Below are positions 1 through 64,000 of a stretch of DNA of 64,000 bases, piece by piece (the first letter of the stretch is position 1; each line of letters opens with the position of its first letter). The stretch covers positions 27 through 64,026 of the forward strand of contig CARJCM010000001.1 of the NCBI GenBank assembly GCA_948999435.1, written 5' to 3'. Source of the DNA: an uncultured Bacilli bacterium. GTDB taxonomy: Bacteria > Bacillota_I > Bacilli_A > RF39 > UBA660. The notes beneath the pieces were generated by a model. It ran no database searches and had not been told where the DNA came from. It saw only the letters and a program-made list of their open reading frames with translations. The translations under genes were made by a program, and so were the position numbers.

Positions 1-679
1 CGCCGTTGTACTCCTGGCCTGTGCCGGGTTTTTTAGTAGGTTTAACATCACTTTTATCTATCATGTTAATAACTTTTAAGTTATCCCCAAAACAAATATT
101 ATTTTCTAGCAAATATTTAAGTTCTAAAACATCATTTTTGCCAAACATAAAAACTTTTTTATAATAAGGGTTATACTTATTATTAAATAAATCATCATCA
201 AGTTTTAAATCATAGTTATGAAGATAAGCTATGGGAATAATACTAATATTTTCATTTTCAATCGCAACATTATAATTTAACAAAAGTTCTTTATAAGTTA
301 GAACTTGATAAGCAGGATGTAAGACATTTTTTTCATGTTTACCAATTAAAGTTCTAACACAAGCATCTTGACTTTTAGAAGTTTTAGCAAATTCCCACTG
401 TTTTAGTTCGATTAAAGCAATAACAGGTTTATGACTTATATCATAGCCGCTTATAACCACATCAATTCTTTTACTAGTAAGAGGAATACCATATTCAATT
501 GTAATACCAGCATTATCAGGAATAACTTCTAGAATATCTTTTAAAAAAGGCAAACTATTCGCCCAACTTTTAATTTGACTAAGTTTAGTTTTTTTATTAA
601 AAGTATCTTTATAAGCATCATAAACTTTATTACTAATAGTTTTATCATCAACATATTTAATAAAATCTTTTTTAATCAT
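1..679 (-). CDS. Hypothetical protein, 5' part only (C-terminus lies beyond the window start). Minus-strand ATG at 679-677; an alternative in-frame ATG at 730.
   Basis: Manual translation of the reverse strand gives an uninterrupted ORF MIKKDFIKYVDDKTISNKVYDAYKDTF...GIPLTSKRIDVVISGYD...IALIELKQWEF... running off the window. No strong SD. Domain identity uncertain (possibly a PD-(D/E)xK/NERD-like N-terminal region of a larger ATPase). Confidence 0.45.
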   Translation of the reverse strand, partial: MIKKDFIKYVDDKTISNKVYDAYKDTFNKKTKLSQIKSWANSLPFLKDILEVIPDNAGITIEYGIPLTSKRIDVVISGYDISHKPVIALIELKQWEFAKTSKSQDACVRTLIGKHEKNVLHPAYQVLTYKELLLNYNVAIENENISIIPIAYLHNYDLKLDDDLFNNKYNPYYKKVFMFGKNDVLELKYLLENNICFGDNLKVINMIDKSDVKPTKKPGTGQEYNG

Positions 680-930
680 AGATAAAAGAATCACAACATC
701 AACTCCAACAAAAAAGGCTAATAAAAACATCTAAGTCTTTACTAGCCCTTAATATCTAAATTATAATAAATAAAATGTAAACATTCAATAGAAGTTTTTA
801 CATTAGACTATTACTTGATAGAATAATAAAGTGTTTTTTAGATAGAGGATAACACTTTCAAAAAGTTTTTGCTTATAAAGGATTTATGAAAAACAAAGAT
901 AAGTAATAGAAAAAGTGAGTAACATCAAAG

Positions 931-2376
931 TTATTCACTTTTAAATTTAATATCAAAATTACTAGGGCCTTCCAGTAAATTACCATCAATATCAAATCTT
1001 GAACCATGGCAATAGCAATCCCAAGTTTGTTCTACTTCATTTAAAGTAATACCACATTTCATATGAGGACATTTGTTTAATACAATATGTTCTATTCCGT
1101 TTTTATCTTTATATATGGCCACATTTTTACCATCTTTTTTAGTGTAGATAACTTTAGAATTATTAACATTATTTTTAGTATTTTTAATTATTGCTTTCAT
1201 ACTCCTTCCAACATCAATTGGAAAACTAATAACCTTACCAATATTAAGAATTCTATGAGGTGAAAATAAATCAATATAAGGGTTAGTATTATCTAAGATA
1301 ATATCGGCAAGTATTTTTCCTGCTAAAGAACCATTAGTAATACCCCAAGTATTATAACCACTAGCAATAAATAAATTTTCATTTTTCTTAAGTCTTCCAA
1401 TAAAAGGCATACTATCATTAGTAATAATATCTTTATTAGTCCATATATAATCAAAAGGCCCTTTAGTATTTAGAATATCAAAATTATGTTTAACATCGTT
1501 AATATTACAAGATTTAAAAGATTGATATAAATATATTAAATATTTATTTTGATAAGTTCTAAGAGATATACAAGGTTTATCCAAATTTATAGCATTAAAA
1601 TTACTTTTAAAGTTGCCTTTTTTAACACCGATATAAGATGTTTCAATTGATGATTTTAAAGGCATAAGAAAAGGAATAATAAAGTAAGGATAATGAGTAG
1701 CAATAACCACATATTTAGCTTTTACTATATAGTCATTAATTAAACATTCATAGTAGTCATTTACTTTATTAATACTAACAAGTTTAGAATGTTCATAAAT
1801 ATTATTTTTAAATTTATCTTTTAAAGCATTAATATATTTTAAAGGATGAAATGTATAAGTATCATTAACTCTTAGTGCTTCTAAGACTTTATCATCAAAA
1901 GGAACATCTGTTACCTTTTCTACATTAACGCCATTATTTTTTAAAAATATAAATTCATCATTTAATTTTTTTAAGCTTCTATTTTCATTAACAAAAAGGT
2001 AAGAAGGACTTAATTCTAAATCACAAGAAATATTTTCTTTGTTTATAATATCTACAAGTAATTTAACAGCATCTCTTTGACTTTTTAGATATAAAGAAGC
2101 TGTTTCTTCATTAATAAATGTTTTAATATTTTGATATTGTTTTTCTTGTAAATAAGTTATTTTAGCAGTACTTTTACTAGTTACACCATGGCCACAAACA
2201 TTACTTTCTACTAAAATTGTTTTAAATTTAGATTTATTTAGATGATATAAAAGAGACATTCCGGTTATACCACCACCAACAATTAAAACATCAATATTCA
2301 TATTTTTATTTATAGAAGCACAATTATTATTATCAATATTATTTTTCCAAAAACTATAATTTTCCATAAGCATCAA
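931..2376 (-). CDS. FAD-dependent oxidoreductase with C-terminal Rieske [2Fe-2S] domain (YhfW-like)
   Basis: N-terminal dinucleotide-binding motif VLIVGGGITGMS; C-terminal CxH...CxxH Rieske pattern (CPHMKCG ... CYCHGSRFD). Confidence 0.75.
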   Translation of the reverse strand: MMLMENYSFWKNNIDNNNCASINKNMNIDVLIVGGGITGMSLLYHLNKSKFKTILVESNVCGHGVTSKSTAKITYLQEKQYQNIKTFINEETASLYLKSQRDAVKLLVDIINKENISCDLELSPSYLFVNENRSLKKLNDEFIFLKNNGVNVEKVTDVPFDDKVLEALRVNDTYTFHPLKYINALKDKFKNNIYEHSKLVSINKVNDYYECLINDYIVKAKYVVIATHYPYFIIPFLMPLKSSIETSYIGVKKGNFKSNFNAINLDKPCISLRTYQNKYLIYLYQSFKSCNINDVKHNFDILNTKGPFDYIWTNKDIITNDSMPFIGRLKKNENLFIASGYNTWGITNGSLAGKILADIILDNTNPYIDLFSPHRILNIGKVISFPIDVGRSMKAIIKNTKNNVNNSKVIYTKKDGKNVAIYKDKNGIEHIVLNKCPHMKCGITLNEVEQTWDCYCHGSRFDIDGNLLEGPSNFDIKFKSE

Positions 2377-2465
2377 TACTAATATGAGTAAAATAAGTAA
2401 TTTTATGTATAAATAGCTTGATTTTTAAACAAATATTTGGTATTCTAAATATGTTTAAAAGACAT

Positions 2466-2542
2466 GCCGGAATTGGTGAAGCGGTTAACACGGCAGATTG
2501 TGGCTCTGTTACGCATGGGTTCGAATCCCATATTTCGGCCCA
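2466..2542 (+). tRNA. tRNA-His (anticodon GTG)
   Basis: Cloverleaf readable by eye. G-1 pairs with discriminator C73. Acceptor stem CCGGAAT/ATTTCGG. Anticodon loop TTGTGGC. T-arm ATGGG-TTCGAAT-CCCAT. Encoded CCA. Confidence 0.75.
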
Positions 2543-2608
2543 CTTAAGGTAATATAAATCTCACAAATATGTGAGATTTTTTCATAAACTAAAGAAAAGA
2601 GGAAATAT

Positions 2609-3256
2609 ATGAACAAAATATTTTTATATTTATATCCTATAGAAGAATATACAAAAATGTTTTTGTTTTCAAATGATGAAATTTATGATAATTTTGGTAT
2701 AGAAAAACCCCTTCCAATTTTAAACGATTGTATAGAAAAAAGATATCGCAGTAAAGGATATCAAATAGTATTTGTTTTATATCCAAATAAAAAAATGTTT
2801 GGTATTAGACCAAAAGCAAAAGATAAAATAATATATACAGATATAGCATTTGAAGACAATAATGCTTACGACGAAAATGGTAAAGAAAAAATAAACTTCA
2901 CACCTAAATATCTAAACGTATCAACATTGTTATCAAAGCTAGGACAAATAGATGAATTAGTATTAGGAGGATATCACTTTGCTGATTGTGTTAAAAGAGT
3001 AGGAGAAGAAGCTATTATTTTAGGAATTGATACAACAGTTGATTTAGATTTAACAGATTTGTTTTTTTCATTATATAAAGTAAAAGATTATTTTAATATA
3101 GATAGTTATAATCCAGAAAGATATAAAAAGTATTGGCAACAGCAAATTATTTTTGAAGGAGAAAATAAAGATTTTGTAGAAAAACGATTTCAAACGCTAT
3201 ATGGTAGTCCAGTATATAAATTTTATTCTGAAGAGAAGTCAAAGATTAGCAGATAA
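2609..3256 (+). CDS. Hypothetical protein with isochorismatase/cysteine-hydrolase-like C-terminal signature (tentative)
   Basis: The segment ELVLGGYHFADCVKRVGEEAIILGIDTTVD resembles the catalytic-cysteine region of isochorismatase/nicotinamidase-family hydrolases (hhhGh.t..CV...a...G..V.vv.D). The N-terminal Asp motif is not obvious. RBS AGAGGA upstream. Confidence 0.4.
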   Translation: MNKIFLYLYPIEEYTKMFLFSNDEIYDNFGIEKPLPILNDCIEKRYRSKGYQIVFVLYPNKKMFGIRPKAKDKIIYTDIAFEDNNAYDENGKEKINFTPKYLNVSTLLSKLGQIDELVLGGYHFADCVKRVGEEAIILGIDTTVDLDLTDLFFSLYKVKDYFNIDSYNPERYKKYWQQQIIFEGENKDFVEKRFQTLYGSPVYKFYSEEKSKISR

Positions 3257-3289
3257 TAAAAATAAATATTAAAAAAGAATAGGAGTAGT

Positions 3290-4894
3290 ATGAAAAAACA
3301 ATTTAAAAAAATAATTAAATCATCAATATTAGAAGACAATTTATATAAAATAACACGAGAAACATTTGATAATATCCCATTAAAAGATTATTTTTATGAC
3401 AAATATAATTTAAATATAAAATTTAACAGCAACGAGTTTTTAAATGAAAATAAAGAACAAATAATAAATAAAGTTAGAATTAAAATTAACAATATGATAG
3501 AAGGTATAGAATCCAGAAGTTTTAGACTAGAAAAAATAAAAGCCGAAGGAATACCGAAAGATAATAATGATATAGAGATTATTTTAACAAAAGAACGTGA
3601 GTGGGAACACGAAAAACCTCGGAAAAAGGCTTTAAAAGTATATCTTAATTTTTCACTACCAGCTAAAAAAATAAATATTGAGAGAATTATTGATACTATA
3701 GATTACAATGAAAGTGGAATATATATTGATGAGAGAAATAGAAATAAAGAATTTTATAATAATTTATTATTAAAAAAATATAAGAATGAAAGAATAAGTA
3801 TCGAAAGTTTAACTCAAAAAGAATGGCTACAACTTATATTAAAAGAAAAAGTAACAAATGAAGACCTAGAAAAATTATATGAAATTCCCATATCAGAAGT
3901 AAAAAAGTATCGTAAAAAATATATTCCAAGCATAAAAAAATATGCAGATGAATACGTATTTTATTTCCATATTCTAATGGAAATACCAGAAGAAGTAGAA
4001 TGTTGTAATTTTTGTATAATAGATTTAGAATATGCTAAAAAAAATGGGATAGAAATAATATACGAATATGAAAATAATGAATATCATGAATTATTTAATG
4101 TTGATGAAGAAATTAAAAAGCAAAAAGAAATAGAAGAAAACAATTTAAAAGGTCAAAAATACGAAATACCTCTCACAGGAATTATTTTAAAGAAAATGTA
4201 TGAAGCAATTATTAATAATAAATTAGACAAGAAGATTTTAAAAAGTGACAGCTTTCTAATGATTTATGGTGAAAATTTCTTAAAAAGTCGAGCTAAGCAT
4301 ATTAAACCTTTAATTGATTTATATGAAGAAGGAGACATATACAAGTTACCTAGTTTTACTTCTTATCAAAAACTATATAAAATGGCTAAACTAGAATTAA
4401 CAAAGGAAAACAATTTAACGTTAACAAATGATGGCAAACTAGTTAATCATGTGTCCAAAAGTAAAGAAAAACAACCAATTAAGCCTAAAAACTATATTGA
4501 AATAAATAATATAAAAATAAAAAATGGCGACAAGGCACAAGATATTATATATAAATATGAATGTGAGAAATTAAAAGATTTTCCAAAGTTAGTGAAAAAG
4601 ATAGAGAAAAAGTATCTGACTGATGAAGGATGCGGTTACGATATAAAAAGCTATGATTTAAATGGTAATGAAATACATATTGAAGTAAAGTCATTTAAAA
4701 TTAAAAGTGATAAAAAAATAGTCTTTAATATATCAGCAAACGAAGATAAAGAACTTATGGAAAATAAAAATGCTTATATATATTATCTTTTTAATAATTT
4801 TAGTAGTTTAAGAATAATAACCCATGAACAATATATTAAATATGCCAAAAAAATTACAGGTTACAAAATTGAACAAGATATAATTGAAGAATAA
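3290..4894 (+). CDS. DUF3883-domain protein (PD-(D/E)xK-like C-terminal domain); N-terminal ~400 aa of unknown function
   Basis: C-terminal GCGYDIKSYDLNGNEIHIEVKSFKIKSDKKIVFNISANEDKELMENKNAYIYYLFNN matches the GYDI...IEVK...S..E...Y.y signature of DUF3883. RBS AGGAG 8 nt upstream of ATG. Confidence 0.6.
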   Translation: MKKQFKKIIKSSILEDNLYKITRETFDNIPLKDYFYDKYNLNIKFNSNEFLNENKEQIINKVRIKINNMIEGIESRSFRLEKIKAEGIPKDNNDIEIILTKEREWEHEKPRKKALKVYLNFSLPAKKINIERIIDTIDYNESGIYIDERNRNKEFYNNLLLKKYKNERISIESLTQKEWLQLILKEKVTNEDLEKLYEIPISEVKKYRKKYIPSIKKYADEYVFYFHILMEIPEEVECCNFCIIDLEYAKKNGIEIIYEYENNEYHELFNVDEEIKKQKEIEENNLKGQKYEIPLTGIILKKMYEAIINNKLDKKILKSDSFLMIYGENFLKSRAKHIKPLIDLYEEGDIYKLPSFTSYQKLYKMAKLELTKENNLTLTNDGKLVNHVSKSKEKQPIKPKNYIEINNIKIKNGDKAQDIIYKYECEKLKDFPKLVKKIEKKYLTDEGCGYDIKSYDLNGNEIHIEVKSFKIKSDKKIVFNISANEDKELMENKNAYIYYLFNNFSSLRIITHEQYIKYAKKITGYKIEQDIIEE

Positions 4895-4937
4895 CAAAAC
4901 TAAAAGTCTCCACACTATATATAAGGAGATTTTTTTA

Positions 4938-6329
4938 ATGAATAAATTAACTAAATATAATAAAAAAAGAGATTTTAATAAGACAAGTGAACCCAAAGGA
5001 ATAGAAAAGAAAGGGCATAAAAAATTAATTTTTTGTGTTCAACATCACTTAGCGAGAAAAGACCATTATGATTTTAGGTTAGAACTAAATGGAGTATTAC
5101 TTAGTTGGGCAGTACCAAAAGGCCCAAGTTATAACCCTAAAGAAAAAAGACTCGCTGTTCATGTAGAAGACCATCCTTATGATTACAGAAATTTTGAAGG
5201 TGTAATACCAAAAGGTGAATATGGAGGTGGAGTTGTTCAATTATGGGATAAAGGTGAATGGCTACCTATTGAAAATCCAAACGAAACATATAAAAAAGGC
5301 TATTTAAAATTTATATTAAAAGGAAGTAGACTAAAAGGAGCATGGACTTTAATTCATTTTAAAGAAAACAATTGGCTATTGATAAAAGAAAAAGATAATA
5401 TCAAAGGGTTTAAAGATATTAATAGATATAAAACAAGTATAAAAACCGGAAGAACCATAGAAGAGATTGAAAGAAATATTAAAATAAATAAAAAGGATAA
5501 AAAAGAAGAAATAAATATTACGCATCCTGAAAAAATAATTTACAAGAATCCTAAGATAACGAAAGGTGAAGTAATAGAATACTATGAATTAGTAGCAAGT
5601 AGAATGCTACCATATATTAAAAATAGAATATTAAGTACTAAAAGATGTCCTGAAGGTATAGATGGTAATATATTTTTTAAAAAGCATTTGGAACCTAATA
5701 GAGATGGTATAAAAATGATTAAATTACCAAGTTCAAAAGATAAAAAAGATGATTACTATTATATTGTAAATAAAAAAGGTTTATTAAATGAAGCTAATAT
5801 GAACAGTATTGAGTTTCATGTATGGGGAAGTACTGTAAAGAAAATAGATAGTCCTGATATAATGGTATTTGACTTAGACCCAGATGAATCATTAAATATA
5901 GATAAAGTGAGAGGTGGTGTCAAAGATTTAAAAAAAATATTAGATGAATTAAAATTAAAGTCTTACTTAAAAACGAGTGGCGGCAAAGGATATCATATTG
6001 TAGTACCTATAAAAAATAAAATCAGTTGGTTAGAATTTAGGGATATTGCTAAAAATATAGCCAAGCTTATGGAAAATAAATGGCCAAATAAATACACAAG
6101 TAATATGCGAATGGAAAAAAGAAAAGGTAAAATATTTATAGATTGGGTTCGCAATACCAAAGGAGCTACAAGTATCGCTCCATATTCCTTAAGAGCAAGA
6201 AAAAATGCACCTATATCCATACCTATAAAATGGAGTGAATTAGATAAAATAAAGCCAAATGAAATAACTATCAAAGAAGCAGTTAAAAGATTACAAAGAA
6301 AAGATCCTTGGGAAGATTTCTTTACATAA
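4938..6329 (+). CDS. LigD-like 3'-phosphoesterase (PE) + primase-polymerase (PolDom) protein lacking a ligase domain
   Basis: N-terminal KRDFNKTSEPKG...FCVQHHLARKDHYDFRLE...VPKGPS...HVEDHPYDY...GEYGGG is the LigD PE domain. C-terminal FHVWGS...MVFDLDPDE...KTSGGKGYHIVVP is the LigD PolDom/AEP primase-polymerase. Start corrected to the ATG at 4938 (AAGGAG RBS); the track ORF begins at 4884. Confidence 0.8.
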   Translation: MNKLTKYNKKRDFNKTSEPKGIEKKGHKKLIFCVQHHLARKDHYDFRLELNGVLLSWAVPKGPSYNPKEKRLAVHVEDHPYDYRNFEGVIPKGEYGGGVVQLWDKGEWLPIENPNETYKKGYLKFILKGSRLKGAWTLIHFKENNWLLIKEKDNIKGFKDINRYKTSIKTGRTIEEIERNIKINKKDKKEEINITHPEKIIYKNPKITKGEVIEYYELVASRMLPYIKNRILSTKRCPEGIDGNIFFKKHLEPNRDGIKMIKLPSSKDKKDDYYYIVNKKGLLNEANMNSIEFHVWGSTVKKIDSPDIMVFDLDPDESLNIDKVRGGVKDLKKILDELKLKSYLKTSGGKGYHIVVPIKNKISWLEFRDIAKNIAKLMENKWPNKYTSNMRMEKRKGKIFIDWVRNTKGATSIAPYSLRARKNAPISIPIKWSELDKIKPNEITIKEAVKRLQRKDPWEDFFT

Positions 6330-6393
6330 TTATATTAATTTAATTGATAATATAATTAAAATCTTTTATAATTAAATAAAGGGTAGTGATACT

Positions 6394-6936
6394 ATGAAAA
6401 AAACAGGAATAGTTTTACTTAAAATTCTATTAGGATTAATGGAAACAATTTTAATTCTTGTAATAGTAATAAATATTTTGTTAATATTATCTGATAAAGT
6501 ATTAAAAAAACCCTACCCATCCATAATGGATTATACATATCTAACTATTAAGAAGAGTGATAAATATTTAGGTATAAATAAAGGAGACTTGCTTATTCTT
6601 GATATCAGAAAAGCTTTTAAGAGTAATGATATAGTATATTATAGAGATTACGACGAATATAAACTTGGAAAAATAGAAGAAATAATTGTAGAAAATGTTT
6701 TAGTTAAAAATGACGAATTAGAAGAAAATACAACTAAAGGTTTAGTAGAAGGAACATTAATCATAACTATTAAAAAACTAGGAACTTATGTAAGTATGAT
6801 ATTTCAACCTATATCATTAGCTATATCAATAGTTATATTAACGATAGTAACTATTTTCCAAAACTTTATAAGCAAAAAAACAAAGCAAGGAAAAGATGAA
6901 AAGCCAGACTTTAAAAAAATGAAACATTATAACTAA
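6394..6936 (+). CDS. SipW-like (ER-type S26 signal peptidase fold) membrane protein; catalytic Ser not evident
   Basis: N- and C-terminal TM segments. PSIMDYT...NKGDLLILD aligns with SipW VSGSMEP...NVGDLILVR, but the nucleophile Ser position reads Ile. Confidence 0.35.
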   Translation: MKKTGIVLLKILLGLMETILILVIVINILLILSDKVLKKPYPSIMDYTYLTIKKSDKYLGINKGDLLILDIRKAFKSNDIVYYRDYDEYKLGKIEEIIVENVLVKNDELEENTTKGLVEGTLIITIKKLGTYVSMIFQPISLAISIVILTIVTIFQNFISKKTKQGKDEKPDFKKMKHYN

Positions 6937-7006
6937 ATTATAAATTAGTTGTACTTTTTATTAGTTTTATGTTATAATCTTACTTGTAAAAAAGGAATGA
7001 TTATAA

Positions 7007-7225
7007 ATGTTAGAAACAATTTTATTAATAGTATCAATACTAATTATCGCTGTAGTATTATTACAAGGAAGTAAAGCCAGTGATGGAAGCCAAATATTAA
7101 GTGGTGGAAATGATGCATTATTTCAAAATATGAAAGAAAGAGGATTTGAACTTTTCATAAGTAGATTTACTTTAGTATTAGGCTTTGTATTCTTTATTAT
7201 TTCATTAATACTATTCTTAAAATAA
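7007..7225 (+). CDS. secG: Preprotein translocase subunit SecG
   Basis: 72-aa two-TM protein with the conserved VLLQ(G)SKA..G...GG... core. Confidence 0.85.
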   Translation: MLETILLIVSILIIAVVLLQGSKASDGSQILSGGNDALFQNMKERGFELFISRFTLVLGFVFFIISLILFLK

Positions 7226-7261
7226 AAAATCAACGTTTAAAATGCGGTTGATTTTTTTTTA
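7225..7261 (+). terminator. Rho-independent terminator after secG
   Basis: Hairpin AATCAAC-loop-GTTGATT followed by a T9 run. Confidence 0.7.
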
Positions 7262-7284
7262 TTAATGCATTTTTATTAAAAACA

Positions 7285-7313
7285 TTGACAATTCAAGCAT
7301 TTAATAATATTCT
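7285..7313 (+). promoter_or_regulatory. Putative sigma-A promoter of the cas operon (TTGACA-N17-TATTCT)
   Basis: Consensus -35 hexamer with 17-nt spacer, ~25 nt upstream of the cas6 RBS. Confidence 0.35.
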
Positions 7314-7337
7314 ATAGCTAGAAAGGAGAAATGTATA

Positions 7338-8060
7338 ATGAAGATAAACTTATATTTCAGTTTAAAGAATAATGTAATATCTATAGATTATAGTAAATTT
7401 ATAGTATCTTACATAAAGCAGTGCTTATTTTTATATGACAAAAAACTATATAAAAAATGGTATGAAGGCAAAAATGAAATCAAACCGTTTACATTTTCTG
7501 TATACTTTAACAATCCAGTATTTAAAGGTGAAAAAATTATATTAGGAAATAAAGATATGATAGTATATTTTAAAATGCCAATTAGCGAAGATACAATAAG
7601 ACTATATAATGCATTTTTAGCAAGATTTAAAAATAAAGAAGAATTTAAAATAACTGATAATAGTATGTTATTAACTCATTTATATTCTGAGGTTTTAAAA
7701 GAATTTGAAGATAACCATCTAATAATTAAAATGAATAGTCCTTTAATAGCAAGAAATCACGACAGACAAACAAACAAAAATAAGTATTATTTAGCTACAG
7801 ATTCTGAGTTTAAGGAAACTATCAAAATAAATATATCTAATGTTATAGAAAGACTTAATCTTGATTTATCTTTAGAAGACTTTGAAATAAACCCTTTAAA
7901 AACTACTAAAACAGTAGTAAGACTTTATGGTTCAATGATTCAAGGTTCATTAGGTATTTTTGAATTAAAAGGAAATAAAGAATTATTAAATTTCTTATAT
8001 CAAACAGGAATTGGATCCGCAAGATCATCAGGATATGGTACCTTTAGCATCATCAAGTAG
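7338..8060 (+). CDS. cas6: Cas6 endoribonuclease (type I-B)
   Basis: C-terminal glycine-rich loop GIGSARSSGYGTF. First gene of the I-B operon. Confidence 0.85.
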   Translation: MKINLYFSLKNNVISIDYSKFIVSYIKQCLFLYDKKLYKKWYEGKNEIKPFTFSVYFNNPVFKGEKIILGNKDMIVYFKMPISEDTIRLYNAFLARFKNKEEFKITDNSMLLTHLYSEVLKEFEDNHLIIKMNSPLIARNHDRQTNKNKYYLATDSEFKETIKINISNVIERLNLDLSLEDFEINPLKTTKTVVRLYGSMIQGSLGIFELKGNKELLNFLYQTGIGSARSSGYGTFSIIK

Positions 8061-8072
8061 AAAGGAGAGAGT

Positions 8073-9615
8073 ATGAAAGAAATAGAATTTGAATTACAAG
8101 ATTTCTGCATTAATGCTGGAATAGTAGGATTATGCGAAATGCTAAATCTTGCTGACCCCAAAAAACAAAATTATAGAATAGAAGAAAATAAATTATGTGT
8201 TGAAAAAGATTGGTTTATTTCTCTAGATTTAGCAAGTTTATATTTTAAAGCATTAGCTAAGAAATTTTATAAAATATGTCCTTTATCAAAAACGATTAAA
8301 AGCTTAGAAATATTAAAAAATAGTGAACAAGATTCTAAAAGTCTTAAAGATAGTATAAAGAAAATAGAAAATTCCTTGACATCAAATCGTTATAAATCAG
8401 CTAGTGAGCTAATAAAAAAAGAAATAGATTTTAACTTATATGAAGATTTAAAGATACTTAAACTTTCAACAAAAGAAAATTATATAGATGATATAAAAAA
8501 AGTATTAAAAGACTTAGAAAATGAAAAGCTTAAAAATATATTTCTAATTAAAGATATAATATATTTGATAATAAAATATTTTTGGAACGATGTAAGCTTC
8601 TTAAACAGACAAAATAGTGCTAAAGATCCTAAAGAAGAATTTTTTAAAACATTTGAAAAACCGTTTAAAGAATATTTAAAAGAAGAGCCTACAGGAAAAG
8701 AATATTGTATTGAGTGTGGTTTGCCAATTAAAGGTGACTTTAAAATGAAAACATCATATATAAATTCTTTATCTGAAGACTTTGCGCGCAAAAATAGTAA
8801 TTATTGGAATTTCAAACCAAATTGCTATGTTTGTCCAAAATGCAATTTCTTATTTGGCTTAATGCCATTAGGTTTCTTGCCATATGGAAATAATTTTGTA
8901 TTTGTAAATAATAATACATCATTAGATACATTAATTAATTCCAATAAAGTATCATTATTAGAAGATAGTAATTTAAGTTATTATCAGCAATATAATAATG
9001 TATTACAAAATATATCCAAAAGTAATTTAAATAAATTAGAAAACTTAGAAGTTATAACAAATCTTGTTGACTTAGAAAGATATAAGTTTGATATTATATC
9101 TAAAACAATACTTTTAAAAATCAAGAATAATGAAAAAGATTTAAAAACAATAAGTAAATTAGGAGTAATAAATCATAATAAAGAATTTATAAACGTTTAT
9201 GATGAAGTCATGTCAAGAATTTTTGACAATAGAAGTTTATACCCCTTATTACATAATTTATTACTAATGAGTATAAATACGAATAAAGCCAAAGTGTATT
9301 GCAAGTATATATATAAAATAGAAAATGGAGGTAAAGAAGTGAAAGATTATTGGAAAGTTCGCGAAGCTGGTGAAAAAATGTGTATAACTTTAAAACAGCA
9401 AAAAAGTGGCAGAATCGAAGGGTTATGTTATGATATTGCCAACATGATTGCAAATAATAAAGCAAATGAGTTATATAATTTAGTATTTAATTTATCAGTA
9501 AAAACAGGAGTTGCATTCCCTATAGAGATGTATGAAATAATTGAAGATAAAAATAAAATAAAACTTGTTGGATATGCATTTGCTACAGGTTTTATCGCAG
9601 GAAAGGATGATAAAG

Positions 9616-9626
<11 letters not shown>
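8073..9626 (+). CDS. cas8b: Cas8b (Csh1) large subunit, type I-B
   Basis: 517-aa protein between cas6 and cas7. Cys-rich zinc-finger-like segment CIECG...CYVCPKC typical of Cas8b. Confidence 0.8.
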
Positions 9627-11173
<1,547 letters not shown>

Positions 11174-11178
11174 AGCAT

Positions 11179-11220
11179 CTGTCGACCATAAAAGATGTAA
11201 AAAAACTTAGGAATCGACAG
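11179..11220 (+). promoter_or_regulatory. CRISPR leader motif copy 1 (CTGTCGACC-N-TCGACAG imperfect palindrome)
   Basis: CTGTCGACCATAAAAGATGTAAAAAAACTTAGGAATCGACAG, ~85 nt upstream of array 1. It recurs upstream of array 2. Confidence 0.6.
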
Positions 11221-11305
11221 AGAAACTATTAAAAATAAACTTAAAAATACATAAAAGTATGAAAAGTTATCATGGCATTTATATATTTTACTAGTTAAAA
11301 CACCT

Positions 11306-11840
11306 GTTTAATCTTAATAATATTGAAATTTAAAGCTAAAATAATAACTAGTACCATCCATATCTTCTGTGTTTAATCTTAATAATATTGAAATTTAAAG
11401 ATAGTAAACTCTGGAAGATTAACGCAACCATTTTGAGTTTAGTCTTAATAATATTGAAATTTAAAGTTGCTCGTTTTTACCCAATATCTCAGCCACAATT
11501 TTGTTTAATCTTAATAATATTGAAATTTAAAGTTGGAGGTGTTTTTTTAAGTGGAATATCTTATTTTTTGTTTAATCTTAATAATATTGAAATTTAAAGG
11601 GAGAAGTTGTTATCAATAAAAATAATAATAGATTTGTTTAATCTTAATAATATTGAAATTTAAAGATAGTTTTACATAATTTATTATTAATCTCATTGTG
11701 TGTTTAATCTTAATAATATTGATATGACTCCTTTAACTAAATATGTTTAATCTTAATAATATTGAAATTTAAAGAAAGGAAGATTGCAGGAACATATCAT
11801 AAGTGACATTGGTTTAATCACAATTATATTAAAATATCAA
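11306..11840 (+). CRISPR. CRISPR array 1 (internal, between cas5 and cas3): 9 repeat units of GTTTAATCTTAATAATATTGAAATTTAAAG, 8 spacers of 35-37 nt
   Basis: Repeats at 11306, 11371, 11437 (1 mismatch), 11503, 11570, 11636 and 11745. The unit at 11702 is truncated (21 nt), followed by a 22-nt remnant. Degenerate terminal repeat at 11811-11840. Confidence 0.95.
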
Positions 11841-11902
11841 ATAATAGAAAGAATAGTCTAATAGATTAGCAGTCTCTATCAGACTAATATGAGGAATAAG
11901 AA

Positions 11903-14080
11903 ATGAATAAATTACCTTTATTAGAAAATATCGATAAAGATATTTTAAATAAAGTTGCAAAAAGCTATGGAGAGAAAAAAACTATTTATGAACACACAAA
12001 AGAAGTATTAGAAGTATATAATAATTTTTTTGAAGAATATCCAAATAGTTTTAATAAAGAAGAAAAGGAACTAATATATTTAGCATGCTTATATCATGAT
12101 TTAGGAAAAGCGAATCTATTATTTCAAAATAAAATAACCAATAATAAAAATGATGTAATTGACGAAAGTGAAATCCACCATGGATTTTTAAGTCCACTAT
12201 TCTTACCAGAAAAAGAAATAGAAAACAATTATAGTTTAGAGGTATTAAAAGTATTGAGCACATCTATTTTCTATCATCATACAAGAGAATATACAAAAAA
12301 AGATATTGAATATGTTAATTATGCAAAAGAATATATTGAAAAACCTTTTTCTATTACCAGCGGTTTCTTTCCAAGAGAGGGTCTATTATTAAAATATCCT
12401 GGTACTAATAACTACATACCTGATAATGTATATGGGTTATATTTTAAGATAAAAGGAATGATTAATAAATTTGATTATACAGCTAGTAGTGGATATTTAA
12501 TATCAGAATTAAAAAATAAAAATATTGAGATAACTAATAAAATAAAAAATAAGTTTCAAGAAAGTAATCTTACAGATATGCAAAAATATGCTTTAAATAA
12601 CAGCGATAAAAATCTTATTTTAATAGGAAGTACTGGTTCAGGAAAAACAGAAAGTTCTTTATTATGGTTAAATAAAGATAAAGGTTTTTACACCTTACCA
12701 TTAAAAGTAGCTAGTAATGCTATATATAAAAGAATAAAAGAAAGTTATGCTAGTCCAGAAAAAGATTCTATAGCTCTACTTCATTCCGATTCATTTGAAA
12801 TATTAAAAGAAAATGATATTAAGTATGAAGAGTACAAACAGATGAGATTATTGAATTCGCCTTTAACTATATGTACTGTTGACCAAATATTTAAGTTTCC
12901 ATTTAAAGCTTTAGGTCAAGAAATATATGCTGCAACACTTTCTTATAGCAAAGTAATAATTGATGAAATTCAAATGTACTCACCACTTATTTTAGCCTGC
13001 ATACTAACAGGGTTAAAGATTATTGTTAATAATGGAGGCAAGTTTTTAATAACAACAGCTACTTTTCCGAAGTTTTTAGAAAACAAATTAGCAGAAGTAA
13101 TTGGTGAAGAGAATTATGAAATAAAGTCGTTTATTAAAGAAGATGAAATTAAAAGACATTGGATAAAAATAATAAATAATGACTTTGATTATGAAAAGAT
13201 AGTTAATAGTTCTAAGGATAAAAAAATTTTGGTAATATGCAATATTGTCTCTAAATCAATTGAAGTTTATCGTAAATTAAAAGAATTAAAAGCAGAAAAA
13301 GTCTACTTATTACATGCAAGATTTATAAAAAAAGATCGAGAAGAACTAGAAAAAAATATTAAATCTTTTGCCGAATCAGACGAAGTAGGAATATGGGTTA
13401 CAACGCAATTAGTAGAAGCAAGCCTAGATATTGATTTTGATGAATTACACACAGAGATAGCTCCAGCTGATAGTTTAATTCAAAGATTTGGAAGATGTTA
13501 TCGAAAAAGAGAGTATAAAAAAGAAGAATCTAATATTTTTATATATCATAATAATTCTAAGAACTTCATTTATGATGAAAAATTATTAGAGTTATCGTTA
13601 GAAAAACTTCAGAAATATGATAATAAATTACTAACAGAAATAGAAAAGATAAAATATTTAAATAGTGTATATGATGAGGAAGTATTAAAAAAACGAACAG
13701 TTAAATATATTGAATTACTAGAAGAAAAACTTGCGAATTTTAAAGATATAATTCCTTTTTCTTATGATAATAAAGAAATTCAAAATTTATTTCGTGATAT
13801 AAACACAATTAATGTAATACCTGACTCAGTATATTTAGAAAATGAAGAAGAAATAAGTAATTTGATAGATAAAATAGTAGATAAAAAAATTAGTGCCAAA
13901 GATAGATATGAAGCGCGAAGAACATTATTAAAATTTACGGTTCCAGTATATAAAATAAATGATAATGAAAATGAAATAAAAGCAAAAGGTGAAAAAATAG
14001 GTATCTTTAAAGTTCCAGGTAACTATTCTAAAGAAACAGGCTTTGAAAGGGCAAATGAAGATGAAGACCGATTTATATAA
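11903..14080 (+). CDS. cas3: Cas3 HD-nuclease/helicase
   Basis: N-terminal HD motif (YHDLGK), Walker A (GSTGSGKTE) and DExD-type helicase motifs. Confidence 0.9.
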   Translation: MNKLPLLENIDKDILNKVAKSYGEKKTIYEHTKEVLEVYNNFFEEYPNSFNKEEKELIYLACLYHDLGKANLLFQNKITNNKNDVIDESEIHHGFLSPLFLPEKEIENNYSLEVLKVLSTSIFYHHTREYTKKDIEYVNYAKEYIEKPFSITSGFFPREGLLLKYPGTNNYIPDNVYGLYFKIKGMINKFDYTASSGYLISELKNKNIEITNKIKNKFQESNLTDMQKYALNNSDKNLILIGSTGSGKTESSLLWLNKDKGFYTLPLKVASNAIYKRIKESYASPEKDSIALLHSDSFEILKENDIKYEEYKQMRLLNSPLTICTVDQIFKFPFKALGQEIYAATLSYSKVIIDEIQMYSPLILACILTGLKIIVNNGGKFLITTATFPKFLENKLAEVIGEENYEIKSFIKEDEIKRHWIKIINNDFDYEKIVNSSKDKKILVICNIVSKSIEVYRKLKELKAEKVYLLHARFIKKDREELEKNIKSFAESDEVGIWVTTQLVEASLDIDFDELHTEIAPADSLIQRFGRCYRKREYKKEESNIFIYHNNSKNFIYDEKLLELSLEKLQKYDNKLLTEIEKIKYLNSVYDEEVLKKRTVKYIELLEEKLANFKDIIPFSYDNKEIQNLFRDINTINVIPDSVYLENEEEISNLIDKIVDKKISAKDRYEARRTLLKFTVPVYKINDNENEIKAKGEKIGIFKVPGNYSKETGFERANEDEDRFI

Positions 14081-14567
14081 TAAAAAGATTACAGGGTTAA
14101 TGTTTGCATATAGTTTAATATGTGAGAAGAAATTATGGTATTATGCAAATGAAATATCAATGGAAGATAACAATGAGCAAGTAGCAATTGGAAGATTAAT
14201 TGATGAGGAATCATACAAAAGGGAACATAAACATATTCTAATAAATGACTGTGTTAATATAGATTTTATGAAAAATGGAGTTATTTATGAGATAAAGAAA
14301 AGCAAAAAACTCACAGAAATGAGTAGATATCAAATAAAATTTTATTTATATCAATTATATAAAAATGAAGTAAGAAATCCTATAGGTATATTAAAAATAC
14401 CAAAAGAAAAATATGAAGAGGAAGTATACTTAACAAAAGAAGATATTATGTTTATAGAAAAGAAATTATTAGACATAGAAAGGATAATAAGTAGCAAAAA
14501 ATCTCCTACAAATGAAAATAATAAAATATGTAACAAATGCGCTTATTATGAATTATGTAAAATATGA
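14043..14567 (+). CDS. cas4: Cas4 RecB-like nuclease
   Basis: ~170 aa. C-terminal Cys cluster CNKCAYYELC. Position between cas3 and cas1. Confidence 0.8.
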   Translation: MKGQMKMKTDLYNKKITGLMFAYSLICEKKLWYYANEISMEDNNEQVAIGRLIDEESYKREHKHILINDCVNIDFMKNGVIYEIKKSKKLTEMSRYQIKFYLYQLYKNEVRNPIGILKIPKEKYEEEVYLTKEDIMFIEKKLLDIERIISSKKSPTNENNKICNKCAYYELCKI

Positions 14568-15559
14568 GCAAAGAGTCGTATTATATTTTTAGTTCTGGTG
14601 AATTAAAAAGAAAAGATAATTCTATAACATTATATAAAGAAAATGTACTAAAAAAGGATATTCCAATAGAAAGAATAAAAGATATATATGTATTTTCGGA
14701 AGTTGTATACAATAGTAAGTTATTTGAATTTTTAGGTTCTAATGGTATAAATGTCCATATGTTTAATTATTATAACTATTATGTAGGTTCGTTTTATCCT
14801 AAAGAAAATAAAATTTCAGGTAAATTATTAGTCGCACAAGTAATGCATTACACTGATAAAGAAAAAAGGGTAAAAATTGCAAAAGAGTTCATTATCGCAG
14901 CAAGTTTTAATATTTTACGAAATCTAAAATATTATCAAAATAGAGGAAAAGAACTAAATATTTTTATAGATGAAATAGAAAAGTTACGCATTAAACTAAA
15001 TGAATGTAAAACAATAGAAGAAATAATGGGAATAGAAGGAAATATTAGAAAAGTCTATTATTCATCATGGAAAATAATAATAAATCAAGAAATAGATTTT
15101 GAAAAAAGAATCAAACGACCACCAGACACAATGGTTAATGTTTTAATATCATTTTTAAATTCAGTGCTTTATGCAAAAACATTAAGTATAATATATCAAA
15201 CTCAAATTAATCCTACTATTAGCTATTTGCATGAACCTGGAACAAAAAGATTCTCTTTAACATTAGATATATGTGAAGTATTTAAACCATTAATAGTAGA
15301 TAGAACAATATTTTCTTTATTAAATAAAAATATAATAAACGAAAAAGACTTTGTCAAAGAAGATTATTATTTAAGAATAAAAGAAGAAGGAATGAAAAAA
15401 GTATTAAAAGAACTTGAAGAGGCTTTAAAAAGAACAATAATGCATAAAAAAATAAAAAGAAATGTATCTTATGAACACTTAATTAAGTTAGAATTATATA
15501 AGCTAATTAAGCATTTATTGGAAGAACAAGAATATCAAGGTTTTAAAATATGGTGGTAG
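14564..15559 (+). CDS. cas1: Cas1 integrase
   Basis: 331 aa with 4-nt overlap to cas4. Typical Cas1 length and position. Confidence 0.85.
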   Translation: MSKESYYIFSSGELKRKDNSITLYKENVLKKDIPIERIKDIYVFSEVVYNSKLFEFLGSNGINVHMFNYYNYYVGSFYPKENKISGKLLVAQVMHYTDKEKRVKIAKEFIIAASFNILRNLKYYQNRGKELNIFIDEIEKLRIKLNECKTIEEIMGIEGNIRKVYYSSWKIIINQEIDFEKRIKRPPDTMVNVLISFLNSVLYAKTLSIIYQTQINPTISYLHEPGTKRFSLTLDICEVFKPLIVDRTIFSLLNKNIINEKDFVKEDYYLRIKEEGMKKVLKELEEALKRTIMHKKIKRNVSYEHLIKLELYKLIKHLLEEQEYQGFKIWW

Positions 15560-15560
15560 A

Positions 15561-15839
15561 ATGTATATAATATTAATGTACGATATCAAACAAATAGATG
15601 ACTATAATAAAGTGCAAAGAAAAGTATATCAAATATGTAAAAAATATTTATATCATGTTCAAAACTCAGTATTTGAAGGAGAGCTATCTGAAGCTCAGAT
15701 AATCAAATTAAAAATAGAATTAAGACAATACTTAAGAAAAAAAGAAGATTCTTGTATTATATTTGAGTCAAGAAACGAAAGGTGGCTAAAAAAAGAATTT
15801 ATAACAGAAACTATTGATGAAGAAAGGCAGTTTATTTAA
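15561..15839 (+). CDS. cas2: Cas2
   Basis: 92 aa immediately after cas1. N-terminus MYIILMYDI is typical of Cas2. Confidence 0.85.
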   Translation: MYIILMYDIKQIDDYNKVQRKVYQICKKYLYHVQNSVFEGELSEAQIIKLKIELRQYLRKKEDSCIIFESRNERWLKKEFITETIDEERQFI

Positions 15840-15840
15840 T

Positions 15841-15882
15841 CTGTCGACCTATAAAAATGTAAAAAACACAGGAGTTCGACAG
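15841..15882 (+). promoter_or_regulatory. CRISPR leader motif copy 2 (CTGTCGACC-N-TCGACAG)
   Basis: CTGTCGACCTATAAAAATGTAAAAAACACAGGAGTTCGACAG, ~85 nt upstream of array 2. Confidence 0.6.
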
Positions 15883-15968
15883 AAATATTATATAAAAAAT
15901 AAAAGTAATTATGTAAAATAAACATAAAAAGTGTTATAATAAAATAGATTTTATAAGTAAAATCACCA

Positions 15969-16727
15969 GTTTTAATCTTACTATATTAGAATTTAAAGAT
16001 TAGTATTGTTGCTACAGGTATAAATTATCACAAAGTTTTAATCTTACTATATTAGAATTTAAAGAGTGTTAAAGCAATCATAAAATATACGAAAGCTAAA
16101 AGTTTTAATCTTACTATATTAGAATTTAAAGCTTTTTATTTTATGTTCTTTACAATATGCTTTTAAATGTTTTAATCTTACTATATTAGAATTTAAAGTT
16201 TATATATTTTTTCTTATAATCATATTTATACATTTGTTTTAATCTTACTATATTAGAATTTAAAGTGTTTTTTATGCCGCTTCTCAGCATATATTAAATA
16301 AGTTTTAATCTTACTATATTAGAATTTAAAGGTATTAGTAGTATTTGCATCAACATATAAATTTATTGGTTTTAATCTTACTATATTAGAATTTAAAGGT
16401 GATGCTGAAAATTGCTATATTCAAACAAAAATAGTTTTAATCTTACTATATTAGAATTTAAAGTTCGGATATTTAAGCTCAAACATTGCAGTATCATATG
16501 TTTTAATCTTACTATATTAGAATTTAAAGGAAACTAATTATGCAACTAATATAAATAAGGTAAATGTTTTAATCTTACTATATTAGAATTTAAAGCTTAC
16601 TTGTAATGCCAATTTTAAACGCAAAACGCAGGTTTTAATCTTACTATATTAGAATTTAAAGAAGCAATCGGTAGACATGGTTTAGGACTCTATATTTGTT
16701 TTAATCTTACTATATTAGAATTAAAAA
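15969..16727 (+). CRISPR. CRISPR array 2: 12 repeats of GTTTTAATCTTACTATATTAGAATTTAAAG, 11 spacers of 35-37 nt
   Basis: Repeat starts at 15969, 16035, 16102, 16169, 16236, 16302, 16369, 16434, 16500, 16566 and 16632. Degenerate terminal repeat at 16698-16727. Confidence 0.95.
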
Positions 16728-16833
16728 TTACTACTTCCATTCTATTAACTATTAGAGTTTTTAATTTTGCATTTGCGTTTTTTCTATTTAATTAGATATC
16801 TTAAGAGGGTTTAGTATTTTGTCGACTTTTAAA

Positions 16834-17055
16834 TTACTTTTTAAAGGTAAGATTATTTGTATCTTTCATTAATTTTTGAATATTAATAGGTAATGGTGCT
16901 ACTTGATTTTTATTATCTATTGTGGTATCATTATTGTAATAAATCGGACTGATATTTTTAGGAATATCACTAGTAGTACTACTAGAGTCTCGCATAGGCA
17001 ATTGGAGCCTATCCTTGACATCCGATTTTTCATTAAAGCTACTGACTTTACGCAA
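16834..17055 (-). CDS. Hypothetical small protein (73 aa, TTG start); may be non-coding
   Basis: Only an ORF-track call. Low-complexity S/T/N-rich sequence. Its 5' end overlaps a structured + strand element. Confidence 0.2.
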   Translation of the reverse strand: MRKVSSFNEKSDVKDRLQLPMRDSSSTTSDIPKNISPIYYNNDTTIDNKNQVAPLPINIQKLMKDTNNLTFKK

Positions 17056-17084
17056 TTGGAGCGTCGGGGCAGTAGCTTTTTTTG
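17037..17084 (+). terminator. Intrinsic terminator-like hairpin (AGCTACTG-25 nt loop-CAGTAGCT + T7)
   Basis: Perfect 8-bp stem followed by TTTTTTT. Preceded by a second hairpin (ATAGGC-aattgga-GCCTAT at 16994-17012). Both carry GCAATTGGAGC. Confidence 0.5.
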
Positions 17085-17438
17085 TTATATCTTTATCAAT
17101 ATCATAAACAATAATTATTCTTATTTCAATATTACTTTTTGTAGAGATATTAATATCTTCATTTCTTTAATTATTTTTTAGCAGTAGGCAAATTAAAAGA
17201 ACTATTTTTTAGTTCATTGTTTTTTCTTGATAATTCTTTCAGTACTTTCTGTGGCATTTTCATCAACATAATCTCTTTATACCTTATATCTTAAAGGCTA
17301 TCAATGTTACTTTAGTAAATTTGGCTTAATCTTTAAATAAAAAATAAAAGCTTTAATAAACAAATATTCTAATATTGAATATATTTTCTTTTATTTAAGA
17401 GTAATTTATAATATAATATAAATAGAAAAGGTGATATT

Positions 17439-18824
17439 GTGAAGCTTTATAATACAGAGACAAGAAAAATAGAAGAATTTATTCCTTGGAGGGAAAATAA
17501 AGTAGGCATGTATACATGTGGGCCAACAGTTTACAGTTATGCTCATATTGGTAATTTAAGAACTTATATAATGGAAGATGTTTTAGAAAAAACTCTTAGG
17601 CTATTAGGTTATGATGTAAAAAGAGTTATGAATATAACAGATGTAGGTCATTTAAGTAGTGATGCTGACACTGGCGAAGATAAAATGGTTAAGAGTGCTA
17701 AAAAAGAAAATAAGTCAGTATTAGATATAGCAAGATTTTATACTGAAGCATTTTTTAAAGATACAGATAAATTAAACATTAAGAAGCCAGATATTGTAAG
17801 TCCAGCTACAGAAAATATTGATGAATATATTAAAATAATTAGTAAATTATTAAATGATGGTTATGCCTATAGTGCTGGTGGCAATATTTATTTTGATACT
17901 TCTAAATTAGACAATTATTATCGTTTAACTAATCATGTTGGTGAAGAATTAATATCAGGAGTAAGAGATACAGTTGAAGAAGATGAAAATAAGAAAAATA
18001 AGACAGATTTTGTTTTATGGTTTACCAAATCAAAGTTTGATGACCAAGAATTAAAGTGGGAGAGTCCATTTGGCAAAGGGTATCCTGGATGGCATATCGA
18101 ATGTACTGGTATATCGTTAAAAAATATAGGTGAATATTTAGATATCCATTGCGGAGGAGTAGATAATATATTTCCTCATCATACTAATGAAATAGCTCAA
18201 AGTGAAGCATTTATTGGTCACAAGTGGTGTAAGTATTGGGTTCATGGAGAACATTTAAATGATAGTACTGGTAAAATGAGTAAATCTAAAGGTAAAGTTT
18301 TAACAGTAAGTGCCATAGAAGAAGAGGGATATAATCCATTAAGTTATCGCTTTATGGTTTTACAAAGTCATTATCGAAAACAACTAGCATTTAGTTATGA
18401 AAATTTAAGTGGCGCCGAGAATGCTTATAAAAAATTAAAACGCCAAGTATTAAATTTAAAAGATAATGAAGAAATAAATAATAATACAAAAGAAGAATAT
18501 ATAAATAAATTTAAGGAATATTTAAGTGATGACTTAAATACAGCGAATTGCTTAACCTTAATATATGAAGTATTAAAAAAAGATGCAACGGACACTACAA
18601 AAAAAGAGATAATAAAGGAATTTGATAAAGTTTTATCATTAGATTTAACAAAAGATGACAAAAAAGAAATAGATGAGAGTTATATTAATGAAATGATTAA
18701 TAAAAGAAATGATGCTAAAAAAAATAAAGATTTTGCTTTAGCAGATTCTATCCGTAGTGATTTAGAAAAAGAAGGAATAATATTAAAAGACACCCGAGAA
18801 GGCACTACTTATGAGGTAAAATAA
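17439..18824 (+). CDS. cysS: Cysteine--tRNA ligase
   Basis: HIGN (HIGH-class) motif, KMSKS motif, Zn-binding Cys. GTG start with GGTGA RBS. Confidence 0.9.
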   Translation: MKLYNTETRKIEEFIPWRENKVGMYTCGPTVYSYAHIGNLRTYIMEDVLEKTLRLLGYDVKRVMNITDVGHLSSDADTGEDKMVKSAKKENKSVLDIARFYTEAFFKDTDKLNIKKPDIVSPATENIDEYIKIISKLLNDGYAYSAGGNIYFDTSKLDNYYRLTNHVGEELISGVRDTVEEDENKKNKTDFVLWFTKSKFDDQELKWESPFGKGYPGWHIECTGISLKNIGEYLDIHCGGVDNIFPHHTNEIAQSEAFIGHKWCKYWVHGEHLNDSTGKMSKSKGKVLTVSAIEEEGYNPLSYRFMVLQSHYRKQLAFSYENLSGAENAYKKLKRQVLNLKDNEEINNNTKEEYINKFKEYLSDDLNTANCLTLIYEVLKKDATDTTKKEIIKEFDKVLSLDLTKDDKKEIDESYINEMINKRNDAKKNKDFALADSIRSDLEKEGIILKDTREGTTYEVK

Positions 18825-19441
18825 TGGGATTATTTATAGAAATAGTATTTCTAATTATATTAGTCATTATTGTTCTAATAAATTTAGCTTTATTAAAATT
18901 AAGAAAAGATTTGAAAGAATTAGAAAATGAATCTAAATTATCGGGAATGGAAATAGCAAGAATTATATCAAGTAAATTTTGTGATAGTGAGCCTCACATA
19001 ATAAAGAAAAAAGGGTTATTTTTAGACCATTATAATAGTAATCGAAATGTCATAAAGTTATCACCTGAAGTATTTGATGGCACAGATATGTATTCTAGCT
19101 TAGTAGCAATTAATGTAGCATTAGAAATAAGAAATGAAAAAATATCTAGAGGAAACTATTTCGCAACATTTATAGTTTTAGTATCTTATGTTTTGATAAT
19201 ACTAGGAGCATTTTTAAATAATTTTAATATTATTAATTTTGGCTTAATCGTTTTTATTCTAGCTTTTATTTTAGTTTTTTGTATTAATACAACATACAAT
19301 AAAAAAGATGAAATATTTAAAATGCTAAAAAAAGAAAAAGTGCTAAAACCTTTTGATGAAGAAATAGAAGATAACCTAATTTTAACATCATTAATAGTAG
19401 TTGCTAGACTTCCATATGGTTTTATAAATTACTTTCGATAA
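18824..19441 (+). CDS. Hypothetical integral membrane protein
   Basis: Multiple hydrophobic segments. Start overlaps the cysS stop. Confidence 0.5.
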   Translation: MGLFIEIVFLIILVIIVLINLALLKLRKDLKELENESKLSGMEIARIISSKFCDSEPHIIKKKGLFLDHYNSNRNVIKLSPEVFDGTDMYSSLVAINVALEIRNEKISRGNYFATFIVLVSYVLIILGAFLNNFNIINFGLIVFILAFILVFCINTTYNKKDEIFKMLKKEKVLKPFDEEIEDNLILTSLIVVARLPYGFINYFR

Positions 19442-19522
19442 GTATAGTTAAGGGACTATACTTTTTAAATGTAAAAAAAGCTTTATATTATCACTAATTA
19501 TTGGTATAATTACAAATGTAAG

Positions 19523-20587
19523 GTGGTTATGTTTATGAATTTAGAAGTAAATGGTTTTAATGCCCTAAATATTGTATTAGTAACATTTGTTACCAGTTTG
19601 TTATTAGTGCCAATCATAAAGAAAGTTGCAAATCACGTAAATGCTTTAGATATCCCGAATGAAAGAAAGGTTCATAAAACGCCAATTCCAAGACTTGGAG
19701 GATTAGCAATATTTTTAGCATTTTTACTAGGATACATTTTATATGGTAAAGTATCTACTCAAATGTTAAGTGTATTAATTGGGGGATTCATAATTATTTT
19801 AACAGGCATTGTAGATGATATTAAGCCTATACCAGCTAGATATAAATTTATATGCCAAACTATAGCGGCGATGATAACAGTTGTTTATGGTAAACTTTAT
19901 TTTTCTAATATTACTTTATTAGGATTAAACTTAATTTTTCCAACTTGGGTAAATATGATATTATCCACAATATTTATTGTTGCTATAATAAATGCCATAA
20001 ATTTAATTGATGGATTAGATGGGTTATCATCAGGTATAAGTTCTATCTATTTTTTAACCATAGCTATACTAGGCTTTGCCTTAAACAAACTAGGTGGCTT
20101 AGATATAATATTATCCCTTATAATGCTTGGAAGTACTTTAGGCTTTTTAGTTCATAATTTCCCACCAGCTAAAATATTTATGGGTGATACAGGAAGTATG
20201 TTTTTAGGATTTATGATAGCGGTTATAGCACTTTTAGGATATAAAGTAGCAACTATTACATCATTAATAATTCCAATATTGATATTATTTATACCAATAT
20301 TCGATACTATTGTAGCTATTATTAGAAGAACATTAAAACATGAATCAATTGGAAAACCAGACAAAGAACATTTACATCACCAATTACTTCGAATGACATC
20401 ATCACCAACTAAAACAGTATTAATTATTTATTTTATCAATTCTGTATTTTCTGCAATATCTATACTATTTGTTTTAGGAGATAATAAACAAGCAATGGCT
20501 TTATACATAATTGTTATGATATTTTTTATATTTTTACTTCTTAAAACAAATATATTATTTGATCATAATAAAAAAAGAAGGAAGTAA
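19523..20587 (+). CDS. Undecaprenyl-phosphate N-acetylhexosamine-1-phosphate transferase (MraY/WecA/TagO family, GT4-like polyprenyl-P transferase)
   Basis: ~10 TM segments. Conserved NAINLIDGLDGL and DxxD-like motifs of the MraY/WecA family. Confidence 0.8.
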   Translation: MVMFMNLEVNGFNALNIVLVTFVTSLLLVPIIKKVANHVNALDIPNERKVHKTPIPRLGGLAIFLAFLLGYILYGKVSTQMLSVLIGGFIIILTGIVDDIKPIPARYKFICQTIAAMITVVYGKLYFSNITLLGLNLIFPTWVNMILSTIFIVAIINAINLIDGLDGLSSGISSIYFLTIAILGFALNKLGGLDIILSLIMLGSTLGFLVHNFPPAKIFMGDTGSMFLGFMIAVIALLGYKVATITSLIIPILILFIPIFDTIVAIIRRTLKHESIGKPDKEHLHHQLLRMTSSPTKTVLIIYFINSVFSAISILFVLGDNKQAMALYIIVMIFFIFLLLKTNILFDHNKKRRK

Positions 20588-20658
20588 AACGTTAAAGGAT
20601 ATATTATAGATTTAAAAAAATAATTAAACATATAAGGAATTTTAATAAGGAGTGCGCT

Positions 20659-21825
20659 ATGAAAAAAAATATATTATTTGTTGTTGATGAAAAATGTATA
20701 GGTGGAGTATCTGTACTATTATGTGATATACTAAATATGAGTACTATAACCGAAAAAAATAATATAGATGTTTTAGTATTACACAATAGAGGAGAGGGAC
20801 TAAATAATCTTCCTAAAAGTATTAATTTAATATATGGTACAAAATATTTTGAAGCTGTAGATTTTTCAATAAAAGAAATATTAAAAGCCAAAAATATAAA
20901 ATTGTTATTAAAAAAAATTAGATTAATATTAGATTTAAAAACAGGAATGATAAAAAAGAGAATAATTAAAGAAAGAAAAAAAATTTTATCTAAAAAATAT
21001 GATTATGAAGTAGCATTTAAAGATGGATTTACTGCTATATTTACAGGATATGGAGAATCAACAATTAAATATCACTGGATACAATACGATTATAACATAA
21101 CTAACCCTAACAGAAGATACCCCAAAATATTCAAAGAGATTTTACCAAAATTTGATAAAATAATATCAGTATCAGAAGGAGTAAAAAAAGATTTTAACAA
21201 AATATACGATTTAGGAACTAAAGTAGAAGTTATTGAAAATGTTGTAGATATTAATCGTATCAAAGAAGAAGCTAAGAAAAAAAATAGTATTAACTTAAGC
21301 AAAAATAAAATAAATATAATTTGCGTAGGAAGATTAAATTTTTGCAAAGGTTATGATAGATTAATAGACGCTGTAAATAAATTAAATTTAGAAGGACTAT
21401 TTGATTCTGCTATAGTAAGGATATGTGGTGACGGACCAGAGCGTTTGGAATTAGAAAAAAAAATAAAACAATTTAACTTAAAAGAAAAAGTATTGTTATG
21501 CGGAATGGTTTCAAATCCTTATAAATATTATAAAAATAGTGATTTGTTTATTTTACCTTCAAGGTATGAAGCTTTTGGATTAGTTATAGTTGAGGCTTTA
21601 GCACTAGGGGTTCCGGTTCTTGCTACTAAAAATAGTGCAACCAAATCATTAATAATAAATAATTATAATGGCTTAATAGTAGATAATAATGATAATGATT
21701 TATATGAAGCTTTAAAAGCTATATTAAAAAATCCATCAAAAATAGTAACATATAAAAAGAACTTAAAAGATTATGAATATAATAATACCGATATTTTAAA
21801 TAAAATATCATCTTTATTTAAATAA
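20659..21825 (+). CDS. Glycosyltransferase family 4
   Basis: C-terminal EX7E region (SRYEAFGLVIVEALALGVPVLAT). Confidence 0.75.
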   Translation: MKKNILFVVDEKCIGGVSVLLCDILNMSTITEKNNIDVLVLHNRGEGLNNLPKSINLIYGTKYFEAVDFSIKEILKAKNIKLLLKKIRLILDLKTGMIKKRIIKERKKILSKKYDYEVAFKDGFTAIFTGYGESTIKYHWIQYDYNITNPNRRYPKIFKEILPKFDKIISVSEGVKKDFNKIYDLGTKVEVIENVVDINRIKEEAKKKNSINLSKNKINIICVGRLNFCKGYDRLIDAVNKLNLEGLFDSAIVRICGDGPERLELEKKIKQFNLKEKVLLCGMVSNPYKYYKNSDLFILPSRYEAFGLVIVEALALGVPVLATKNSATKSLIINNYNGLIVDNNDNDLYEALKAILKNPSKIVTYKKNLKDYEYNNTDILNKISSLFK

Positions 21826-21842
21826 AGAAACGGAGATTAATT

Positions 21843-23375
21843 ATGAATATACTAAAAGACGAAAAAAAACAAAAAATTTTACTATTTATATTTTTAATAA
21901 TTCAACCTATTTTAGATTGTTATATATTATACACTGACAAAATAATATCAATTTTTAAATTTTCTCCAACCACAATTATCCGATTAGTGTTTATTTTTAT
22001 TATGTGTTTATTTATTTTTTTAGGAAAGACATCTAAAAAAAATAAAATAATAATTACTATATATATGATTATAGTAGCAATATATAGTGGGATACATATA
22101 ATTTATGATTTAAATTTGCCAATAAGTAACTACAAGGTTTTTAGTTTTAACATTATATCAGAAGTTTTTTATATAATAAGAATGTTGCTCCCATTTGGGG
22201 TAGCCTTTTTAGCTTATTCAATAAAATTTAGTAAAAAGGAGTTTATGCATGTCATATACGGAGTTCTTTTACTTACATCTTCTATAATAGTAATATCAAA
22301 TATTTTTAGTATATCACTAGCTAGTTATGGAAACGGAATAATAAAGGGAAATATTTTTAATTGGTTTTTTAATAAAAATAATTATGGGGTTTTAGATTTA
22401 GCAAGCAAGGGATGGTTTAATAGTGCTAATCAAATTAGTGGTTTATTTATGCTACTGCTTCCTATAGCTATATACTCTTTACTTGAAGAATTTAATAAGT
22501 ACAAAGTTTTTGCGATTTTAATTACATGTATAGCAATGATAATGTTAGGAACAAGGGTAGCTTCAAGTGGTTTTGCTTTAAATATAATTTTCATGCTAAT
22601 TGTTGAATTTATCTTAGTATTAATATGGAAAAAAAATATAAATTTAAAATCTTATATATCACTTGGAATAATACTTATAATTGGGGGAGTAATTTTAACA
22701 AAAGCTCCAGTAGTTTCTCAAATTTTAGGTGACTATTATAATAAAAATGATATCGAGTCATACGATGAGATTAATAATATAGTTAATCAATTCGATGATG
22801 ACACAGAAAATCCAAATGAAGATAACAAAAATGACAAAGATAATATAAGTATTGCTTATTTAGTTACAAAACTATCAATAAATCGTATTTATTACACAAA
22901 AGTGTATCCTGTTCAAGAACACGAAGATTTTTGGAGAGAATTTATATTTGAGATTCCAACAGAGAAAAAATTTGGCCAACGAAATATTGAATTGTTAATA
23001 ATTAAGGATATTGATAAAAAGCAACATCAAAAACTTACTCCAATTTTAGGCTATGGATATTCAAGATTTACCAATGCTTATTTATATCTAGAGCAAGATT
23101 TCTACGTTCACTACTATACAATCGGTCTTGTTGGTACAATACTTTTACTATCTCCTTATATAATTATTTCATTAATCTGTTCTTTATATATGCTTTTAAA
23201 GAAAAAAGTAGATTTCTTAGGGGTGGCAATGGTAATATCCTTAACTGAAGTAGTTGCTATATCTTACATAAGTGGACACATTGTGGATGAATTAATAGTA
23301 ACTTTATATATGGGATTTATACTAGGATACTTAATAAAAAGAACGGAGATGAAAAAAAATGAAACCGAAGATTAG
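21843..23375 (+). CDS. Wzy-like polymerase / O-antigen ligase-family membrane protein
   Basis: 510 aa, ~10-12 TM helices with a large extracytoplasmic loop, in a polysaccharide locus. Confidence 0.5.
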   Translation: MNILKDEKKQKILLFIFLIIQPILDCYILYTDKIISIFKFSPTTIIRLVFIFIMCLFIFLGKTSKKNKIIITIYMIIVAIYSGIHIIYDLNLPISNYKVFSFNIISEVFYIIRMLLPFGVAFLAYSIKFSKKEFMHVIYGVLLLTSSIIVISNIFSISLASYGNGIIKGNIFNWFFNKNNYGVLDLASKGWFNSANQISGLFMLLLPIAIYSLLEEFNKYKVFAILITCIAMIMLGTRVASSGFALNIIFMLIVEFILVLIWKKNINLKSYISLGIILIIGGVILTKAPVVSQILGDYYNKNDIESYDEINNIVNQFDDDTENPNEDNKNDKDNISIAYLVTKLSINRIYYTKVYPVQEHEDFWREFIFEIPTEKKFGQRNIELLIIKDIDKKQHQKLTPILGYGYSRFTNAYLYLEQDFYVHYYTIGLVGTILLLSPYIIISLICSLYMLLKKKVDFLGVAMVISLTEVVAISYISGHIVDELIVTLYMGFILGYLIKRTEMKKNETED

Positions 23376-24324
23376 TGTTATAATACCATGCTATAATGTA
23401 GAAAACTATATTGAGAAATGTATCGATAGCATATTTGAAGGAACACTGAAAGAAATAGAAGTTATTGCTATAAATGATGGGTCAAATGACAAAACAAGAG
23501 AAATCTTAGATAAATTACAAAAAAAATATAACAAATTAAATATTATTCACAAAGAAAATGAAGGTGTATCAATAGCGCGAAATATAGGATTAAAAAAAGT
23601 TAAAGGAGAGTATATTGCTTTTCTAGATAGTGATGATTGGGTAGATAAAGATATGTACAATAAATTATATCTTAAAGCAAAGGAAAATGATTATGATATA
23701 GTAGCATGTGACACAACCGCAGTATATCCAAATTATAATACTATTATTTCAAGCAATATAAACGATAAAACAAAAAGTAGTGAGGCATTAATGATAAATT
23801 CATATGCTGTTTTATGGAATAAAATATATAAAAGAGAAATATTAAAGGGTATGGAGTTTAAAGAAGGGATAAATTTCTGTGAAGATGTAATATTTCTTTA
23901 TCAATTATATCCGCGAGTAAAAAGAATTGGCGTTATCCATCAACCACTACATTTTTATTTACAAAGAGAAGGTTCTTTAACATATACATATGACAAGAAA
24001 CTATATCAATTAGTTGATGCTCTAGATTATATAATAGATTGGTATAAAAAAGAAAAAATATTTGATAAGTACATTAATGAAATTGAATATACCTATGTAA
24101 GATATTTATTTGCAACATTCATAAAAAGATTAGCAAAAACAAAGGATAAGAAGAAGTTTATTGAAGGCTATGAATTTGTAAATAAAAAAGTTAAAGATAA
24201 TTTTCCAAAATACAAAAGAAATATTTATTTAAAAACCTTTAATGCTAAAAATGTATATTTAAAACATTTTAATAAAATTATAGCTACTATAATATTTTAT
24301 ATAGAAAGAAATAAGTTGAATTGA
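23359..24324 (+). CDS. Glycosyltransferase family 2
   Basis: VIIPCYNVENYI...DGSND...LDSDD motifs. Confidence 0.75.
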   Translation: MKPKISVIIPCYNVENYIEKCIDSIFEGTLKEIEVIAINDGSNDKTREILDKLQKKYNKLNIIHKENEGVSIARNIGLKKVKGEYIAFLDSDDWVDKDMYNKLYLKAKENDYDIVACDTTAVYPNYNTIISSNINDKTKSSEALMINSYAVLWNKIYKREILKGMEFKEGINFCEDVIFLYQLYPRVKRIGVIHQPLHFYLQREGSLTYTYDKKLYQLVDALDYIIDWYKKEKIFDKYINEIEYTYVRYLFATFIKRLAKTKDKKKFIEGYEFVNKKVKDNFPKYKRNIYLKTFNAKNVYLKHFNKIIATIIFYIERNKLN

Positions 24325-24332
24325 GGCTGTAA

Positions 24333-24812
24333 ATGAAAAAAGTAATATTTATTGCCAGCACAGGCGGCCATTTGAATGAACTATTACAATTAGAGAATTG
24401 TTTTAATAATTATGATTATACGTTAATAACTGAAAAAACCAAAAGCAACATAAACTTAAAAAATAAATTTCCTGGAAGAGTTAAATATCTTACGCCAGGA
24501 ACATATACAACAAAAAAAGCAAAAATAGTATATCCCTTTAAATTTATCAAAAATTCAATTACATCTTTTTGGTATTTTATTAGAATAAGACCAGATGTCA
24601 TAGTTACAACTGGAACTCACACAGCAGTTCCGATGTGCTATATTGCTCACTGGTTTAGAAAAAAAGTAATATTTATTGAGACTTTCGCTAATAGTAATAG
24701 TCCAACAAAATCAGGGAAAATGATTTATCCTATTTCGAGCCATTTTATAATCCAATGGGAGTCAATGAAAGAATTTTATCCGAACGCTATATATGGTGGA
24801 TGGATATATTAA
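24333..24812 (+). CDS. Alg14-like glycosyltransferase membrane-anchoring subunit (PssD/Cps14F-like)
   Basis: N-terminal VIFIASTGGHLNELLQL matches the Alg14 GSGGH signature. ~160 aa. Confidence 0.6.
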   Translation: MKKVIFIASTGGHLNELLQLENCFNNYDYTLITEKTKSNINLKNKFPGRVKYLTPGTYTTKKAKIVYPFKFIKNSITSFWYFIRIRPDVIVTTGTHTAVPMCYIAHWFRKKVIFIETFANSNSPTKSGKMIYPISSHFIIQWESMKEFYPNAIYGGWIY

Positions 24813-24854
24813 AAACATAGTAAAATAAATTTAAATATGATATAATTTATGTAG

Positions 24855-25280
24855 ATGGTGAAGTATATGAAAGACAAAATAATAAAAGCTTTAAAATTTT
24901 TCGGTATATCAGGAATTGGCTGGATATTGGATATTATAACTTTTTCAAGTTTAAACTCTTTTTTTCATATAAATATTATAGTTGCAAATATTTTTAGTTC
25001 ATTTATTGCAATAACTTTTGTTTTTTTATCATCAACAAGAAAATTATTTCAAAATAATAGTAAAATTTCTCTAAAATATAAATATATAATATATTTACTC
25101 TACCAAATTGTAATTGTGTTATGTAGTTCATTCATTATTAATAGTGTTAATGATTTTGTTTTAGGATTAAATTTAGAATTTTTAGTTTCATATAGTAATA
25201 TTGTTGCTAAAATCATTGTAACTCCATTTACAATGATAATAAATTACATTGCTATGACTATAATAGTTGAAAAGTTATAA
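24855..25280 (+). CDS. GtrA-family small membrane protein (polyprenyl-P-sugar flippase component)
   Basis: 141 aa with 4 TM segments. N-terminal KxxKFxxxGxxGxxxD GtrA pattern. Confidence 0.65.
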   Translation: MVKYMKDKIIKALKFFGISGIGWILDIITFSSLNSFFHINIIVANIFSSFIAITFVFLSSTRKLFQNNSKISLKYKYIIYLLYQIVIVLCSSFIINSVNDFVLGLNLEFLVSYSNIVAKIIVTPFTMIINYIAMTIIVEKL

Positions 25281-25295
25281 AGGAGAATTATTATA

Positions 25296-26102
25296 ATGAA
25301 TAAAATAATGGTATTTATCCCGATGTATAATTGTGAAAAGCAAATAACACGAGTATTAAAACAATTTGATAATAAAGTTAGTAAATATATAAATGAAATA
25401 GTTGTTATAAATAATATAAGTACAGATAAAAGTGAGGAAAAGGTATTAGAGTATGCAAAAAATAACTCTAATAATAAAATTACTATACTTAGAAATCATG
25501 AAAATTACAATTTAGGAGGCTCGCATAAAGTAGCATTTGACTATGCAATAAAAAATAATTATGATTATTTAATAGTATTGCACGGAGATGATCAAGGCGA
25601 CATTCATGACCTTTTAGAATATTTAGATTCTAAAGAATATCAAAAATACGATGCTTTATTAGGAGCAAGATTTTTAAAACAATCAAAGTTAAGTGGCTAT
25701 TCGAAATTTAGAATATTTGGAAACAAAGTATATAATGTATTATTTAGTATTGCAATGAATAGAAAAGTAAAAGATTTAGGTGCAGGAATAAATATGTATA
25801 AGGTTGAAACTTTAAAAAAACGATATTACATTAAATATCCTGATAGATTAACATTTAATTGCTATATGCTTTTAGCAGTAAAAAGTTATAATCAAAATGT
25901 AAAATATTTTCCAATAACATGGAGAGAAGATGACCAAGTATCAAATGTAAAAATGCTATCTCAAGCTATTCAAACTTTTAAGATAGCTGTAAAATATAGA
26001 CTGTTTTCCACAAAATATTTAGAAAAAGAACATAGAGATAAAATAATAGAAGAATACAAGGCGAAAAAAATACATAGTAAAGGTGGTAGTCATGAAGAGT
26101 AA
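25296..26102 (+). CDS. Glycosyltransferase family 2
   Basis: VFIPMYNCEKQI...LHGDDQGD (DxD-type) motifs. Confidence 0.7.
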   Translation: MNKIMVFIPMYNCEKQITRVLKQFDNKVSKYINEIVVINNISTDKSEEKVLEYAKNNSNNKITILRNHENYNLGGSHKVAFDYAIKNNYDYLIVLHGDDQGDIHDLLEYLDSKEYQKYDALLGARFLKQSKLSGYSKFRIFGNKVYNVLFSIAMNRKVKDLGAGINMYKVETLKKRYYIKYPDRLTFNCYMLLAVKSYNQNVKYFPITWREDDQVSNVKMLSQAIQTFKIAVKYRLFSTKYLEKEHRDKIIEEYKAKKIHSKGGSHEE

Positions 26103-26835
26103 AATACATTTAATAATGCCAATGGGAGGCATGGGACATAGATTTAAAGAAAAAGGAATTAATACTCCTAAGCCTTTGATTGAGATTAATAATAAACCAT
26201 TTTTTTGGTGGGCAACTGAGTCTATAGCAAAGTTTGTTGATGTAGACATAACTTTTGTTGTACTAAAGTATCATGTTGATAATTTTAATATTGACAAAAT
26301 AATTAAAAAATACTACCCAAATGCTAATGTTGTAATAATCCCTGACGTATTAAATGGTGCGGTTCTTACTTGTTTAGAGGGATTAGACCACATTACTGAC
26401 AATTATCCAATAATATTCAACGATTGTGACCATTTATTTAAATGTAGTGCTTTTAATGAGTATTGTAAAAAAGGTGAGTTTACAGAAATAGATGGCGCAT
26501 TATTAACATTTAAAGCTGACGATTCTAAGTTTAGCTATTTAAAGTATAATGATGAGGGGAAAATTATAGGAACAATAGAAAAAGAAGTAGTAAGTTCTGA
26601 CGCTATATGTGGATCATATTATTTTAAAAATAAAAATATTTTTATATCTAGTGCTAAAGAGTATTTAAATTATTGTAATTATAATGAGTATTATATTAGT
26701 GGGATTTATAATATAATGATAAATAATGGTAAAAAAATCAATAAATTTGAAGTAGACTTTCATTTAGCTTTTGGTACTCCTGAAGAATATATAGATGCAA
26801 AGGATTCAAAATATTTTTTGGAGATTGAAAAATGA
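26092..26835 (+). CDS. Sugar-phosphate/phospho-alcohol nucleotidyltransferase (LicC/IspD-like cytidylyltransferase fold)
   Basis: N-terminal MPMGGMGHRFKEKGINTPKPLIEINNKP resembles the LicC-type G-loop. Start corrected to the ATG at 26092 with a GGTGG RBS. Confidence 0.6.
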   Translation: MKSKIHLIMPMGGMGHRFKEKGINTPKPLIEINNKPFFWWATESIAKFVDVDITFVVLKYHVDNFNIDKIIKKYYPNANVVIIPDVLNGAVLTCLEGLDHITDNYPIIFNDCDHLFKCSAFNEYCKKGEFTEIDGALLTFKADDSKFSYLKYNDEGKIIGTIEKEVVSSDAICGSYYFKNKNIFISSAKEYLNYCNYNEYYISGIYNIMINNGKKINKFEVDFHLAFGTPEEYIDAKDSKYFLEIEK

Positions 26836-28721
26836 TATATTTAATTCTGGCAATACTATTATTAATATTAGCGCACATATTTAAAACATATAGATTAAAA
26901 CAATTTATAGAATTATATGAAGAGCCAAATCAAAGCAGAATAATAGAATCTTTATCTTTAAGTTACATCATAAATTTTTTTATACCATATAAACTTGGAG
27001 ATATTTTTAGAGCATGGTTTATGGGGCGAAAAATGAAAAATGGGCTTTCATTTTCGCTTGCGTTAGTTATTATTGACCGTATATTAGATGTAATAATGGT
27101 AGGTATAATATTTATAATGTTATATTTTGTAGGAATTAGAGCTCCAGAAATATACTCTTCAATTTGTTTCTATGTAGTATTATCAGTAAGTTTTATTATT
27201 ATAATATTTTTAGCTTATAAATTAAATTATTTTGTTAAAATCACAGTTAAAAAGATAGCTAATATTTTTAATGAAGAGATAGAATTAAAGATATTAAAGT
27301 TCTCATGGTTTCTTATAACATCTTTTAAAGATATGCTTGATAAAATAAATAAAAGAAAATTAATCATTTTCACACTTATAATGTGGGCACTATATTTATC
27401 ATCATATTATTTCTTTGCTTTAGCATCCCAATCATTCTTTTATAATACAAATTTTGCAGAAGTATTTATAAGTCTATTTTCAAATAGTAGTTTAGATTTA
27501 TCAACTACATCTGTATCGCTAAATAATCATTTAATGTTGATATATATGTTTATTCCTTTAATTATTTTAATAATCATATCTAAAATATATCCTCGTTTTA
27601 AAAAAAATAAAAAAAGTAATAATAGTTATTTAGAGTTGTTACCTCAAGCAAATATTAAAGAAAGACTAGTATTTTTAGAAGGATATTTTTCATCTAAAAG
27701 CAGTGAGTATTACAACAACTATATTGATTTAAATCGTGATATTTCAATACTTCAAGATTTCTCAGCAGGAAGTAATGCTACAACTATGTTATGTACTCAC
27801 AATAATAAAATGTTTTTTAGAAAATATAGCTTTGGAAAAGATAGTTTAAAATTATATGAACAAGTTAAATGGCTTCAAAACCATGAAAGTGATATTCCAT
27901 TAACTAAAATACAAAATGTTAAGTGGAAAGAAAAAGGGGAATATTGTGCTTATGACATGCCATACAAAAAAGAAGCAATTAGTTGTTTTAATTATGTCCA
28001 TTCAGTGCCAATAAAAGAGGCATGGAGTACATTAAAAATAGTTTTGGATTCATTAGAAAAATTATATGATAAAAGCAGAATCAATTCAAATAAAAAAAGT
28101 ACAGAAAAATATATTTTTGAAAAAGTTGAAAAGAATATTGAAAAAATTGAGAATGGTAAATACATAAAGCCGTTATTGAAATATGACACACTGATTATAA
28201 ATGGTCAAAAATATAAAAATCTACGATATTTTAAATCAATTTTAAATAGCGAATACTTATATAATTTATTTAAAAATGAAACATACGCTGACATACATGG
28301 TGATTTAACAATAGAAAACATCATATGCCTAAATAACAAAAAGAATAACAATTTTTATATAATTGATCCAAACACTGGAAATATTCATAATTCACCTAAT
28401 TTAGATTATGGGAAATTACTTCAATCTTTACATGGTGGATACGAATTTTTAATGAATACTAAAAATATTGAAGTAAATAATAACAATATAAATTTTTTAT
28501 CAACAAAATCTAAGGTATATGACGATTTATATAAAAAATATGATGATTACTTAAATACAAAATTTTCAAAAATCACAGTTAAAAATATTTATTATCATGA
28601 AATAATTCATTGGCTAAGATTAATGCCATACAAAATTGAAAAAAATGGTGAGAGATCAGTTATATTTTACGCACAATTAATTATTATTCTAAATTATGTT
28701 AAAGAAAGATTTGGTGAATAA
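26832..28721 (+). CDS. Fusion protein: N-terminal multi-TM domain (UPF0104/flippase-like) + C-terminal choline/aminoglycoside-kinase-like domain
   Basis: ~6 TM helices in the first 250 aa. C-terminal HGDLTIENIICL...YIIDPNTG matches the APH/ChoK Brenner and DxG motifs. Confidence 0.6.
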   Translation: MIYLILAILLLILAHIFKTYRLKQFIELYEEPNQSRIIESLSLSYIINFFIPYKLGDIFRAWFMGRKMKNGLSFSLALVIIDRILDVIMVGIIFIMLYFVGIRAPEIYSSICFYVVLSVSFIIIIFLAYKLNYFVKITVKKIANIFNEEIELKILKFSWFLITSFKDMLDKINKRKLIIFTLIMWALYLSSYYFFALASQSFFYNTNFAEVFISLFSNSSLDLSTTSVSLNNHLMLIYMFIPLIILIIISKIYPRFKKNKKSNNSYLELLPQANIKERLVFLEGYFSSKSSEYYNNYIDLNRDISILQDFSAGSNATTMLCTHNNKMFFRKYSFGKDSLKLYEQVKWLQNHESDIPLTKIQNVKWKEKGEYCAYDMPYKKEAISCFNYVHSVPIKEAWSTLKIVLDSLEKLYDKSRINSNKKSTEKYIFEKVEKNIEKIENGKYIKPLLKYDTLIINGQKYKNLRYFKSILNSEYLYNLFKNETYADIHGDLTIENIICLNNKKNNNFYIIDPNTGNIHNSPNLDYGKLLQSLHGGYEFLMNTKNIEVNNNNINFLSTKSKVYDDLYKKYDDYLNTKFSKITVKNIYYHEIIHWLRLMPYKIEKNGERSVIFYAQLIIILNYVKERFGE

Positions 28722-29277
28722 AATGAAAAAATTAGCTTTATTAGACTTAGACGGAACCTTATTCGATACAACACTAGTAAATTATTATGCATATAGCCAA
28801 GCTTTAAATGAACAAGGATATGAAATTAATAAAGAATACTATTGTAATCAATGTAATGGTAGAGATTATCATTATTTTATTCCTAAAATAGTAAATGATG
28901 ATAGCAAAATAGTTGAAATAGTTCATAACAGAAAAAAAGAGTTATATAGTCGATTTTTAAAAGAGGCGAGAATAAATACGCATTTATTTACATTTTTAGA
29001 AAGTATAAAAAATGATTATTATTTAGCAATATGTACAACAGCATCCAAAAAAAATACTTATCAAATTCTTGAATATTTTAAAAAAAAAGATTTATTTGAT
29101 TTAATTGTTACTCATGACGACGTAAAAAAAGCTAAGCCTGACCCAGAGATTTTTAATTACGCTATTTCGCATTTCAAAGTAAAACCTGAAGACACAATTA
29201 TATTTGAAGATTCTGAAGTTGGGATTGAAGCGGCACAAAAAACAAAAGCTAATATTTTCGTTGTAAAAAAGTTTTAG
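28696..29277 (+). CDS. HAD-superfamily hydrolase (subfamily IA phosphatase/beta-PGM-like)
   Basis: LLDLDGTLFDT motif I, K..KPDPEIF motif III. The likely true start is the internal MKKLALLDLDG. Confidence 0.7.
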   Translation: MLKKDLVNKMKKLALLDLDGTLFDTTLVNYYAYSQALNEQGYEINKEYYCNQCNGRDYHYFIPKIVNDDSKIVEIVHNRKKELYSRFLKEARINTHLFTFLESIKNDYYLAICTTASKKNTYQILEYFKKKDLFDLIVTHDDVKKAKPDPEIFNYAISHFKVKPEDTIIFEDSEVGIEAAQKTKANIFVVKKF

Positions 29278-29286
29278 GAGGAAAAA

Positions 29287-30855
29287 ATGAAAAAGAAAGA
29301 TTTTAAATATATACTAATAGGAATTGCATATTTTGTAATAACCTTTTTTACTGATAAAAATATATTTAACTTTGAAAAACTAAATATAGCAAACTATATA
29401 TGTTGTAAAATAATTATGTTAATCATATTAATATTAGGTAGTTTATTTATTTCAAAGGTTTTTAAAAAAGATAAAAAAAGTATTCAGTATTTAAAAAATT
29501 TTCTCATATATATTATCCCAATTTTATTACTTCTCTTTTTATTATGGCCAGGCAATTGGTTTGGCACAGATGTATACAATTTTTATAGTTTTACAACTAG
29601 ATGTGACTTTCTTTATTATTTAAATTACCTTTCAAGCGTTTTTTATATTGTAGGATATATGTTATTTCCTTGCGTTAGTGGTGCAATAATTTTACAAACT
29701 ATTATCTTCGGAATAGTATTCAGCTATATTATCACTAATTGCTACGAAATATATAATAGTAAGAGTGTATATCTTTTAGCTATCCCATTCTTCTTATTCC
29801 ATACCATATTTTATACATTTTTTGCCAACAGACCAATAATGTATGGGATATTTTACTTATTACTAATTAGTATAATTGTAATAGACTATCTAAAAAAGAA
29901 TAATGAATTAAAAATAACAAAATTATTAGTAATAGCAATTTTAACATCTATAGTTGGTTTTTGGCGAAGTGAAGCAATATATTTATTTATTGCAATTCCT
30001 GTAATTCTATTTGTAACATATAAAATTTCTCTAAATATTAAAAATATTATAAAAATAATAATGATATTTATATTGGGATACGCTATAATTTCCATGCCCC
30101 AACGAATGTATTACAACAAAAATTCTTATGAAAAGTCATCTAGAAATTTACCAATGTTTGTTGGAGGGTTATCATATATGTTAACTTACGATTTAAAAGG
30201 GGATAATTTAGAAAAAGACTTAGCAAATATTGATAAAGTATTAGACGTAGAATCTATGAAAAAATATGCATCTTATACAGATACACCTTGTATATGGTCA
30301 AATGAAAAATGTATTAAATCTAATTACACAGATGAAGAGTATTCTAATTTTATAAAGTCTTATGTTAATGTTATAAAGAATAATATACCAGTATTCATTA
30401 ATTCAAAGCTTCACACATTTGCTCTTGCCTCAGGCATTAACTATGATTACTTTACAACAATGAATTTATATAATGAAGAAAAGAGAACAATATTAGATAG
30501 AGAAGATTCAAAAAGCATAGTTGGCTATAAAGTTAGAAGAAAAATTTATTCAGTTATTGAGGGAAAAACAAATTCTAAAATATATAACAAAATTTATAAT
30601 CTTACAAATAACTTACTTATTCCACTTGGTTTAATATTAATAATTTTTATATATTCTATTATAAAACAAAAATTATTATATTTCCTTTTATCTGGAATGC
30701 TATTAGGACATTCACTAATACTATTTATCACATCTCCTGCTGCATATTTTATGTACTATTTTAATGTATATATGATTGGATGGTTTTTAGGCTTAGTATT
30801 TATTTTAGAAATAATTAAAAATAAAAAACTCAAAAATAATAGGAGAGAAGTATGA
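29287..30855 (+). CDS. Polytopic membrane protein (putative polymerase or GT-C-like transferase)
   Basis: 522 aa with >10 predicted TM helices and a ~150-aa soluble loop. Confidence 0.4.
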   Translation: MKKKDFKYILIGIAYFVITFFTDKNIFNFEKLNIANYICCKIIMLIILILGSLFISKVFKKDKKSIQYLKNFLIYIIPILLLLFLLWPGNWFGTDVYNFYSFTTRCDFLYYLNYLSSVFYIVGYMLFPCVSGAIILQTIIFGIVFSYIITNCYEIYNSKSVYLLAIPFFLFHTIFYTFFANRPIMYGIFYLLLISIIVIDYLKKNNELKITKLLVIAILTSIVGFWRSEAIYLFIAIPVILFVTYKISLNIKNIIKIIMIFILGYAIISMPQRMYYNKNSYEKSSRNLPMFVGGLSYMLTYDLKGDNLEKDLANIDKVLDVESMKKYASYTDTPCIWSNEKCIKSNYTDEEYSNFIKSYVNVIKNNIPVFINSKLHTFALASGINYDYFTTMNLYNEEKRTILDREDSKSIVGYKVRRKIYSVIEGKTNSKIYNKIYNLTNNLLIPLGLILIIFIYSIIKQKLLYFLLSGMLLGHSLILFITSPAAYFMYYFNVYMIGWFLGLVFILEIIKNKKLKNNRREV

Positions 30856-33554
30856 TATTAGTAACATTAGGAACCCAAGATAAACCTTTTATTAGATTAT
30901 TAAAAGAAATACAAGAGTGCATAAATAAGGGAATAATTAATGAAAAAGTTATAGTGCAAGCAGGATGTACACGATTTGAATCTACAGATATGGAAATATT
31001 CGATTTAATACCAATGGAAGAGTTTGATAAATTAATAGAACAATGCAATATTTTAATCACACATGGTGGAGTTGGAAGTATTATCACAGGATTAAAGAAA
31101 GATAAAAAAGTAATTGCAGTTCCAAGAAAAAGTGAATATGGTGAACATGTAAACAATCATCAAATTCAAATAATTGAAAATTTTGATAAAGCAGGTTATA
31201 TAATAGGGGCTTTAGAACCTAAAGACATTGAAAAAGCATTACAAAGAATAAATCATTTTACTCCTAACCAATATACTTCAAATAGTAAAAATATGATAAA
31301 ATTGGTAGAGAGTTTAATTGATAGCAACAAAAAGAAATGCGGGATTTTTACAATATCCAATGCTAAAAATTATGGGAGTGTACTTCAAGCCTATGCTCTA
31401 AAAAAGTCATGTTTAAAATATATTGATGAGGTTTATGTTATTAATTACATTAATAAAAAAATAAAAAAAGAATATTCACTAATTAAATTCCAAGGAAATA
31501 ACATCAAAGAAAAATTATTAAGTTTCATAAAATGTTTAATAATACTACCATATTCAATTAAAAAAAGTAACAAATTCCGTAATTTTTCTAAGAACTATTT
31601 AAATTTAACGAAAAAGTATTATGAAAAGAACTTAAATACTAAGTATCCAATATTTGACAAATATATAGTTGGAAGTGATCAAGTGTGGAATTCAAAAGTT
31701 ACTAGTGGTTTAAGAGAAGCATATCTTTTAAACTTTATAAAAGATTCAGAAAAAAAGATAACATATGCAGCTTCGATATCTAATCCTGACATTTCGTTAG
31801 AAGACATAAAAAAATTAAAAGAAAGTTTAAGTTCTTTTAAAAATATATCTGTTCGAGAAAAATCAACTAAAGAAATGCTAGCACAAAATGGAATTAATTC
31901 AGTTGTAAGTATTGATTCAACAATGCTATTAGAAAAGGATGATTGGGATAACTTACTAAAAAATAAAAAAGAAAAATATGATAAATATATCTTTGTATAT
32001 GCATTTGAAAATGATAAACTATTAAAAAGCATAGTAGAAGACTTATCTCAAAAATGCAATTTAAAAGTTATATCATTTGATATAAAGAAAAAGTATAAAA
32101 ATAGTTACGGTAATTTTTATGCAAGTGGGCCAGAAGATTTTATATATTTAATTAAGAATGCTGAATTTATTGTAACAAATTCATTTCATGCTACAGTTTT
32201 TTCGATAATATATGAAAAGGAATTTTTTTCAATTCCGTTTAAAAATCGAACTGATAGAGTTACAGAATTATTAAATAAATTAAACATTAAAGATAGAATA
32301 ATAGTTTCTTATGATGATTATAAAAAAATAAACAAGACCATTAATTATAATAGTGTTAAAGAAACATTAAATTTATTAAAAAAAGAATCTCTAAAATATT
32401 TAGAAGACTCACTAAGCGAAACGATTTATGGAAATAAAATTAATTGTTGTGGCTGTACTGCATGTTTAAACGTATGTCCTACAGAAGCAATTACAATGAA
32501 AAAAGATAATAAAGGATTTAATTATCCTGTAATTGATAAAGAAAAATGCATAAAATGTGGAATGTGTCGAAATGTTTGTCCATTAAAAAATAAATTAGAC
32601 TTTAATAATAATTTAAATATATATGCTGCTAAAAATAAAAATATAGACATAAGAAAAAAATCATCTAGTGGGGGTATTTTTTATCTTTTAGCAGAAAACA
32701 TTATTGCTGATGGTGGAGTAGTGTATGGTGCACAATATGACGAACAATTAAAAGTAGAGCATACTAGAATTAATAAGAAAGTAGAAATTCAAAAACTAAT
32801 GGGCTCTAAATATACGCAAAGTGATATGAAAAGAACTTTTAAAAATGTATCAGAAGATTTAGTAAGTGGTAAAATAGTTTTATTTTCTGGGACACCATGT
32901 CAAATTTCGGGATTATATAAGTATTTAGAATTAAAAAGAATCAAGACTGATAAATTAATAACTATTGATATAATTTGTCACTCTGTTCCGAGTAATAAAG
33001 TATACAAAGACTATATTAAGTATATGGAAAAAAAATATAAATCCAAAATAAAAAAAATAAATTTTAGAAATAAATCTAATCATAAAATAAATAATTTAAG
33101 TATAGAGTTTGAAAATGGAAAAAATTATATTGGAAGTGTAGATAAAGATATATATTATCGTTTATTCTTCTTAGAACTCATAAATAGAGATAGTTGTTAT
33201 AATTGTAGATTTAAAAGTTTTGAACGTATTTCAGATATTACAATTGGAGATTACTGGGAAATTTCGAGATTAGACAAAAGTTTTGATGATGAAAATGGTG
33301 TATCTTTAGTTTTAATTAATACTAATAAAGGACAAGAGCTTTTTAATAAAATAAAAAATAAAATAGAATATAAGGAATCTTCTAGAGATATATGCATTCA
33401 ACCATCTTTAAAAAATAACGTGCGTCTTAACCATAAAACCGACAAATTTTGGAATGATTATGAAAAAAAGAATTTAATAAAAATATATAATAAATATGAT
33501 AATTCATTATTAATAAAAATAAAAAAATTAATTAAAAAAACATTAAGGAAGTAA
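30852..33554 (+). CDS. Multidomain protein: Alg13-like (GT28 C-terminal) domain + polysaccharide pyruvyl transferase + 2x[4Fe-4S] ferredoxin + F420 hydrogenase/dehydrogenase beta subunit (FrhB)-like C-terminal domain
   Basis: aa 1-150 ILVTLGTQ...ITHGGVGSI (Alg13/Cps14G-like). aa ~165-520 pyruvyl-transferase-like (GIFTISNAKNYGSVLQAYAL). CCGCTACLNVCP and CIKCGMCRNVCP ferredoxin motifs. FrhB_C-like tail (SSSGGIFYLL...GTPCQISG). Confidence 0.65.
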   Translation: MILVTLGTQDKPFIRLLKEIQECINKGIINEKVIVQAGCTRFESTDMEIFDLIPMEEFDKLIEQCNILITHGGVGSIITGLKKDKKVIAVPRKSEYGEHVNNHQIQIIENFDKAGYIIGALEPKDIEKALQRINHFTPNQYTSNSKNMIKLVESLIDSNKKKCGIFTISNAKNYGSVLQAYALKKSCLKYIDEVYVINYINKKIKKEYSLIKFQGNNIKEKLLSFIKCLIILPYSIKKSNKFRNFSKNYLNLTKKYYEKNLNTKYPIFDKYIVGSDQVWNSKVTSGLREAYLLNFIKDSEKKITYAASISNPDISLEDIKKLKESLSSFKNISVREKSTKEMLAQNGINSVVSIDSTMLLEKDDWDNLLKNKKEKYDKYIFVYAFENDKLLKSIVEDLSQKCNLKVISFDIKKKYKNSYGNFYASGPEDFIYLIKNAEFIVTNSFHATVFSIIYEKEFFSIPFKNRTDRVTELLNKLNIKDRIIVSYDDYKKINKTINYNSVKETLNLLKKESLKYLEDSLSETIYGNKINCCGCTACLNVCPTEAITMKKDNKGFNYPVIDKEKCIKCGMCRNVCPLKNKLDFNNNLNIYAAKNKNIDIRKKSSSGGIFYLLAENIIADGGVVYGAQYDEQLKVEHTRINKKVEIQKLMGSKYTQSDMKRTFKNVSEDLVSGKIVLFSGTPCQISGLYKYLELKRIKTDKLITIDIICHSVPSNKVYKDYIKYMEKKYKSKIKKINFRNKSNHKINNLSIEFENGKNYIGSVDKDIYYRLFFLELINRDSCYNCRFKSFERISDITIGDYWEISRLDKSFDDENGVSLVLINTNKGQELFNKIKNKIEYKESSRDICIQPSLKNNVRLNHKTDKFWNDYEKKNLIKIYNKYDNSLLIKIKKLIKKTLRK

Positions 33555-33556
33555 AT

Positions 33557-34981
33557 ATGAACAGAAAAAGAGAATTAGCTAAAAATACATTAATTATATT
33601 TATTGGTAAAATTTGCACACAGTTTTTGTCTTTCTTTTTGTTACCATTATATACAACATTATTAAATTCATCAGAGTATGGAATTATAGATTTAATAATA
33701 ACATATATATCATTATTTGTCCCACTAATTACACTTCAAATAGAGCAAGCTTTGTTTAGATATTTAATTGACGTTAGAGAAAATAAAAAAGAGCAAAAAC
33801 AAATTTTTTCAAATATTATATTTATTGTTATAGTTCAAGTTTTGATTTTTCTGGTCATATTCTTAATAATAAATCTTTTCATAAATATTAAATATAAGTA
33901 TTATATTATTATAAATGTAATAGTTACAATTTTCAGTTCACTATTTTTACAGGCAGCTCGTGGTTTAGGAGATAATATTTCTTACTCAGTTGGAAGTGTA
34001 ATATCTGGTGGTTTAACAATAATATTAAATGTTATATTTTTAGTAATATTAAACATGGGAGCAAGTAGTATTTTATTATCTTCTATTTTAGCCAATATAT
34101 TTTGTGCCATATTTATATTATTTAAAGATAAACTATATAAATTAATAAGTAGAAAAAATATTGATAAAATACAAATAAGAAATTTATTAAAATATTCTAT
34201 CCCATTAGTTCCAAATGGAATTATCTGGTGGATTATTAATGTATCAGATAGAACAATTATATCCATATTTATTGGTGTTGCTCAAAATGGTATATATGCA
34301 GTTTCAAATAAATTTAGTGGAGCATTAATAAACTTATATAATATTTTTAACATTTCATGGACAGAAAGTGCTGTTTTGCACTTAAAAGATAAAGATAGTA
34401 CAGAATTTATTTCATCAACAATCAAAGAAATGTTTAATATTTTTAGTTCAATATGTTTAATAATTATTGCTTATATGCCCTTTGTTTTTCCAATAATAAT
34501 TAATAATAATTATAGTGAGGCATATTTATATATACCTCCATTAATAATTGGAACTTTATTTAATATAATAGTTGGACTAGTAAGTGTAGTTTATGTAGCA
34601 AAAAAGCTCACAAAAAAGATAACAACAACATCTTTAATATCTGGCATTCTAAATATTTTAATAAATCTAGTTTTAATAAAACATATAGGTGTATGGGCTG
34701 CGTCTATAAGCACAATTATAGCATTTGCTTCAATGGCTATATACAGATACTTTGATGTCCAAAAATATATTAAAATAAGTTTAGACATTAAAGTTATAAT
34801 AAAAACAACCATAATGTTTATAATAAGCATTACATTATATTATAGCAACAATTTGATTTTTTATATCTTAAATGCAGTTATCATAACTATATATGCTTTA
34901 ATTATAAATAAAACGAGTTTAATTAATCTTTTAAAGATTTTTAAAAATCATAAATTTCATATGAATAATTTAAAAAAATAA
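33557..34981 (+). CDS. Wzx-type oligosaccharide flippase (MOP superfamily polysaccharide biosynthesis protein)
   Basis: 474 aa, ~12-14 TM helices, adjacent to the glycosyltransferases. Confidence 0.65.
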   Translation: MNRKRELAKNTLIIFIGKICTQFLSFFLLPLYTTLLNSSEYGIIDLIITYISLFVPLITLQIEQALFRYLIDVRENKKEQKQIFSNIIFIVIVQVLIFLVIFLIINLFINIKYKYYIIINVIVTIFSSLFLQAARGLGDNISYSVGSVISGGLTIILNVIFLVILNMGASSILLSSILANIFCAIFILFKDKLYKLISRKNIDKIQIRNLLKYSIPLVPNGIIWWIINVSDRTIISIFIGVAQNGIYAVSNKFSGALINLYNIFNISWTESAVLHLKDKDSTEFISSTIKEMFNIFSSICLIIIAYMPFVFPIIINNNYSEAYLYIPPLIIGTLFNIIVGLVSVVYVAKKLTKKITTTSLISGILNILINLVLIKHIGVWAASISTIIAFASMAIYRYFDVQKYIKISLDIKVIIKTTIMFIISITLYYSNNLIFYILNAVIITIYALIINKTSLINLLKIFKNHKFHMNNLKK

Positions 34982-34985
34982 ATTA

Positions 34986-35019
34986 AAAATCTCTCTAGCA
35001 ATTACTAGAGAGATTTTTT
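34986..35019. terminator. Bidirectional terminator between convergent genes
   Basis: Perfect hairpin AAAATCTCTCTAG-caatta-CTAGAGAGATTTT flanked by A/T runs. Confidence 0.75.
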
Positions 35020-37147
35020 ATACCCAAAATTCAAATATTTTTCTAAAATAGAAGAACAAATTAGACTTCATAAATACATCATCATTAAGAACTAATAATA
35101 AATTAAATATTAGACCAAATATAAAACAAGCAAATAATATTTTAGTTAAAAATCTTTTTTTATTATCATCTAATTTAGTAAATAAGTGAAATATGACTAT
35201 CGCTGTTGCAAAATACATTAAGAATCCAAAATCACATATATAACGAGGAAGTATCCCTGCCATTTCTGTATCTGCTATAATAATAATTAAGCTAAATATA
35301 ATAGATAGTAGACCAAGCTTGTATAATGTTTTATTTTCAAGTTTATTTTTAAATTTAAATATAAGTAATCCAAATATAGTAAGGAGATTAACGAATATAA
35401 AGCCACCAGTCATAGCTTCATAAATAGTTGTACCAAGATAATTAGTACTAACTCCAAATCTAGATAGAAAAGGGAATTTTAAGATAAATTGGAAAGGAAC
35501 TAAAAGATAATAATATATACCAAGAGGAATTCTCCCCAGAACAAAGCCTCTCTTAGTCATATCATTAGTAGTTAAATTATAATTAGCGCCAAAATCAAAT
35601 GGTGAAGCAAATCTTATATAGTTATACCACATTAGAAGTAGAGCAATAACTATATAAGGCATAGCGAAGGCCATAGTTTTCTTTAAAGATTTCAAACTTA
35701 ATAATTCTCGTTTTTTAACATCTTCCCAAAATAAAGGAATAGCAAAAAAACTAGTTAATAAAAGTTGAGGTCGTGAGGCAGCAACACAAGCCATACATAA
35801 ACTTCCTAAGAATAAATATTTAGAATTCAAATCATTTTCTTTCGCTTTTAACCACCAAAACAATCCATAAACACTAAACATAACAGCCATTATGATAGGT
35901 AAGGAATAATGATCGGGTCTACCAATAATATATAATATACCACAAGCATTAACAAATAATAATGTAAAAGCTAGGTATACACCAAGACTAACTTTTGGAT
36001 AATACTTTTTACATAAATGATATAGTAGTAAGAATACACCAATAACCGTAGCTATCATCGTTATATTAATACAAACAGCAGTATTTATATGAGTACCAGT
36101 AATCGCATAAAATGGCAGATAATAAAGAATAACAGGAGCTACTCCAAAATAAACATAATACTTATTATTATAGAAAGCTACATCCCAAATATAATCTTCA
36201 TCTGATTCTTTAAAAGCCTCTTCACGAACTCTTTTGTCATAAGGATTTTTAAGATTTTTCAAAATATCGCTAGGCTCTTCATTTAGATATGGGTGCCCTT
36301 CCATAAATGCTTCAGTTAAAAGTTGATATTGCATTCTTTGTTTATCTTGTGATTCCTTAAATTGTTCTTGGGCAAAATAAGTATTAAGCTGACCAACACC
36401 TAACATAAATAGAAGTTGTAGTGTTAGAGCGAGACCAATTTTTCTTTTTACATCTTTAGATGATAAAGATGATAAAGAAGTATTATAAATAGAAGATTTA
36501 GGTCTAAAAATGTAAGCAACTAGTAATAAAGAAAATATTAAAAGTGGTCTAACAAGAGAGATAGTAAAAGGAACTACAACATTAAATTTAATATCTTTAA
36601 CAATGAAAGTATCTTCTTCTTCGGGAGTATTTACATAAATTCTAATCCAACTTGTATTACCAGAGGCATGATATCGAAGTATTTCACCAGAATTATTTTT
36701 ACGTGCATTAAACACTCTTTCTTGAGGATAAATAGGAAGACGAGAAGAAGCATCGGTAAATCCAAGTGTCGCATAAATTACTTCTGAAGTCTCTTCACTA
36801 TTAACAATTTCAAAATTAATATAAATATTTTCTAAATGTCCCCAAAAGTTATCTATTTGCACATAATTAAGTTCACTATCTATAACTTTAAGACTACCAT
36901 CAGGCATTTCTTCTATACCTTTACCAATAACAAGGTTATCCGTATTAGCATTTATATCTTTAAAAAATAGCGATTCATAAAATCTAAAATTAAACAAGGT
37001 AAGTTCTAAGATAATTAATATACTAAGAGAGATAAAACCAAATTTAAAAAAGCCTTTATAAGTTTTATTTCTTTTATAGCCTATTCCAAATAGAATTAAT
37101 ATAAATAATAAAATTAAAATAAAAATAAATATTTTCATTCCTATCAC
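35018..37147 (-). CDS. Large polytopic membrane protein, GT-C-like (GtrC/YfhO-like) glycosyltransferase candidate
   Basis: 709 aa. N-terminal TM, ~170-aa extracytoplasmic domain, then >10 TM helices. Adjacent and divergent to a GtrB-like gene. Confidence 0.4.
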   Translation of the reverse strand: MIGMKIFIFILILLFILILFGIGYKRNKTYKGFFKFGFISLSILIILELTLFNFRFYESLFFKDINANTDNLVIGKGIEEMPDGSLKVIDSELNYVQIDNFWGHLENIYINFEIVNSEETSEVIYATLGFTDASSRLPIYPQERVFNARKNNSGEILRYHASGNTSWIRIYVNTPEEEDTFIVKDIKFNVVVPFTISLVRPLLIFSLLLVAYIFRPKSSIYNTSLSSLSSKDVKRKIGLALTLQLLFMLGVGQLNTYFAQEQFKESQDKQRMQYQLLTEAFMEGHPYLNEEPSDILKNLKNPYDKRVREEAFKESDEDYIWDVAFYNNKYYVYFGVAPVILYYLPFYAITGTHINTAVCINITMIATVIGVFLLLYHLCKKYYPKVSLGVYLAFTLLFVNACGILYIIGRPDHYSLPIIMAVMFSVYGLFWWLKAKENDLNSKYLFLGSLCMACVAASRPQLLLTSFFAIPLFWEDVKKRELLSLKSLKKTMAFAMPYIVIALLLMWYNYIRFASPFDFGANYNLTTNDMTKRGFVLGRIPLGIYYYLLVPFQFILKFPFLSRFGVSTNYLGTTIYEAMTGGFIFVNLLTIFGLLIFKFKNKLENKTLYKLGLLSIIFSLIIIIADTEMAGILPRYICDFGFLMYFATAIVIFHLFTKLDDNKKRFLTKILFACFIFGLIFNLLLVLNDDVFMKSNLFFYFRKIFEFWV

Positions 37148-37256
37148 CTTTAATAATTATAACATAATACGCTAGACATAACAAATGACAAATAAGTAAT
37201 ATTTATTTACACGACACTATATTTATGCTAAAATTTATGTAAGAAATGAGGTAAAT

Positions 37257-38183
37257 ATGAATAAAATAGCAGTTTTAATACCATGTTACAATGAATCAAA
37301 AACTATTGAGAAAGTTGTTAAAGATTTTAAAAGAGAGTTACCTAATGCTGATATATATGTATATGATAATAATTCTAAAGATAACACTGCTGAAATAGCT
37401 AAGAAAGCAGGAGCAATAGTTAAGCATGAATATATGCAAGGCAAAGGTAATGTTATCAGAAGAATGTTTAGAGAAATAGATGCTGATTGCTATTTAATGG
37501 CAGATGGTGATGACACTTATCCAGCAGAACACGCTAAAGAAATGTGTGATTTAATTCTTGAAGGAAAGGCCGAAATGGTAGTGGGAGACCGCCTATCAAG
37601 TACTTATTTTACCGAAAATAAAAGAATGTTTCATAATTTTGGCAATGTATTAGTAAGATTTTTAGTTAATCGTACTTTTAAAAGCAATGTAAGAGATATT
37701 ATGACAGGATATCGTGCTTTTAGTAAAACATTTGTTAAATCATTCCCAGTAATTTCAGGTGGATTTGAAATTGAAACCGAAATGACTATCCATGCATTAG
37801 ATAAAAGAATGAAATTAGAAAATGTTTTAATAGATTATCGTGATAGACCAGCAGGCAGTGTTTCTAAATTAAATACTGTTAGTGATGGTGTAAAAGTATT
37901 AAAGACAATTGCTACTTTATTTAAACAATATCGTCCATTCACATTTTTTACAATTTTATCTATTTTATGTCTATTAGTAGGAGTAGCATTTTTTATACCA
38001 CCATTATTAGGCTATTTAGATACAGGTTTAGTTGAAAAATTCCCATCATTAATCGCTGCATCTTTCTTTGGTATTATAGCTATTCAATTATTTGTAGGTG
38101 GTTTAGTACTAGAAAGTATTGCCAGAAAAGATAGACAAAACTTCGAGTTACATTTAATTAATTTAGAAGAAAACAAAAAATAA
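37257..38183 (+). CDS. Polyprenyl-phosphate glycosyltransferase (GtrB/CsbB/DPM1-like GT2 with two C-terminal TM helices)
   Basis: VLIPCYNESKTI...DGDDTYP motifs plus two C-terminal TM helices. Confidence 0.75.
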   Translation: MNKIAVLIPCYNESKTIEKVVKDFKRELPNADIYVYDNNSKDNTAEIAKKAGAIVKHEYMQGKGNVIRRMFREIDADCYLMADGDDTYPAEHAKEMCDLILEGKAEMVVGDRLSSTYFTENKRMFHNFGNVLVRFLVNRTFKSNVRDIMTGYRAFSKTFVKSFPVISGGFEIETEMTIHALDKRMKLENVLIDYRDRPAGSVSKLNTVSDGVKVLKTIATLFKQYRPFTFFTILSILCLLVGVAFFIPPLLGYLDTGLVEKFPSLIAASFFGIIAIQLFVGGLVLESIARKDRQNFELHLINLEENKK

Positions 38184-38207
38184 AAGGTAAAATAATACCT
38201 TTTTTTA
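38183..38207 (+). terminator. Terminator after the gtrB-like gene
   Basis: AAAGGTA-aaataa-TACCTTT + T7. Confidence 0.6.
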
Positions 38208-38523
38208 AATGCTAATATTGTCGAGTTTTAACTATATTTGTCGCTGATAAGTCATAAATCTTTTATTTGATTGATTATTCTTATTTTTTAAGATAGTAAA
38301 ACTTGCGTTAGGCATAATGTTTACTAAAATTGACACACATTATCTCCCTTGCTCCAGTGGGGTTTTGGTTAGATTGAGAGGTGTTAGCTATTAGCGGTGA
38401 AGAAAGTGATTTCTTATATCATAAGTTTGATTGAAAAGTCAAATGAAAAGATATCAACAATTACAATCATTAACAAAGGTAACATAGTTATCAATGTTAG
38501 TGAAGTAAAAATTAATGTCACTT

Positions 38524-38566
38524 TGAAAAACAAGTAGGCATTTATGTTCTAACGCTCTACTTGTTT
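38524..38566 (-). terminator. Terminator after glmS (minus strand)
   Basis: Minus-strand hairpin ACAAGTAG...CTACTTGT followed by TTTTTC. Confidence 0.6.
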
Positions 38567-38599
38567 GAGTTTAGCATATTTTTGCCATAAATACAAGGA

Positions 38600-40420
38600 T
38601 TATTCAACAGTAACAGATTTAGCCAAATTTCTTGGTTTATCAACATCAAGATTTTTTTCTTTAGCAATATAATAAGCGATTAACTGAAGAGGAACTATAG
38701 CAAGCATAGGCATTAATAAATAATTAGTGTTAGGAATATTAATGATATTCATATCTTTATTTTCGCAATTACAATCGGTAATTAAAATAACTTTAGCTCC
38801 TCTAGTAATAACTTCTTGCAAGTTACTAATTGTTTTTTCTAATATTTTTTTATTTGTAACAATACCCATAACTGAAGTACCATCTTCAATTAAAGCAATA
38901 GGGCCATGTTTTAATTCTCCTGCAGGATAAGCTTCGCTATGGATATAAGCTATTTCTTTTAATTTTAAAGAACCTTCCATCGCTGTAGTATAATCATTAC
39001 CGCGTCCGATGTAGAAACAATTTTTTACATTATGAATATTTTTAGCTATTTTTTTGTAGTTTTCATTATTTTTAAGAATAACATCAATTTTTTCAGGAAT
39101 ATCAAGTAATTCTCTTTTTAATTTTTCTAAATATGTATTATCTTTAACCTGAAGAATCTCAGCGAAATAAATAGCCAAAGCTGAAATAATTGATATTTGA
39201 GAAACATAAGCTTTGGTACTAGCAACAGCTATTTCAGGACCAGCATGAGTATAAATAGTATAATCTGCTTCACGAGTTATCGAAGAACCAATAACATTAG
39301 AAATAGCAATAGTTTTAGCACCACTTTTTTTAGCAAGTTTTAAAGCTGCTATAGTATCTGCAGTTTCACCAGATTGACTAATAAAGATACATAATGTATT
39401 TTTATCAATTACTGGATTATTATATCTAAATTCACTTGCCACATCTACAATTGTAACAATGTTAGTTAATTCTTCTATAATAGTTTTGCCAACTCTCCCA
39501 GCATGCATAGCTGTTCCGCAAGCTACAATATAAATTTTATTAACATTTTTTAAATAATTCTTATCGATATTTAAATCTAAGAAATTACATTTATCTTCCA
39601 ATATAATTCTACCAGCTAAAGTTTCGTTTATGGCACGAGGCTGTTCAAAAATTTCTTTAAGCATAAAGTCTTCATAACCATTTTTATCCGCGGCATTTTT
39701 ATCCCAATCAATTACTTTTTTAGGAATACTAATTTCTTTTAAGGCATTATCATAAAAGAAAAAGTTATTATCTGTAACATAAGCCAAATCGCCATCATTT
39801 AAAAAATAAAAATTTTTAGTATATTCAAGTACAGCAGGAATATCAGACGCAATAAAGTTTTCGCCTTCACCTTCGCCAATAACTAGAGGACTATTCATTT
39901 TAGCAACATAAATGCCTTCAAATAAAGGCGATAAAACAAGTATAGCATAACTTCCTTGTAAATCTTTGATAGTTCTATTAAAAGCTTGCAAAAAATCTTT
40001 TTCTTTTTCATAATAATAATGAATTAGATTAGGAATAACCTCAGTATCTGTTTCGCTTTTAAATTTATAACCATTTTTAGATAAAAACTCTTTTAATTCT
40101 AAATAATTTTCAATAATTCCATTATGAACTACTGCAAATGTATTACTATTATCTAAATGAGGATGAGCATTATCACTACTAGGAACACCATGAGTAGCCC
40201 AACGGGTATGAGCAATACCAATAGAGCTATTACTAGACTTTAAAAATGAATTATCATCCAAGTTTTTAACTCTGCCTTTTTCTTTAGATATTTTTAATTC
40301 TCCACTATCAAATAAAGCGATACCAGCTGAATCATAACCCCTATATTCTAAAGCTTTAAGTCCATTAATTAAAATGGGATAAGCTTTTTGTTTACCAATA
40401 TAACCAACAATTCCACACAT
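38600..40420 (-). CDS. glmS: Glutamine--fructose-6-phosphate aminotransferase
   Basis: N-terminal MCGIVGYIG (Ntn Cys), two SIS domains, C-terminal ...KSVTVE. Confidence 0.95.
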   Translation of the reverse strand: MCGIVGYIGKQKAYPILINGLKALEYRGYDSAGIALFDSGELKISKEKGRVKNLDDNSFLKSSNSSIGIAHTRWATHGVPSSDNAHPHLDNSNTFAVVHNGIIENYLELKEFLSKNGYKFKSETDTEVIPNLIHYYYEKEKDFLQAFNRTIKDLQGSYAILVLSPLFEGIYVAKMNSPLVIGEGEGENFIASDIPAVLEYTKNFYFLNDGDLAYVTDNNFFFYDNALKEISIPKKVIDWDKNAADKNGYEDFMLKEIFEQPRAINETLAGRIILEDKCNFLDLNIDKNYLKNVNKIYIVACGTAMHAGRVGKTIIEELTNIVTIVDVASEFRYNNPVIDKNTLCIFISQSGETADTIAALKLAKKSGAKTIAISNVIGSSITREADYTIYTHAGPEIAVASTKAYVSQISIISALAIYFAEILQVKDNTYLEKLKRELLDIPEKIDVILKNNENYKKIAKNIHNVKNCFYIGRGNDYTTAMEGSLKLKEIAYIHSEAYPAGELKHGPIALIEDGTSVMGIVTNKKILEKTISNLQEVITRGAKVILITDCNCENKDMNIINIPNTNYLLMPMLAIVPLQLIAYYIAKEKNLDVDKPRNLAKSVTVE

Positions 40421-40446
40421 TGATTACTTCACCTACCTTTAAAAAA

Positions 40447-40475
40447 ATAGTACTACAAACACTATAATATGTCAA
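40447..40475 (-). promoter_or_regulatory. Putative glmS promoter (TTGACA-N17-TACTAT on minus strand)
   Basis: Read on the reverse strand ~60 nt upstream of the glmS RBS. Confidence 0.4.
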
Positions 40476-40529
40476 TTTAGATTTAAAAATCACCTAGGGT
40501 ATGATAAAATAAATATAAGGTGATAGTTC

Positions 40530-40910
40530 ATGAAAACGATAGTAATATGTGGGAGTATGAAATTCAAAGACAAGATTCTAGAAATAAGTGACAAATTAGA
40601 AAACTTAGGATTTAAAACAGAATTGCCAAAAGAATGTATGGAAGGTCTACCTAAAGAAATAGCGTCTAGGTCACATTTTAATCGTATCCAAAATGAAGAT
40701 ACAGATGCTATTCTAGTAGTAAATTGTGATAAAGGTAAATTAAAAAATTATATTGGACCAAATTCATTCGCTGAAATAACATTTGCCTTTTATTTTAATA
40801 AGAAAATATTTTTATTACAAGATATATATGAACCATATAAAGATGAGTTATTAGGGTGGAATGCCATACCATTAAACGAGGCATTAGAAAGTATAAAGAG
40901 GTTTCTATGA
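40530..40910 (+). CDS. Hypothetical protein (126 aa), translationally coupled to murT (ATGA overlap)
   Basis: ORF with RBS. No confident family assignment. Confidence 0.45.
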   Translation: MKTIVICGSMKFKDKILEISDKLENLGFKTELPKECMEGLPKEIASRSHFNRIQNEDTDAILVVNCDKGKLKNYIGPNSFAEITFAFYFNKKIFLLQDIYEPYKDELLGWNAIPLNEALESIKRFL

Positions 40911-42226
40911 AATTTTTAGCCATATTAACAGGAAAATTAATTATAATCGCAGGAAATATAATGAAACGTGGGTCTTCACTTCCAGGAAAGATAGCTTTGA
41001 AAATAGATAAAAATCTTTTAAGCAAATTAAAATATCCTGATATAAGAATTGCAGTTACTGGTTCTTCAGGCAAGGGAAGTACATCTAGTTTAATTGCCAA
41101 AGTATTAAAAGATAATGGATATAAAGTTAGCTATAATGATATGGGTTCTAACTTGACATGGGGGTGTACTACCAGTTTTTTACGCAAAAGTAGTTTAACA
41201 GGCAAGATTAAAGCTGATGTTCTTATTATTGAAATAGATGAAAGAGATACAAAAGAAATGTTTCCAAATTTACATCCAACGCATATAGTTATAACGAATT
41301 TAACCAAAGACCAACCACCACGTCAACATCATGTCGATAATGTATATAAAGATATTTTAAAGGGAATAACTCCAAATTCTAAAATAGTAACCAATATAGA
41401 TGAACCATATTTAAGAAGCTTTGAGCGTGATACTAAAAATGAGATGATATATTTTAGTTTAGAAAAAAACAAATATAGTTACAAGAACCAAATATTTGAA
41501 AACTTAAATACATATTATTGTCCTTATTGTAAAGGAAAGTTAGAATATGAATATTATAATTTTGAAACTTTAGGCAAATATAATTGTACGAAATGTGATT
41601 TTAGAAATAAAAATGCTAAAGTTATAGGAAGTAATTTAGATTTAGAAAACGAGACACTTGAGATAAATACCAATAAATTAAACATAGGTGGTAACTTTTT
41701 ATATCACGCATACAACACTCTTGCTAGTTTTACAGCATTAAAAAATGTAGGGTTAGAAGAAGATAAAATAATAAAGTCCATCAATAAATTTAATGATTAT
41801 AGTACATATAGTTATGAAAAAAATGATAAAGTATACTTTCCTATGTCATGTAAGGCTGAGAATGCTACTACATATAATGGAGCAATCTTTAAAACAATAA
41901 TGAATAAAGAAAAGAAAGATATAATTATCGGCTGGAAAGAAATATCACGTCGCTATGCTCATTTTGATGTTTCCTGGTTATATGATATAGAGTTTGAATT
42001 ATTAAATAATGAATCTTTAAATAAAGTATATGCAGTAGGAATTGATGCTGAGAATATTAAGAAGCGACTAATCTTAGCAGGCATACCAGAAGAAAAAATT
42101 ATTATGGCTGAATCTATACCAGAAATTAAAGATATGGTTAATAAAGATGAAGTAAAATATGTATATGGTATCTTAAACTTTGATTATATTGACCCATTTA
42201 ATGAAGCATTTAAGGAGGAGCTATGA
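40907..42226 (+). CDS. murT: Lipid II isoglutaminyl synthase, Mur-ligase-like subunit MurT
   Basis: Mur ligase central-domain P-loop AVTGSSGKGSTS. Cys4 ribbon CPYCKG...CTKCDF characteristic of MurT. Start moved to MKFLAILTGK (ATG 40907). Confidence 0.8.
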   Translation: MKFLAILTGKLIIIAGNIMKRGSSLPGKIALKIDKNLLSKLKYPDIRIAVTGSSGKGSTSSLIAKVLKDNGYKVSYNDMGSNLTWGCTTSFLRKSSLTGKIKADVLIIEIDERDTKEMFPNLHPTHIVITNLTKDQPPRQHHVDNVYKDILKGITPNSKIVTNIDEPYLRSFERDTKNEMIYFSLEKNKYSYKNQIFENLNTYYCPYCKGKLEYEYYNFETLGKYNCTKCDFRNKNAKVIGSNLDLENETLEINTNKLNIGGNFLYHAYNTLASFTALKNVGLEEDKIIKSINKFNDYSTYSYEKNDKVYFPMSCKAENATTYNGAIFKTIMNKEKKDIIIGWKEISRRYAHFDVSWLYDIEFELLNNESLNKVYAVGIDAENIKKRLILAGIPEEKIIMAESIPEIKDMVNKDEVKYVYGILNFDYIDPFNEAFKEEL

Positions 42227-42825
42227 AAATAAAAATAGGACACTTATATCCATACGAACTAACTTTATATGGTGAAAATGGCAATTTAAAAGCTTTAAAA
42301 TATGCTTTAGAACAAAAAGATATCGAAGTAGAAATAACAAGTATAAATAAAGAAGATAACTTTGATATCAAAGCCTATGATTTTGTATATATAGGAAGTG
42401 GTAGACCTGAATTTTTAGAAGAAATAAAAGAGAGATTAGAGCCGTATAAAAAAGATATTAAGGATTATATTAATAAAGACAAGGTATTACTAGCAACTGG
42501 TAACAGTATTGCTATATTAGAATTATTAAGGTTATATGAAATTGAATATTATGATAAAAGAAAAGTATCAGATATTGAAGGAACAACATCATTATGTAAT
42601 GGTAAAATTTATGGTTTTCAAAATACTGAATATCTAATAAAGACTACTAAAAATATCTTATTTAGTTTAGAAAAGGGATACGGTAACAATGAAACTTGTA
42701 TGGAAGGCTATAAGAAAAATAACTTTTATGCAACTTCGATAATTGGTCCCATACTAGCTAGAAATGATAATTTAACAAGTTATTTAGTAGATACATTAAT
42801 AAAAAATAAAAAAGAAGAAGAATAG
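42223..42825 (+). CDS. gatD: Lipid II isoglutaminyl synthase glutaminase subunit GatD (CobB/CobQ-like GATase)
   Basis: 200 aa, 4-nt overlap with murT. Confidence 0.7.
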   Translation: MKIKIGHLYPYELTLYGENGNLKALKYALEQKDIEVEITSINKEDNFDIKAYDFVYIGSGRPEFLEEIKERLEPYKKDIKDYINKDKVLLATGNSIAILELLRLYEIEYYDKRKVSDIEGTTSLCNGKIYGFQNTEYLIKTTKNILFSLEKGYGNNETCMEGYKKNNFYATSIIGPILARNDNLTSYLVDTLIKNKKEEE

Positions 42826-42854
42826 ACAAAAAGAAGCAAAGAAGGTAGTTTAAG

Positions 42855-43934
42855 ATGAAAGAAAAGAAAATAGACATCCAAGAAGAATATGAAACATTTA
42901 TCCAAAACGATGAAATGTGTGATTTTGAACAAAGTTTAGCTTGGAACAAAATAAAGACATATTGGACTAATGAACAAATAATCATTAAAAGAGATAAAGA
43001 CATAAAATTAACTATTAACGTATTAATTAGAAAAATGCCTATATTTGGTAATATAATGTATGTACCAAGAGGACCTATAGGAGACATACATAGTGAAGAA
43101 TTACTAGAAGAATTAACTACTAAGTTAAAAGAGTTAGCTAAGAAAGTAAAAGCATTTGTAGTTTTAATGGAACCAGATATAAGAGTAGATGATGAAGAAT
43201 TTAAAACCATCGCTAAAAAATTAGGATATAAAATAAAAAGTAATAGTAAAAGTTTTAGAGATGAGATACAAGCAAGACACAATTTAAGATTAAATTTAAA
43301 AAATCGAACTGAAGAAGAAGTATTTGAAAGTTTTGCTTCTAAGACCAGATATAATATCCGTTTATCAATGAAAAAAGGCGTAGAAATAAAAGAATTAGGC
43401 AAAGATGGAATTGAAGAATTTTATGAATTATTAAAAACAACAGGTAATAGAGATGGATTTATAATAAGACCAATTGAATATTACAAAGATTTATTTAATT
43501 ATTTTGATGGCTTAACAATATTAATCGCCTATTATGAATCTACACCAATCGCTGGAATAATGCCGCTTACATATGGTAATAAAACATGGTATTTATATGG
43601 AGCAAGTAGTAATATGCATCGTAATGTGATGTCAACATATTTATTACAATGGGAAGCTATAAAAATAGCGATGAAAAAGAATTCTATTCTATATGATTTT
43701 AAAGGATTCTCATTTAAAGATGGTAAACCAGATGGCTTATATAGATTTAAAAGTGGCTTTGGTACTGAGTTGGTTGAACTTATAGGAGAAGTTAATTTAG
43801 AGATTAAACCATTAAAATATCGTTTATTTAAAACTAGTAAAAAATTATATACAACACTTAGAGGTTTAAAGCATACTCATAAAGTAAAAAAAGAAGAACA
43901 AAAGGAAAAAATTTTACAAAAAGAAGAAAAATAA
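42855..43934 (+). CDS. FemAB-family peptidyl/aminoacyl transferase (peptidoglycan cross-bridge formation)
   Basis: GNAT-like FemAB signature ...WYLYGASSNMHRNVMSTYLLQWEAIKIAMK... Confidence 0.65.
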   Translation: MKEKKIDIQEEYETFIQNDEMCDFEQSLAWNKIKTYWTNEQIIIKRDKDIKLTINVLIRKMPIFGNIMYVPRGPIGDIHSEELLEELTTKLKELAKKVKAFVVLMEPDIRVDDEEFKTIAKKLGYKIKSNSKSFRDEIQARHNLRLNLKNRTEEEVFESFASKTRYNIRLSMKKGVEIKELGKDGIEEFYELLKTTGNRDGFIIRPIEYYKDLFNYFDGLTILIAYYESTPIAGIMPLTYGNKTWYLYGASSNMHRNVMSTYLLQWEAIKIAMKKNSILYDFKGFSFKDGKPDGLYRFKSGFGTELVELIGEVNLEIKPLKYRLFKTSKKLYTTLRGLKHTHKVKKEEQKEKILQKEEK

Positions 43935-44029
43935 GCATAACATATAATTGTAATATAACATTATAAAGACTAAGAAAATAGACAATAGCAAAGTCATTAA
44001 AAATGCCACTTAATATAATATATTAGGAG

Positions 44030-45226
44030 GTGTTTTTTATTAAAAGAATAAGTCTAATAATTATATCTATATTAACATTTTTAAGCTTTTCTTCAAAAGT
44101 AAAAGCAATTGAAGGAATAGATGTCAGTGAATTCCAAGGTAATATTAACTTTAAAGAAGTAAAAGACTATGGAATAGAAATAGTATATATAAGAAGTAGT
44201 GCTAGTCATTCTTACATTGATGCTAAATTTGAAGAAAACTACCAAAAAGCCAAAGAAAACAATTTAAAAATAGGCTTTTATCATTATGTAACGGCAAGAA
44301 ATATAGAAGAGGCTCAAGAACAAGCGAGATTTTTTGCAACAGTTATCAAAGGAAAAGAAGCAGATTGTCGATTAGCAATGGATTTTGAAACCTTTAGAGG
44401 TTTAACAAAAGAAGAAATAAATAGTATAGCAAAGTCATTTTTAGAAGAATTAAAAAGACTAACCGAAAAAGATTTAGTAATATATAGTGATGCTTATAAT
44501 GCCAAATATACATTTGAAGAGTCATTATTTGAAGAATATCCATTATGGCTAGCCGAATATGGAGTTAAGGAACCTGAAGCAAAAAACTTTATTGGTTGGC
44601 AATATACAGATAAGGGGATTATTCCAGGTATTAAGGGTTATGTAGATAGAGATATTTTTAAAAATGAAATTTATTTAGAGAATAGTAGTGCTATAAAAGA
44701 GCCAGAATTAAAACCAGAAGAAAAGAAAAAAACAATATATTATCGGGTTAAATTTGGTGATACATTATATCATATAGCTAAAGAATATAATATAACAATT
44801 AATGATTTAATAGTAGAAAATAATATAAAAAATCCTAATTTAATATTTCCAAATGAAGTATTAAAGATAAATACTGATATTGAAAAACAAGTTATAAAAA
44901 GTGGAAATAATGACAATTACATTGTAAAAATAGGAGACACATTAACAAGAATAGCAAATATTTTTCATGTAACAATAAGCAATTTAGTTAGTTGGAATGA
45001 TATAAAAAATCCCAATTTGATATATCCAAATGAAAGATTAGAAATAAAACCTACCAATAATAATCATTTAATAAAATATGTAGTAAAAAAAGGTGATACA
45101 TTATCATTAATAGCAAGCTACTATCGCACATCAGTATTTGAATTAGTATTAATAAATAAAATAAAAGATAAGAATCAAATCAAAGTAGGAGAAGTATTAT
45201 ATATTCCAGAAACATATTTATATTAA
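44030..45226 (+). CDS. GH25 muramidase (lysozyme) with signal peptide and three C-terminal LysM domains
   Basis: GIDVSEFQGNINFKEVK...GFYHY GH25 motifs. Three repeats of the ...GDTL..IA..Y...I..L...N.I.NPN.I.P...L.I LysM pattern. Confidence 0.8.
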   Translation: MFFIKRISLIIISILTFLSFSSKVKAIEGIDVSEFQGNINFKEVKDYGIEIVYIRSSASHSYIDAKFEENYQKAKENNLKIGFYHYVTARNIEEAQEQARFFATVIKGKEADCRLAMDFETFRGLTKEEINSIAKSFLEELKRLTEKDLVIYSDAYNAKYTFEESLFEEYPLWLAEYGVKEPEAKNFIGWQYTDKGIIPGIKGYVDRDIFKNEIYLENSSAIKEPELKPEEKKKTIYYRVKFGDTLYHIAKEYNITINDLIVENNIKNPNLIFPNEVLKINTDIEKQVIKSGNNDNYIVKIGDTLTRIANIFHVTISNLVSWNDIKNPNLIYPNERLEIKPTNNNHLIKYVVKKGDTLSLIASYYRTSVFELVLINKIKDKNQIKVGEVLYIPETYLY

Positions 45227-45232
45227 AATTAA

Positions 45233-45270
45233 AAAACTAGCAATCTAAATTATTTGCTAGCTTTCTTTTT
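45233..45270. terminator. Hairpin terminator (CTAGCAA-loop-TTGCTAG + T-rich)
   Basis: Seen downstream of the muramidase gene. Confidence 0.55.
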
Positions 45271-45563
45271 ATCTAAATTTTTGTTAATAAATCTTACTTT
45301 AACGCCTTTAACTTTACCAAATTGTTTTTTTACTCCATCTGGTAAATTCTTTTTTATAGTTTTCAAAAACTCCACCTCACTCATCCCCTTAATTATAGCA
45401 CTAATTAATAAAAAAATACATAAAAAGTCGAAAAAAGAAGCTAAAAAATAAAATTAACAATTAAGAAATTAAAATAATAAAAAATATTTATAAACTTTTA
45501 ACCATTCTAAAAGATATTGTCAAGACCAAAAACCCATGATAAAATATATATAAATAATAGATA

Positions 45564-48500
45564 ATGATAATCTATATTAGTGAGAGGAAGAGTGTAATGG
45601 ATATTAATAAGATTTTGAGTTTTAGTAAAATTCTAAAATCGAGAATTTTTTATGTAATGTGTGGGGTAATATTTTTAATAGGAATACTGATATATTTTAG
45701 TCATCCTACAAGGAGTTATGCCCTACCAGAGACAGTATTAGTTGATAGAGGCAATGTCTCTGAACAAGTTTTATACTTATCGGATATAACTTATAATAAA
45801 GCACAGGTAGGTTGGGGAACAGTATCTCTTGATAAAACCCAATCAAATACACCATTAATATTAAAGTTAAATGGTTATTCCACAACGTTTAAAAAAGGAA
45901 TATGGGCTCATGCCACCTCAACTGTAGAATATGATATTAGTGAATATAAAGATTATGCATATTTTACGACATATTATGGTTTAAATACTACTGCTGGTAA
46001 TACTGGTAATGGTGTCAAATTTTATATTTATACTTCTGTAGATGGTAAAGAATGGACATTACAAACTGAAGAAAATCCTGATGCTAAAAAAGGTGTAAGC
46101 AATGCTTCTTATGCTAAGATAGACATTAGAGGAGTAAATTATATAAGATTATATGCTCATGATAATGGTTCTAATGCTTCAGACCATGCTGTATGGGGAG
46201 ATAGTAAATTAATCAAAGAAGGTTATAGTGATGATATAACTATACCAGTAAGCGAATTTGATAAAGCAATAAAAGCTAATTATACATCAGGAGCAATAGA
46301 AGATAATTTAAAACTTACATTATTACAAAGAAACTTTATTGATAGAGTAGGACAATTTCAATTAAGAACTTTTGTAGATGCAGACCCTAGAAATATGGAA
46401 ACATTAAAATGGTTCATATATAATGAAGAGGCTTTAAGATTATGGACAGTCGGTGGAAACCCTAATGGTACATATGCTAATTCATTACAAGTACTTAGTA
46501 ATTTATATCATGCGCACAAAGAAGACTTAGAAAATGAAGGTGTAACAGCCAATGGTACTAAATATAAAGATTTATATTTAAGAATGATGTTATCTTTATC
46601 ATTAACTCATTCTTCAAATGTATGTTTATGGATAAATGGAAGTCAATGTTCCAATGCTGTAACTCGATATGAAATATATAAAGATATGCATTTAAACAAT
46701 AAGTTAATGTCAAATTCAATGTTTGAAAGTTATACTGTTGAAGAAATGCGTTGGTTAATGCATAACAACATAGATGATGAAGAAATCAAATGGTTAAGAG
46801 ATTACTCAGCCAAAAGATATCCCAATACAACAGATAGATTTAATCCATATAAATATATAACTTATACCTTTGGATATAGTTATTACAGACCACAATATTA
46901 TAGTCAAGAAAACTATGCTAAATGGGACCAAAAATACAATTTATCAGATTACAATATAACATATAAATCAGGCAATCCAAAGTTATGGATAGTATTTGAA
47001 GAAGGAGCTGTTTGTGGTGGACTTTCAAAAACAGCAGCCAATTTATATGGTGTATGGGGTGTGCCTGCGAGTGTTGTAGGTCAACCTGCTCATGCAGCTT
47101 ATATATATTATTATAATGTTGGTGGCAAAGGAGCTTGGCAATTAGCATACAATGTCGCAGAAACTGCATGGGCTAATACCCAAGGATATTCAAGAATGCC
47201 TAATGACTGGGGAAATCTCAGTAGTGGAATTGTAACAAATACAGGTACAATAAAATCAGCTTCATATTTCTTCTTATCACAAGAAGCTCAAAATGAATAT
47301 GACAAATATGAAAAAGCAGAATTAATAATGATGCTTGAAAGAGTATATAAAGATGATAGTAAGAAGTTAGAAAGAATATATCGTGATACTTTAAAAGAAG
47401 AAATTATAAACTGGGATGCATGGTTAGGGTTAGTAAATTTATATATAAAAGATGGAACTAAAACTGAGGAAGAGTTAATCAGTTTAGCGGAAGAAATAAG
47501 TGCAGTTTATACATATAATCCGCTTCCTATGTATGATTTAACTCGTAGAATCGGACTTAAGATTACATCACCAGAGTATAAAAGTAAATTAATGCTTTTA
47601 CAAAATAAAACTTTACGACAAGCTACAAAAGCAACTGGAGCAAATACATTACAATATAAAGAAGTACCAGTTGTAGCTCAAGCTTTATTAGGTGAGATAA
47701 ATTCTGATATAGCAACATTCTCATTTAGTGGATCATCAGCTAATAAAATTACATTATCAAAACAATTACAAAGTTCACAAGTTAATTGGAGTTATAGTTT
47801 AGATGGAGGTAATACATGGAAAGATGTATATGAACACTCAGTAGAACTAACTCCAGAGGAAGTAGCAAGTATAACAGTAAATAATGATATTAAAGTTCAT
47901 ATTTCAGGTTTACCAATGACTGATGCTAATATTTATACCATAGATATTACTAAAAGGTCATTCCCAACTGGTTTAATTTCTATCAATGATGAAGAAGATA
48001 GAATGATTGGTGTAACTGATGAAATGGAATGGACGCTAAATCCAGCAGATGGATGGAATTCATTTGCTAATACAAATCCAATATTTAGTGGCAATAAAAG
48101 AGTTTATGTAAGAGTAATAGCAAAAGGAACACAAATAGCAAGTGACCCTGTATATTACACATTTAAAGAAAACAACACTAATGATGAAAAATGGTATATT
48201 CAATCTAAATATTTAAGCATTCATGAAGTAAATGCTACTCAAACAGGAAAAGTAGAAAACATGTTAGACGGTAATGTAAATACTTCTTGGCAATCTAAAC
48301 ATGGAATAATGCCAGCATATGTTACAATAAAATTAGACCAACCAAGATACATCTCAGGTCTAGATTATATTCCAGATAAAAATGCTAAGTATATTACTTT
48401 TGTTCCATATGGTCGTGCTAGAAATGTTAAAATTTATGTTAGTATGGATAATCAAAATTGGGAACTAGCTGCCACAAAGAATAATTTAGGAGATAATGAT

Positions 48501-50447
48501 AATCTAAAACATATAGAATTCCCAGTCGCTAAAAAAGCTTTATATGTAAAATTCGAATGCCAAAGTGCTTATGACAGTGAGATTATTGCTTTAGCTGTAT
48601 CGGTTATAAAACTATATGAAAACGTTTTAGTAAATGATACACCAAGAGCAGATGTTAACTATAACATTGTAAATCCAACTAACAAAGATGTTGTCGCTGA
48701 ATTAGTTAATCCTATTAGACCAATAACCGTAACTAATAATGATGGTAAAATGACTCATACATTTACGGAAAATGGCGAGTTTACATTTGAATATGTTGAC
48801 GATAATGGTAATAAAGGAAGTACAACAGCAAAAGTAACATGGATAGATAAAACTGCACCAAAATTAGATGTAACATTTAATACAACAACTATTACTAATG
48901 AAGAAGTTGTAGCAACACTGAAATTTGATAAAAATGTAACAATATTATCAAAAGATGTTCAAATAGCAACCAATCCTGTAGATAATAGTAAGACAATAAC
49001 TTTCTTAGAAAATGATACAATTGAATTAGAGTTTATGGATGATTTAGGAAATATAGGTAAGAAAACTATTTCTGTTAATTGGATAGATAAAACAGCCCCT
49101 ACAGCTGAAGTAGAATATAGTACAATTCATTTAACAGATAAAGCAGTTACAGCCAAATTAAAACCAAGTGAACCAATAACAATTACTAATAATGGTGGTA
49201 GTGATGAATATGTATTTAATGATAATGGCGAATTTACTTTTGAATTTGTTGATAGAGCAGGTAATACTGGTTCGGTAAAAGCGATAGTAACATGGATAGC
49301 AAGAGTACCACATTATGAATTAAAATATTCAACAACTAATCCAACCAGAGATAATGTTGAAGTAACACTAACCCTTGAAGATGGATTTAGAATAGTAAAT
49401 AATGATGCTAATAATAAATATACATTCACTGAAAATGGCACATTTGGCTTCCAATATTTAGATAGTCGAGGTAATGTTGGTCAAATTGAAGCTACAGTAA
49501 CATGGATAGATAGAGTTGCTCCTACTGCCGAATTAAAATACGACAAGACAAAAGACAAAGTAACAGTCACTGTAATAAATCCAAGTGAAGAAATAACATT
49601 TAAAGAAGGTAATGGCGTTTATGAATTCACAGAAAATGGAACTTATGAAATAATCTTCTATGACAAAGTAGGAAATGAAGGAAAAGTTACAGCTATTATC
49701 GATACTATTGGTATAGATGATATCAAACCAGATGTTCCAGAAAAACCTGAAGAACCAGATAAGCCTGATATTCCAGACAATCCTGGTGAAACAGAGAAAC
49801 CAGACGACAAACCTAATACTGATAAACCAAATGAAGGAAATAAACCTGAAAACCCTGATACACCAAATATTCCAAATGAACCTAATAAGCCAGGAAACTC
49901 TGGTAATAATAACAAGCCAAATGATAAACCTGATATAGAAAAACCAGATGATAGTGAATATAAAAACTATACAACAGATAAAGTTGATGTAAAAATCCCA
50001 TCAAATGCAATTAAAGAAGATGGTAAACTAAGTGCTAATGGTTTTGAATTAGATGAAAACTTAAAATATAGCTTTGGTGATTTAAGTGAATATTATGATA
50101 TCTATTTAGAAAATGACAAATATGAAAGAATAGATGTTAATGCAACAAGTCCAATCAAAATAAATATAAAAATAGATAATAATAAAGACTTTATTGGTGT
50201 ATATGAAATAACAGAAGATAATATAATAAAACCTGTTGATTATGTAAAAGATGGCGAAAACATTGAAATATCAGCTAAAAACTTAGGTAAGTTTGTAGTA
50301 TCATACAAGAAGTTAAGCACTGGCAATCCTATACATAATTCTAACAAAGTAACTAGAAAAAATAATTATATTATTTGGATAATGACAGCTATAATGACAA
50401 TACTTATAGGATTATCAGTATATGTATTCAAAAAGAAAAATAAATAA
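45564..50447 (+). CDS. Giant (1627 aa) membrane-anchored multidomain surface protein: NPCBM-like module + putative transglutaminase-like Cys-protease core + F5/8 type C (discoidin) domain + ~6 Ig-like repeats + Pro-rich linker + C-terminal TM anchor
   Basis: N-terminal TM/signal. GWGTVSLDKTQSN...GIWAHATS NPCBM-like. GAVCGG...GVPASVVGQPAHAAYIYY transglutaminase-like. ...MLDGNVNTSWQSK... discoidin. Repeats ...TENGEFTFEYVDDNGN...VTWIDKTAP. PEKPEEPDKPD linker. Terminal IIWIMTAIMTILIGLSVYVFKKK. Confidence 0.7.
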   Translation: MIIYISERKSVMDINKILSFSKILKSRIFYVMCGVIFLIGILIYFSHPTRSYALPETVLVDRGNVSEQVLYLSDITYNKAQVGWGTVSLDKTQSNTPLILKLNGYSTTFKKGIWAHATSTVEYDISEYKDYAYFTTYYGLNTTAGNTGNGVKFYIYTSVDGKEWTLQTEENPDAKKGVSNASYAKIDIRGVNYIRLYAHDNGSNASDHAVWGDSKLIKEGYSDDITIPVSEFDKAIKANYTSGAIEDNLKLTLLQRNFIDRVGQFQLRTFVDADPRNMETLKWFIYNEEALRLWTVGGNPNGTYANSLQVLSNLYHAHKEDLENEGVTANGTKYKDLYLRMMLSLSLTHSSNVCLWINGSQCSNAVTRYEIYKDMHLNNKLMSNSMFESYTVEEMRWLMHNNIDDEEIKWLRDYSAKRYPNTTDRFNPYKYITYTFGYSYYRPQYYSQENYAKWDQKYNLSDYNITYKSGNPKLWIVFEEGAVCGGLSKTAANLYGVWGVPASVVGQPAHAAYIYYYNVGGKGAWQLAYNVAETAWANTQGYSRMPNDWGNLSSGIVTNTGTIKSASYFFLSQEAQNEYDKYEKAELIMMLERVYKDDSKKLERIYRDTLKEEIINWDAWLGLVNLYIKDGTKTEEELISLAEEISAVYTYNPLPMYDLTRRIGLKITSPEYKSKLMLLQNKTLRQATKATGANTLQYKEVPVVAQALLGEINSDIATFSFSGSSANKITLSKQLQSSQVNWSYSLDGGNTWKDVYEHSVELTPEEVASITVNNDIKVHISGLPMTDANIYTIDITKRSFPTGLISINDEEDRMIGVTDEMEWTLNPADGWNSFANTNPIFSGNKRVYVRVIAKGTQIASDPVYYTFKENNTNDEKWYIQSKYLSIHEVNATQTGKVENMLDGNVNTSWQSKHGIMPAYVTIKLDQPRYISGLDYIPDKNAKYITFVPYGRARNVKIYVSMDNQNWELAATKNNLGDNDNLKHIEFPVAKKALYVKFECQSAYDSEIIALAVSVIKLYENVLVNDTPRADVNYNIVNPTNKDVVAELVNPIRPITVTNNDGKMTHTFTENGEFTFEYVDDNGNKGSTTAKVTWIDKTAPKLDVTFNTTTITNEEVVATLKFDKNVTILSKDVQIATNPVDNSKTITFLENDTIELEFMDDLGNIGKKTISVNWIDKTAPTAEVEYSTIHLTDKAVTAKLKPSEPITITNNGGSDEYVFNDNGEFTFEFVDRAGNTGSVKAIVTWIARVPHYELKYSTTNPTRDNVEVTLTLEDGFRIVNNDANNKYTFTENGTFGFQYLDSRGNVGQIEATVTWIDRVAPTAELKYDKTKDKVTVTVINPSEEITFKEGNGVYEFTENGTYEIIFYDKVGNEGKVTAIIDTIGIDDIKPDVPEKPEEPDKPDIPDNPGETEKPDDKPNTDKPNEGNKPENPDTPNIPNEPNKPGNSGNNNKPNDKPDIEKPDDSEYKNYTTDKVDVKIPSNAIKEDGKLSANGFELDENLKYSFGDLSEYYDIYLENDKYERIDVNATSPIKINIKIDNNKDFIGVYEITEDNIIKPVDYVKDGENIEISAKNLGKFVVSYKKLSTGNPIHNSNKVTRKNNYIIWIMTAIMTILIGLSVYVFKKKNK

Positions 50448-50455
50448 AAAAAGAA

Positions 50456-50492
50456 AAGTAGACAAGTTCAAATTACTAAGTCTACTTTTTTA
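50456..50492 (+). terminator. Terminator after the giant surface-protein gene
   Basis: AAAGTAGAC-loop-GTCTACTTTTTT. Confidence 0.7.
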
Positions 50493-50558
50493 TAAAATCA
50501 TATTAATTATTGAAATCTAGAAATAAAAAAAGATTGAAATGCAAATCAATCAATATTA

Positions 50559-50915
50559 TCACTTGCGTGCTCTAATTCTTTTATTAGGAACACAACCATT
50601 GTGAGGAACAGGAGTTTTATCTTTTATCCATCTTACATTAATGCCATTCGATTCTAAGAAATATAAATCTACTAAACCAGTCCTAAGATGACCTTTAACC
50701 TCCACTTCAATAGTATCTATTCCATATATTTTAGCACATTCACAAACCATTGTTGCAATATCCCTCTTCATTTTATCTTTTTCTTCTTTCCTAGCTTCAG
50801 TTCCAACAGAAGTAAACTCTCCGTGGGTATAACAAAGAAGTTGTTTGTCTTTAACTAGTATAGCTATAAATGATGTAAAACCACTTGTTATTCTTAAAAT
50901 TGGTAAACTATTCAT
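50559..50915 (-). CDS. Divergent ribosomal protein S11 paralog (uS11-like, N-terminally truncated)
   Basis: C-terminal ...[12 protein letters not shown]...[25 protein letters not shown] aligns with canonical S11 ...LEVTVKGPGSGRE...[23 protein letters not shown]. The N-terminal basic extension is absent. Confidence 0.6.
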   Translation of the reverse strand: [118 protein letters not shown]

Positions 50916-51026
50916 ATTTTTCTCCTTTAATATATTATTCTACACTTTATTACATAATAGTCAAGTGTCAAACCTTAAAAAGAAAAAACAATTAATTGTA
51001 AAAACATGTTATAATAAATAATAGGA

Positions 51027-51614
51027 GTGATTAAAGTGAAACAAAATAAAATTAAATTAATATTGGCATCATTAATACTAATATTAGCATTATCTTCTTT
51101 GTTAGTATTATATAAAAATAGTTTGAATAAAAATGACTCTGATTTAGATGATAATTTATATTTTAGAGATTTTATTATATATTATGATACAAATAATGAC
51201 GCATGGAAAAGATTCTTTTATCAATTACCATATAGAATAGAACTTGCTAAAACTACTTTTGATATTAAGTTAAATGATTCAAATGAAGAAGTAAGATATT
51301 ATGAATTTTCTAATCATAATTTATATTTTCTTGGTATAGAAGAAATATATCTTAATGAAGATGGTAAAATAATAACTTTAAAAGAAAAACTTGATTATGA
51401 TAAAGATTATTTAATTAAAATGCGAAACAATATGTATTATGATTATGGTATTTTTGATGGAGGAAGTACCGAGTATAATACTATTTACAATGATGCCTTT
51501 AATGAAAAGATAAAAATGTTTACTTGTAATAATATGACAAGTGGCAATAAAGATGTCCATATTGCGTCAATAGATAAAGACATAATGTATGATAGTTGCG
51601 TAAAGCAAAAGTAG
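51027..51614 (+). CDS. Hypothetical secreted/membrane-anchored protein
   Basis: N-terminal hydrophobic signal/anchor. No recognisable domain. Confidence 0.45.
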   Translation: MIKVKQNKIKLILASLILILALSSLLVLYKNSLNKNDSDLDDNLYFRDFIIYYDTNNDAWKRFFYQLPYRIELAKTTFDIKLNDSNEEVRYYEFSNHNLYFLGIEEIYLNEDGKIITLKEKLDYDKDYLIKMRNNMYYDYGIFDGGSTEYNTIYNDAFNEKIKMFTCNNMTSGNKDVHIASIDKDIMYDSCVKQK

Positions 51615-51930
51615 TAATATTGTTTGTTACTATTTTGAGAACTGCACATATTTAAAAAAATAAATAAAATTATAAATTAAGGTTTCTCATAGTTAGAAAC
51701 TTTTTTTATCAATAAAATTATTTAGGATAAAAGTAAAATATATAATAAATTATAATATACAGGAAATAATAAGAAAAAAGAAATATATACATTAAGGTTA
51801 TTATATGATAAAATAAGTCTTAGATAAATTATCTAGAATTAATTAATATTTTGTAAAATTATATCAACACATAATTATTAAGATTAATTTTTTATAAATA
51901 ATTAGAGTAACTAAAAATTAGGAGGGCAAT

Positions 51931-52281
51931 ATGTTTAAATTAGTATCAAAATTTGAACCATCAGGAGACCAACCAGAAGCAATTAAAGAACTTGTAGAAG
52001 GAATTAAAGAAGGCAAGAAAGAGCAAGTTTTACTAGGAGCAACAGGAACTGGTAAGACTTTTACAATTGCTAATGTTATTAAAGAAGTCAATAAACCAAC
52101 TTTAGTTTTAGCGCATAATAAAACTCTAGCTGGACAACTTTATTCAGAATTAAAAGAATTCTTCCCTGATAATCACGTTGAGTATTTTGTTAGTTATTAT
52201 GATTACTCCCAAAAAAGTGACTTATTTAGGCTTAATTTGTGTGATTTAATTTATTTCAAAAATCTAAATAAACCTAGATAA
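51931..52281 (+). pseudogene. uvrB: uvrB 5' fragment (first ~92 codons), interrupted by a mobile-element insertion
   Basis: [92 protein letters not shown] is near-identical to the UvrB N-terminus (Walker A GATGTGKT). Homology is lost after ...YYDY(S)Q at ~52207-52213 and the frame stops at 52281. Confidence 0.8.
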
Positions 52282-52411
52282 AATCAAGTAACAGACATAT
52301 AATATGTGGCCGATTGTAGTCCAAATTCGTACAATACTTTAATAAACATATAATATAATATTGATATGATAATAGTCTTATAATATAATAAGCAAATGAA
52401 AGGGAATTAAA

Positions 52412-53062
52412 ATGAAATATTTAACAATATTAAAGATAAATAGTAAATATAGAGTAGATGCTTTATCAACGATGTTTTGTTGTTCTGAATCAAAAGAAAA
52501 TGATTATCTTGTTAAAGGCGTATTAAAAGTAAAGAATCCAAAAGGACAACTAAGAGAAGATGAAGAAATAGTAGTAATAGAAAATCCAAATAATCTAAGC
52601 AAAAAAGATTTTCTTAAATTATTTAATATAGCTGATTCAGAAAACATCCAAATGATAGTTATTCCTGATTATATATTAGAATGTGGTGAATTAATTCCAT
52701 TTAATGATTATAAAAATAATTATAAAGAACAAGTGAAAATAAAAAGCAAACAAGCTATGATTAAAAGTAAAGCTAGAAAAGATATTGAAAACAATAAAAA
52801 ATTAACTGAAAAGCAGATAAATGAACTATGTGAAATATATCATTGTTCAAAAGATGATAGTATTGATATATTATCCTATTTAGAATATTGCTTATTTTAC
52901 AAAACCAACGGAAAGCTCAATGATTGCTTTAGTCAGATTAGTAATATAAGATATAGAGATTTTGATGAGAAAGAAATTAAAATAAAAGAAAAAGATAGCA
53001 CAAACTTAAATAGAAGGATAGGAATATCAAAAGACATAGCCAAAAAGTACTATTGCCGTTAA
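52412..53062 (+). CDS. Hypothetical protein (element-borne)
   Basis: ORF with RBS GAAAGGGAA. No recognisable domain. Confidence 0.45.
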   Translation: MKYLTILKINSKYRVDALSTMFCCSESKENDYLVKGVLKVKNPKGQLREDEEIVVIENPNNLSKKDFLKLFNIADSENIQMIVIPDYILECGELIPFNDYKNNYKEQVKIKSKQAMIKSKARKDIENNKKLTEKQINELCEIYHCSKDDSIDILSYLEYCLFYKTNGKLNDCFSQISNIRYRDFDEKEIKIKEKDSTNLNRRIGISKDIAKKYYCR

Positions 53063-53151
53063 AAATAAACTGATTAAATTCAGTTTTTTTAATGCTATTA
53101 TACATAGCCATTTTAATTAATGGCAAGAAATGTTAGAGAGGAGATGAAAAA

Positions 53152-53976
53152 TTGAAAGATTGCGAAGTAATAGCAGTTGCAAACCAAAAAGGTGGTGTAG
53201 GAAAAACGACAACGGTCTTTAATTTAGGTGTAGCGCTTGCTAAAGAAGGTAAAAGAGTATTGCTAATTGATGGTGATCCACAAGGAAATCTAACAACGTA
53301 TATGGGATTTGATAGTCCTGATGATTTAAAAGTTACTCTAAGTACAATCATGCTGAATGAAATTAATAATGATGATAGCAATATTAAAGAGTCAGTACTA
53401 CATCATAAGGAAAATATAGATTTAATTCCTTCAGATTTAGAATTGTCATCATTAGAGTTCTCATTAGTAAATGCAATGTGTCGTGAAAGTACAATGAAGA
53501 AATCATTATGTCATTTAAAAAGAGAATATGATTATATTCTAATTGATTGTCAACCATCGCTTGGAATACTAACAATAAATGCCTTAGCTTTTGCTAATAG
53601 AGTCATTATACCAACTCAAGGACATTATTTTTCAGCTAAAGGTATGACAGAATTGATTAAAACGATTAAAAGAATAAATAGGAAAATTAATTCGGATTTA
53701 ATTATTGACGGCGTGTTATTTACTATGATAGATAATAGAACTAATTTATCAAAGGAATTAAAATCTGATTTAATAACTAATTATGGGAGTAAAATTCACT
53801 TTTATAATTCACAAATACCAATGGCAATAAAAACAGCAGAATCAACAGCTTATGCCAAAAGCATATTTGAATATGACAAAAATAGCAAAGTAGCAATAGC
53901 TTATACTTCATTAGCAAAGGAGATATTAGAAGATGAGAGAAGAAGAACAAAAAAAGAAACTGCCATCGTTAGATGA
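53152..53976 (+). CDS. parA: ParA/Soj-family partition ATPase
   Basis: Deviant Walker A ANQKGGVGKTTT. Confidence 0.85.
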   Translation: MKDCEVIAVANQKGGVGKTTTVFNLGVALAKEGKRVLLIDGDPQGNLTTYMGFDSPDDLKVTLSTIMLNEINNDDSNIKESVLHHKENIDLIPSDLELSSLEFSLVNAMCRESTMKKSLCHLKREYDYILIDCQPSLGILTINALAFANRVIIPTQGHYFSAKGMTELIKTIKRINRKINSDLIIDGVLFTMIDNRTNLSKELKSDLITNYGSKIHFYNSQIPMAIKTAESTAYAKSIFEYDKNSKVAIAYTSLAKEILEDERRRTKKETAIVR

Positions 53977-54889
53977 ATTATTTTCTACTGAGGAAGAAAG
54001 GCAAGAAAATAACATAGAGAAAGTTGTAGACATTCCTATTTCAAAAATACAAGACTTTAAAAATCATCCATTTAAAGTTGAAGAAAATGAAGAACTGATT
54101 AGTATGTCTGAAAGCATAGCAAAGTATGGCGTATTAGAACCAGCAGTAGTTAGGCCTTTAAATGATGGAACTTATGAAATGATATCAGGACATAGAAGAA
54201 AAAAAGCAAGTACTATGGTAGGTAAAGAAACTATTAGATGTATTGTAAAAGAATTAAGCGATGATGAAGCTACAATAATAATGGTTGATAGTAATATTCA
54301 ACGTGAGAAAGTGTTACCTTCAGAAAAAGCCTTTGCATATAAAATGAGATTAGAAGCAGAAAAACACCAAGGTAGAAAGATTGAAATATCTTTGTGCCAA
54401 GTTGGCACGAAGTTAAGAAGTGATGCTATTCTAGCTCAACAATTAAATGAAAGTGCAAGAAATATTCATAGATACATTAGATTAACAAACCTTATACCTG
54501 AAATCTTAGAAATGGTGGATAATGGAATAATTGCACTAACACCAGCAGTGGATATCTCTTATTTAGAAATAGATGAGCAAGCAGTATTACTAGATGTAAT
54601 GGGATATAATGGTTGTACACCCAGTGTATCACAAGCTAAGCAAATAAAATATTTAAGTGAAAAAGGAGAATTTGAAGAATCAAAAGTAAAAAAAATATTA
54701 AACCAAGCTAAACCTAATCAAATTGAAAGGATACACCTAGATAAAAAGAAAATTAGCCAAGTACTGCCAAAGTTAAAGGATGACAAAGTAGAAGATTATA
54801 TTTACCAAGCTATTATTTTTTACAATAAACATTTAGAACATCAAAAATTAATAGATAAAAAAGTTAAATTATCCGAACAAGTTAGATAA
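53933..54889 (+). CDS. parB: ParB/Spo0J-like nuclease-domain protein
   Basis: ParB N-terminal GHRRKKAS box, HTH region. Overlaps parA. Confidence 0.75.
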   Translation: MREEEQKKKLPSLDELFSTEEERQENNIEKVVDIPISKIQDFKNHPFKVEENEELISMSESIAKYGVLEPAVVRPLNDGTYEMISGHRRKKASTMVGKETIRCIVKELSDDEATIIMVDSNIQREKVLPSEKAFAYKMRLEAEKHQGRKIEISLCQVGTKLRSDAILAQQLNESARNIHRYIRLTNLIPEILEMVDNGIIALTPAVDISYLEIDEQAVLLDVMGYNGCTPSVSQAKQIKYLSEKGEFEESKVKKILNQAKPNQIERIHLDKKKISQVLPKLKDDKVEDYIYQAIIFYNKHLEHQKLIDKKVKLSEQVR

Positions 54890-55027
54890 TGGGAGTATTA
54901 TTTCCACATCCCTCCTATAACCTCCCTATAATATATATACTAACTGAAAATACTAACTGAAAAAATATTATAGAATTGCAATATAAAATAAAATATATTA
55001 CACTACGTACCAAAAGGAGAGATTTTA

Positions 55028-55780
55028 ATGAAATTAAAATTAATTTTGATATTTGTAAGCAGTTTAATAGTTTTCAGCTTTGTATTTTTATTAGGTACAA
55101 AAAATAATAAACTAAATTCTTTTTATGTAGAAAGGACTGATAATAGTGAACAAATATATGCTTCGGATGGTTATGACATAGAAAAATCAAAAGACATTAC
55201 AACTCAAAATGAATCTAGTGTAATATTAGAACCTGAGCATCAAAATGATCCAACAAAGATTAATCAAAGTAATTCTGATGGAAAAACAGAAAAGAGTGCA
55301 GAATCAAACACAAATGTAAAAAAGAACAATAAGGGTAATGTGAATGTAAAAGAGACAACTACACCAAATGATGATAAAAAGGTTTCTAAGCCAAATAATC
55401 AAAGTACAGAAGTTACAAAAAATGAAGTAACACAAAAGGATGAAAATTTAAAAAACGATTCTACAAATTCAAATGTTTCTAATAATTCGCAAGAAAAGAG
55501 TGTTGTATCAACAAAGTTTTATGAATCCATAACTGGAGGCAAAAAAGAATTTTCTTCAGAGAGTGAAGCTTTTGCACGTGGACAAGAAATAAAATCAAAA
55601 GAGCTTGATTATGTTTTGGATTACAATGAAACACATCCAGAAAATCCTATTAAACCTGATATAAGATATTTCAGAGTTTATCCATCTGTCATAGATGAGA
55701 ATGGAAAATACTGGTATTATTTACACTTTTTCTGTGATAGTGGAGAAGGTAATGATTCAAAACTAAAAAGCAAGTTTTAA
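55028..55780 (+). CDS. Secreted low-complexity protein (signal peptide, S/T/N/K-rich)
   Basis: N-terminal signal/TM. Compositionally biased. Confidence 0.45.
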   Translation: MKLKLILIFVSSLIVFSFVFLLGTKNNKLNSFYVERTDNSEQIYASDGYDIEKSKDITTQNESSVILEPEHQNDPTKINQSNSDGKTEKSAESNTNVKKNNKGNVNVKETTTPNDDKKVSKPNNQSTEVTKNEVTQKDENLKNDSTNSNVSNNSQEKSVVSTKFYESITGGKKEFSSESEAFARGQEIKSKELDYVLDYNETHPENPIKPDIRYFRVYPSVIDENGKYWYYLHFFCDSGEGNDSKLKSKF

Positions 55781-55840
55781 GTAACTCAAAAATGAGTTGC
55801 TTTTTATATCTAAAGAAATATAATTGAAAGGGGAAAGATA

Positions 55841-58579
55841 ATGAAAAATATAGATAGATTTCTAGTTTTAATACTAGGAATTTTTTTATGCTTTACAATG
55901 AAATTAGAAAAAGTAAAGGCAGCAAATATAACTGAAGTTGAAAGTGGTTATATGTATGAAAGGCAAAGTTATGAGGGGGAATATAAATCTCATTTATCTG
56001 ATAAATTTAAGTTTTATTATGTAGAAGGACAAGTTTCATATTGTATAGAACTATTAATGAAACCAGGTAGCCCAATATATGAAGCAGATTGGGAAGCTAC
56101 AAAACTTCCAAATGAGATAAAAGAAAAGCTGATTCTAACTGCTTATTATGGATACACATATCCAGGGCATCAAACAACTGCCTATAGAGCAGCAACACAA
56201 GGTATGATCTGGAAATTATTGATGGGAGAGGGATCATGGATTAAATATAGCACTGATTATTGGGGCAAAGGAAGACTATTAGATGTTTCAAGTGAAGAAG
56301 CAGAAATTGAAAGACTTATAGCTAGTCACTATATTAGACCATCCTTTGATGGAGGAGTTTACAAAGTCCAAAAAGGACAAACTCTTACTTTAACAGATAC
56401 TAATAATGTTTTAACAGACTACAAAATTACTGTTAGTGGCGCTGATTATGAAGTAAATGGAAATAAATTAACAATTAAACCTATTAAAAATGGTACTATT
56501 GATGTGTCTTTTGAAAAGAATGCACCTTATTCAACAAATTATAAGTTGTTTGTTGGAGATGCACAACAAAATATGATTGTACCAGGTACAAGTGATCCAG
56601 TAGAAGCAAGAATTAGAATAAATAGTTTTAGTGGTTCAGTAGAAGGATATAAAACTGATGATGAAACCATAACTCCACAAGGCCAAGCAACTTTAAAAGG
56701 CGCTGAATATGGTGTTTATGAAGCAGCCACAGGAAAATTGATAACAATTGTTACCACTGATGAAAATGGCTATTTCAAAAGTGATAATATACTTGAAAAT
56801 AAAGAGTATTATTTGCAAGAGATAAAACCTAGCTTGGGCTATGAGTTAGACAGAACAAGATATAATTTTGACATGTCTGATAAAGAAACTATAAGAGTGG
56901 ATGTTGTAGAAAAAGTTATAAAAAATTATATCAGTGTTCTTAAGCAATATGAATTTGTTAATGGTAATACAACTTTTCTAAATGCTGAAGAAGGAATAAG
57001 TTTTGAAATACAATATCCAGATGGTAGTCTATTTGATACTATCATAACTGATGAAAATGGTTATGCTTCAGTAAGCCTTCCATATGGAAAATGGAAGTTT
57101 CATCAATTAAATACCCATGATGGATATGAAAAAATTTATGACTTTTATATTAATGTTGATGAAAACACTGAAAAAGAGCAATATTACAATATTCTAAATA
57201 ATGCGTTAAGCGCTTATTTGAAGGTTATTAAAGTTGATGAAGAAACTGGAAAGACTATTGCTATCGCAGATACAACTTTTAAGATATTTAATATAGATAC
57301 AAATCAATATGTATCTCAGTTTGTTTCTGGTAAAATAATTAGTGAATTTAAAACTGATGAGAATGGTATTTTAGTAACTCCTTTAAAATTAGCAGCAGGC
57401 AATTATAGACTAATTGAAGTCTCAAGTCCAACTGGATATCTAATAGACAAAGATGGTTTAAACTTTACTATAGGAAATGATACAAATTATGATTATACCA
57501 CCTATGGAGCTTTTATCACTATAACTTATAAGAATGCGCCAATAAAAGGAAAAATTGAAATATATAAAACTGGGGAAGATATGATTATTAGTGAAGGCGA
57601 GTTTATCTATGGTACTAAAGAATTAAGTGGTGTTATTTTTGAAATTTACGCTGAAGAAGACATTATGTCATCTGATAAGAATCACTTATATTTTAAAAAA
57701 GGAGACTTAGTAGATACAATTACTTCTAATGAGGCAGGATATGCAGTAAGTAAATTGCTTCCACTTGGCAAGTATTATTTTATTGAAGTAGCAACAAATG
57801 ACTCCTATGTTTTAGATACAAATAAGCATTATTTTACTTTAAAAGAAGTTGATGATAAAACAGCTATTGTTTATGAATCATATAGTGCATTAAATTATCT
57901 TAAAAAGGGAACTTTAGAATTTACTAAAACGGATCTAATAACAGGAAATGTTATAGCAGATACCATAATAGAAATTTACACACAGAATAATGAATTAATT
58001 TTTACTGGAAAAACAGATATTAATGGTCAAATTGTTATTAATGATTTAAAAATTGGAAAATACTATATTGTAGAAAAGCAACCCACTACAGGTTATATAC
58101 TAACTTCTGAAAAAGTTTACTTTGAATTAAAAGAAAATGGAGAAGTAATCAAAGCTGAAATGAAAAATATGCCAATAACATCTACTTTAAAGTTTTCCAA
58201 AAAAGATTCTATAACTGGCAATCTGTTACCAAATGCTGTAATTGAGATTTATAAAGATAATGGAGAATTATATGCTACAGCTATTACAAATGAAAATGGA
58301 GAAATCGTCATAGATAATATTCCTTATGGGAAATATTATATTGTTGAAACTCAAGCGCCAATGGGTTATATGATTAATTCAGAGAAACTCTATTTTGAAA
58401 TTAAGAATGATAAAGAAGAGGTAAATGTAACTATGATTGATGAACCAGTAATTATCACAGATGTTCCACAAACATACACAAAAGGTAATTATGTTTTAGA
58501 TATTATTGGATTCACATTATGTATATTAGGAATATTAGGAATAGGAGTTGATCTTCATAAAAAATATAAAAAAAGGTAA
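55841..58579 (+). CDS. Thioester-domain (TED) surface adhesin with CnaB/SpaA-type isopeptide repeats and C-terminal sorting signal/TM
   Basis: Signal peptide. YCIE...TQGMIW (Cys/Gln thioester motifs). Five or more ...GKYYIVE.QAP.GY...SEK.YFE CnaB-like repeats. C-terminal DVPQTYT + hydrophobic + KKYKKR. Confidence 0.65.
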   Translation: MKNIDRFLVLILGIFLCFTMKLEKVKAANITEVESGYMYERQSYEGEYKSHLSDKFKFYYVEGQVSYCIELLMKPGSPIYEADWEATKLPNEIKEKLILTAYYGYTYPGHQTTAYRAATQGMIWKLLMGEGSWIKYSTDYWGKGRLLDVSSEEAEIERLIASHYIRPSFDGGVYKVQKGQTLTLTDTNNVLTDYKITVSGADYEVNGNKLTIKPIKNGTIDVSFEKNAPYSTNYKLFVGDAQQNMIVPGTSDPVEARIRINSFSGSVEGYKTDDETITPQGQATLKGAEYGVYEAATGKLITIVTTDENGYFKSDNILENKEYYLQEIKPSLGYELDRTRYNFDMSDKETIRVDVVEKVIKNYISVLKQYEFVNGNTTFLNAEEGISFEIQYPDGSLFDTIITDENGYASVSLPYGKWKFHQLNTHDGYEKIYDFYINVDENTEKEQYYNILNNALSAYLKVIKVDEETGKTIAIADTTFKIFNIDTNQYVSQFVSGKIISEFKTDENGILVTPLKLAAGNYRLIEVSSPTGYLIDKDGLNFTIGNDTNYDYTTYGAFITITYKNAPIKGKIEIYKTGEDMIISEGEFIYGTKELSGVIFEIYAEEDIMSSDKNHLYFKKGDLVDTITSNEAGYAVSKLLPLGKYYFIEVATNDSYVLDTNKHYFTLKEVDDKTAIVYESYSALNYLKKGTLEFTKTDLITGNVIADTIIEIYTQNNELIFTGKTDINGQIVINDLKIGKYYIVEKQPTTGYILTSEKVYFELKENGEVIKAEMKNMPITSTLKFSKKDSITGNLLPNAVIEIYKDNGELYATAITNENGEIVIDNIPYGKYYIVETQAPMGYMINSEKLYFEIKNDKEEVNVTMIDEPVIITDVPQTYTKGNYVLDIIGFTLCILGILGIGVDLHKKYKKR

Positions 58580-59174
58580 AAAAAATTTTATAAAATTAAG
58601 ATATTTATTACTAATATTAGGGATTTCTACTCTTTTATTAAAAGAAATAACTACATTTATAAAAATATATACGGAGCAGAAATCTATTGAAGTTTTTTAT
58701 AGCGAGCAGGAGAAAATAATAGAAACTCAAGAAATAAAAACACATGAAGAATTAACAACTAGCAAAGATAAACTACTAACTTATAATTATATAGCCATGT
58801 TAAAGATACCCAAAATTAACTTAGAGAGAGGCTTAGTATCACCAACTAGTATCCATAATAATGTAAATGAAAATATACAAATACTAAAAGAATCAGACTA
58901 TCCCGATAAAGAAAACGGAAATTTTATTTTAGCAAGCCACTCAGGTAGAGGCAAAACAGCATACTTTAAATATTTAAACAAACTAGAAATAGATGATAAA
59001 GTATATATTACTTTTAATGGTAAAGAGTATGAGTATAAAGTAATGAACTATTACGAAATTAATAAAAATGGAACTGCTCATATTATAAGAAATGCAGATG
59101 AAACAACATTAACATTAATTACTTGTATATCAAATACAAATAAACAAATAGTGTATATTTGTGAATTAATATAA
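58548..59174 (+). CDS. Sortase (class B-like)
   Basis: Catalytic TLITC motif, His in ASHSG, N-terminal TM. Adjacent to the putative substrate. Confidence 0.7.
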   Translation: MIFIKNIKKGKKNFIKLRYLLLILGISTLLLKEITTFIKIYTEQKSIEVFYSEQEKIIETQEIKTHEELTTSKDKLLTYNYIAMLKIPKINLERGLVSPTSIHNNVNENIQILKESDYPDKENGNFILASHSGRGKTAYFKYLNKLEIDDKVYITFNGKEYEYKVMNYYEINKNGTAHIIRNADETTLTLITCISNTNKQIVYICELI

Positions 59175-59185
59175 AGGAGAATAAA

Positions 59186-59422
59186 ATGGAAATTAAATAT
59201 AATTTAACTCAAGTAACTAAAACTTTAGAAAAGTTATTTACAGCAGGATTTAATACAGATAAACAGATTTTATCATTAAAATTAGAGGATTTAGAAAAAA
59301 TACCAAATTTACAATCGGCAGAGACCTTTATAATTATAAAATTTAAAGAAGCAGTTAAAAATAAACAAATAATTGCTTTCTTAAGTAATTATGGAGAATC
59401 AGGCAATGTCATTTCAAAGTAA
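59186..59422 (+). CDS. Hypothetical small protein
   Basis: ORF with AAGGAG RBS. Confidence 0.4.
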   Translation: MEIKYNLTQVTKTLEKLFTAGFNTDKQILSLKLEDLEKIPNLQSAETFIIIKFKEAVKNKQIIAFLSNYGESGNVISK

Positions 59423-59702
59423 ATTGCCACCGTTAGCTTTAAGATTATCTATAAACAAATATAATACTTTATTATTTATTTTAGATAATAGAAAAGATAA
59501 TATATCACTACAATTAAAAGATAAATATTTAAAATATATTTATTTAATTGATAAAGAATATCTTGAACTAAGACTTTATCCACAAGATGCAATTTATATA
59601 GTTAAACTTTTAATTGATGCCATAAATATAAATAGCAATATAAACTATTATAAAGAATTTCAAAAAAATAGATTAGAATTTATTAAAGGAGATGAATATT
59701 AG
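59391..59702 (+). CDS. Hypothetical small protein
   Basis: ORF only. Confidence 0.35.
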   Translation: MENQAMSFQSKLPPLALRLSINKYNTLLFILDNRKDNISLQLKDKYLKYIYLIDKEYLELRLYPQDAIYIVKLLIDAININSNINYYKEFQKNRLEFIKGDEY

Positions 59703-60051
59703 AATTATGAATAATGTAACTTTAGTTGGTAGATTAGTAAGAGATCCAGAAGTTAAGGAACTAAATGATGGAACTTGTAGAACTTTTATAACCATTGCAA
59801 TATCACGTGATTATCGCAATAGTGAAGGTGAAAGAGTAACTGATTTTATTAATTGTGTTTTATGGAACGGCGTAGCGAACGCTGCAAAAGATTATTGCCA
59901 TCAAGGAGATGTAGTAGGTATTAAAGGAAAATTACAATCTAGAAATTATGAAACAAGTGATAATGAAAAAAAGTATATTCTAGAAGTTGCAGTAGATAAA
60001 ATTACTTTCCTTTCAATAGATAAAATGAAGAATAAAGACAATGAGAGGTAG
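59692..60051 (+). CDS. ssb: Single-stranded DNA-binding protein (element-borne, short form)
   Basis: OB-fold SSB N-terminus NVTLVGRLVRDPEVKELNDGTCRTFITIA...W. Confidence 0.8.
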   Translation: MNIRIMNNVTLVGRLVRDPEVKELNDGTCRTFITIAISRDYRNSEGERVTDFINCVLWNGVANAAKDYCHQGDVVGIKGKLQSRNYETSDNEKKYILEVAVDKITFLSIDKMKNKDNER

Positions 60052-60060
60052 TAAATATTT

Positions 60061-60402
60061 ATGAATAATATAAAAGTTAGTGAAAAATTATATAAAAAAA
60101 TGGAATTAGAGTATAATGATTTTATTTTGGATTTAAAGAAACAAAGTAAAGAAAAAATTTTAGACAGTGCTTATGAGAAAATATTTAAAGAAGAAATGTT
60201 AAGTTTATTAATTCCTGATAATAGAGAATATAGTGAAGAAGAAATACAAGTATTATCTAAAATTAAAAAGCCATTAGATTTTTTATATAGAGAATGGCTA
60301 GATTTAGATATAAGTATAAATGATTTGCTTATGGAGAGTGTAGATTTAATACTATATGAAGAAAGTCGTAGAATGAAATCTAAAAATAAAGAAAGTAGGT
60401 AA
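60061..60402 (+). CDS. Hypothetical protein
   Basis: ORF only. Confidence 0.4.
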   Translation: MNNIKVSEKLYKKMELEYNDFILDLKKQSKEKILDSAYEKIFKEEMLSLLIPDNREYSEEEIQVLSKIKKPLDFLYREWLDLDISINDLLMESVDLILYEESRRMKSKNKESR

Positions 60403-60406
60403 TAAA

Positions 60407-61351
60407 ATGCCTTATTTTTCAACAGAAGCAATTAATAGTGTTAGGAATTTAGATTTATTAACATATTTAAGAAATTATGAACCTGAAGAATTGGTAAAGA
60501 TTTGTAGAGGCAATTATTGTACAAAAACACATGATAGTTTAAAAATAAGTAATGGAATGTGGTATTGGTTTTCTAGAGGAATTGGAGGAAAAAGTGCGTT
60601 GGATTATCTTGTAAAAGTAAGAGACTACTCCTTTACTGAAGCAGTAGAAAAAATATTAAAAGAATGCGATATAGATAATATTCAAAAAGTTGAGTATATA
60701 GACAAGAATGAAGATAGAGAATTTGAATTGCCAGAAAGAGCTTCAAATAATTATACAGCAATAAAATATTTAACTAATAGAGGGATAGATAAAGAAATCA
60801 TAAATGAGTGTATCAATAAGGGATTAATATATCAAGATATAGACAACAATGTAGTATTTGTGGGATATGATCAAAATAATATAGCTAAATATGCTAGTAT
60901 AAGAACTACAACTAATAGGAGATTTATGTATGAAGCATATAAAAGCAATAAAGCTTTTTCATTTCAGTTAGCCAATATAAAAGAATCAGAAAGTGTCCAT
61001 ATTTTTGAAAGCGCTATTGATCTTTTATCATATGCAACATTAGTGAAGATGAGTAATAAAAACTTAAATACAAATTTAATTTCTTTATCAGGAGTGTATC
61101 AACCACCAGAACAAATTGAAGATACTTTAATACCAATAGCACTAAATTATTATCTAAATATACATCCAAAAACAAAAAGAATTTTTTTACATTTAGATAA
61201 TGATTATACAGGAAAAAAGGCAAGTAATGCTTTAAGCTGTGTGATTCCAAAACGTTTTGAAGTCATTGATAGTCCACCACCAAATGGTAAAGATTACAAT
61301 GATTTTTTGTGTTATATAATAAATAAAAATTTAGATAAAGGAGAAAGATAA
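60407..61351 (+). CDS. DUF3991 + Toprim domain protein (conjugative-element primase-like)
   Basis: N-terminal CxxxxC...H region. Toprim acidic motifs (IFESAIDLLS ... LHLDNDYTG). Confidence 0.65.
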   Translation: MPYFSTEAINSVRNLDLLTYLRNYEPEELVKICRGNYCTKTHDSLKISNGMWYWFSRGIGGKSALDYLVKVRDYSFTEAVEKILKECDIDNIQKVEYIDKNEDREFELPERASNNYTAIKYLTNRGIDKEIINECINKGLIYQDIDNNVVFVGYDQNNIAKYASIRTTTNRRFMYEAYKSNKAFSFQLANIKESESVHIFESAIDLLSYATLVKMSNKNLNTNLISLSGVYQPPEQIEDTLIPIALNYYLNIHPKTKRIFLHLDNDYTGKKASNALSCVIPKRFEVIDSPPPNGKDYNDFLCYIINKNLDKGER

Positions 61352-61352
61352 A

Positions 61353-61832
61353 ATGTTAAATAATATAAAAATAGGTGAAGTAATTAGGTATTTTAGAATG
61401 AAAAATAATATGTCTCAAAGAGAGCTTGCTAATATTGTTGGAATTGATAGAACAGAAATAAGTAAGATAGAAAACAATATTAGAAAGACAATTAATGATA
61501 GCGTATTAAAAAGAATTTGTAATGTTTTAAATATAAATTATATCAAACTTGTGGAAAAGTCAGATATAAATAATAAAGAAAATAATTCTAAAAAATATGA
61601 AATAATAATTACAGAAACATTTAAAACAAAGTATATAGTTTCAGCTAAAGATGAACAATCAGCAGTTGGTTTTATTAATGATTTTTTTAAAGCAGCAGAT
61701 GTTTTGGAATGTGAAATAAGAAAAGAAAGTGAATCTTTTTCTGATGTTGATGTAAAAGAAATAAAGGAAAAACATTGCAGTTTGGAAGAAAAAAATTATA
61801 TTTTATTTGATGAAGCAGATATTTTACTATAA
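61353..61832 (+). CDS. XRE-family HTH transcriptional regulator
   Basis: MSQRELANIVGIDRTEISKIENN HTH_3 motif. Confidence 0.8.
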   Translation: MLNNIKIGEVIRYFRMKNNMSQRELANIVGIDRTEISKIENNIRKTINDSVLKRICNVLNINYIKLVEKSDINNKENNSKKYEIIITETFKTKYIVSAKDEQSAVGFINDFFKAADVLECEIRKESESFSDVDVKEIKEKHCSLEEKNYILFDEADILL

Positions 61833-62045
61833 AAATTATAATAATGTGCTGTATTAGCAAGCACTGAATAATTACTCCCGTAATTATTCTCTTGTTACCC
61901 AGTGTAACTTAAAATATATATTAAAATAATTAAACGTATGATATAATTGTCATTGGGAAGTAATATCAAGATTGTACCACTAGAGTGTAGGAATTTATCA
62001 GAACAATCTTTTTATTGTAAATGAGTTTTAACTCATAGTTAAGTG

Positions 62046-62071
62046 TTAGCACTAATGTGCTAATTTTTTTT
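62046..62071 (+). terminator. Terminator after the XRE gene (TTAGCAC-taat-GTGCTAA + T8)
   Basis: Perfect 7-bp stem followed by a T-run. Confidence 0.65.
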
Positions 62072-62166
62072 ATTAGAAAGGATTGATATCATGGAAGAAA
62101 TATTTTTCTTAATAGGAGGATTAAGTGTAATATGTATTATGAATTGTTTTCAAATAAATAAAATAA

Positions 62167-62535
62167 ATGCATTTATTAAATCAAATAAGAAAGAAACAAA
62201 AGATAATGAGAGCTAGAAATATAAAAAAGCAAATATGGATTAATAAGGAAGAAGATTATATCTTAAAAGATAAAGCTGCAAGGGTAGGATTGTGTGAAGC
62301 AGAGTTAATACGGAATTTGATTTTAGGTTTTGAGCCTAAAGAGAAACCAGATAATAGATTTTATGAAGTTATGAGAGAGTTAAGAGCTATAGGAAACAAT
62401 ATAAATCAAATAGCAAGAAGAGCAAATACATTAAATAATATAGATTGTGAATTGTATAAAACTGAAGCTATTAAATGGAATAACTTTATGTTAGATATAA
62501 AAAAAGAGTTTCTTCTTCCAAAAGAAATTAAATGA
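62167..62535 (+). CDS. mobC: MobC-family relaxosome accessory protein (ribbon-helix-helix)
   Basis: RARNIKKQIWINKEEDYILKDKAARVGLCEAELIRNLILG matches MobC. The true start is probably MRARN at ~62206. Confidence 0.7.
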   Translation: MHLLNQIRKKQKIMRARNIKKQIWINKEEDYILKDKAARVGLCEAELIRNLILGFEPKEKPDNRFYEVMRELRAIGNNINQIARRANTLNNIDCELYKTEAIKWNNFMLDIKKEFLLPKEIK

Positions 62536-62592
62536 TATATACATTATTAGAAGTTAGTGATATAATATACAATAAATTTGAGGTGAAATAAT

Positions 62593-62841
62593 ATGAGTTG
62601 GGAAGTTACAAATAAAAAAAGCATAAAATGTTTATGTGGTAAAGGAAGTATTGTTCAGGAGACAATAGGTGATGATTGGAATAGACATAAAGATAAAGAA
62701 CCTATTATAGAATGTGAAGAATGTTCCCAAAAATATAAAATTGATTCAGAATATATTTGTCCAAAGCCTTACCATGATTATACAAATTATTATTGTGTTG
62801 AAAAAGAAAATCCAAGTAAAAAAATAACGTTGGATTTATAA
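62593..62841 (+). CDS. Small Cys-rich (zinc-ribbon-like) protein
   Basis: CLCGKG...CEECSQ...CPKP...C. Confidence 0.4.
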   Translation: MSWEVTNKKSIKCLCGKGSIVQETIGDDWNRHKDKEPIIECEECSQKYKIDSEYICPKPYHDYTNYYCVEKENPSKKITLDL

Positions 62842-62854
62842 TAGGAGATAATAA

Positions 62855-63379
62855 ATGAATGAGGTATGGACATGCAAAAGTCCCTATAATTTTGCAGATG
62901 AAAATTTTGCTACGATATTTTCGTTTTTTGTTATTGAGTGTCCGGTTGAAGATATAAGTGTAAGAGGAGCAACTTCTGAAAGAAAAACAAATTTACAAGG
63001 ATTTACTAGCCAAAGTATTTCTACAAATTTGAAAACTGGATATTGGAATCCAATAGATGAGAATAAGAATAATAGTAATATAGAAGATATAATACGTAAT
63101 AATGGTATTATTTCACATAATGAAATAAAATATGAAATAGTAGCTTTTAAATATTATAAAAAAGATATGATGAAACAATTTTTATATTCCATAAGGTGTG
63201 CTTTCGCTCATGGTGCGTTTTGTATTCATGAACATGATAATTGTAAATTTTATTATTTTGAAAATTTTGATATAAATGGAAAAGGTTTAATAGCAAGGAT
63301 GGTTTTAAAAGAAGAATCCTTAATAAAGATAGTTGATAAATTAAAAATTAAAAAGGAAAACTACAAACAGCAAAATTAG
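62855..63379 (+). CDS. Hypothetical protein
   Basis: ORF only. Confidence 0.4.
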   Translation: MNEVWTCKSPYNFADENFATIFSFFVIECPVEDISVRGATSERKTNLQGFTSQSISTNLKTGYWNPIDENKNNSNIEDIIRNNGIISHNEIKYEIVAFKYYKKDMMKQFLYSIRCAFAHGAFCIHEHDNCKFYYFENFDINGKGLIARMVLKEESLIKIVDKLKIKKENYKQQN

Positions 63380-63385
63380 AAAGGG

Positions 63386-64000
63386 TTGATATTAATTGCA
63401 ACTACAGCAATATGGAAGATAACTAAAAGACTAGACCATGTAATAGACTATACGACAGATAAAGATAAAACTTTAAATAAAAAATATGGTAAGCAAGACT
63501 TTAAAGAATTTCATAACTTGTCAGCACATAAGAATGAAGAATATGTAAATGAGAAACATTGCTTTATATCTTCACTAAATTGTTCCGTAGAAAGTGCATA
63601 TGAAGAAATGAAGATAACTAAGAAAACTTTTAACAAAACTGAAGGTATACTTGGTTTCCATGCTTTTCAATCATTTGCAGAGAATGAAGTAACACCAGAA
63701 ACAGCTCATGAAATAGGAGTTAAACTAGCTGAAGAAATATGGGGTGATGATTTTGAAGTAATAATTAGTACTCATCAAAATACTAAACATATTCATAATC
63801 ACTTTGTAATAAATTCTGTAAGTTTTAAAAATGGTAAAAGATACTATGATAAAAGAGACACGTATGCAAGAATAAGACAAGTGTCAGATTCTTTGTGTGA
63901 AGAATATAATCTTAGTGTTTTAAAAGAGAAGAAATGCCAAAGAAGTAAAATAAATTATGATAATTATAATAAGAGCTATATAACAAAAGATAATTATCAT
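63386..64000 (+). CDS. MOBP-type relaxase/mobilization nuclease (MobA/VirD2-like), N-terminal part; continues past window
   Basis: TTG start after a GAAAGGG RBS. MILIATTAIWKITKRLDHVIDYTTDKDKT... Motif III HQNTKHIHNHFVINS (HxHxxxN). Confidence 0.75.
   Translation, partial: MILIATTAIWKITKRLDHVIDYTTDKDKTLNKKYGKQDFKEFHNLSAHKNEEYVNEKHCFISSLNCSVESAYEEMKITKKTFNKTEGILGFHAFQSFAENEVTPETAHEIGVKLAEEIWGDDFEVIISTHQNTKHIHNHFVINSVSFKNGKRYYDKRDTYARIRQVSDSLCEEYNLSVLKEKKCQRSKINYDNYNKSYITKDNYH

Follow-up and report, generated by a model that had tools for sequence, protein, structure and literature searches.

With few exceptions, ribosomal proteins are encoded once per genome and passed on vertically. Canonical uS11, the product of rpsK, is near-universal, is likewise inherited vertically and is encoded in the rpsM-rpsK-(rpsD)-rpoA cluster; its C-terminal tail, the most conserved of its rRNA-binding parts, sits in a groove of the 16S rRNA platform. 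Ribosomal proteins are also encoded by phages and other mobile elements, and such homologues travel horizontally. Highly diverged paralogues of bacterial ribosomal proteins have been surveyed, and in passages of that survey they are all Zn-motif proteins (Yutin et al. 2012, PMC3353972); the string 'S11' has no occurrence in its main text. The initial annotation of the DNA discussed here had remarked that an S11 paralogue is not a classical case, and this agrees with those passages of the survey.

A different line of work concerns the modification of uS11. Two preprints of August 2026 report that the Asn of the PHNG motif in uS11, Asn119, is turned into isoaspartate by the enzyme YbeY, a near-universal modification (10.64898/2026.08.26.747345; 10.64898/2026.08.26.747336). 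More specifically, the globular domain of uS11 is described as lying on the YbeY beta-sheet, with contacts involving S26, F27 and N28, and the tail as entering the catalytic cleft of YbeY with N119, C121 and R122 (10.64898/2026.08.26.747345). The reaction is reported to require a globular domain as well as the N-G pair, the C-terminal peptide alone being no substrate; G120A nearly abolishes it with the E. coli enzyme, while P117A, H118A, C121A and R122A are tolerated; among bacteria, YbeY and the N-G pair tend to be lost together; and the electrostatic attraction between an acidic YbeY and a basic uS11 is stressed (10.64898/2026.08.26.747336).

The gene described here encodes a divergent extra copy of S11, for which the name S11L is used. 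It lies in a window of 64,000 nucleotides (the whole stretch of DNA that was analysed) belonging to the host assembly G000, which has 1.29 Mb in 86 contigs and is 88.7% complete. The host is a small mouse-gut bacterium. The gene, its cassette and its putative signals are placed as follows:

50544..51023, minus strand: S11L cassette of 480 bp (the open reading frame with 15 bp downstream and 108 bp upstream), delimited by alignment of G000 with a second carrier genome, G626
50559..50915, minus strand: S11L coding sequence, 118 aa with an ATG start, an intact open reading frame read from the sequence
50922..50928, minus strand: Shine-Dalgarno-like AAAGGAG, about 6-7 nt 5' of the ATG (50915-50913), read from the sequence
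50937..50971, minus strand: promoter-like TTGACT-16-TAGAAT (50964-50937) and an overlapping TTGACA-16-TAAAGT (50971-50944), both sigma-70-like with 10/12 matches each

The position of the start codon is fixed by the ribosome-binding site together with a conserved MNxLP, and the protein begins 19 alignment columns after the canonical uS11 of its host. The Shine-Dalgarno-like AAAGGAG is kept in G626 and reads AAAAGAG in G059, a third carrier genome; G626 also has the promoter-like stretch, part of which is gone in G059, where 47 nt of the promoter region are deleted. Such promoter-like sites are not enriched near the gene, with 5 found and 4.9 expected in shuffles. No RNA element matching Rfam at E<=1 was found within 50000-52500, and no terminator-like site was found near the gene by scanning.

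S11L is a real homologue of uS11, far beyond chance. Against the Pfam profile PF00411 (Ribosomal_S11) it scores 32.9 bits (E 9.5e-8), above the gathering cut-off of 25.1, and the match spans residues 43-115 of the protein and positions 38-110 of the profile. The NCBIfam models of uS11 also recover it (E 2e-11 and 1e-10), over residues 53-115 only and far under their equivalog cut-offs, with 44.3 bits against 111 for NF003698 and 42 bits against 154.5 for TIGR03632. In a phmmer search of PDB sequences with S11L as the query, the best 60 of the 65 distinct sequences were all uS11. An AlphaFold2 model built from an alignment that included canonical S11 has a pLDDT of 89.7 and the strand and helix order of uS11, and its top 50 Foldseek matches are all ribosome or SSU-processome entries (E from 1e-8, TM about 0.63); those that are also present in the phmmer list are uS11 chains. 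For a model built from S11L-type rows only (pLDDT 86.2), VIA-align places uS11 chains at ranks 1-8 (Z 10.4-8.7), with RNase-H-like folds ranking after them (Z <=8.4). In the ESM Atlas the clusters nearest to S11L are those of organellar uS11 (0.85-0.87, under the 0.9 mark), and this adds nothing beyond S11 homology. The modelled protein is laid out as follows:

Residues 6-11, 15-22 and 25-33: strands
Residues 39-64: helix
Residues 68-75: strand
Residues 78-89: helices
Residues 93-99: strand
Residues 101-118: C-terminal tail (18 residues)

The initial annotation had described a diverged S11 paralogue that lacks the basic N-terminal extension, is very diverged in the middle and retains an E-V-x-V-K-G block and a TPVPHNGC-type tail. 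The profile score, the modelled fold and the alignment bear this out: S11L keeps IEVEVKG at residues 69-75, and its tail matches the uS11 pattern TPxPHNGCRPxKRRR, with Val for Arg after the Cys. What it has lost can be followed in the multiple alignment, where the basic N-terminal extension is absent, the GFKGSRKxTPxAA loop of uS11 is replaced by a 17-residue stretch inside the 26-residue helix at 39-64, and the GPGxGRE turn is replaced by GHLRTGL. The body of the protein has a net charge of +1, compared with +10 to +13 in four canonical uS11 proteins, and the last 20 residues carry +5. With canonical uS11 (rpsK; PF00411, TIGR03632) it therefore shares the alpha/beta fold, the TPxPHNGCxPxKRxR tail and the (I/V)EVxVKG strand, but differs in the lost extension, loop and turn, the near-neutral body, the place outside the operon, its rarity and its transfer. 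Across 12 rows of the S11L family G75, L87, T101, P104 and N106 are invariant (12/12), and L7, I9, F13, A61, P102 and H105 nearly so; as far as these alignments tell, conservation in the family is concentrated in the TPxPHN tail and in strand 1. One subclade (P0011, P0012, P0014 and P0054) has L, S or A in place of the Gly that follows the invariant Asn.

S11L is an extra copy that stands beside a canonical rpsK. The latter is found in G000 on contig C16 (145 bits), within infA-rpsM-rpsK-rpoA-rplQ, so that S11L is not the sole S11 gene of its genome, the case in which the initial annotation would have called it simply a diverged orthologue; its statement that the gene stands alone on the minus strand, outside the rpsM-rpsK-rpsD-rpoA cluster, is likewise correct. 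The two S11 proteins of the host share 25% identity in the multiple alignment, and BLASTP aligns residues 87-115 of S11L only. A second bS21 or bS18 that might co-vary with S11L was not found in G000 with PF01165 and PF01084, which recover one of each. The alternative, Zn-independent copies of L31, L33, L36, S14 and S18 resemble S11L in being extra diverged copies away from the main operons, but they are set apart by a Zn-ribbon Cys motif, whereas uS11 has no Zn ribbon (a CxxC pair is absent from both S11L and canonical uS11); S11L also differs from these copies in its far greater rarity, its movement between genera and its loss of elements that contact rRNA.

A phylogeny of uS11 homologues, which had been proposed together with the initial annotation, was calculated from 34 chosen rows (15 of S11L type, 8 other short loop-less S11-like proteins and 11 canonical), leaving out the remaining profile-search matches, namely fragments, chimeras and redundant canonical S11. 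The 15 S11L rows and P0057 lie beyond a branch of length 0.81 with a support of 100/98, apart from the canonical rows, which are grouped at 95/86 with the host uS11 among its relatives. S11L is therefore not a recent duplicate, and an origin by recent duplication of rpsK within the genome is ruled out by the tree and by the 25% identity. On this tree S11L is a member of a small, well-separated, rare and old offshoot of the uS11 family.

The rarity is apparent at every scale searched. A word-index search of a collection of 5.8 billion clusters returned 6 clusters at 78-98% identity, with 47 member sequences. One cluster member is publicly annotated as 'ribosomal protein S11'. A profile search of 1.84 billion representatives gave 584 matches at E<=0.001 (5 at E<=1e-10), and we read most of the matches listed as canonical S11 or as chimeric fragments aligned in the C-terminal half. 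Some ten of them lack the loop, are full-length at 112-125 aa and are similar to S11L from residue 1 onwards (P0007-P0012, P0014, P0054, P0022 and P0057). Whole genomes were searched with the S11L profile A3 at E<=1e-17, a threshold that excludes canonical S11 (best 59 bits), in samples that overlap. The gene was recovered from 2 of 44 genomes of its own genus (G000 and G059), 2 of 401 in the family sample (G000 and G626, the latter of another genus), 1 of 18 in the genus of G626, and 1 of 399 in both the class and the phylum samples (G000 only in each), that is, from 3 genomes in all among the samples searched. S11L DNA is present in mouse-gut runs of 13 studies.

No relatives were found in genome contigs, viral contigs (IMG/VR) or metagenome contigs, the last of these searched with A1 as well as with P0011. 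A phage origin was considered and rejected: the 14 matches in the phage collection showed no S11L, H1 being a bacterial fragment with rpsK-rpsD-rpoA-rplQ and the remaining 13 reaching 86% query cover and 48% identity at best. A plasmid origin was rejected as well, the 55 PLSDB matches being annotated rpsK genes or unannotated places on chromosome-like records; they cover the C-terminal half only, except for an Aerococcus rpsK (93% of the query, 28% identity). Compared with the ribosomal proteins of phages and mobile elements, S11L also travels horizontally, but it was not found in the IMG/VR contigs and has no PHROGs match.

At its locus, S11L is convergent with the gene of a surface protein of 1627 aa that has NPCBM and F5/8 type C domains, and divergent from a 195-aa open reading frame at 51027-51614 on the plus strand, which has no family match; neither PHROGs nor PADLOC gives a match for S11L or its neighbours. 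It had first been placed between a surface-protein gene and uvrB. The surface-protein gene is indeed its neighbour, but uvrB does not adjoin it: the 195-aa frame lies between, and the 'uvrB' of the window is a displaced 5' remnant holding codons 2-94. An integrated conjugative or mobilisable element begins after about 52212. The window holds its genes for ParA, ParB, a SpaA/thioester adhesin, a sortase, SSB, a DUF3991-Toprim protein, NikA and a relaxase, and its other end, on contig C30, carries a sigma-like protein, MazF and two tyrosine integrases, followed by a full-length uvrB. Compared with uvrB of the sister genome G046, that full-length copy shows 84-86% identity in its first 300 nt and 92-100% in the remainder; for the remnant in the window, the first 200 nt agree with G046 at 98-99%. 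The element was therefore inserted into uvrB, bringing a replacement 5' end with it.

Membership of S11L in the adjoining element was rejected: the element starts at about 52212, S11L is found on the chromosome's side of the junction, and G059, which lacks the element and whose uvrB is intact, carries S11L in the same position. Contamination or mis-binning was rejected too, because the flanking DNA belongs to the host, matching two sister genomes at 95-96% identity. The slot from the surface gene to uvrB was compared in three sister genomes with flanks about 95% identical, and holds the following:

G000: S11L and the 195-aa open reading frame
G059: S11L, a HAD-type hydrolase and intact uvrB
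G046: a 554-aa gene, without S11L

In G626 the gene lies between galE and a transposase fragment. S11L is thus a solo gene, with no conserved neighbour across three contexts.

Comparison of G000 with G626 indicates, on the strength of the sequence divergence, that the S11L cassette moved horizontally between genera. The cassette is 89.4% identical at the nucleotide level and the homology ends at both of its edges, whereas rpsM-rpsK-rpoA is 73% identical between the same genomes, and dS is 0.27 for S11L compared with 0.91 for rpsK. These differences, together with the differing chromosomal contexts, point to the horizontal transfer of a small promoter-plus-gene cassette, a trait that the initial annotation had not noticed; no terminal repeats were seen at it. 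By its substitution rates the gene is under purifying but relaxed selection. The dN/dS over the three pairs of carriers is 0.25, 0.31 and 0.43, with an open reading frame of 118 aa in all three genomes, and family members down to 27-37% identity keep the length, the start and the tail. Between G000 and G059, dN of S11L is 0.059, compared with 0.006-0.008 in flanking genes (7-10x), and its dS is about twice theirs; alleles were possibly exchanged at S11L between these two genomes.

S11L is an accessory gene that is probably expressed. Contigs from RNA libraries of 4/4 runs (4 studies, mouse gut) carry pieces of it at 95-100% identity (50561-50872, 50705-50944, 50407-50653 and 50574-50883), which is a weak hint of expression, the contigs being short and shallow and DNA carry-over being possible.

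As a possible client of YbeY, S11L shows the N-G pair and globular domain of the substrate signature, with N106-G107 following P104-H105 on a folded body. It resembles uS11 as a YbeY substrate in its globular domain, its P-H-N-G kink motif and an aromatic residue in strand 1, F13, which aligns with the residue that we take to be F27 of uS11 in E. coli numbering. It differs in having no basic body charge and in the Val for Arg after the Cys, a position at which, in the preprint text, R122A is tolerated in E. coli. No ybeY was found in G000 (88.7% complete), whereas the gene is present in 43/43 other genomes of the genus, including G059, and also in G626; the absence from G000 is most likely an assembly gap, since the syntenic block is unassembled there, contig C39 stopping at its edge, and all 43 other genomes have ybeY.

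A complex of S11L with the 148-aa YbeY, identical in G059 and G046, was predicted with a score of 0.38 (runs 0.38, 0.34 and 0.45), a weakly supported result; the best of three controls had 0.02. Agreement between the runs is 85% of the contacts or more, and partner pLDDT is at least 78. The mark that was passed is one reached by 116/157 solved complexes and 2/215 mismatches, counts that are rough here since custom alignments were used, and at scores <=0.60 it was passed by 18/157 solved complexes as well as by both of the passing mismatches. No YbeY-uS11 complex was found in the PDB copy searched, and the pass in these models may reflect only the likeness of S11L to the true partner, uS11.

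How, then, may S11L act? We tentatively favour, as a possible explanation that falls somewhat short of probable, that it is a mimic of uS11 acting on YbeY and/or on the platform of the immature 30S particle, and not a stoichiometric ribosomal protein. Canonical rpsK would supply the ribosome, S11L being an extra copy that retains, in its fold and its TPxPHNG tail, the parts that YbeY needs for the conversion of Asn to isoaspartate in uS11. S11L might then dock on YbeY, possibly being itself isoaspartylated, and/or it might occupy the uS11 site of immature 30S particles, and in doing so it would tune or perturb the maturation of the small subunit. Such mimicry is favoured because the family conserves what YbeY and the pre-30S particle read and sheds what anchors uS11 in the mature subunit, and the lost loop, extension and positive charge, combined with a rare mobile cassette, lean from a stoichiometric role towards mimicry or moonlighting. 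The initial annotation had proposed that the protein could specialise ribosomes or moonlight in RNA binding. Against mimicry, the tail retained by S11L is in uS11 the chief element of rRNA binding, so that the pattern also fits entry into the ribosome, and the near-neutral body of S11L may weaken binding to YbeY. Moreover, isoaspartylation cannot be a function common to the whole family, because one subclade lacks the Gly and the YbeY of E. coli hardly processes G120A. A more specific proposal, which we regard as unlikely, is that S11L is a horizontally spreading decoy or second client of YbeY isoaspartylation, a uS11 reduced to the body recognised by the enzyme and the PHNG tail. It would vie with newly made uS11 for YbeY or for the platform groove of the pre-30S particle and so give its carrier a switch of small-subunit maturation.

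The retained tail brings into consideration a true alternative ribosomal protein, taking the place of uS11 in part or all of the ribosomes under certain conditions, be it in specialised ribosomes or for resistance to a compound binding the platform or E site. The fold is the same, the TPVPHNGC...KRIRARK tail is intact with a net charge of +5, the gene is under purifying selection and has its own promoter-like site and ribosome-binding site, the annotated cluster member bears the name of S11, and there would be a parallel in the alternative L31, L33, L36, S14 and S18 copies. Yet S11L has neither N-terminal extension nor GFKGSRKxTPxAA loop nor GPGxGRE turn, the body has +1 where canonical proteins have +10 to +13, and the scores lie far under the NCBIfam equivalog cut-offs; a gene that the searched samples yielded in just 3 genomes, moving between genera, unaccompanied in G000 by a second bS21 or bS18 (PF01165, PF01084) and with a non-synonymous evolution 7-10x that of its neighbours makes such a replacement improbable. 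The solo position without a conserved neighbour in three contexts would also suit an S11-derived factor that binds RNA or protein and whose target has nothing to do with YbeY or the 30S platform (e.g. a regulator of mRNA or a partner of a mobile element), as would the age and diversity of the family and the loss of the N-G pair in one subclade. We consider this doubtful, given that strong conservation is confined to the tail motif, which in uS11 is used by both YbeY and the rRNA groove, and that nothing indicates another target, with no PHROGs or PADLOC match and no Rfam element alongside. Finally, the gene might be a functionless or nearly functionless relic, a decaying captured copy of S11 that hitch-hikes in variable slots. 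Its very rare and patchy occurrence, a dN raised compared with the neighbours, the 47-nt deletion in the promoter region of G059, the variable slot and the adjoining transposase fragment in G626 all fit decay; however, a relic would hardly keep an intact frame of 118 aa in 3/3 genomes with dN/dS of 0.25-0.43, members down to 27-37% identity would hardly keep their length, start and tail, and AlphaFold2 pLDDT values of 86-90 and pieces in RNA libraries point the same way, so that decay is judged quite unlikely.

No description of a diverged bacterial S11 paralogue was found among the papers listed by full-text searches of the literature, and the strings 'paralog' and 'duplicat' have no occurrence in the main text of one of the two YbeY preprints (10.64898/2026.08.26.747336 or 10.64898/2026.08.26.747345); the supplementary uS11 tables of these preprints, which are GTDB-wide, may list such proteins. 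The S11L family is a small set of rare, mobile and selected derivatives of uS11 that have shed most of the rRNA-contact elements and kept the tail with the isoaspartate site. If S11L enters ribosomes, it would show how little of uS11 the platform needs. If, as the favoured mimicry would have it, S11L binds YbeY or the pre-30S particle, it would be a natural tool for dissecting the recognition, modification and delivery of uS11, and would illustrate how a mobile gene can target the making of ribosomes. And if the protein is indeed a decoy or client of YbeY, it would be (i) the first known case of a protein apart from uS11 that uses the universally conserved isoaspartylation step and (ii) the founding case of a diverged non-Zn family of ribosomal protein paralogues with a regulatory role.

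The extra uS11-like gene occupies a slot between a surface-protein gene and uvrB that is hypervariable across three sister genomes, as seen when window 50448-51930 is compared with the corresponding loci of G046 (L026:8400-10350) and G059 (L027:10874-11840). In the host genome (G000) the uS11-like gene shares the slot with a 195-aa ORF, and in G059 it does so with a HAD hydrolase; G046 has a 554-aa gene there instead. A homologue of the 195-aa ORF (57% identical) is found elsewhere in G046, adjoining polA. The surface-protein gene bordering the slot is conserved at 95-96% in both G046 and G059, and its product contains a linker rich in Pro, Asn and Lys and, at the C-terminus, a membrane anchor:

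Window 45564-50447 (+): surface protein of 1627 aa that combines NPCBM and F5/8 type C modules with repeated Ig-like ones.

A diverged paralogous stretch of this gene is also present on another host contig, C28.

The surroundings of the other two copies of the uS11-like gene were also inspected. Upstream of the G059 copy there is a 47-nt deletion (L027:10847-10930 against window 50916-51023), which has removed the -35-like hexamers and left a TATAAT. In G626, a genome of another genus, a 179-aa transposase-like fragment (L037:8622-9161) lies directly downstream of the copy, and a tRNA-like stretch is found at a distance of about 5 kb.

A second set of short uS11-like proteins (112-129 aa) exists in public data, namely P0013, P0020, P0023, P0031, P0106, P0115 and P0130; these too lack the GFKGSRK loop, but they retain a GPGxGRE-like turn and are grouped in the tree with canonical uS11 and not with the host's extra uS11-like protein. 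A further public entry, MT837602.1:1-3869, from human faeces, encodes a canonical bacterial rpsK-rpsD-rpoA-rplQ block together with an ABC ATPase, and looks like a bacterial fragment despite being filed as 'Bacteriophage sp.'.

As for YbeY, the uS11 isoaspartylase on which the proposed mimicry would bear, no match to its gene was found in the G000 assembly, although the remaining 43 genomes of the genus all carry it. In G000 the phoH/ybeY/dgkA/era-type block was left unassembled: contig C39 stops at the edge of the block, as judged by comparison with the G046 locus (G046:C5:46000-55162).

On the far side of the slot, uvrB itself is interrupted after about codon 94 by an integrative conjugative or mobilisable element, which extends over two contigs:

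Window 51931-64000, left part: ParA, ParB, 912-aa SpaA/thioester adhesin, sortase, SSB, DUF3848, DUF3991-Toprim, HTH protein, NikA and relaxase.
G000:C30:1-7351, right end: sigma-like protein, MazF, two tyrosine integrases, plus a substitute for the initial ~290 nt of uvrB.

The substitute and the native sequence share 84-86% identity and, because the element thus carries a 5′ end of its own, uvrB is kept whole.
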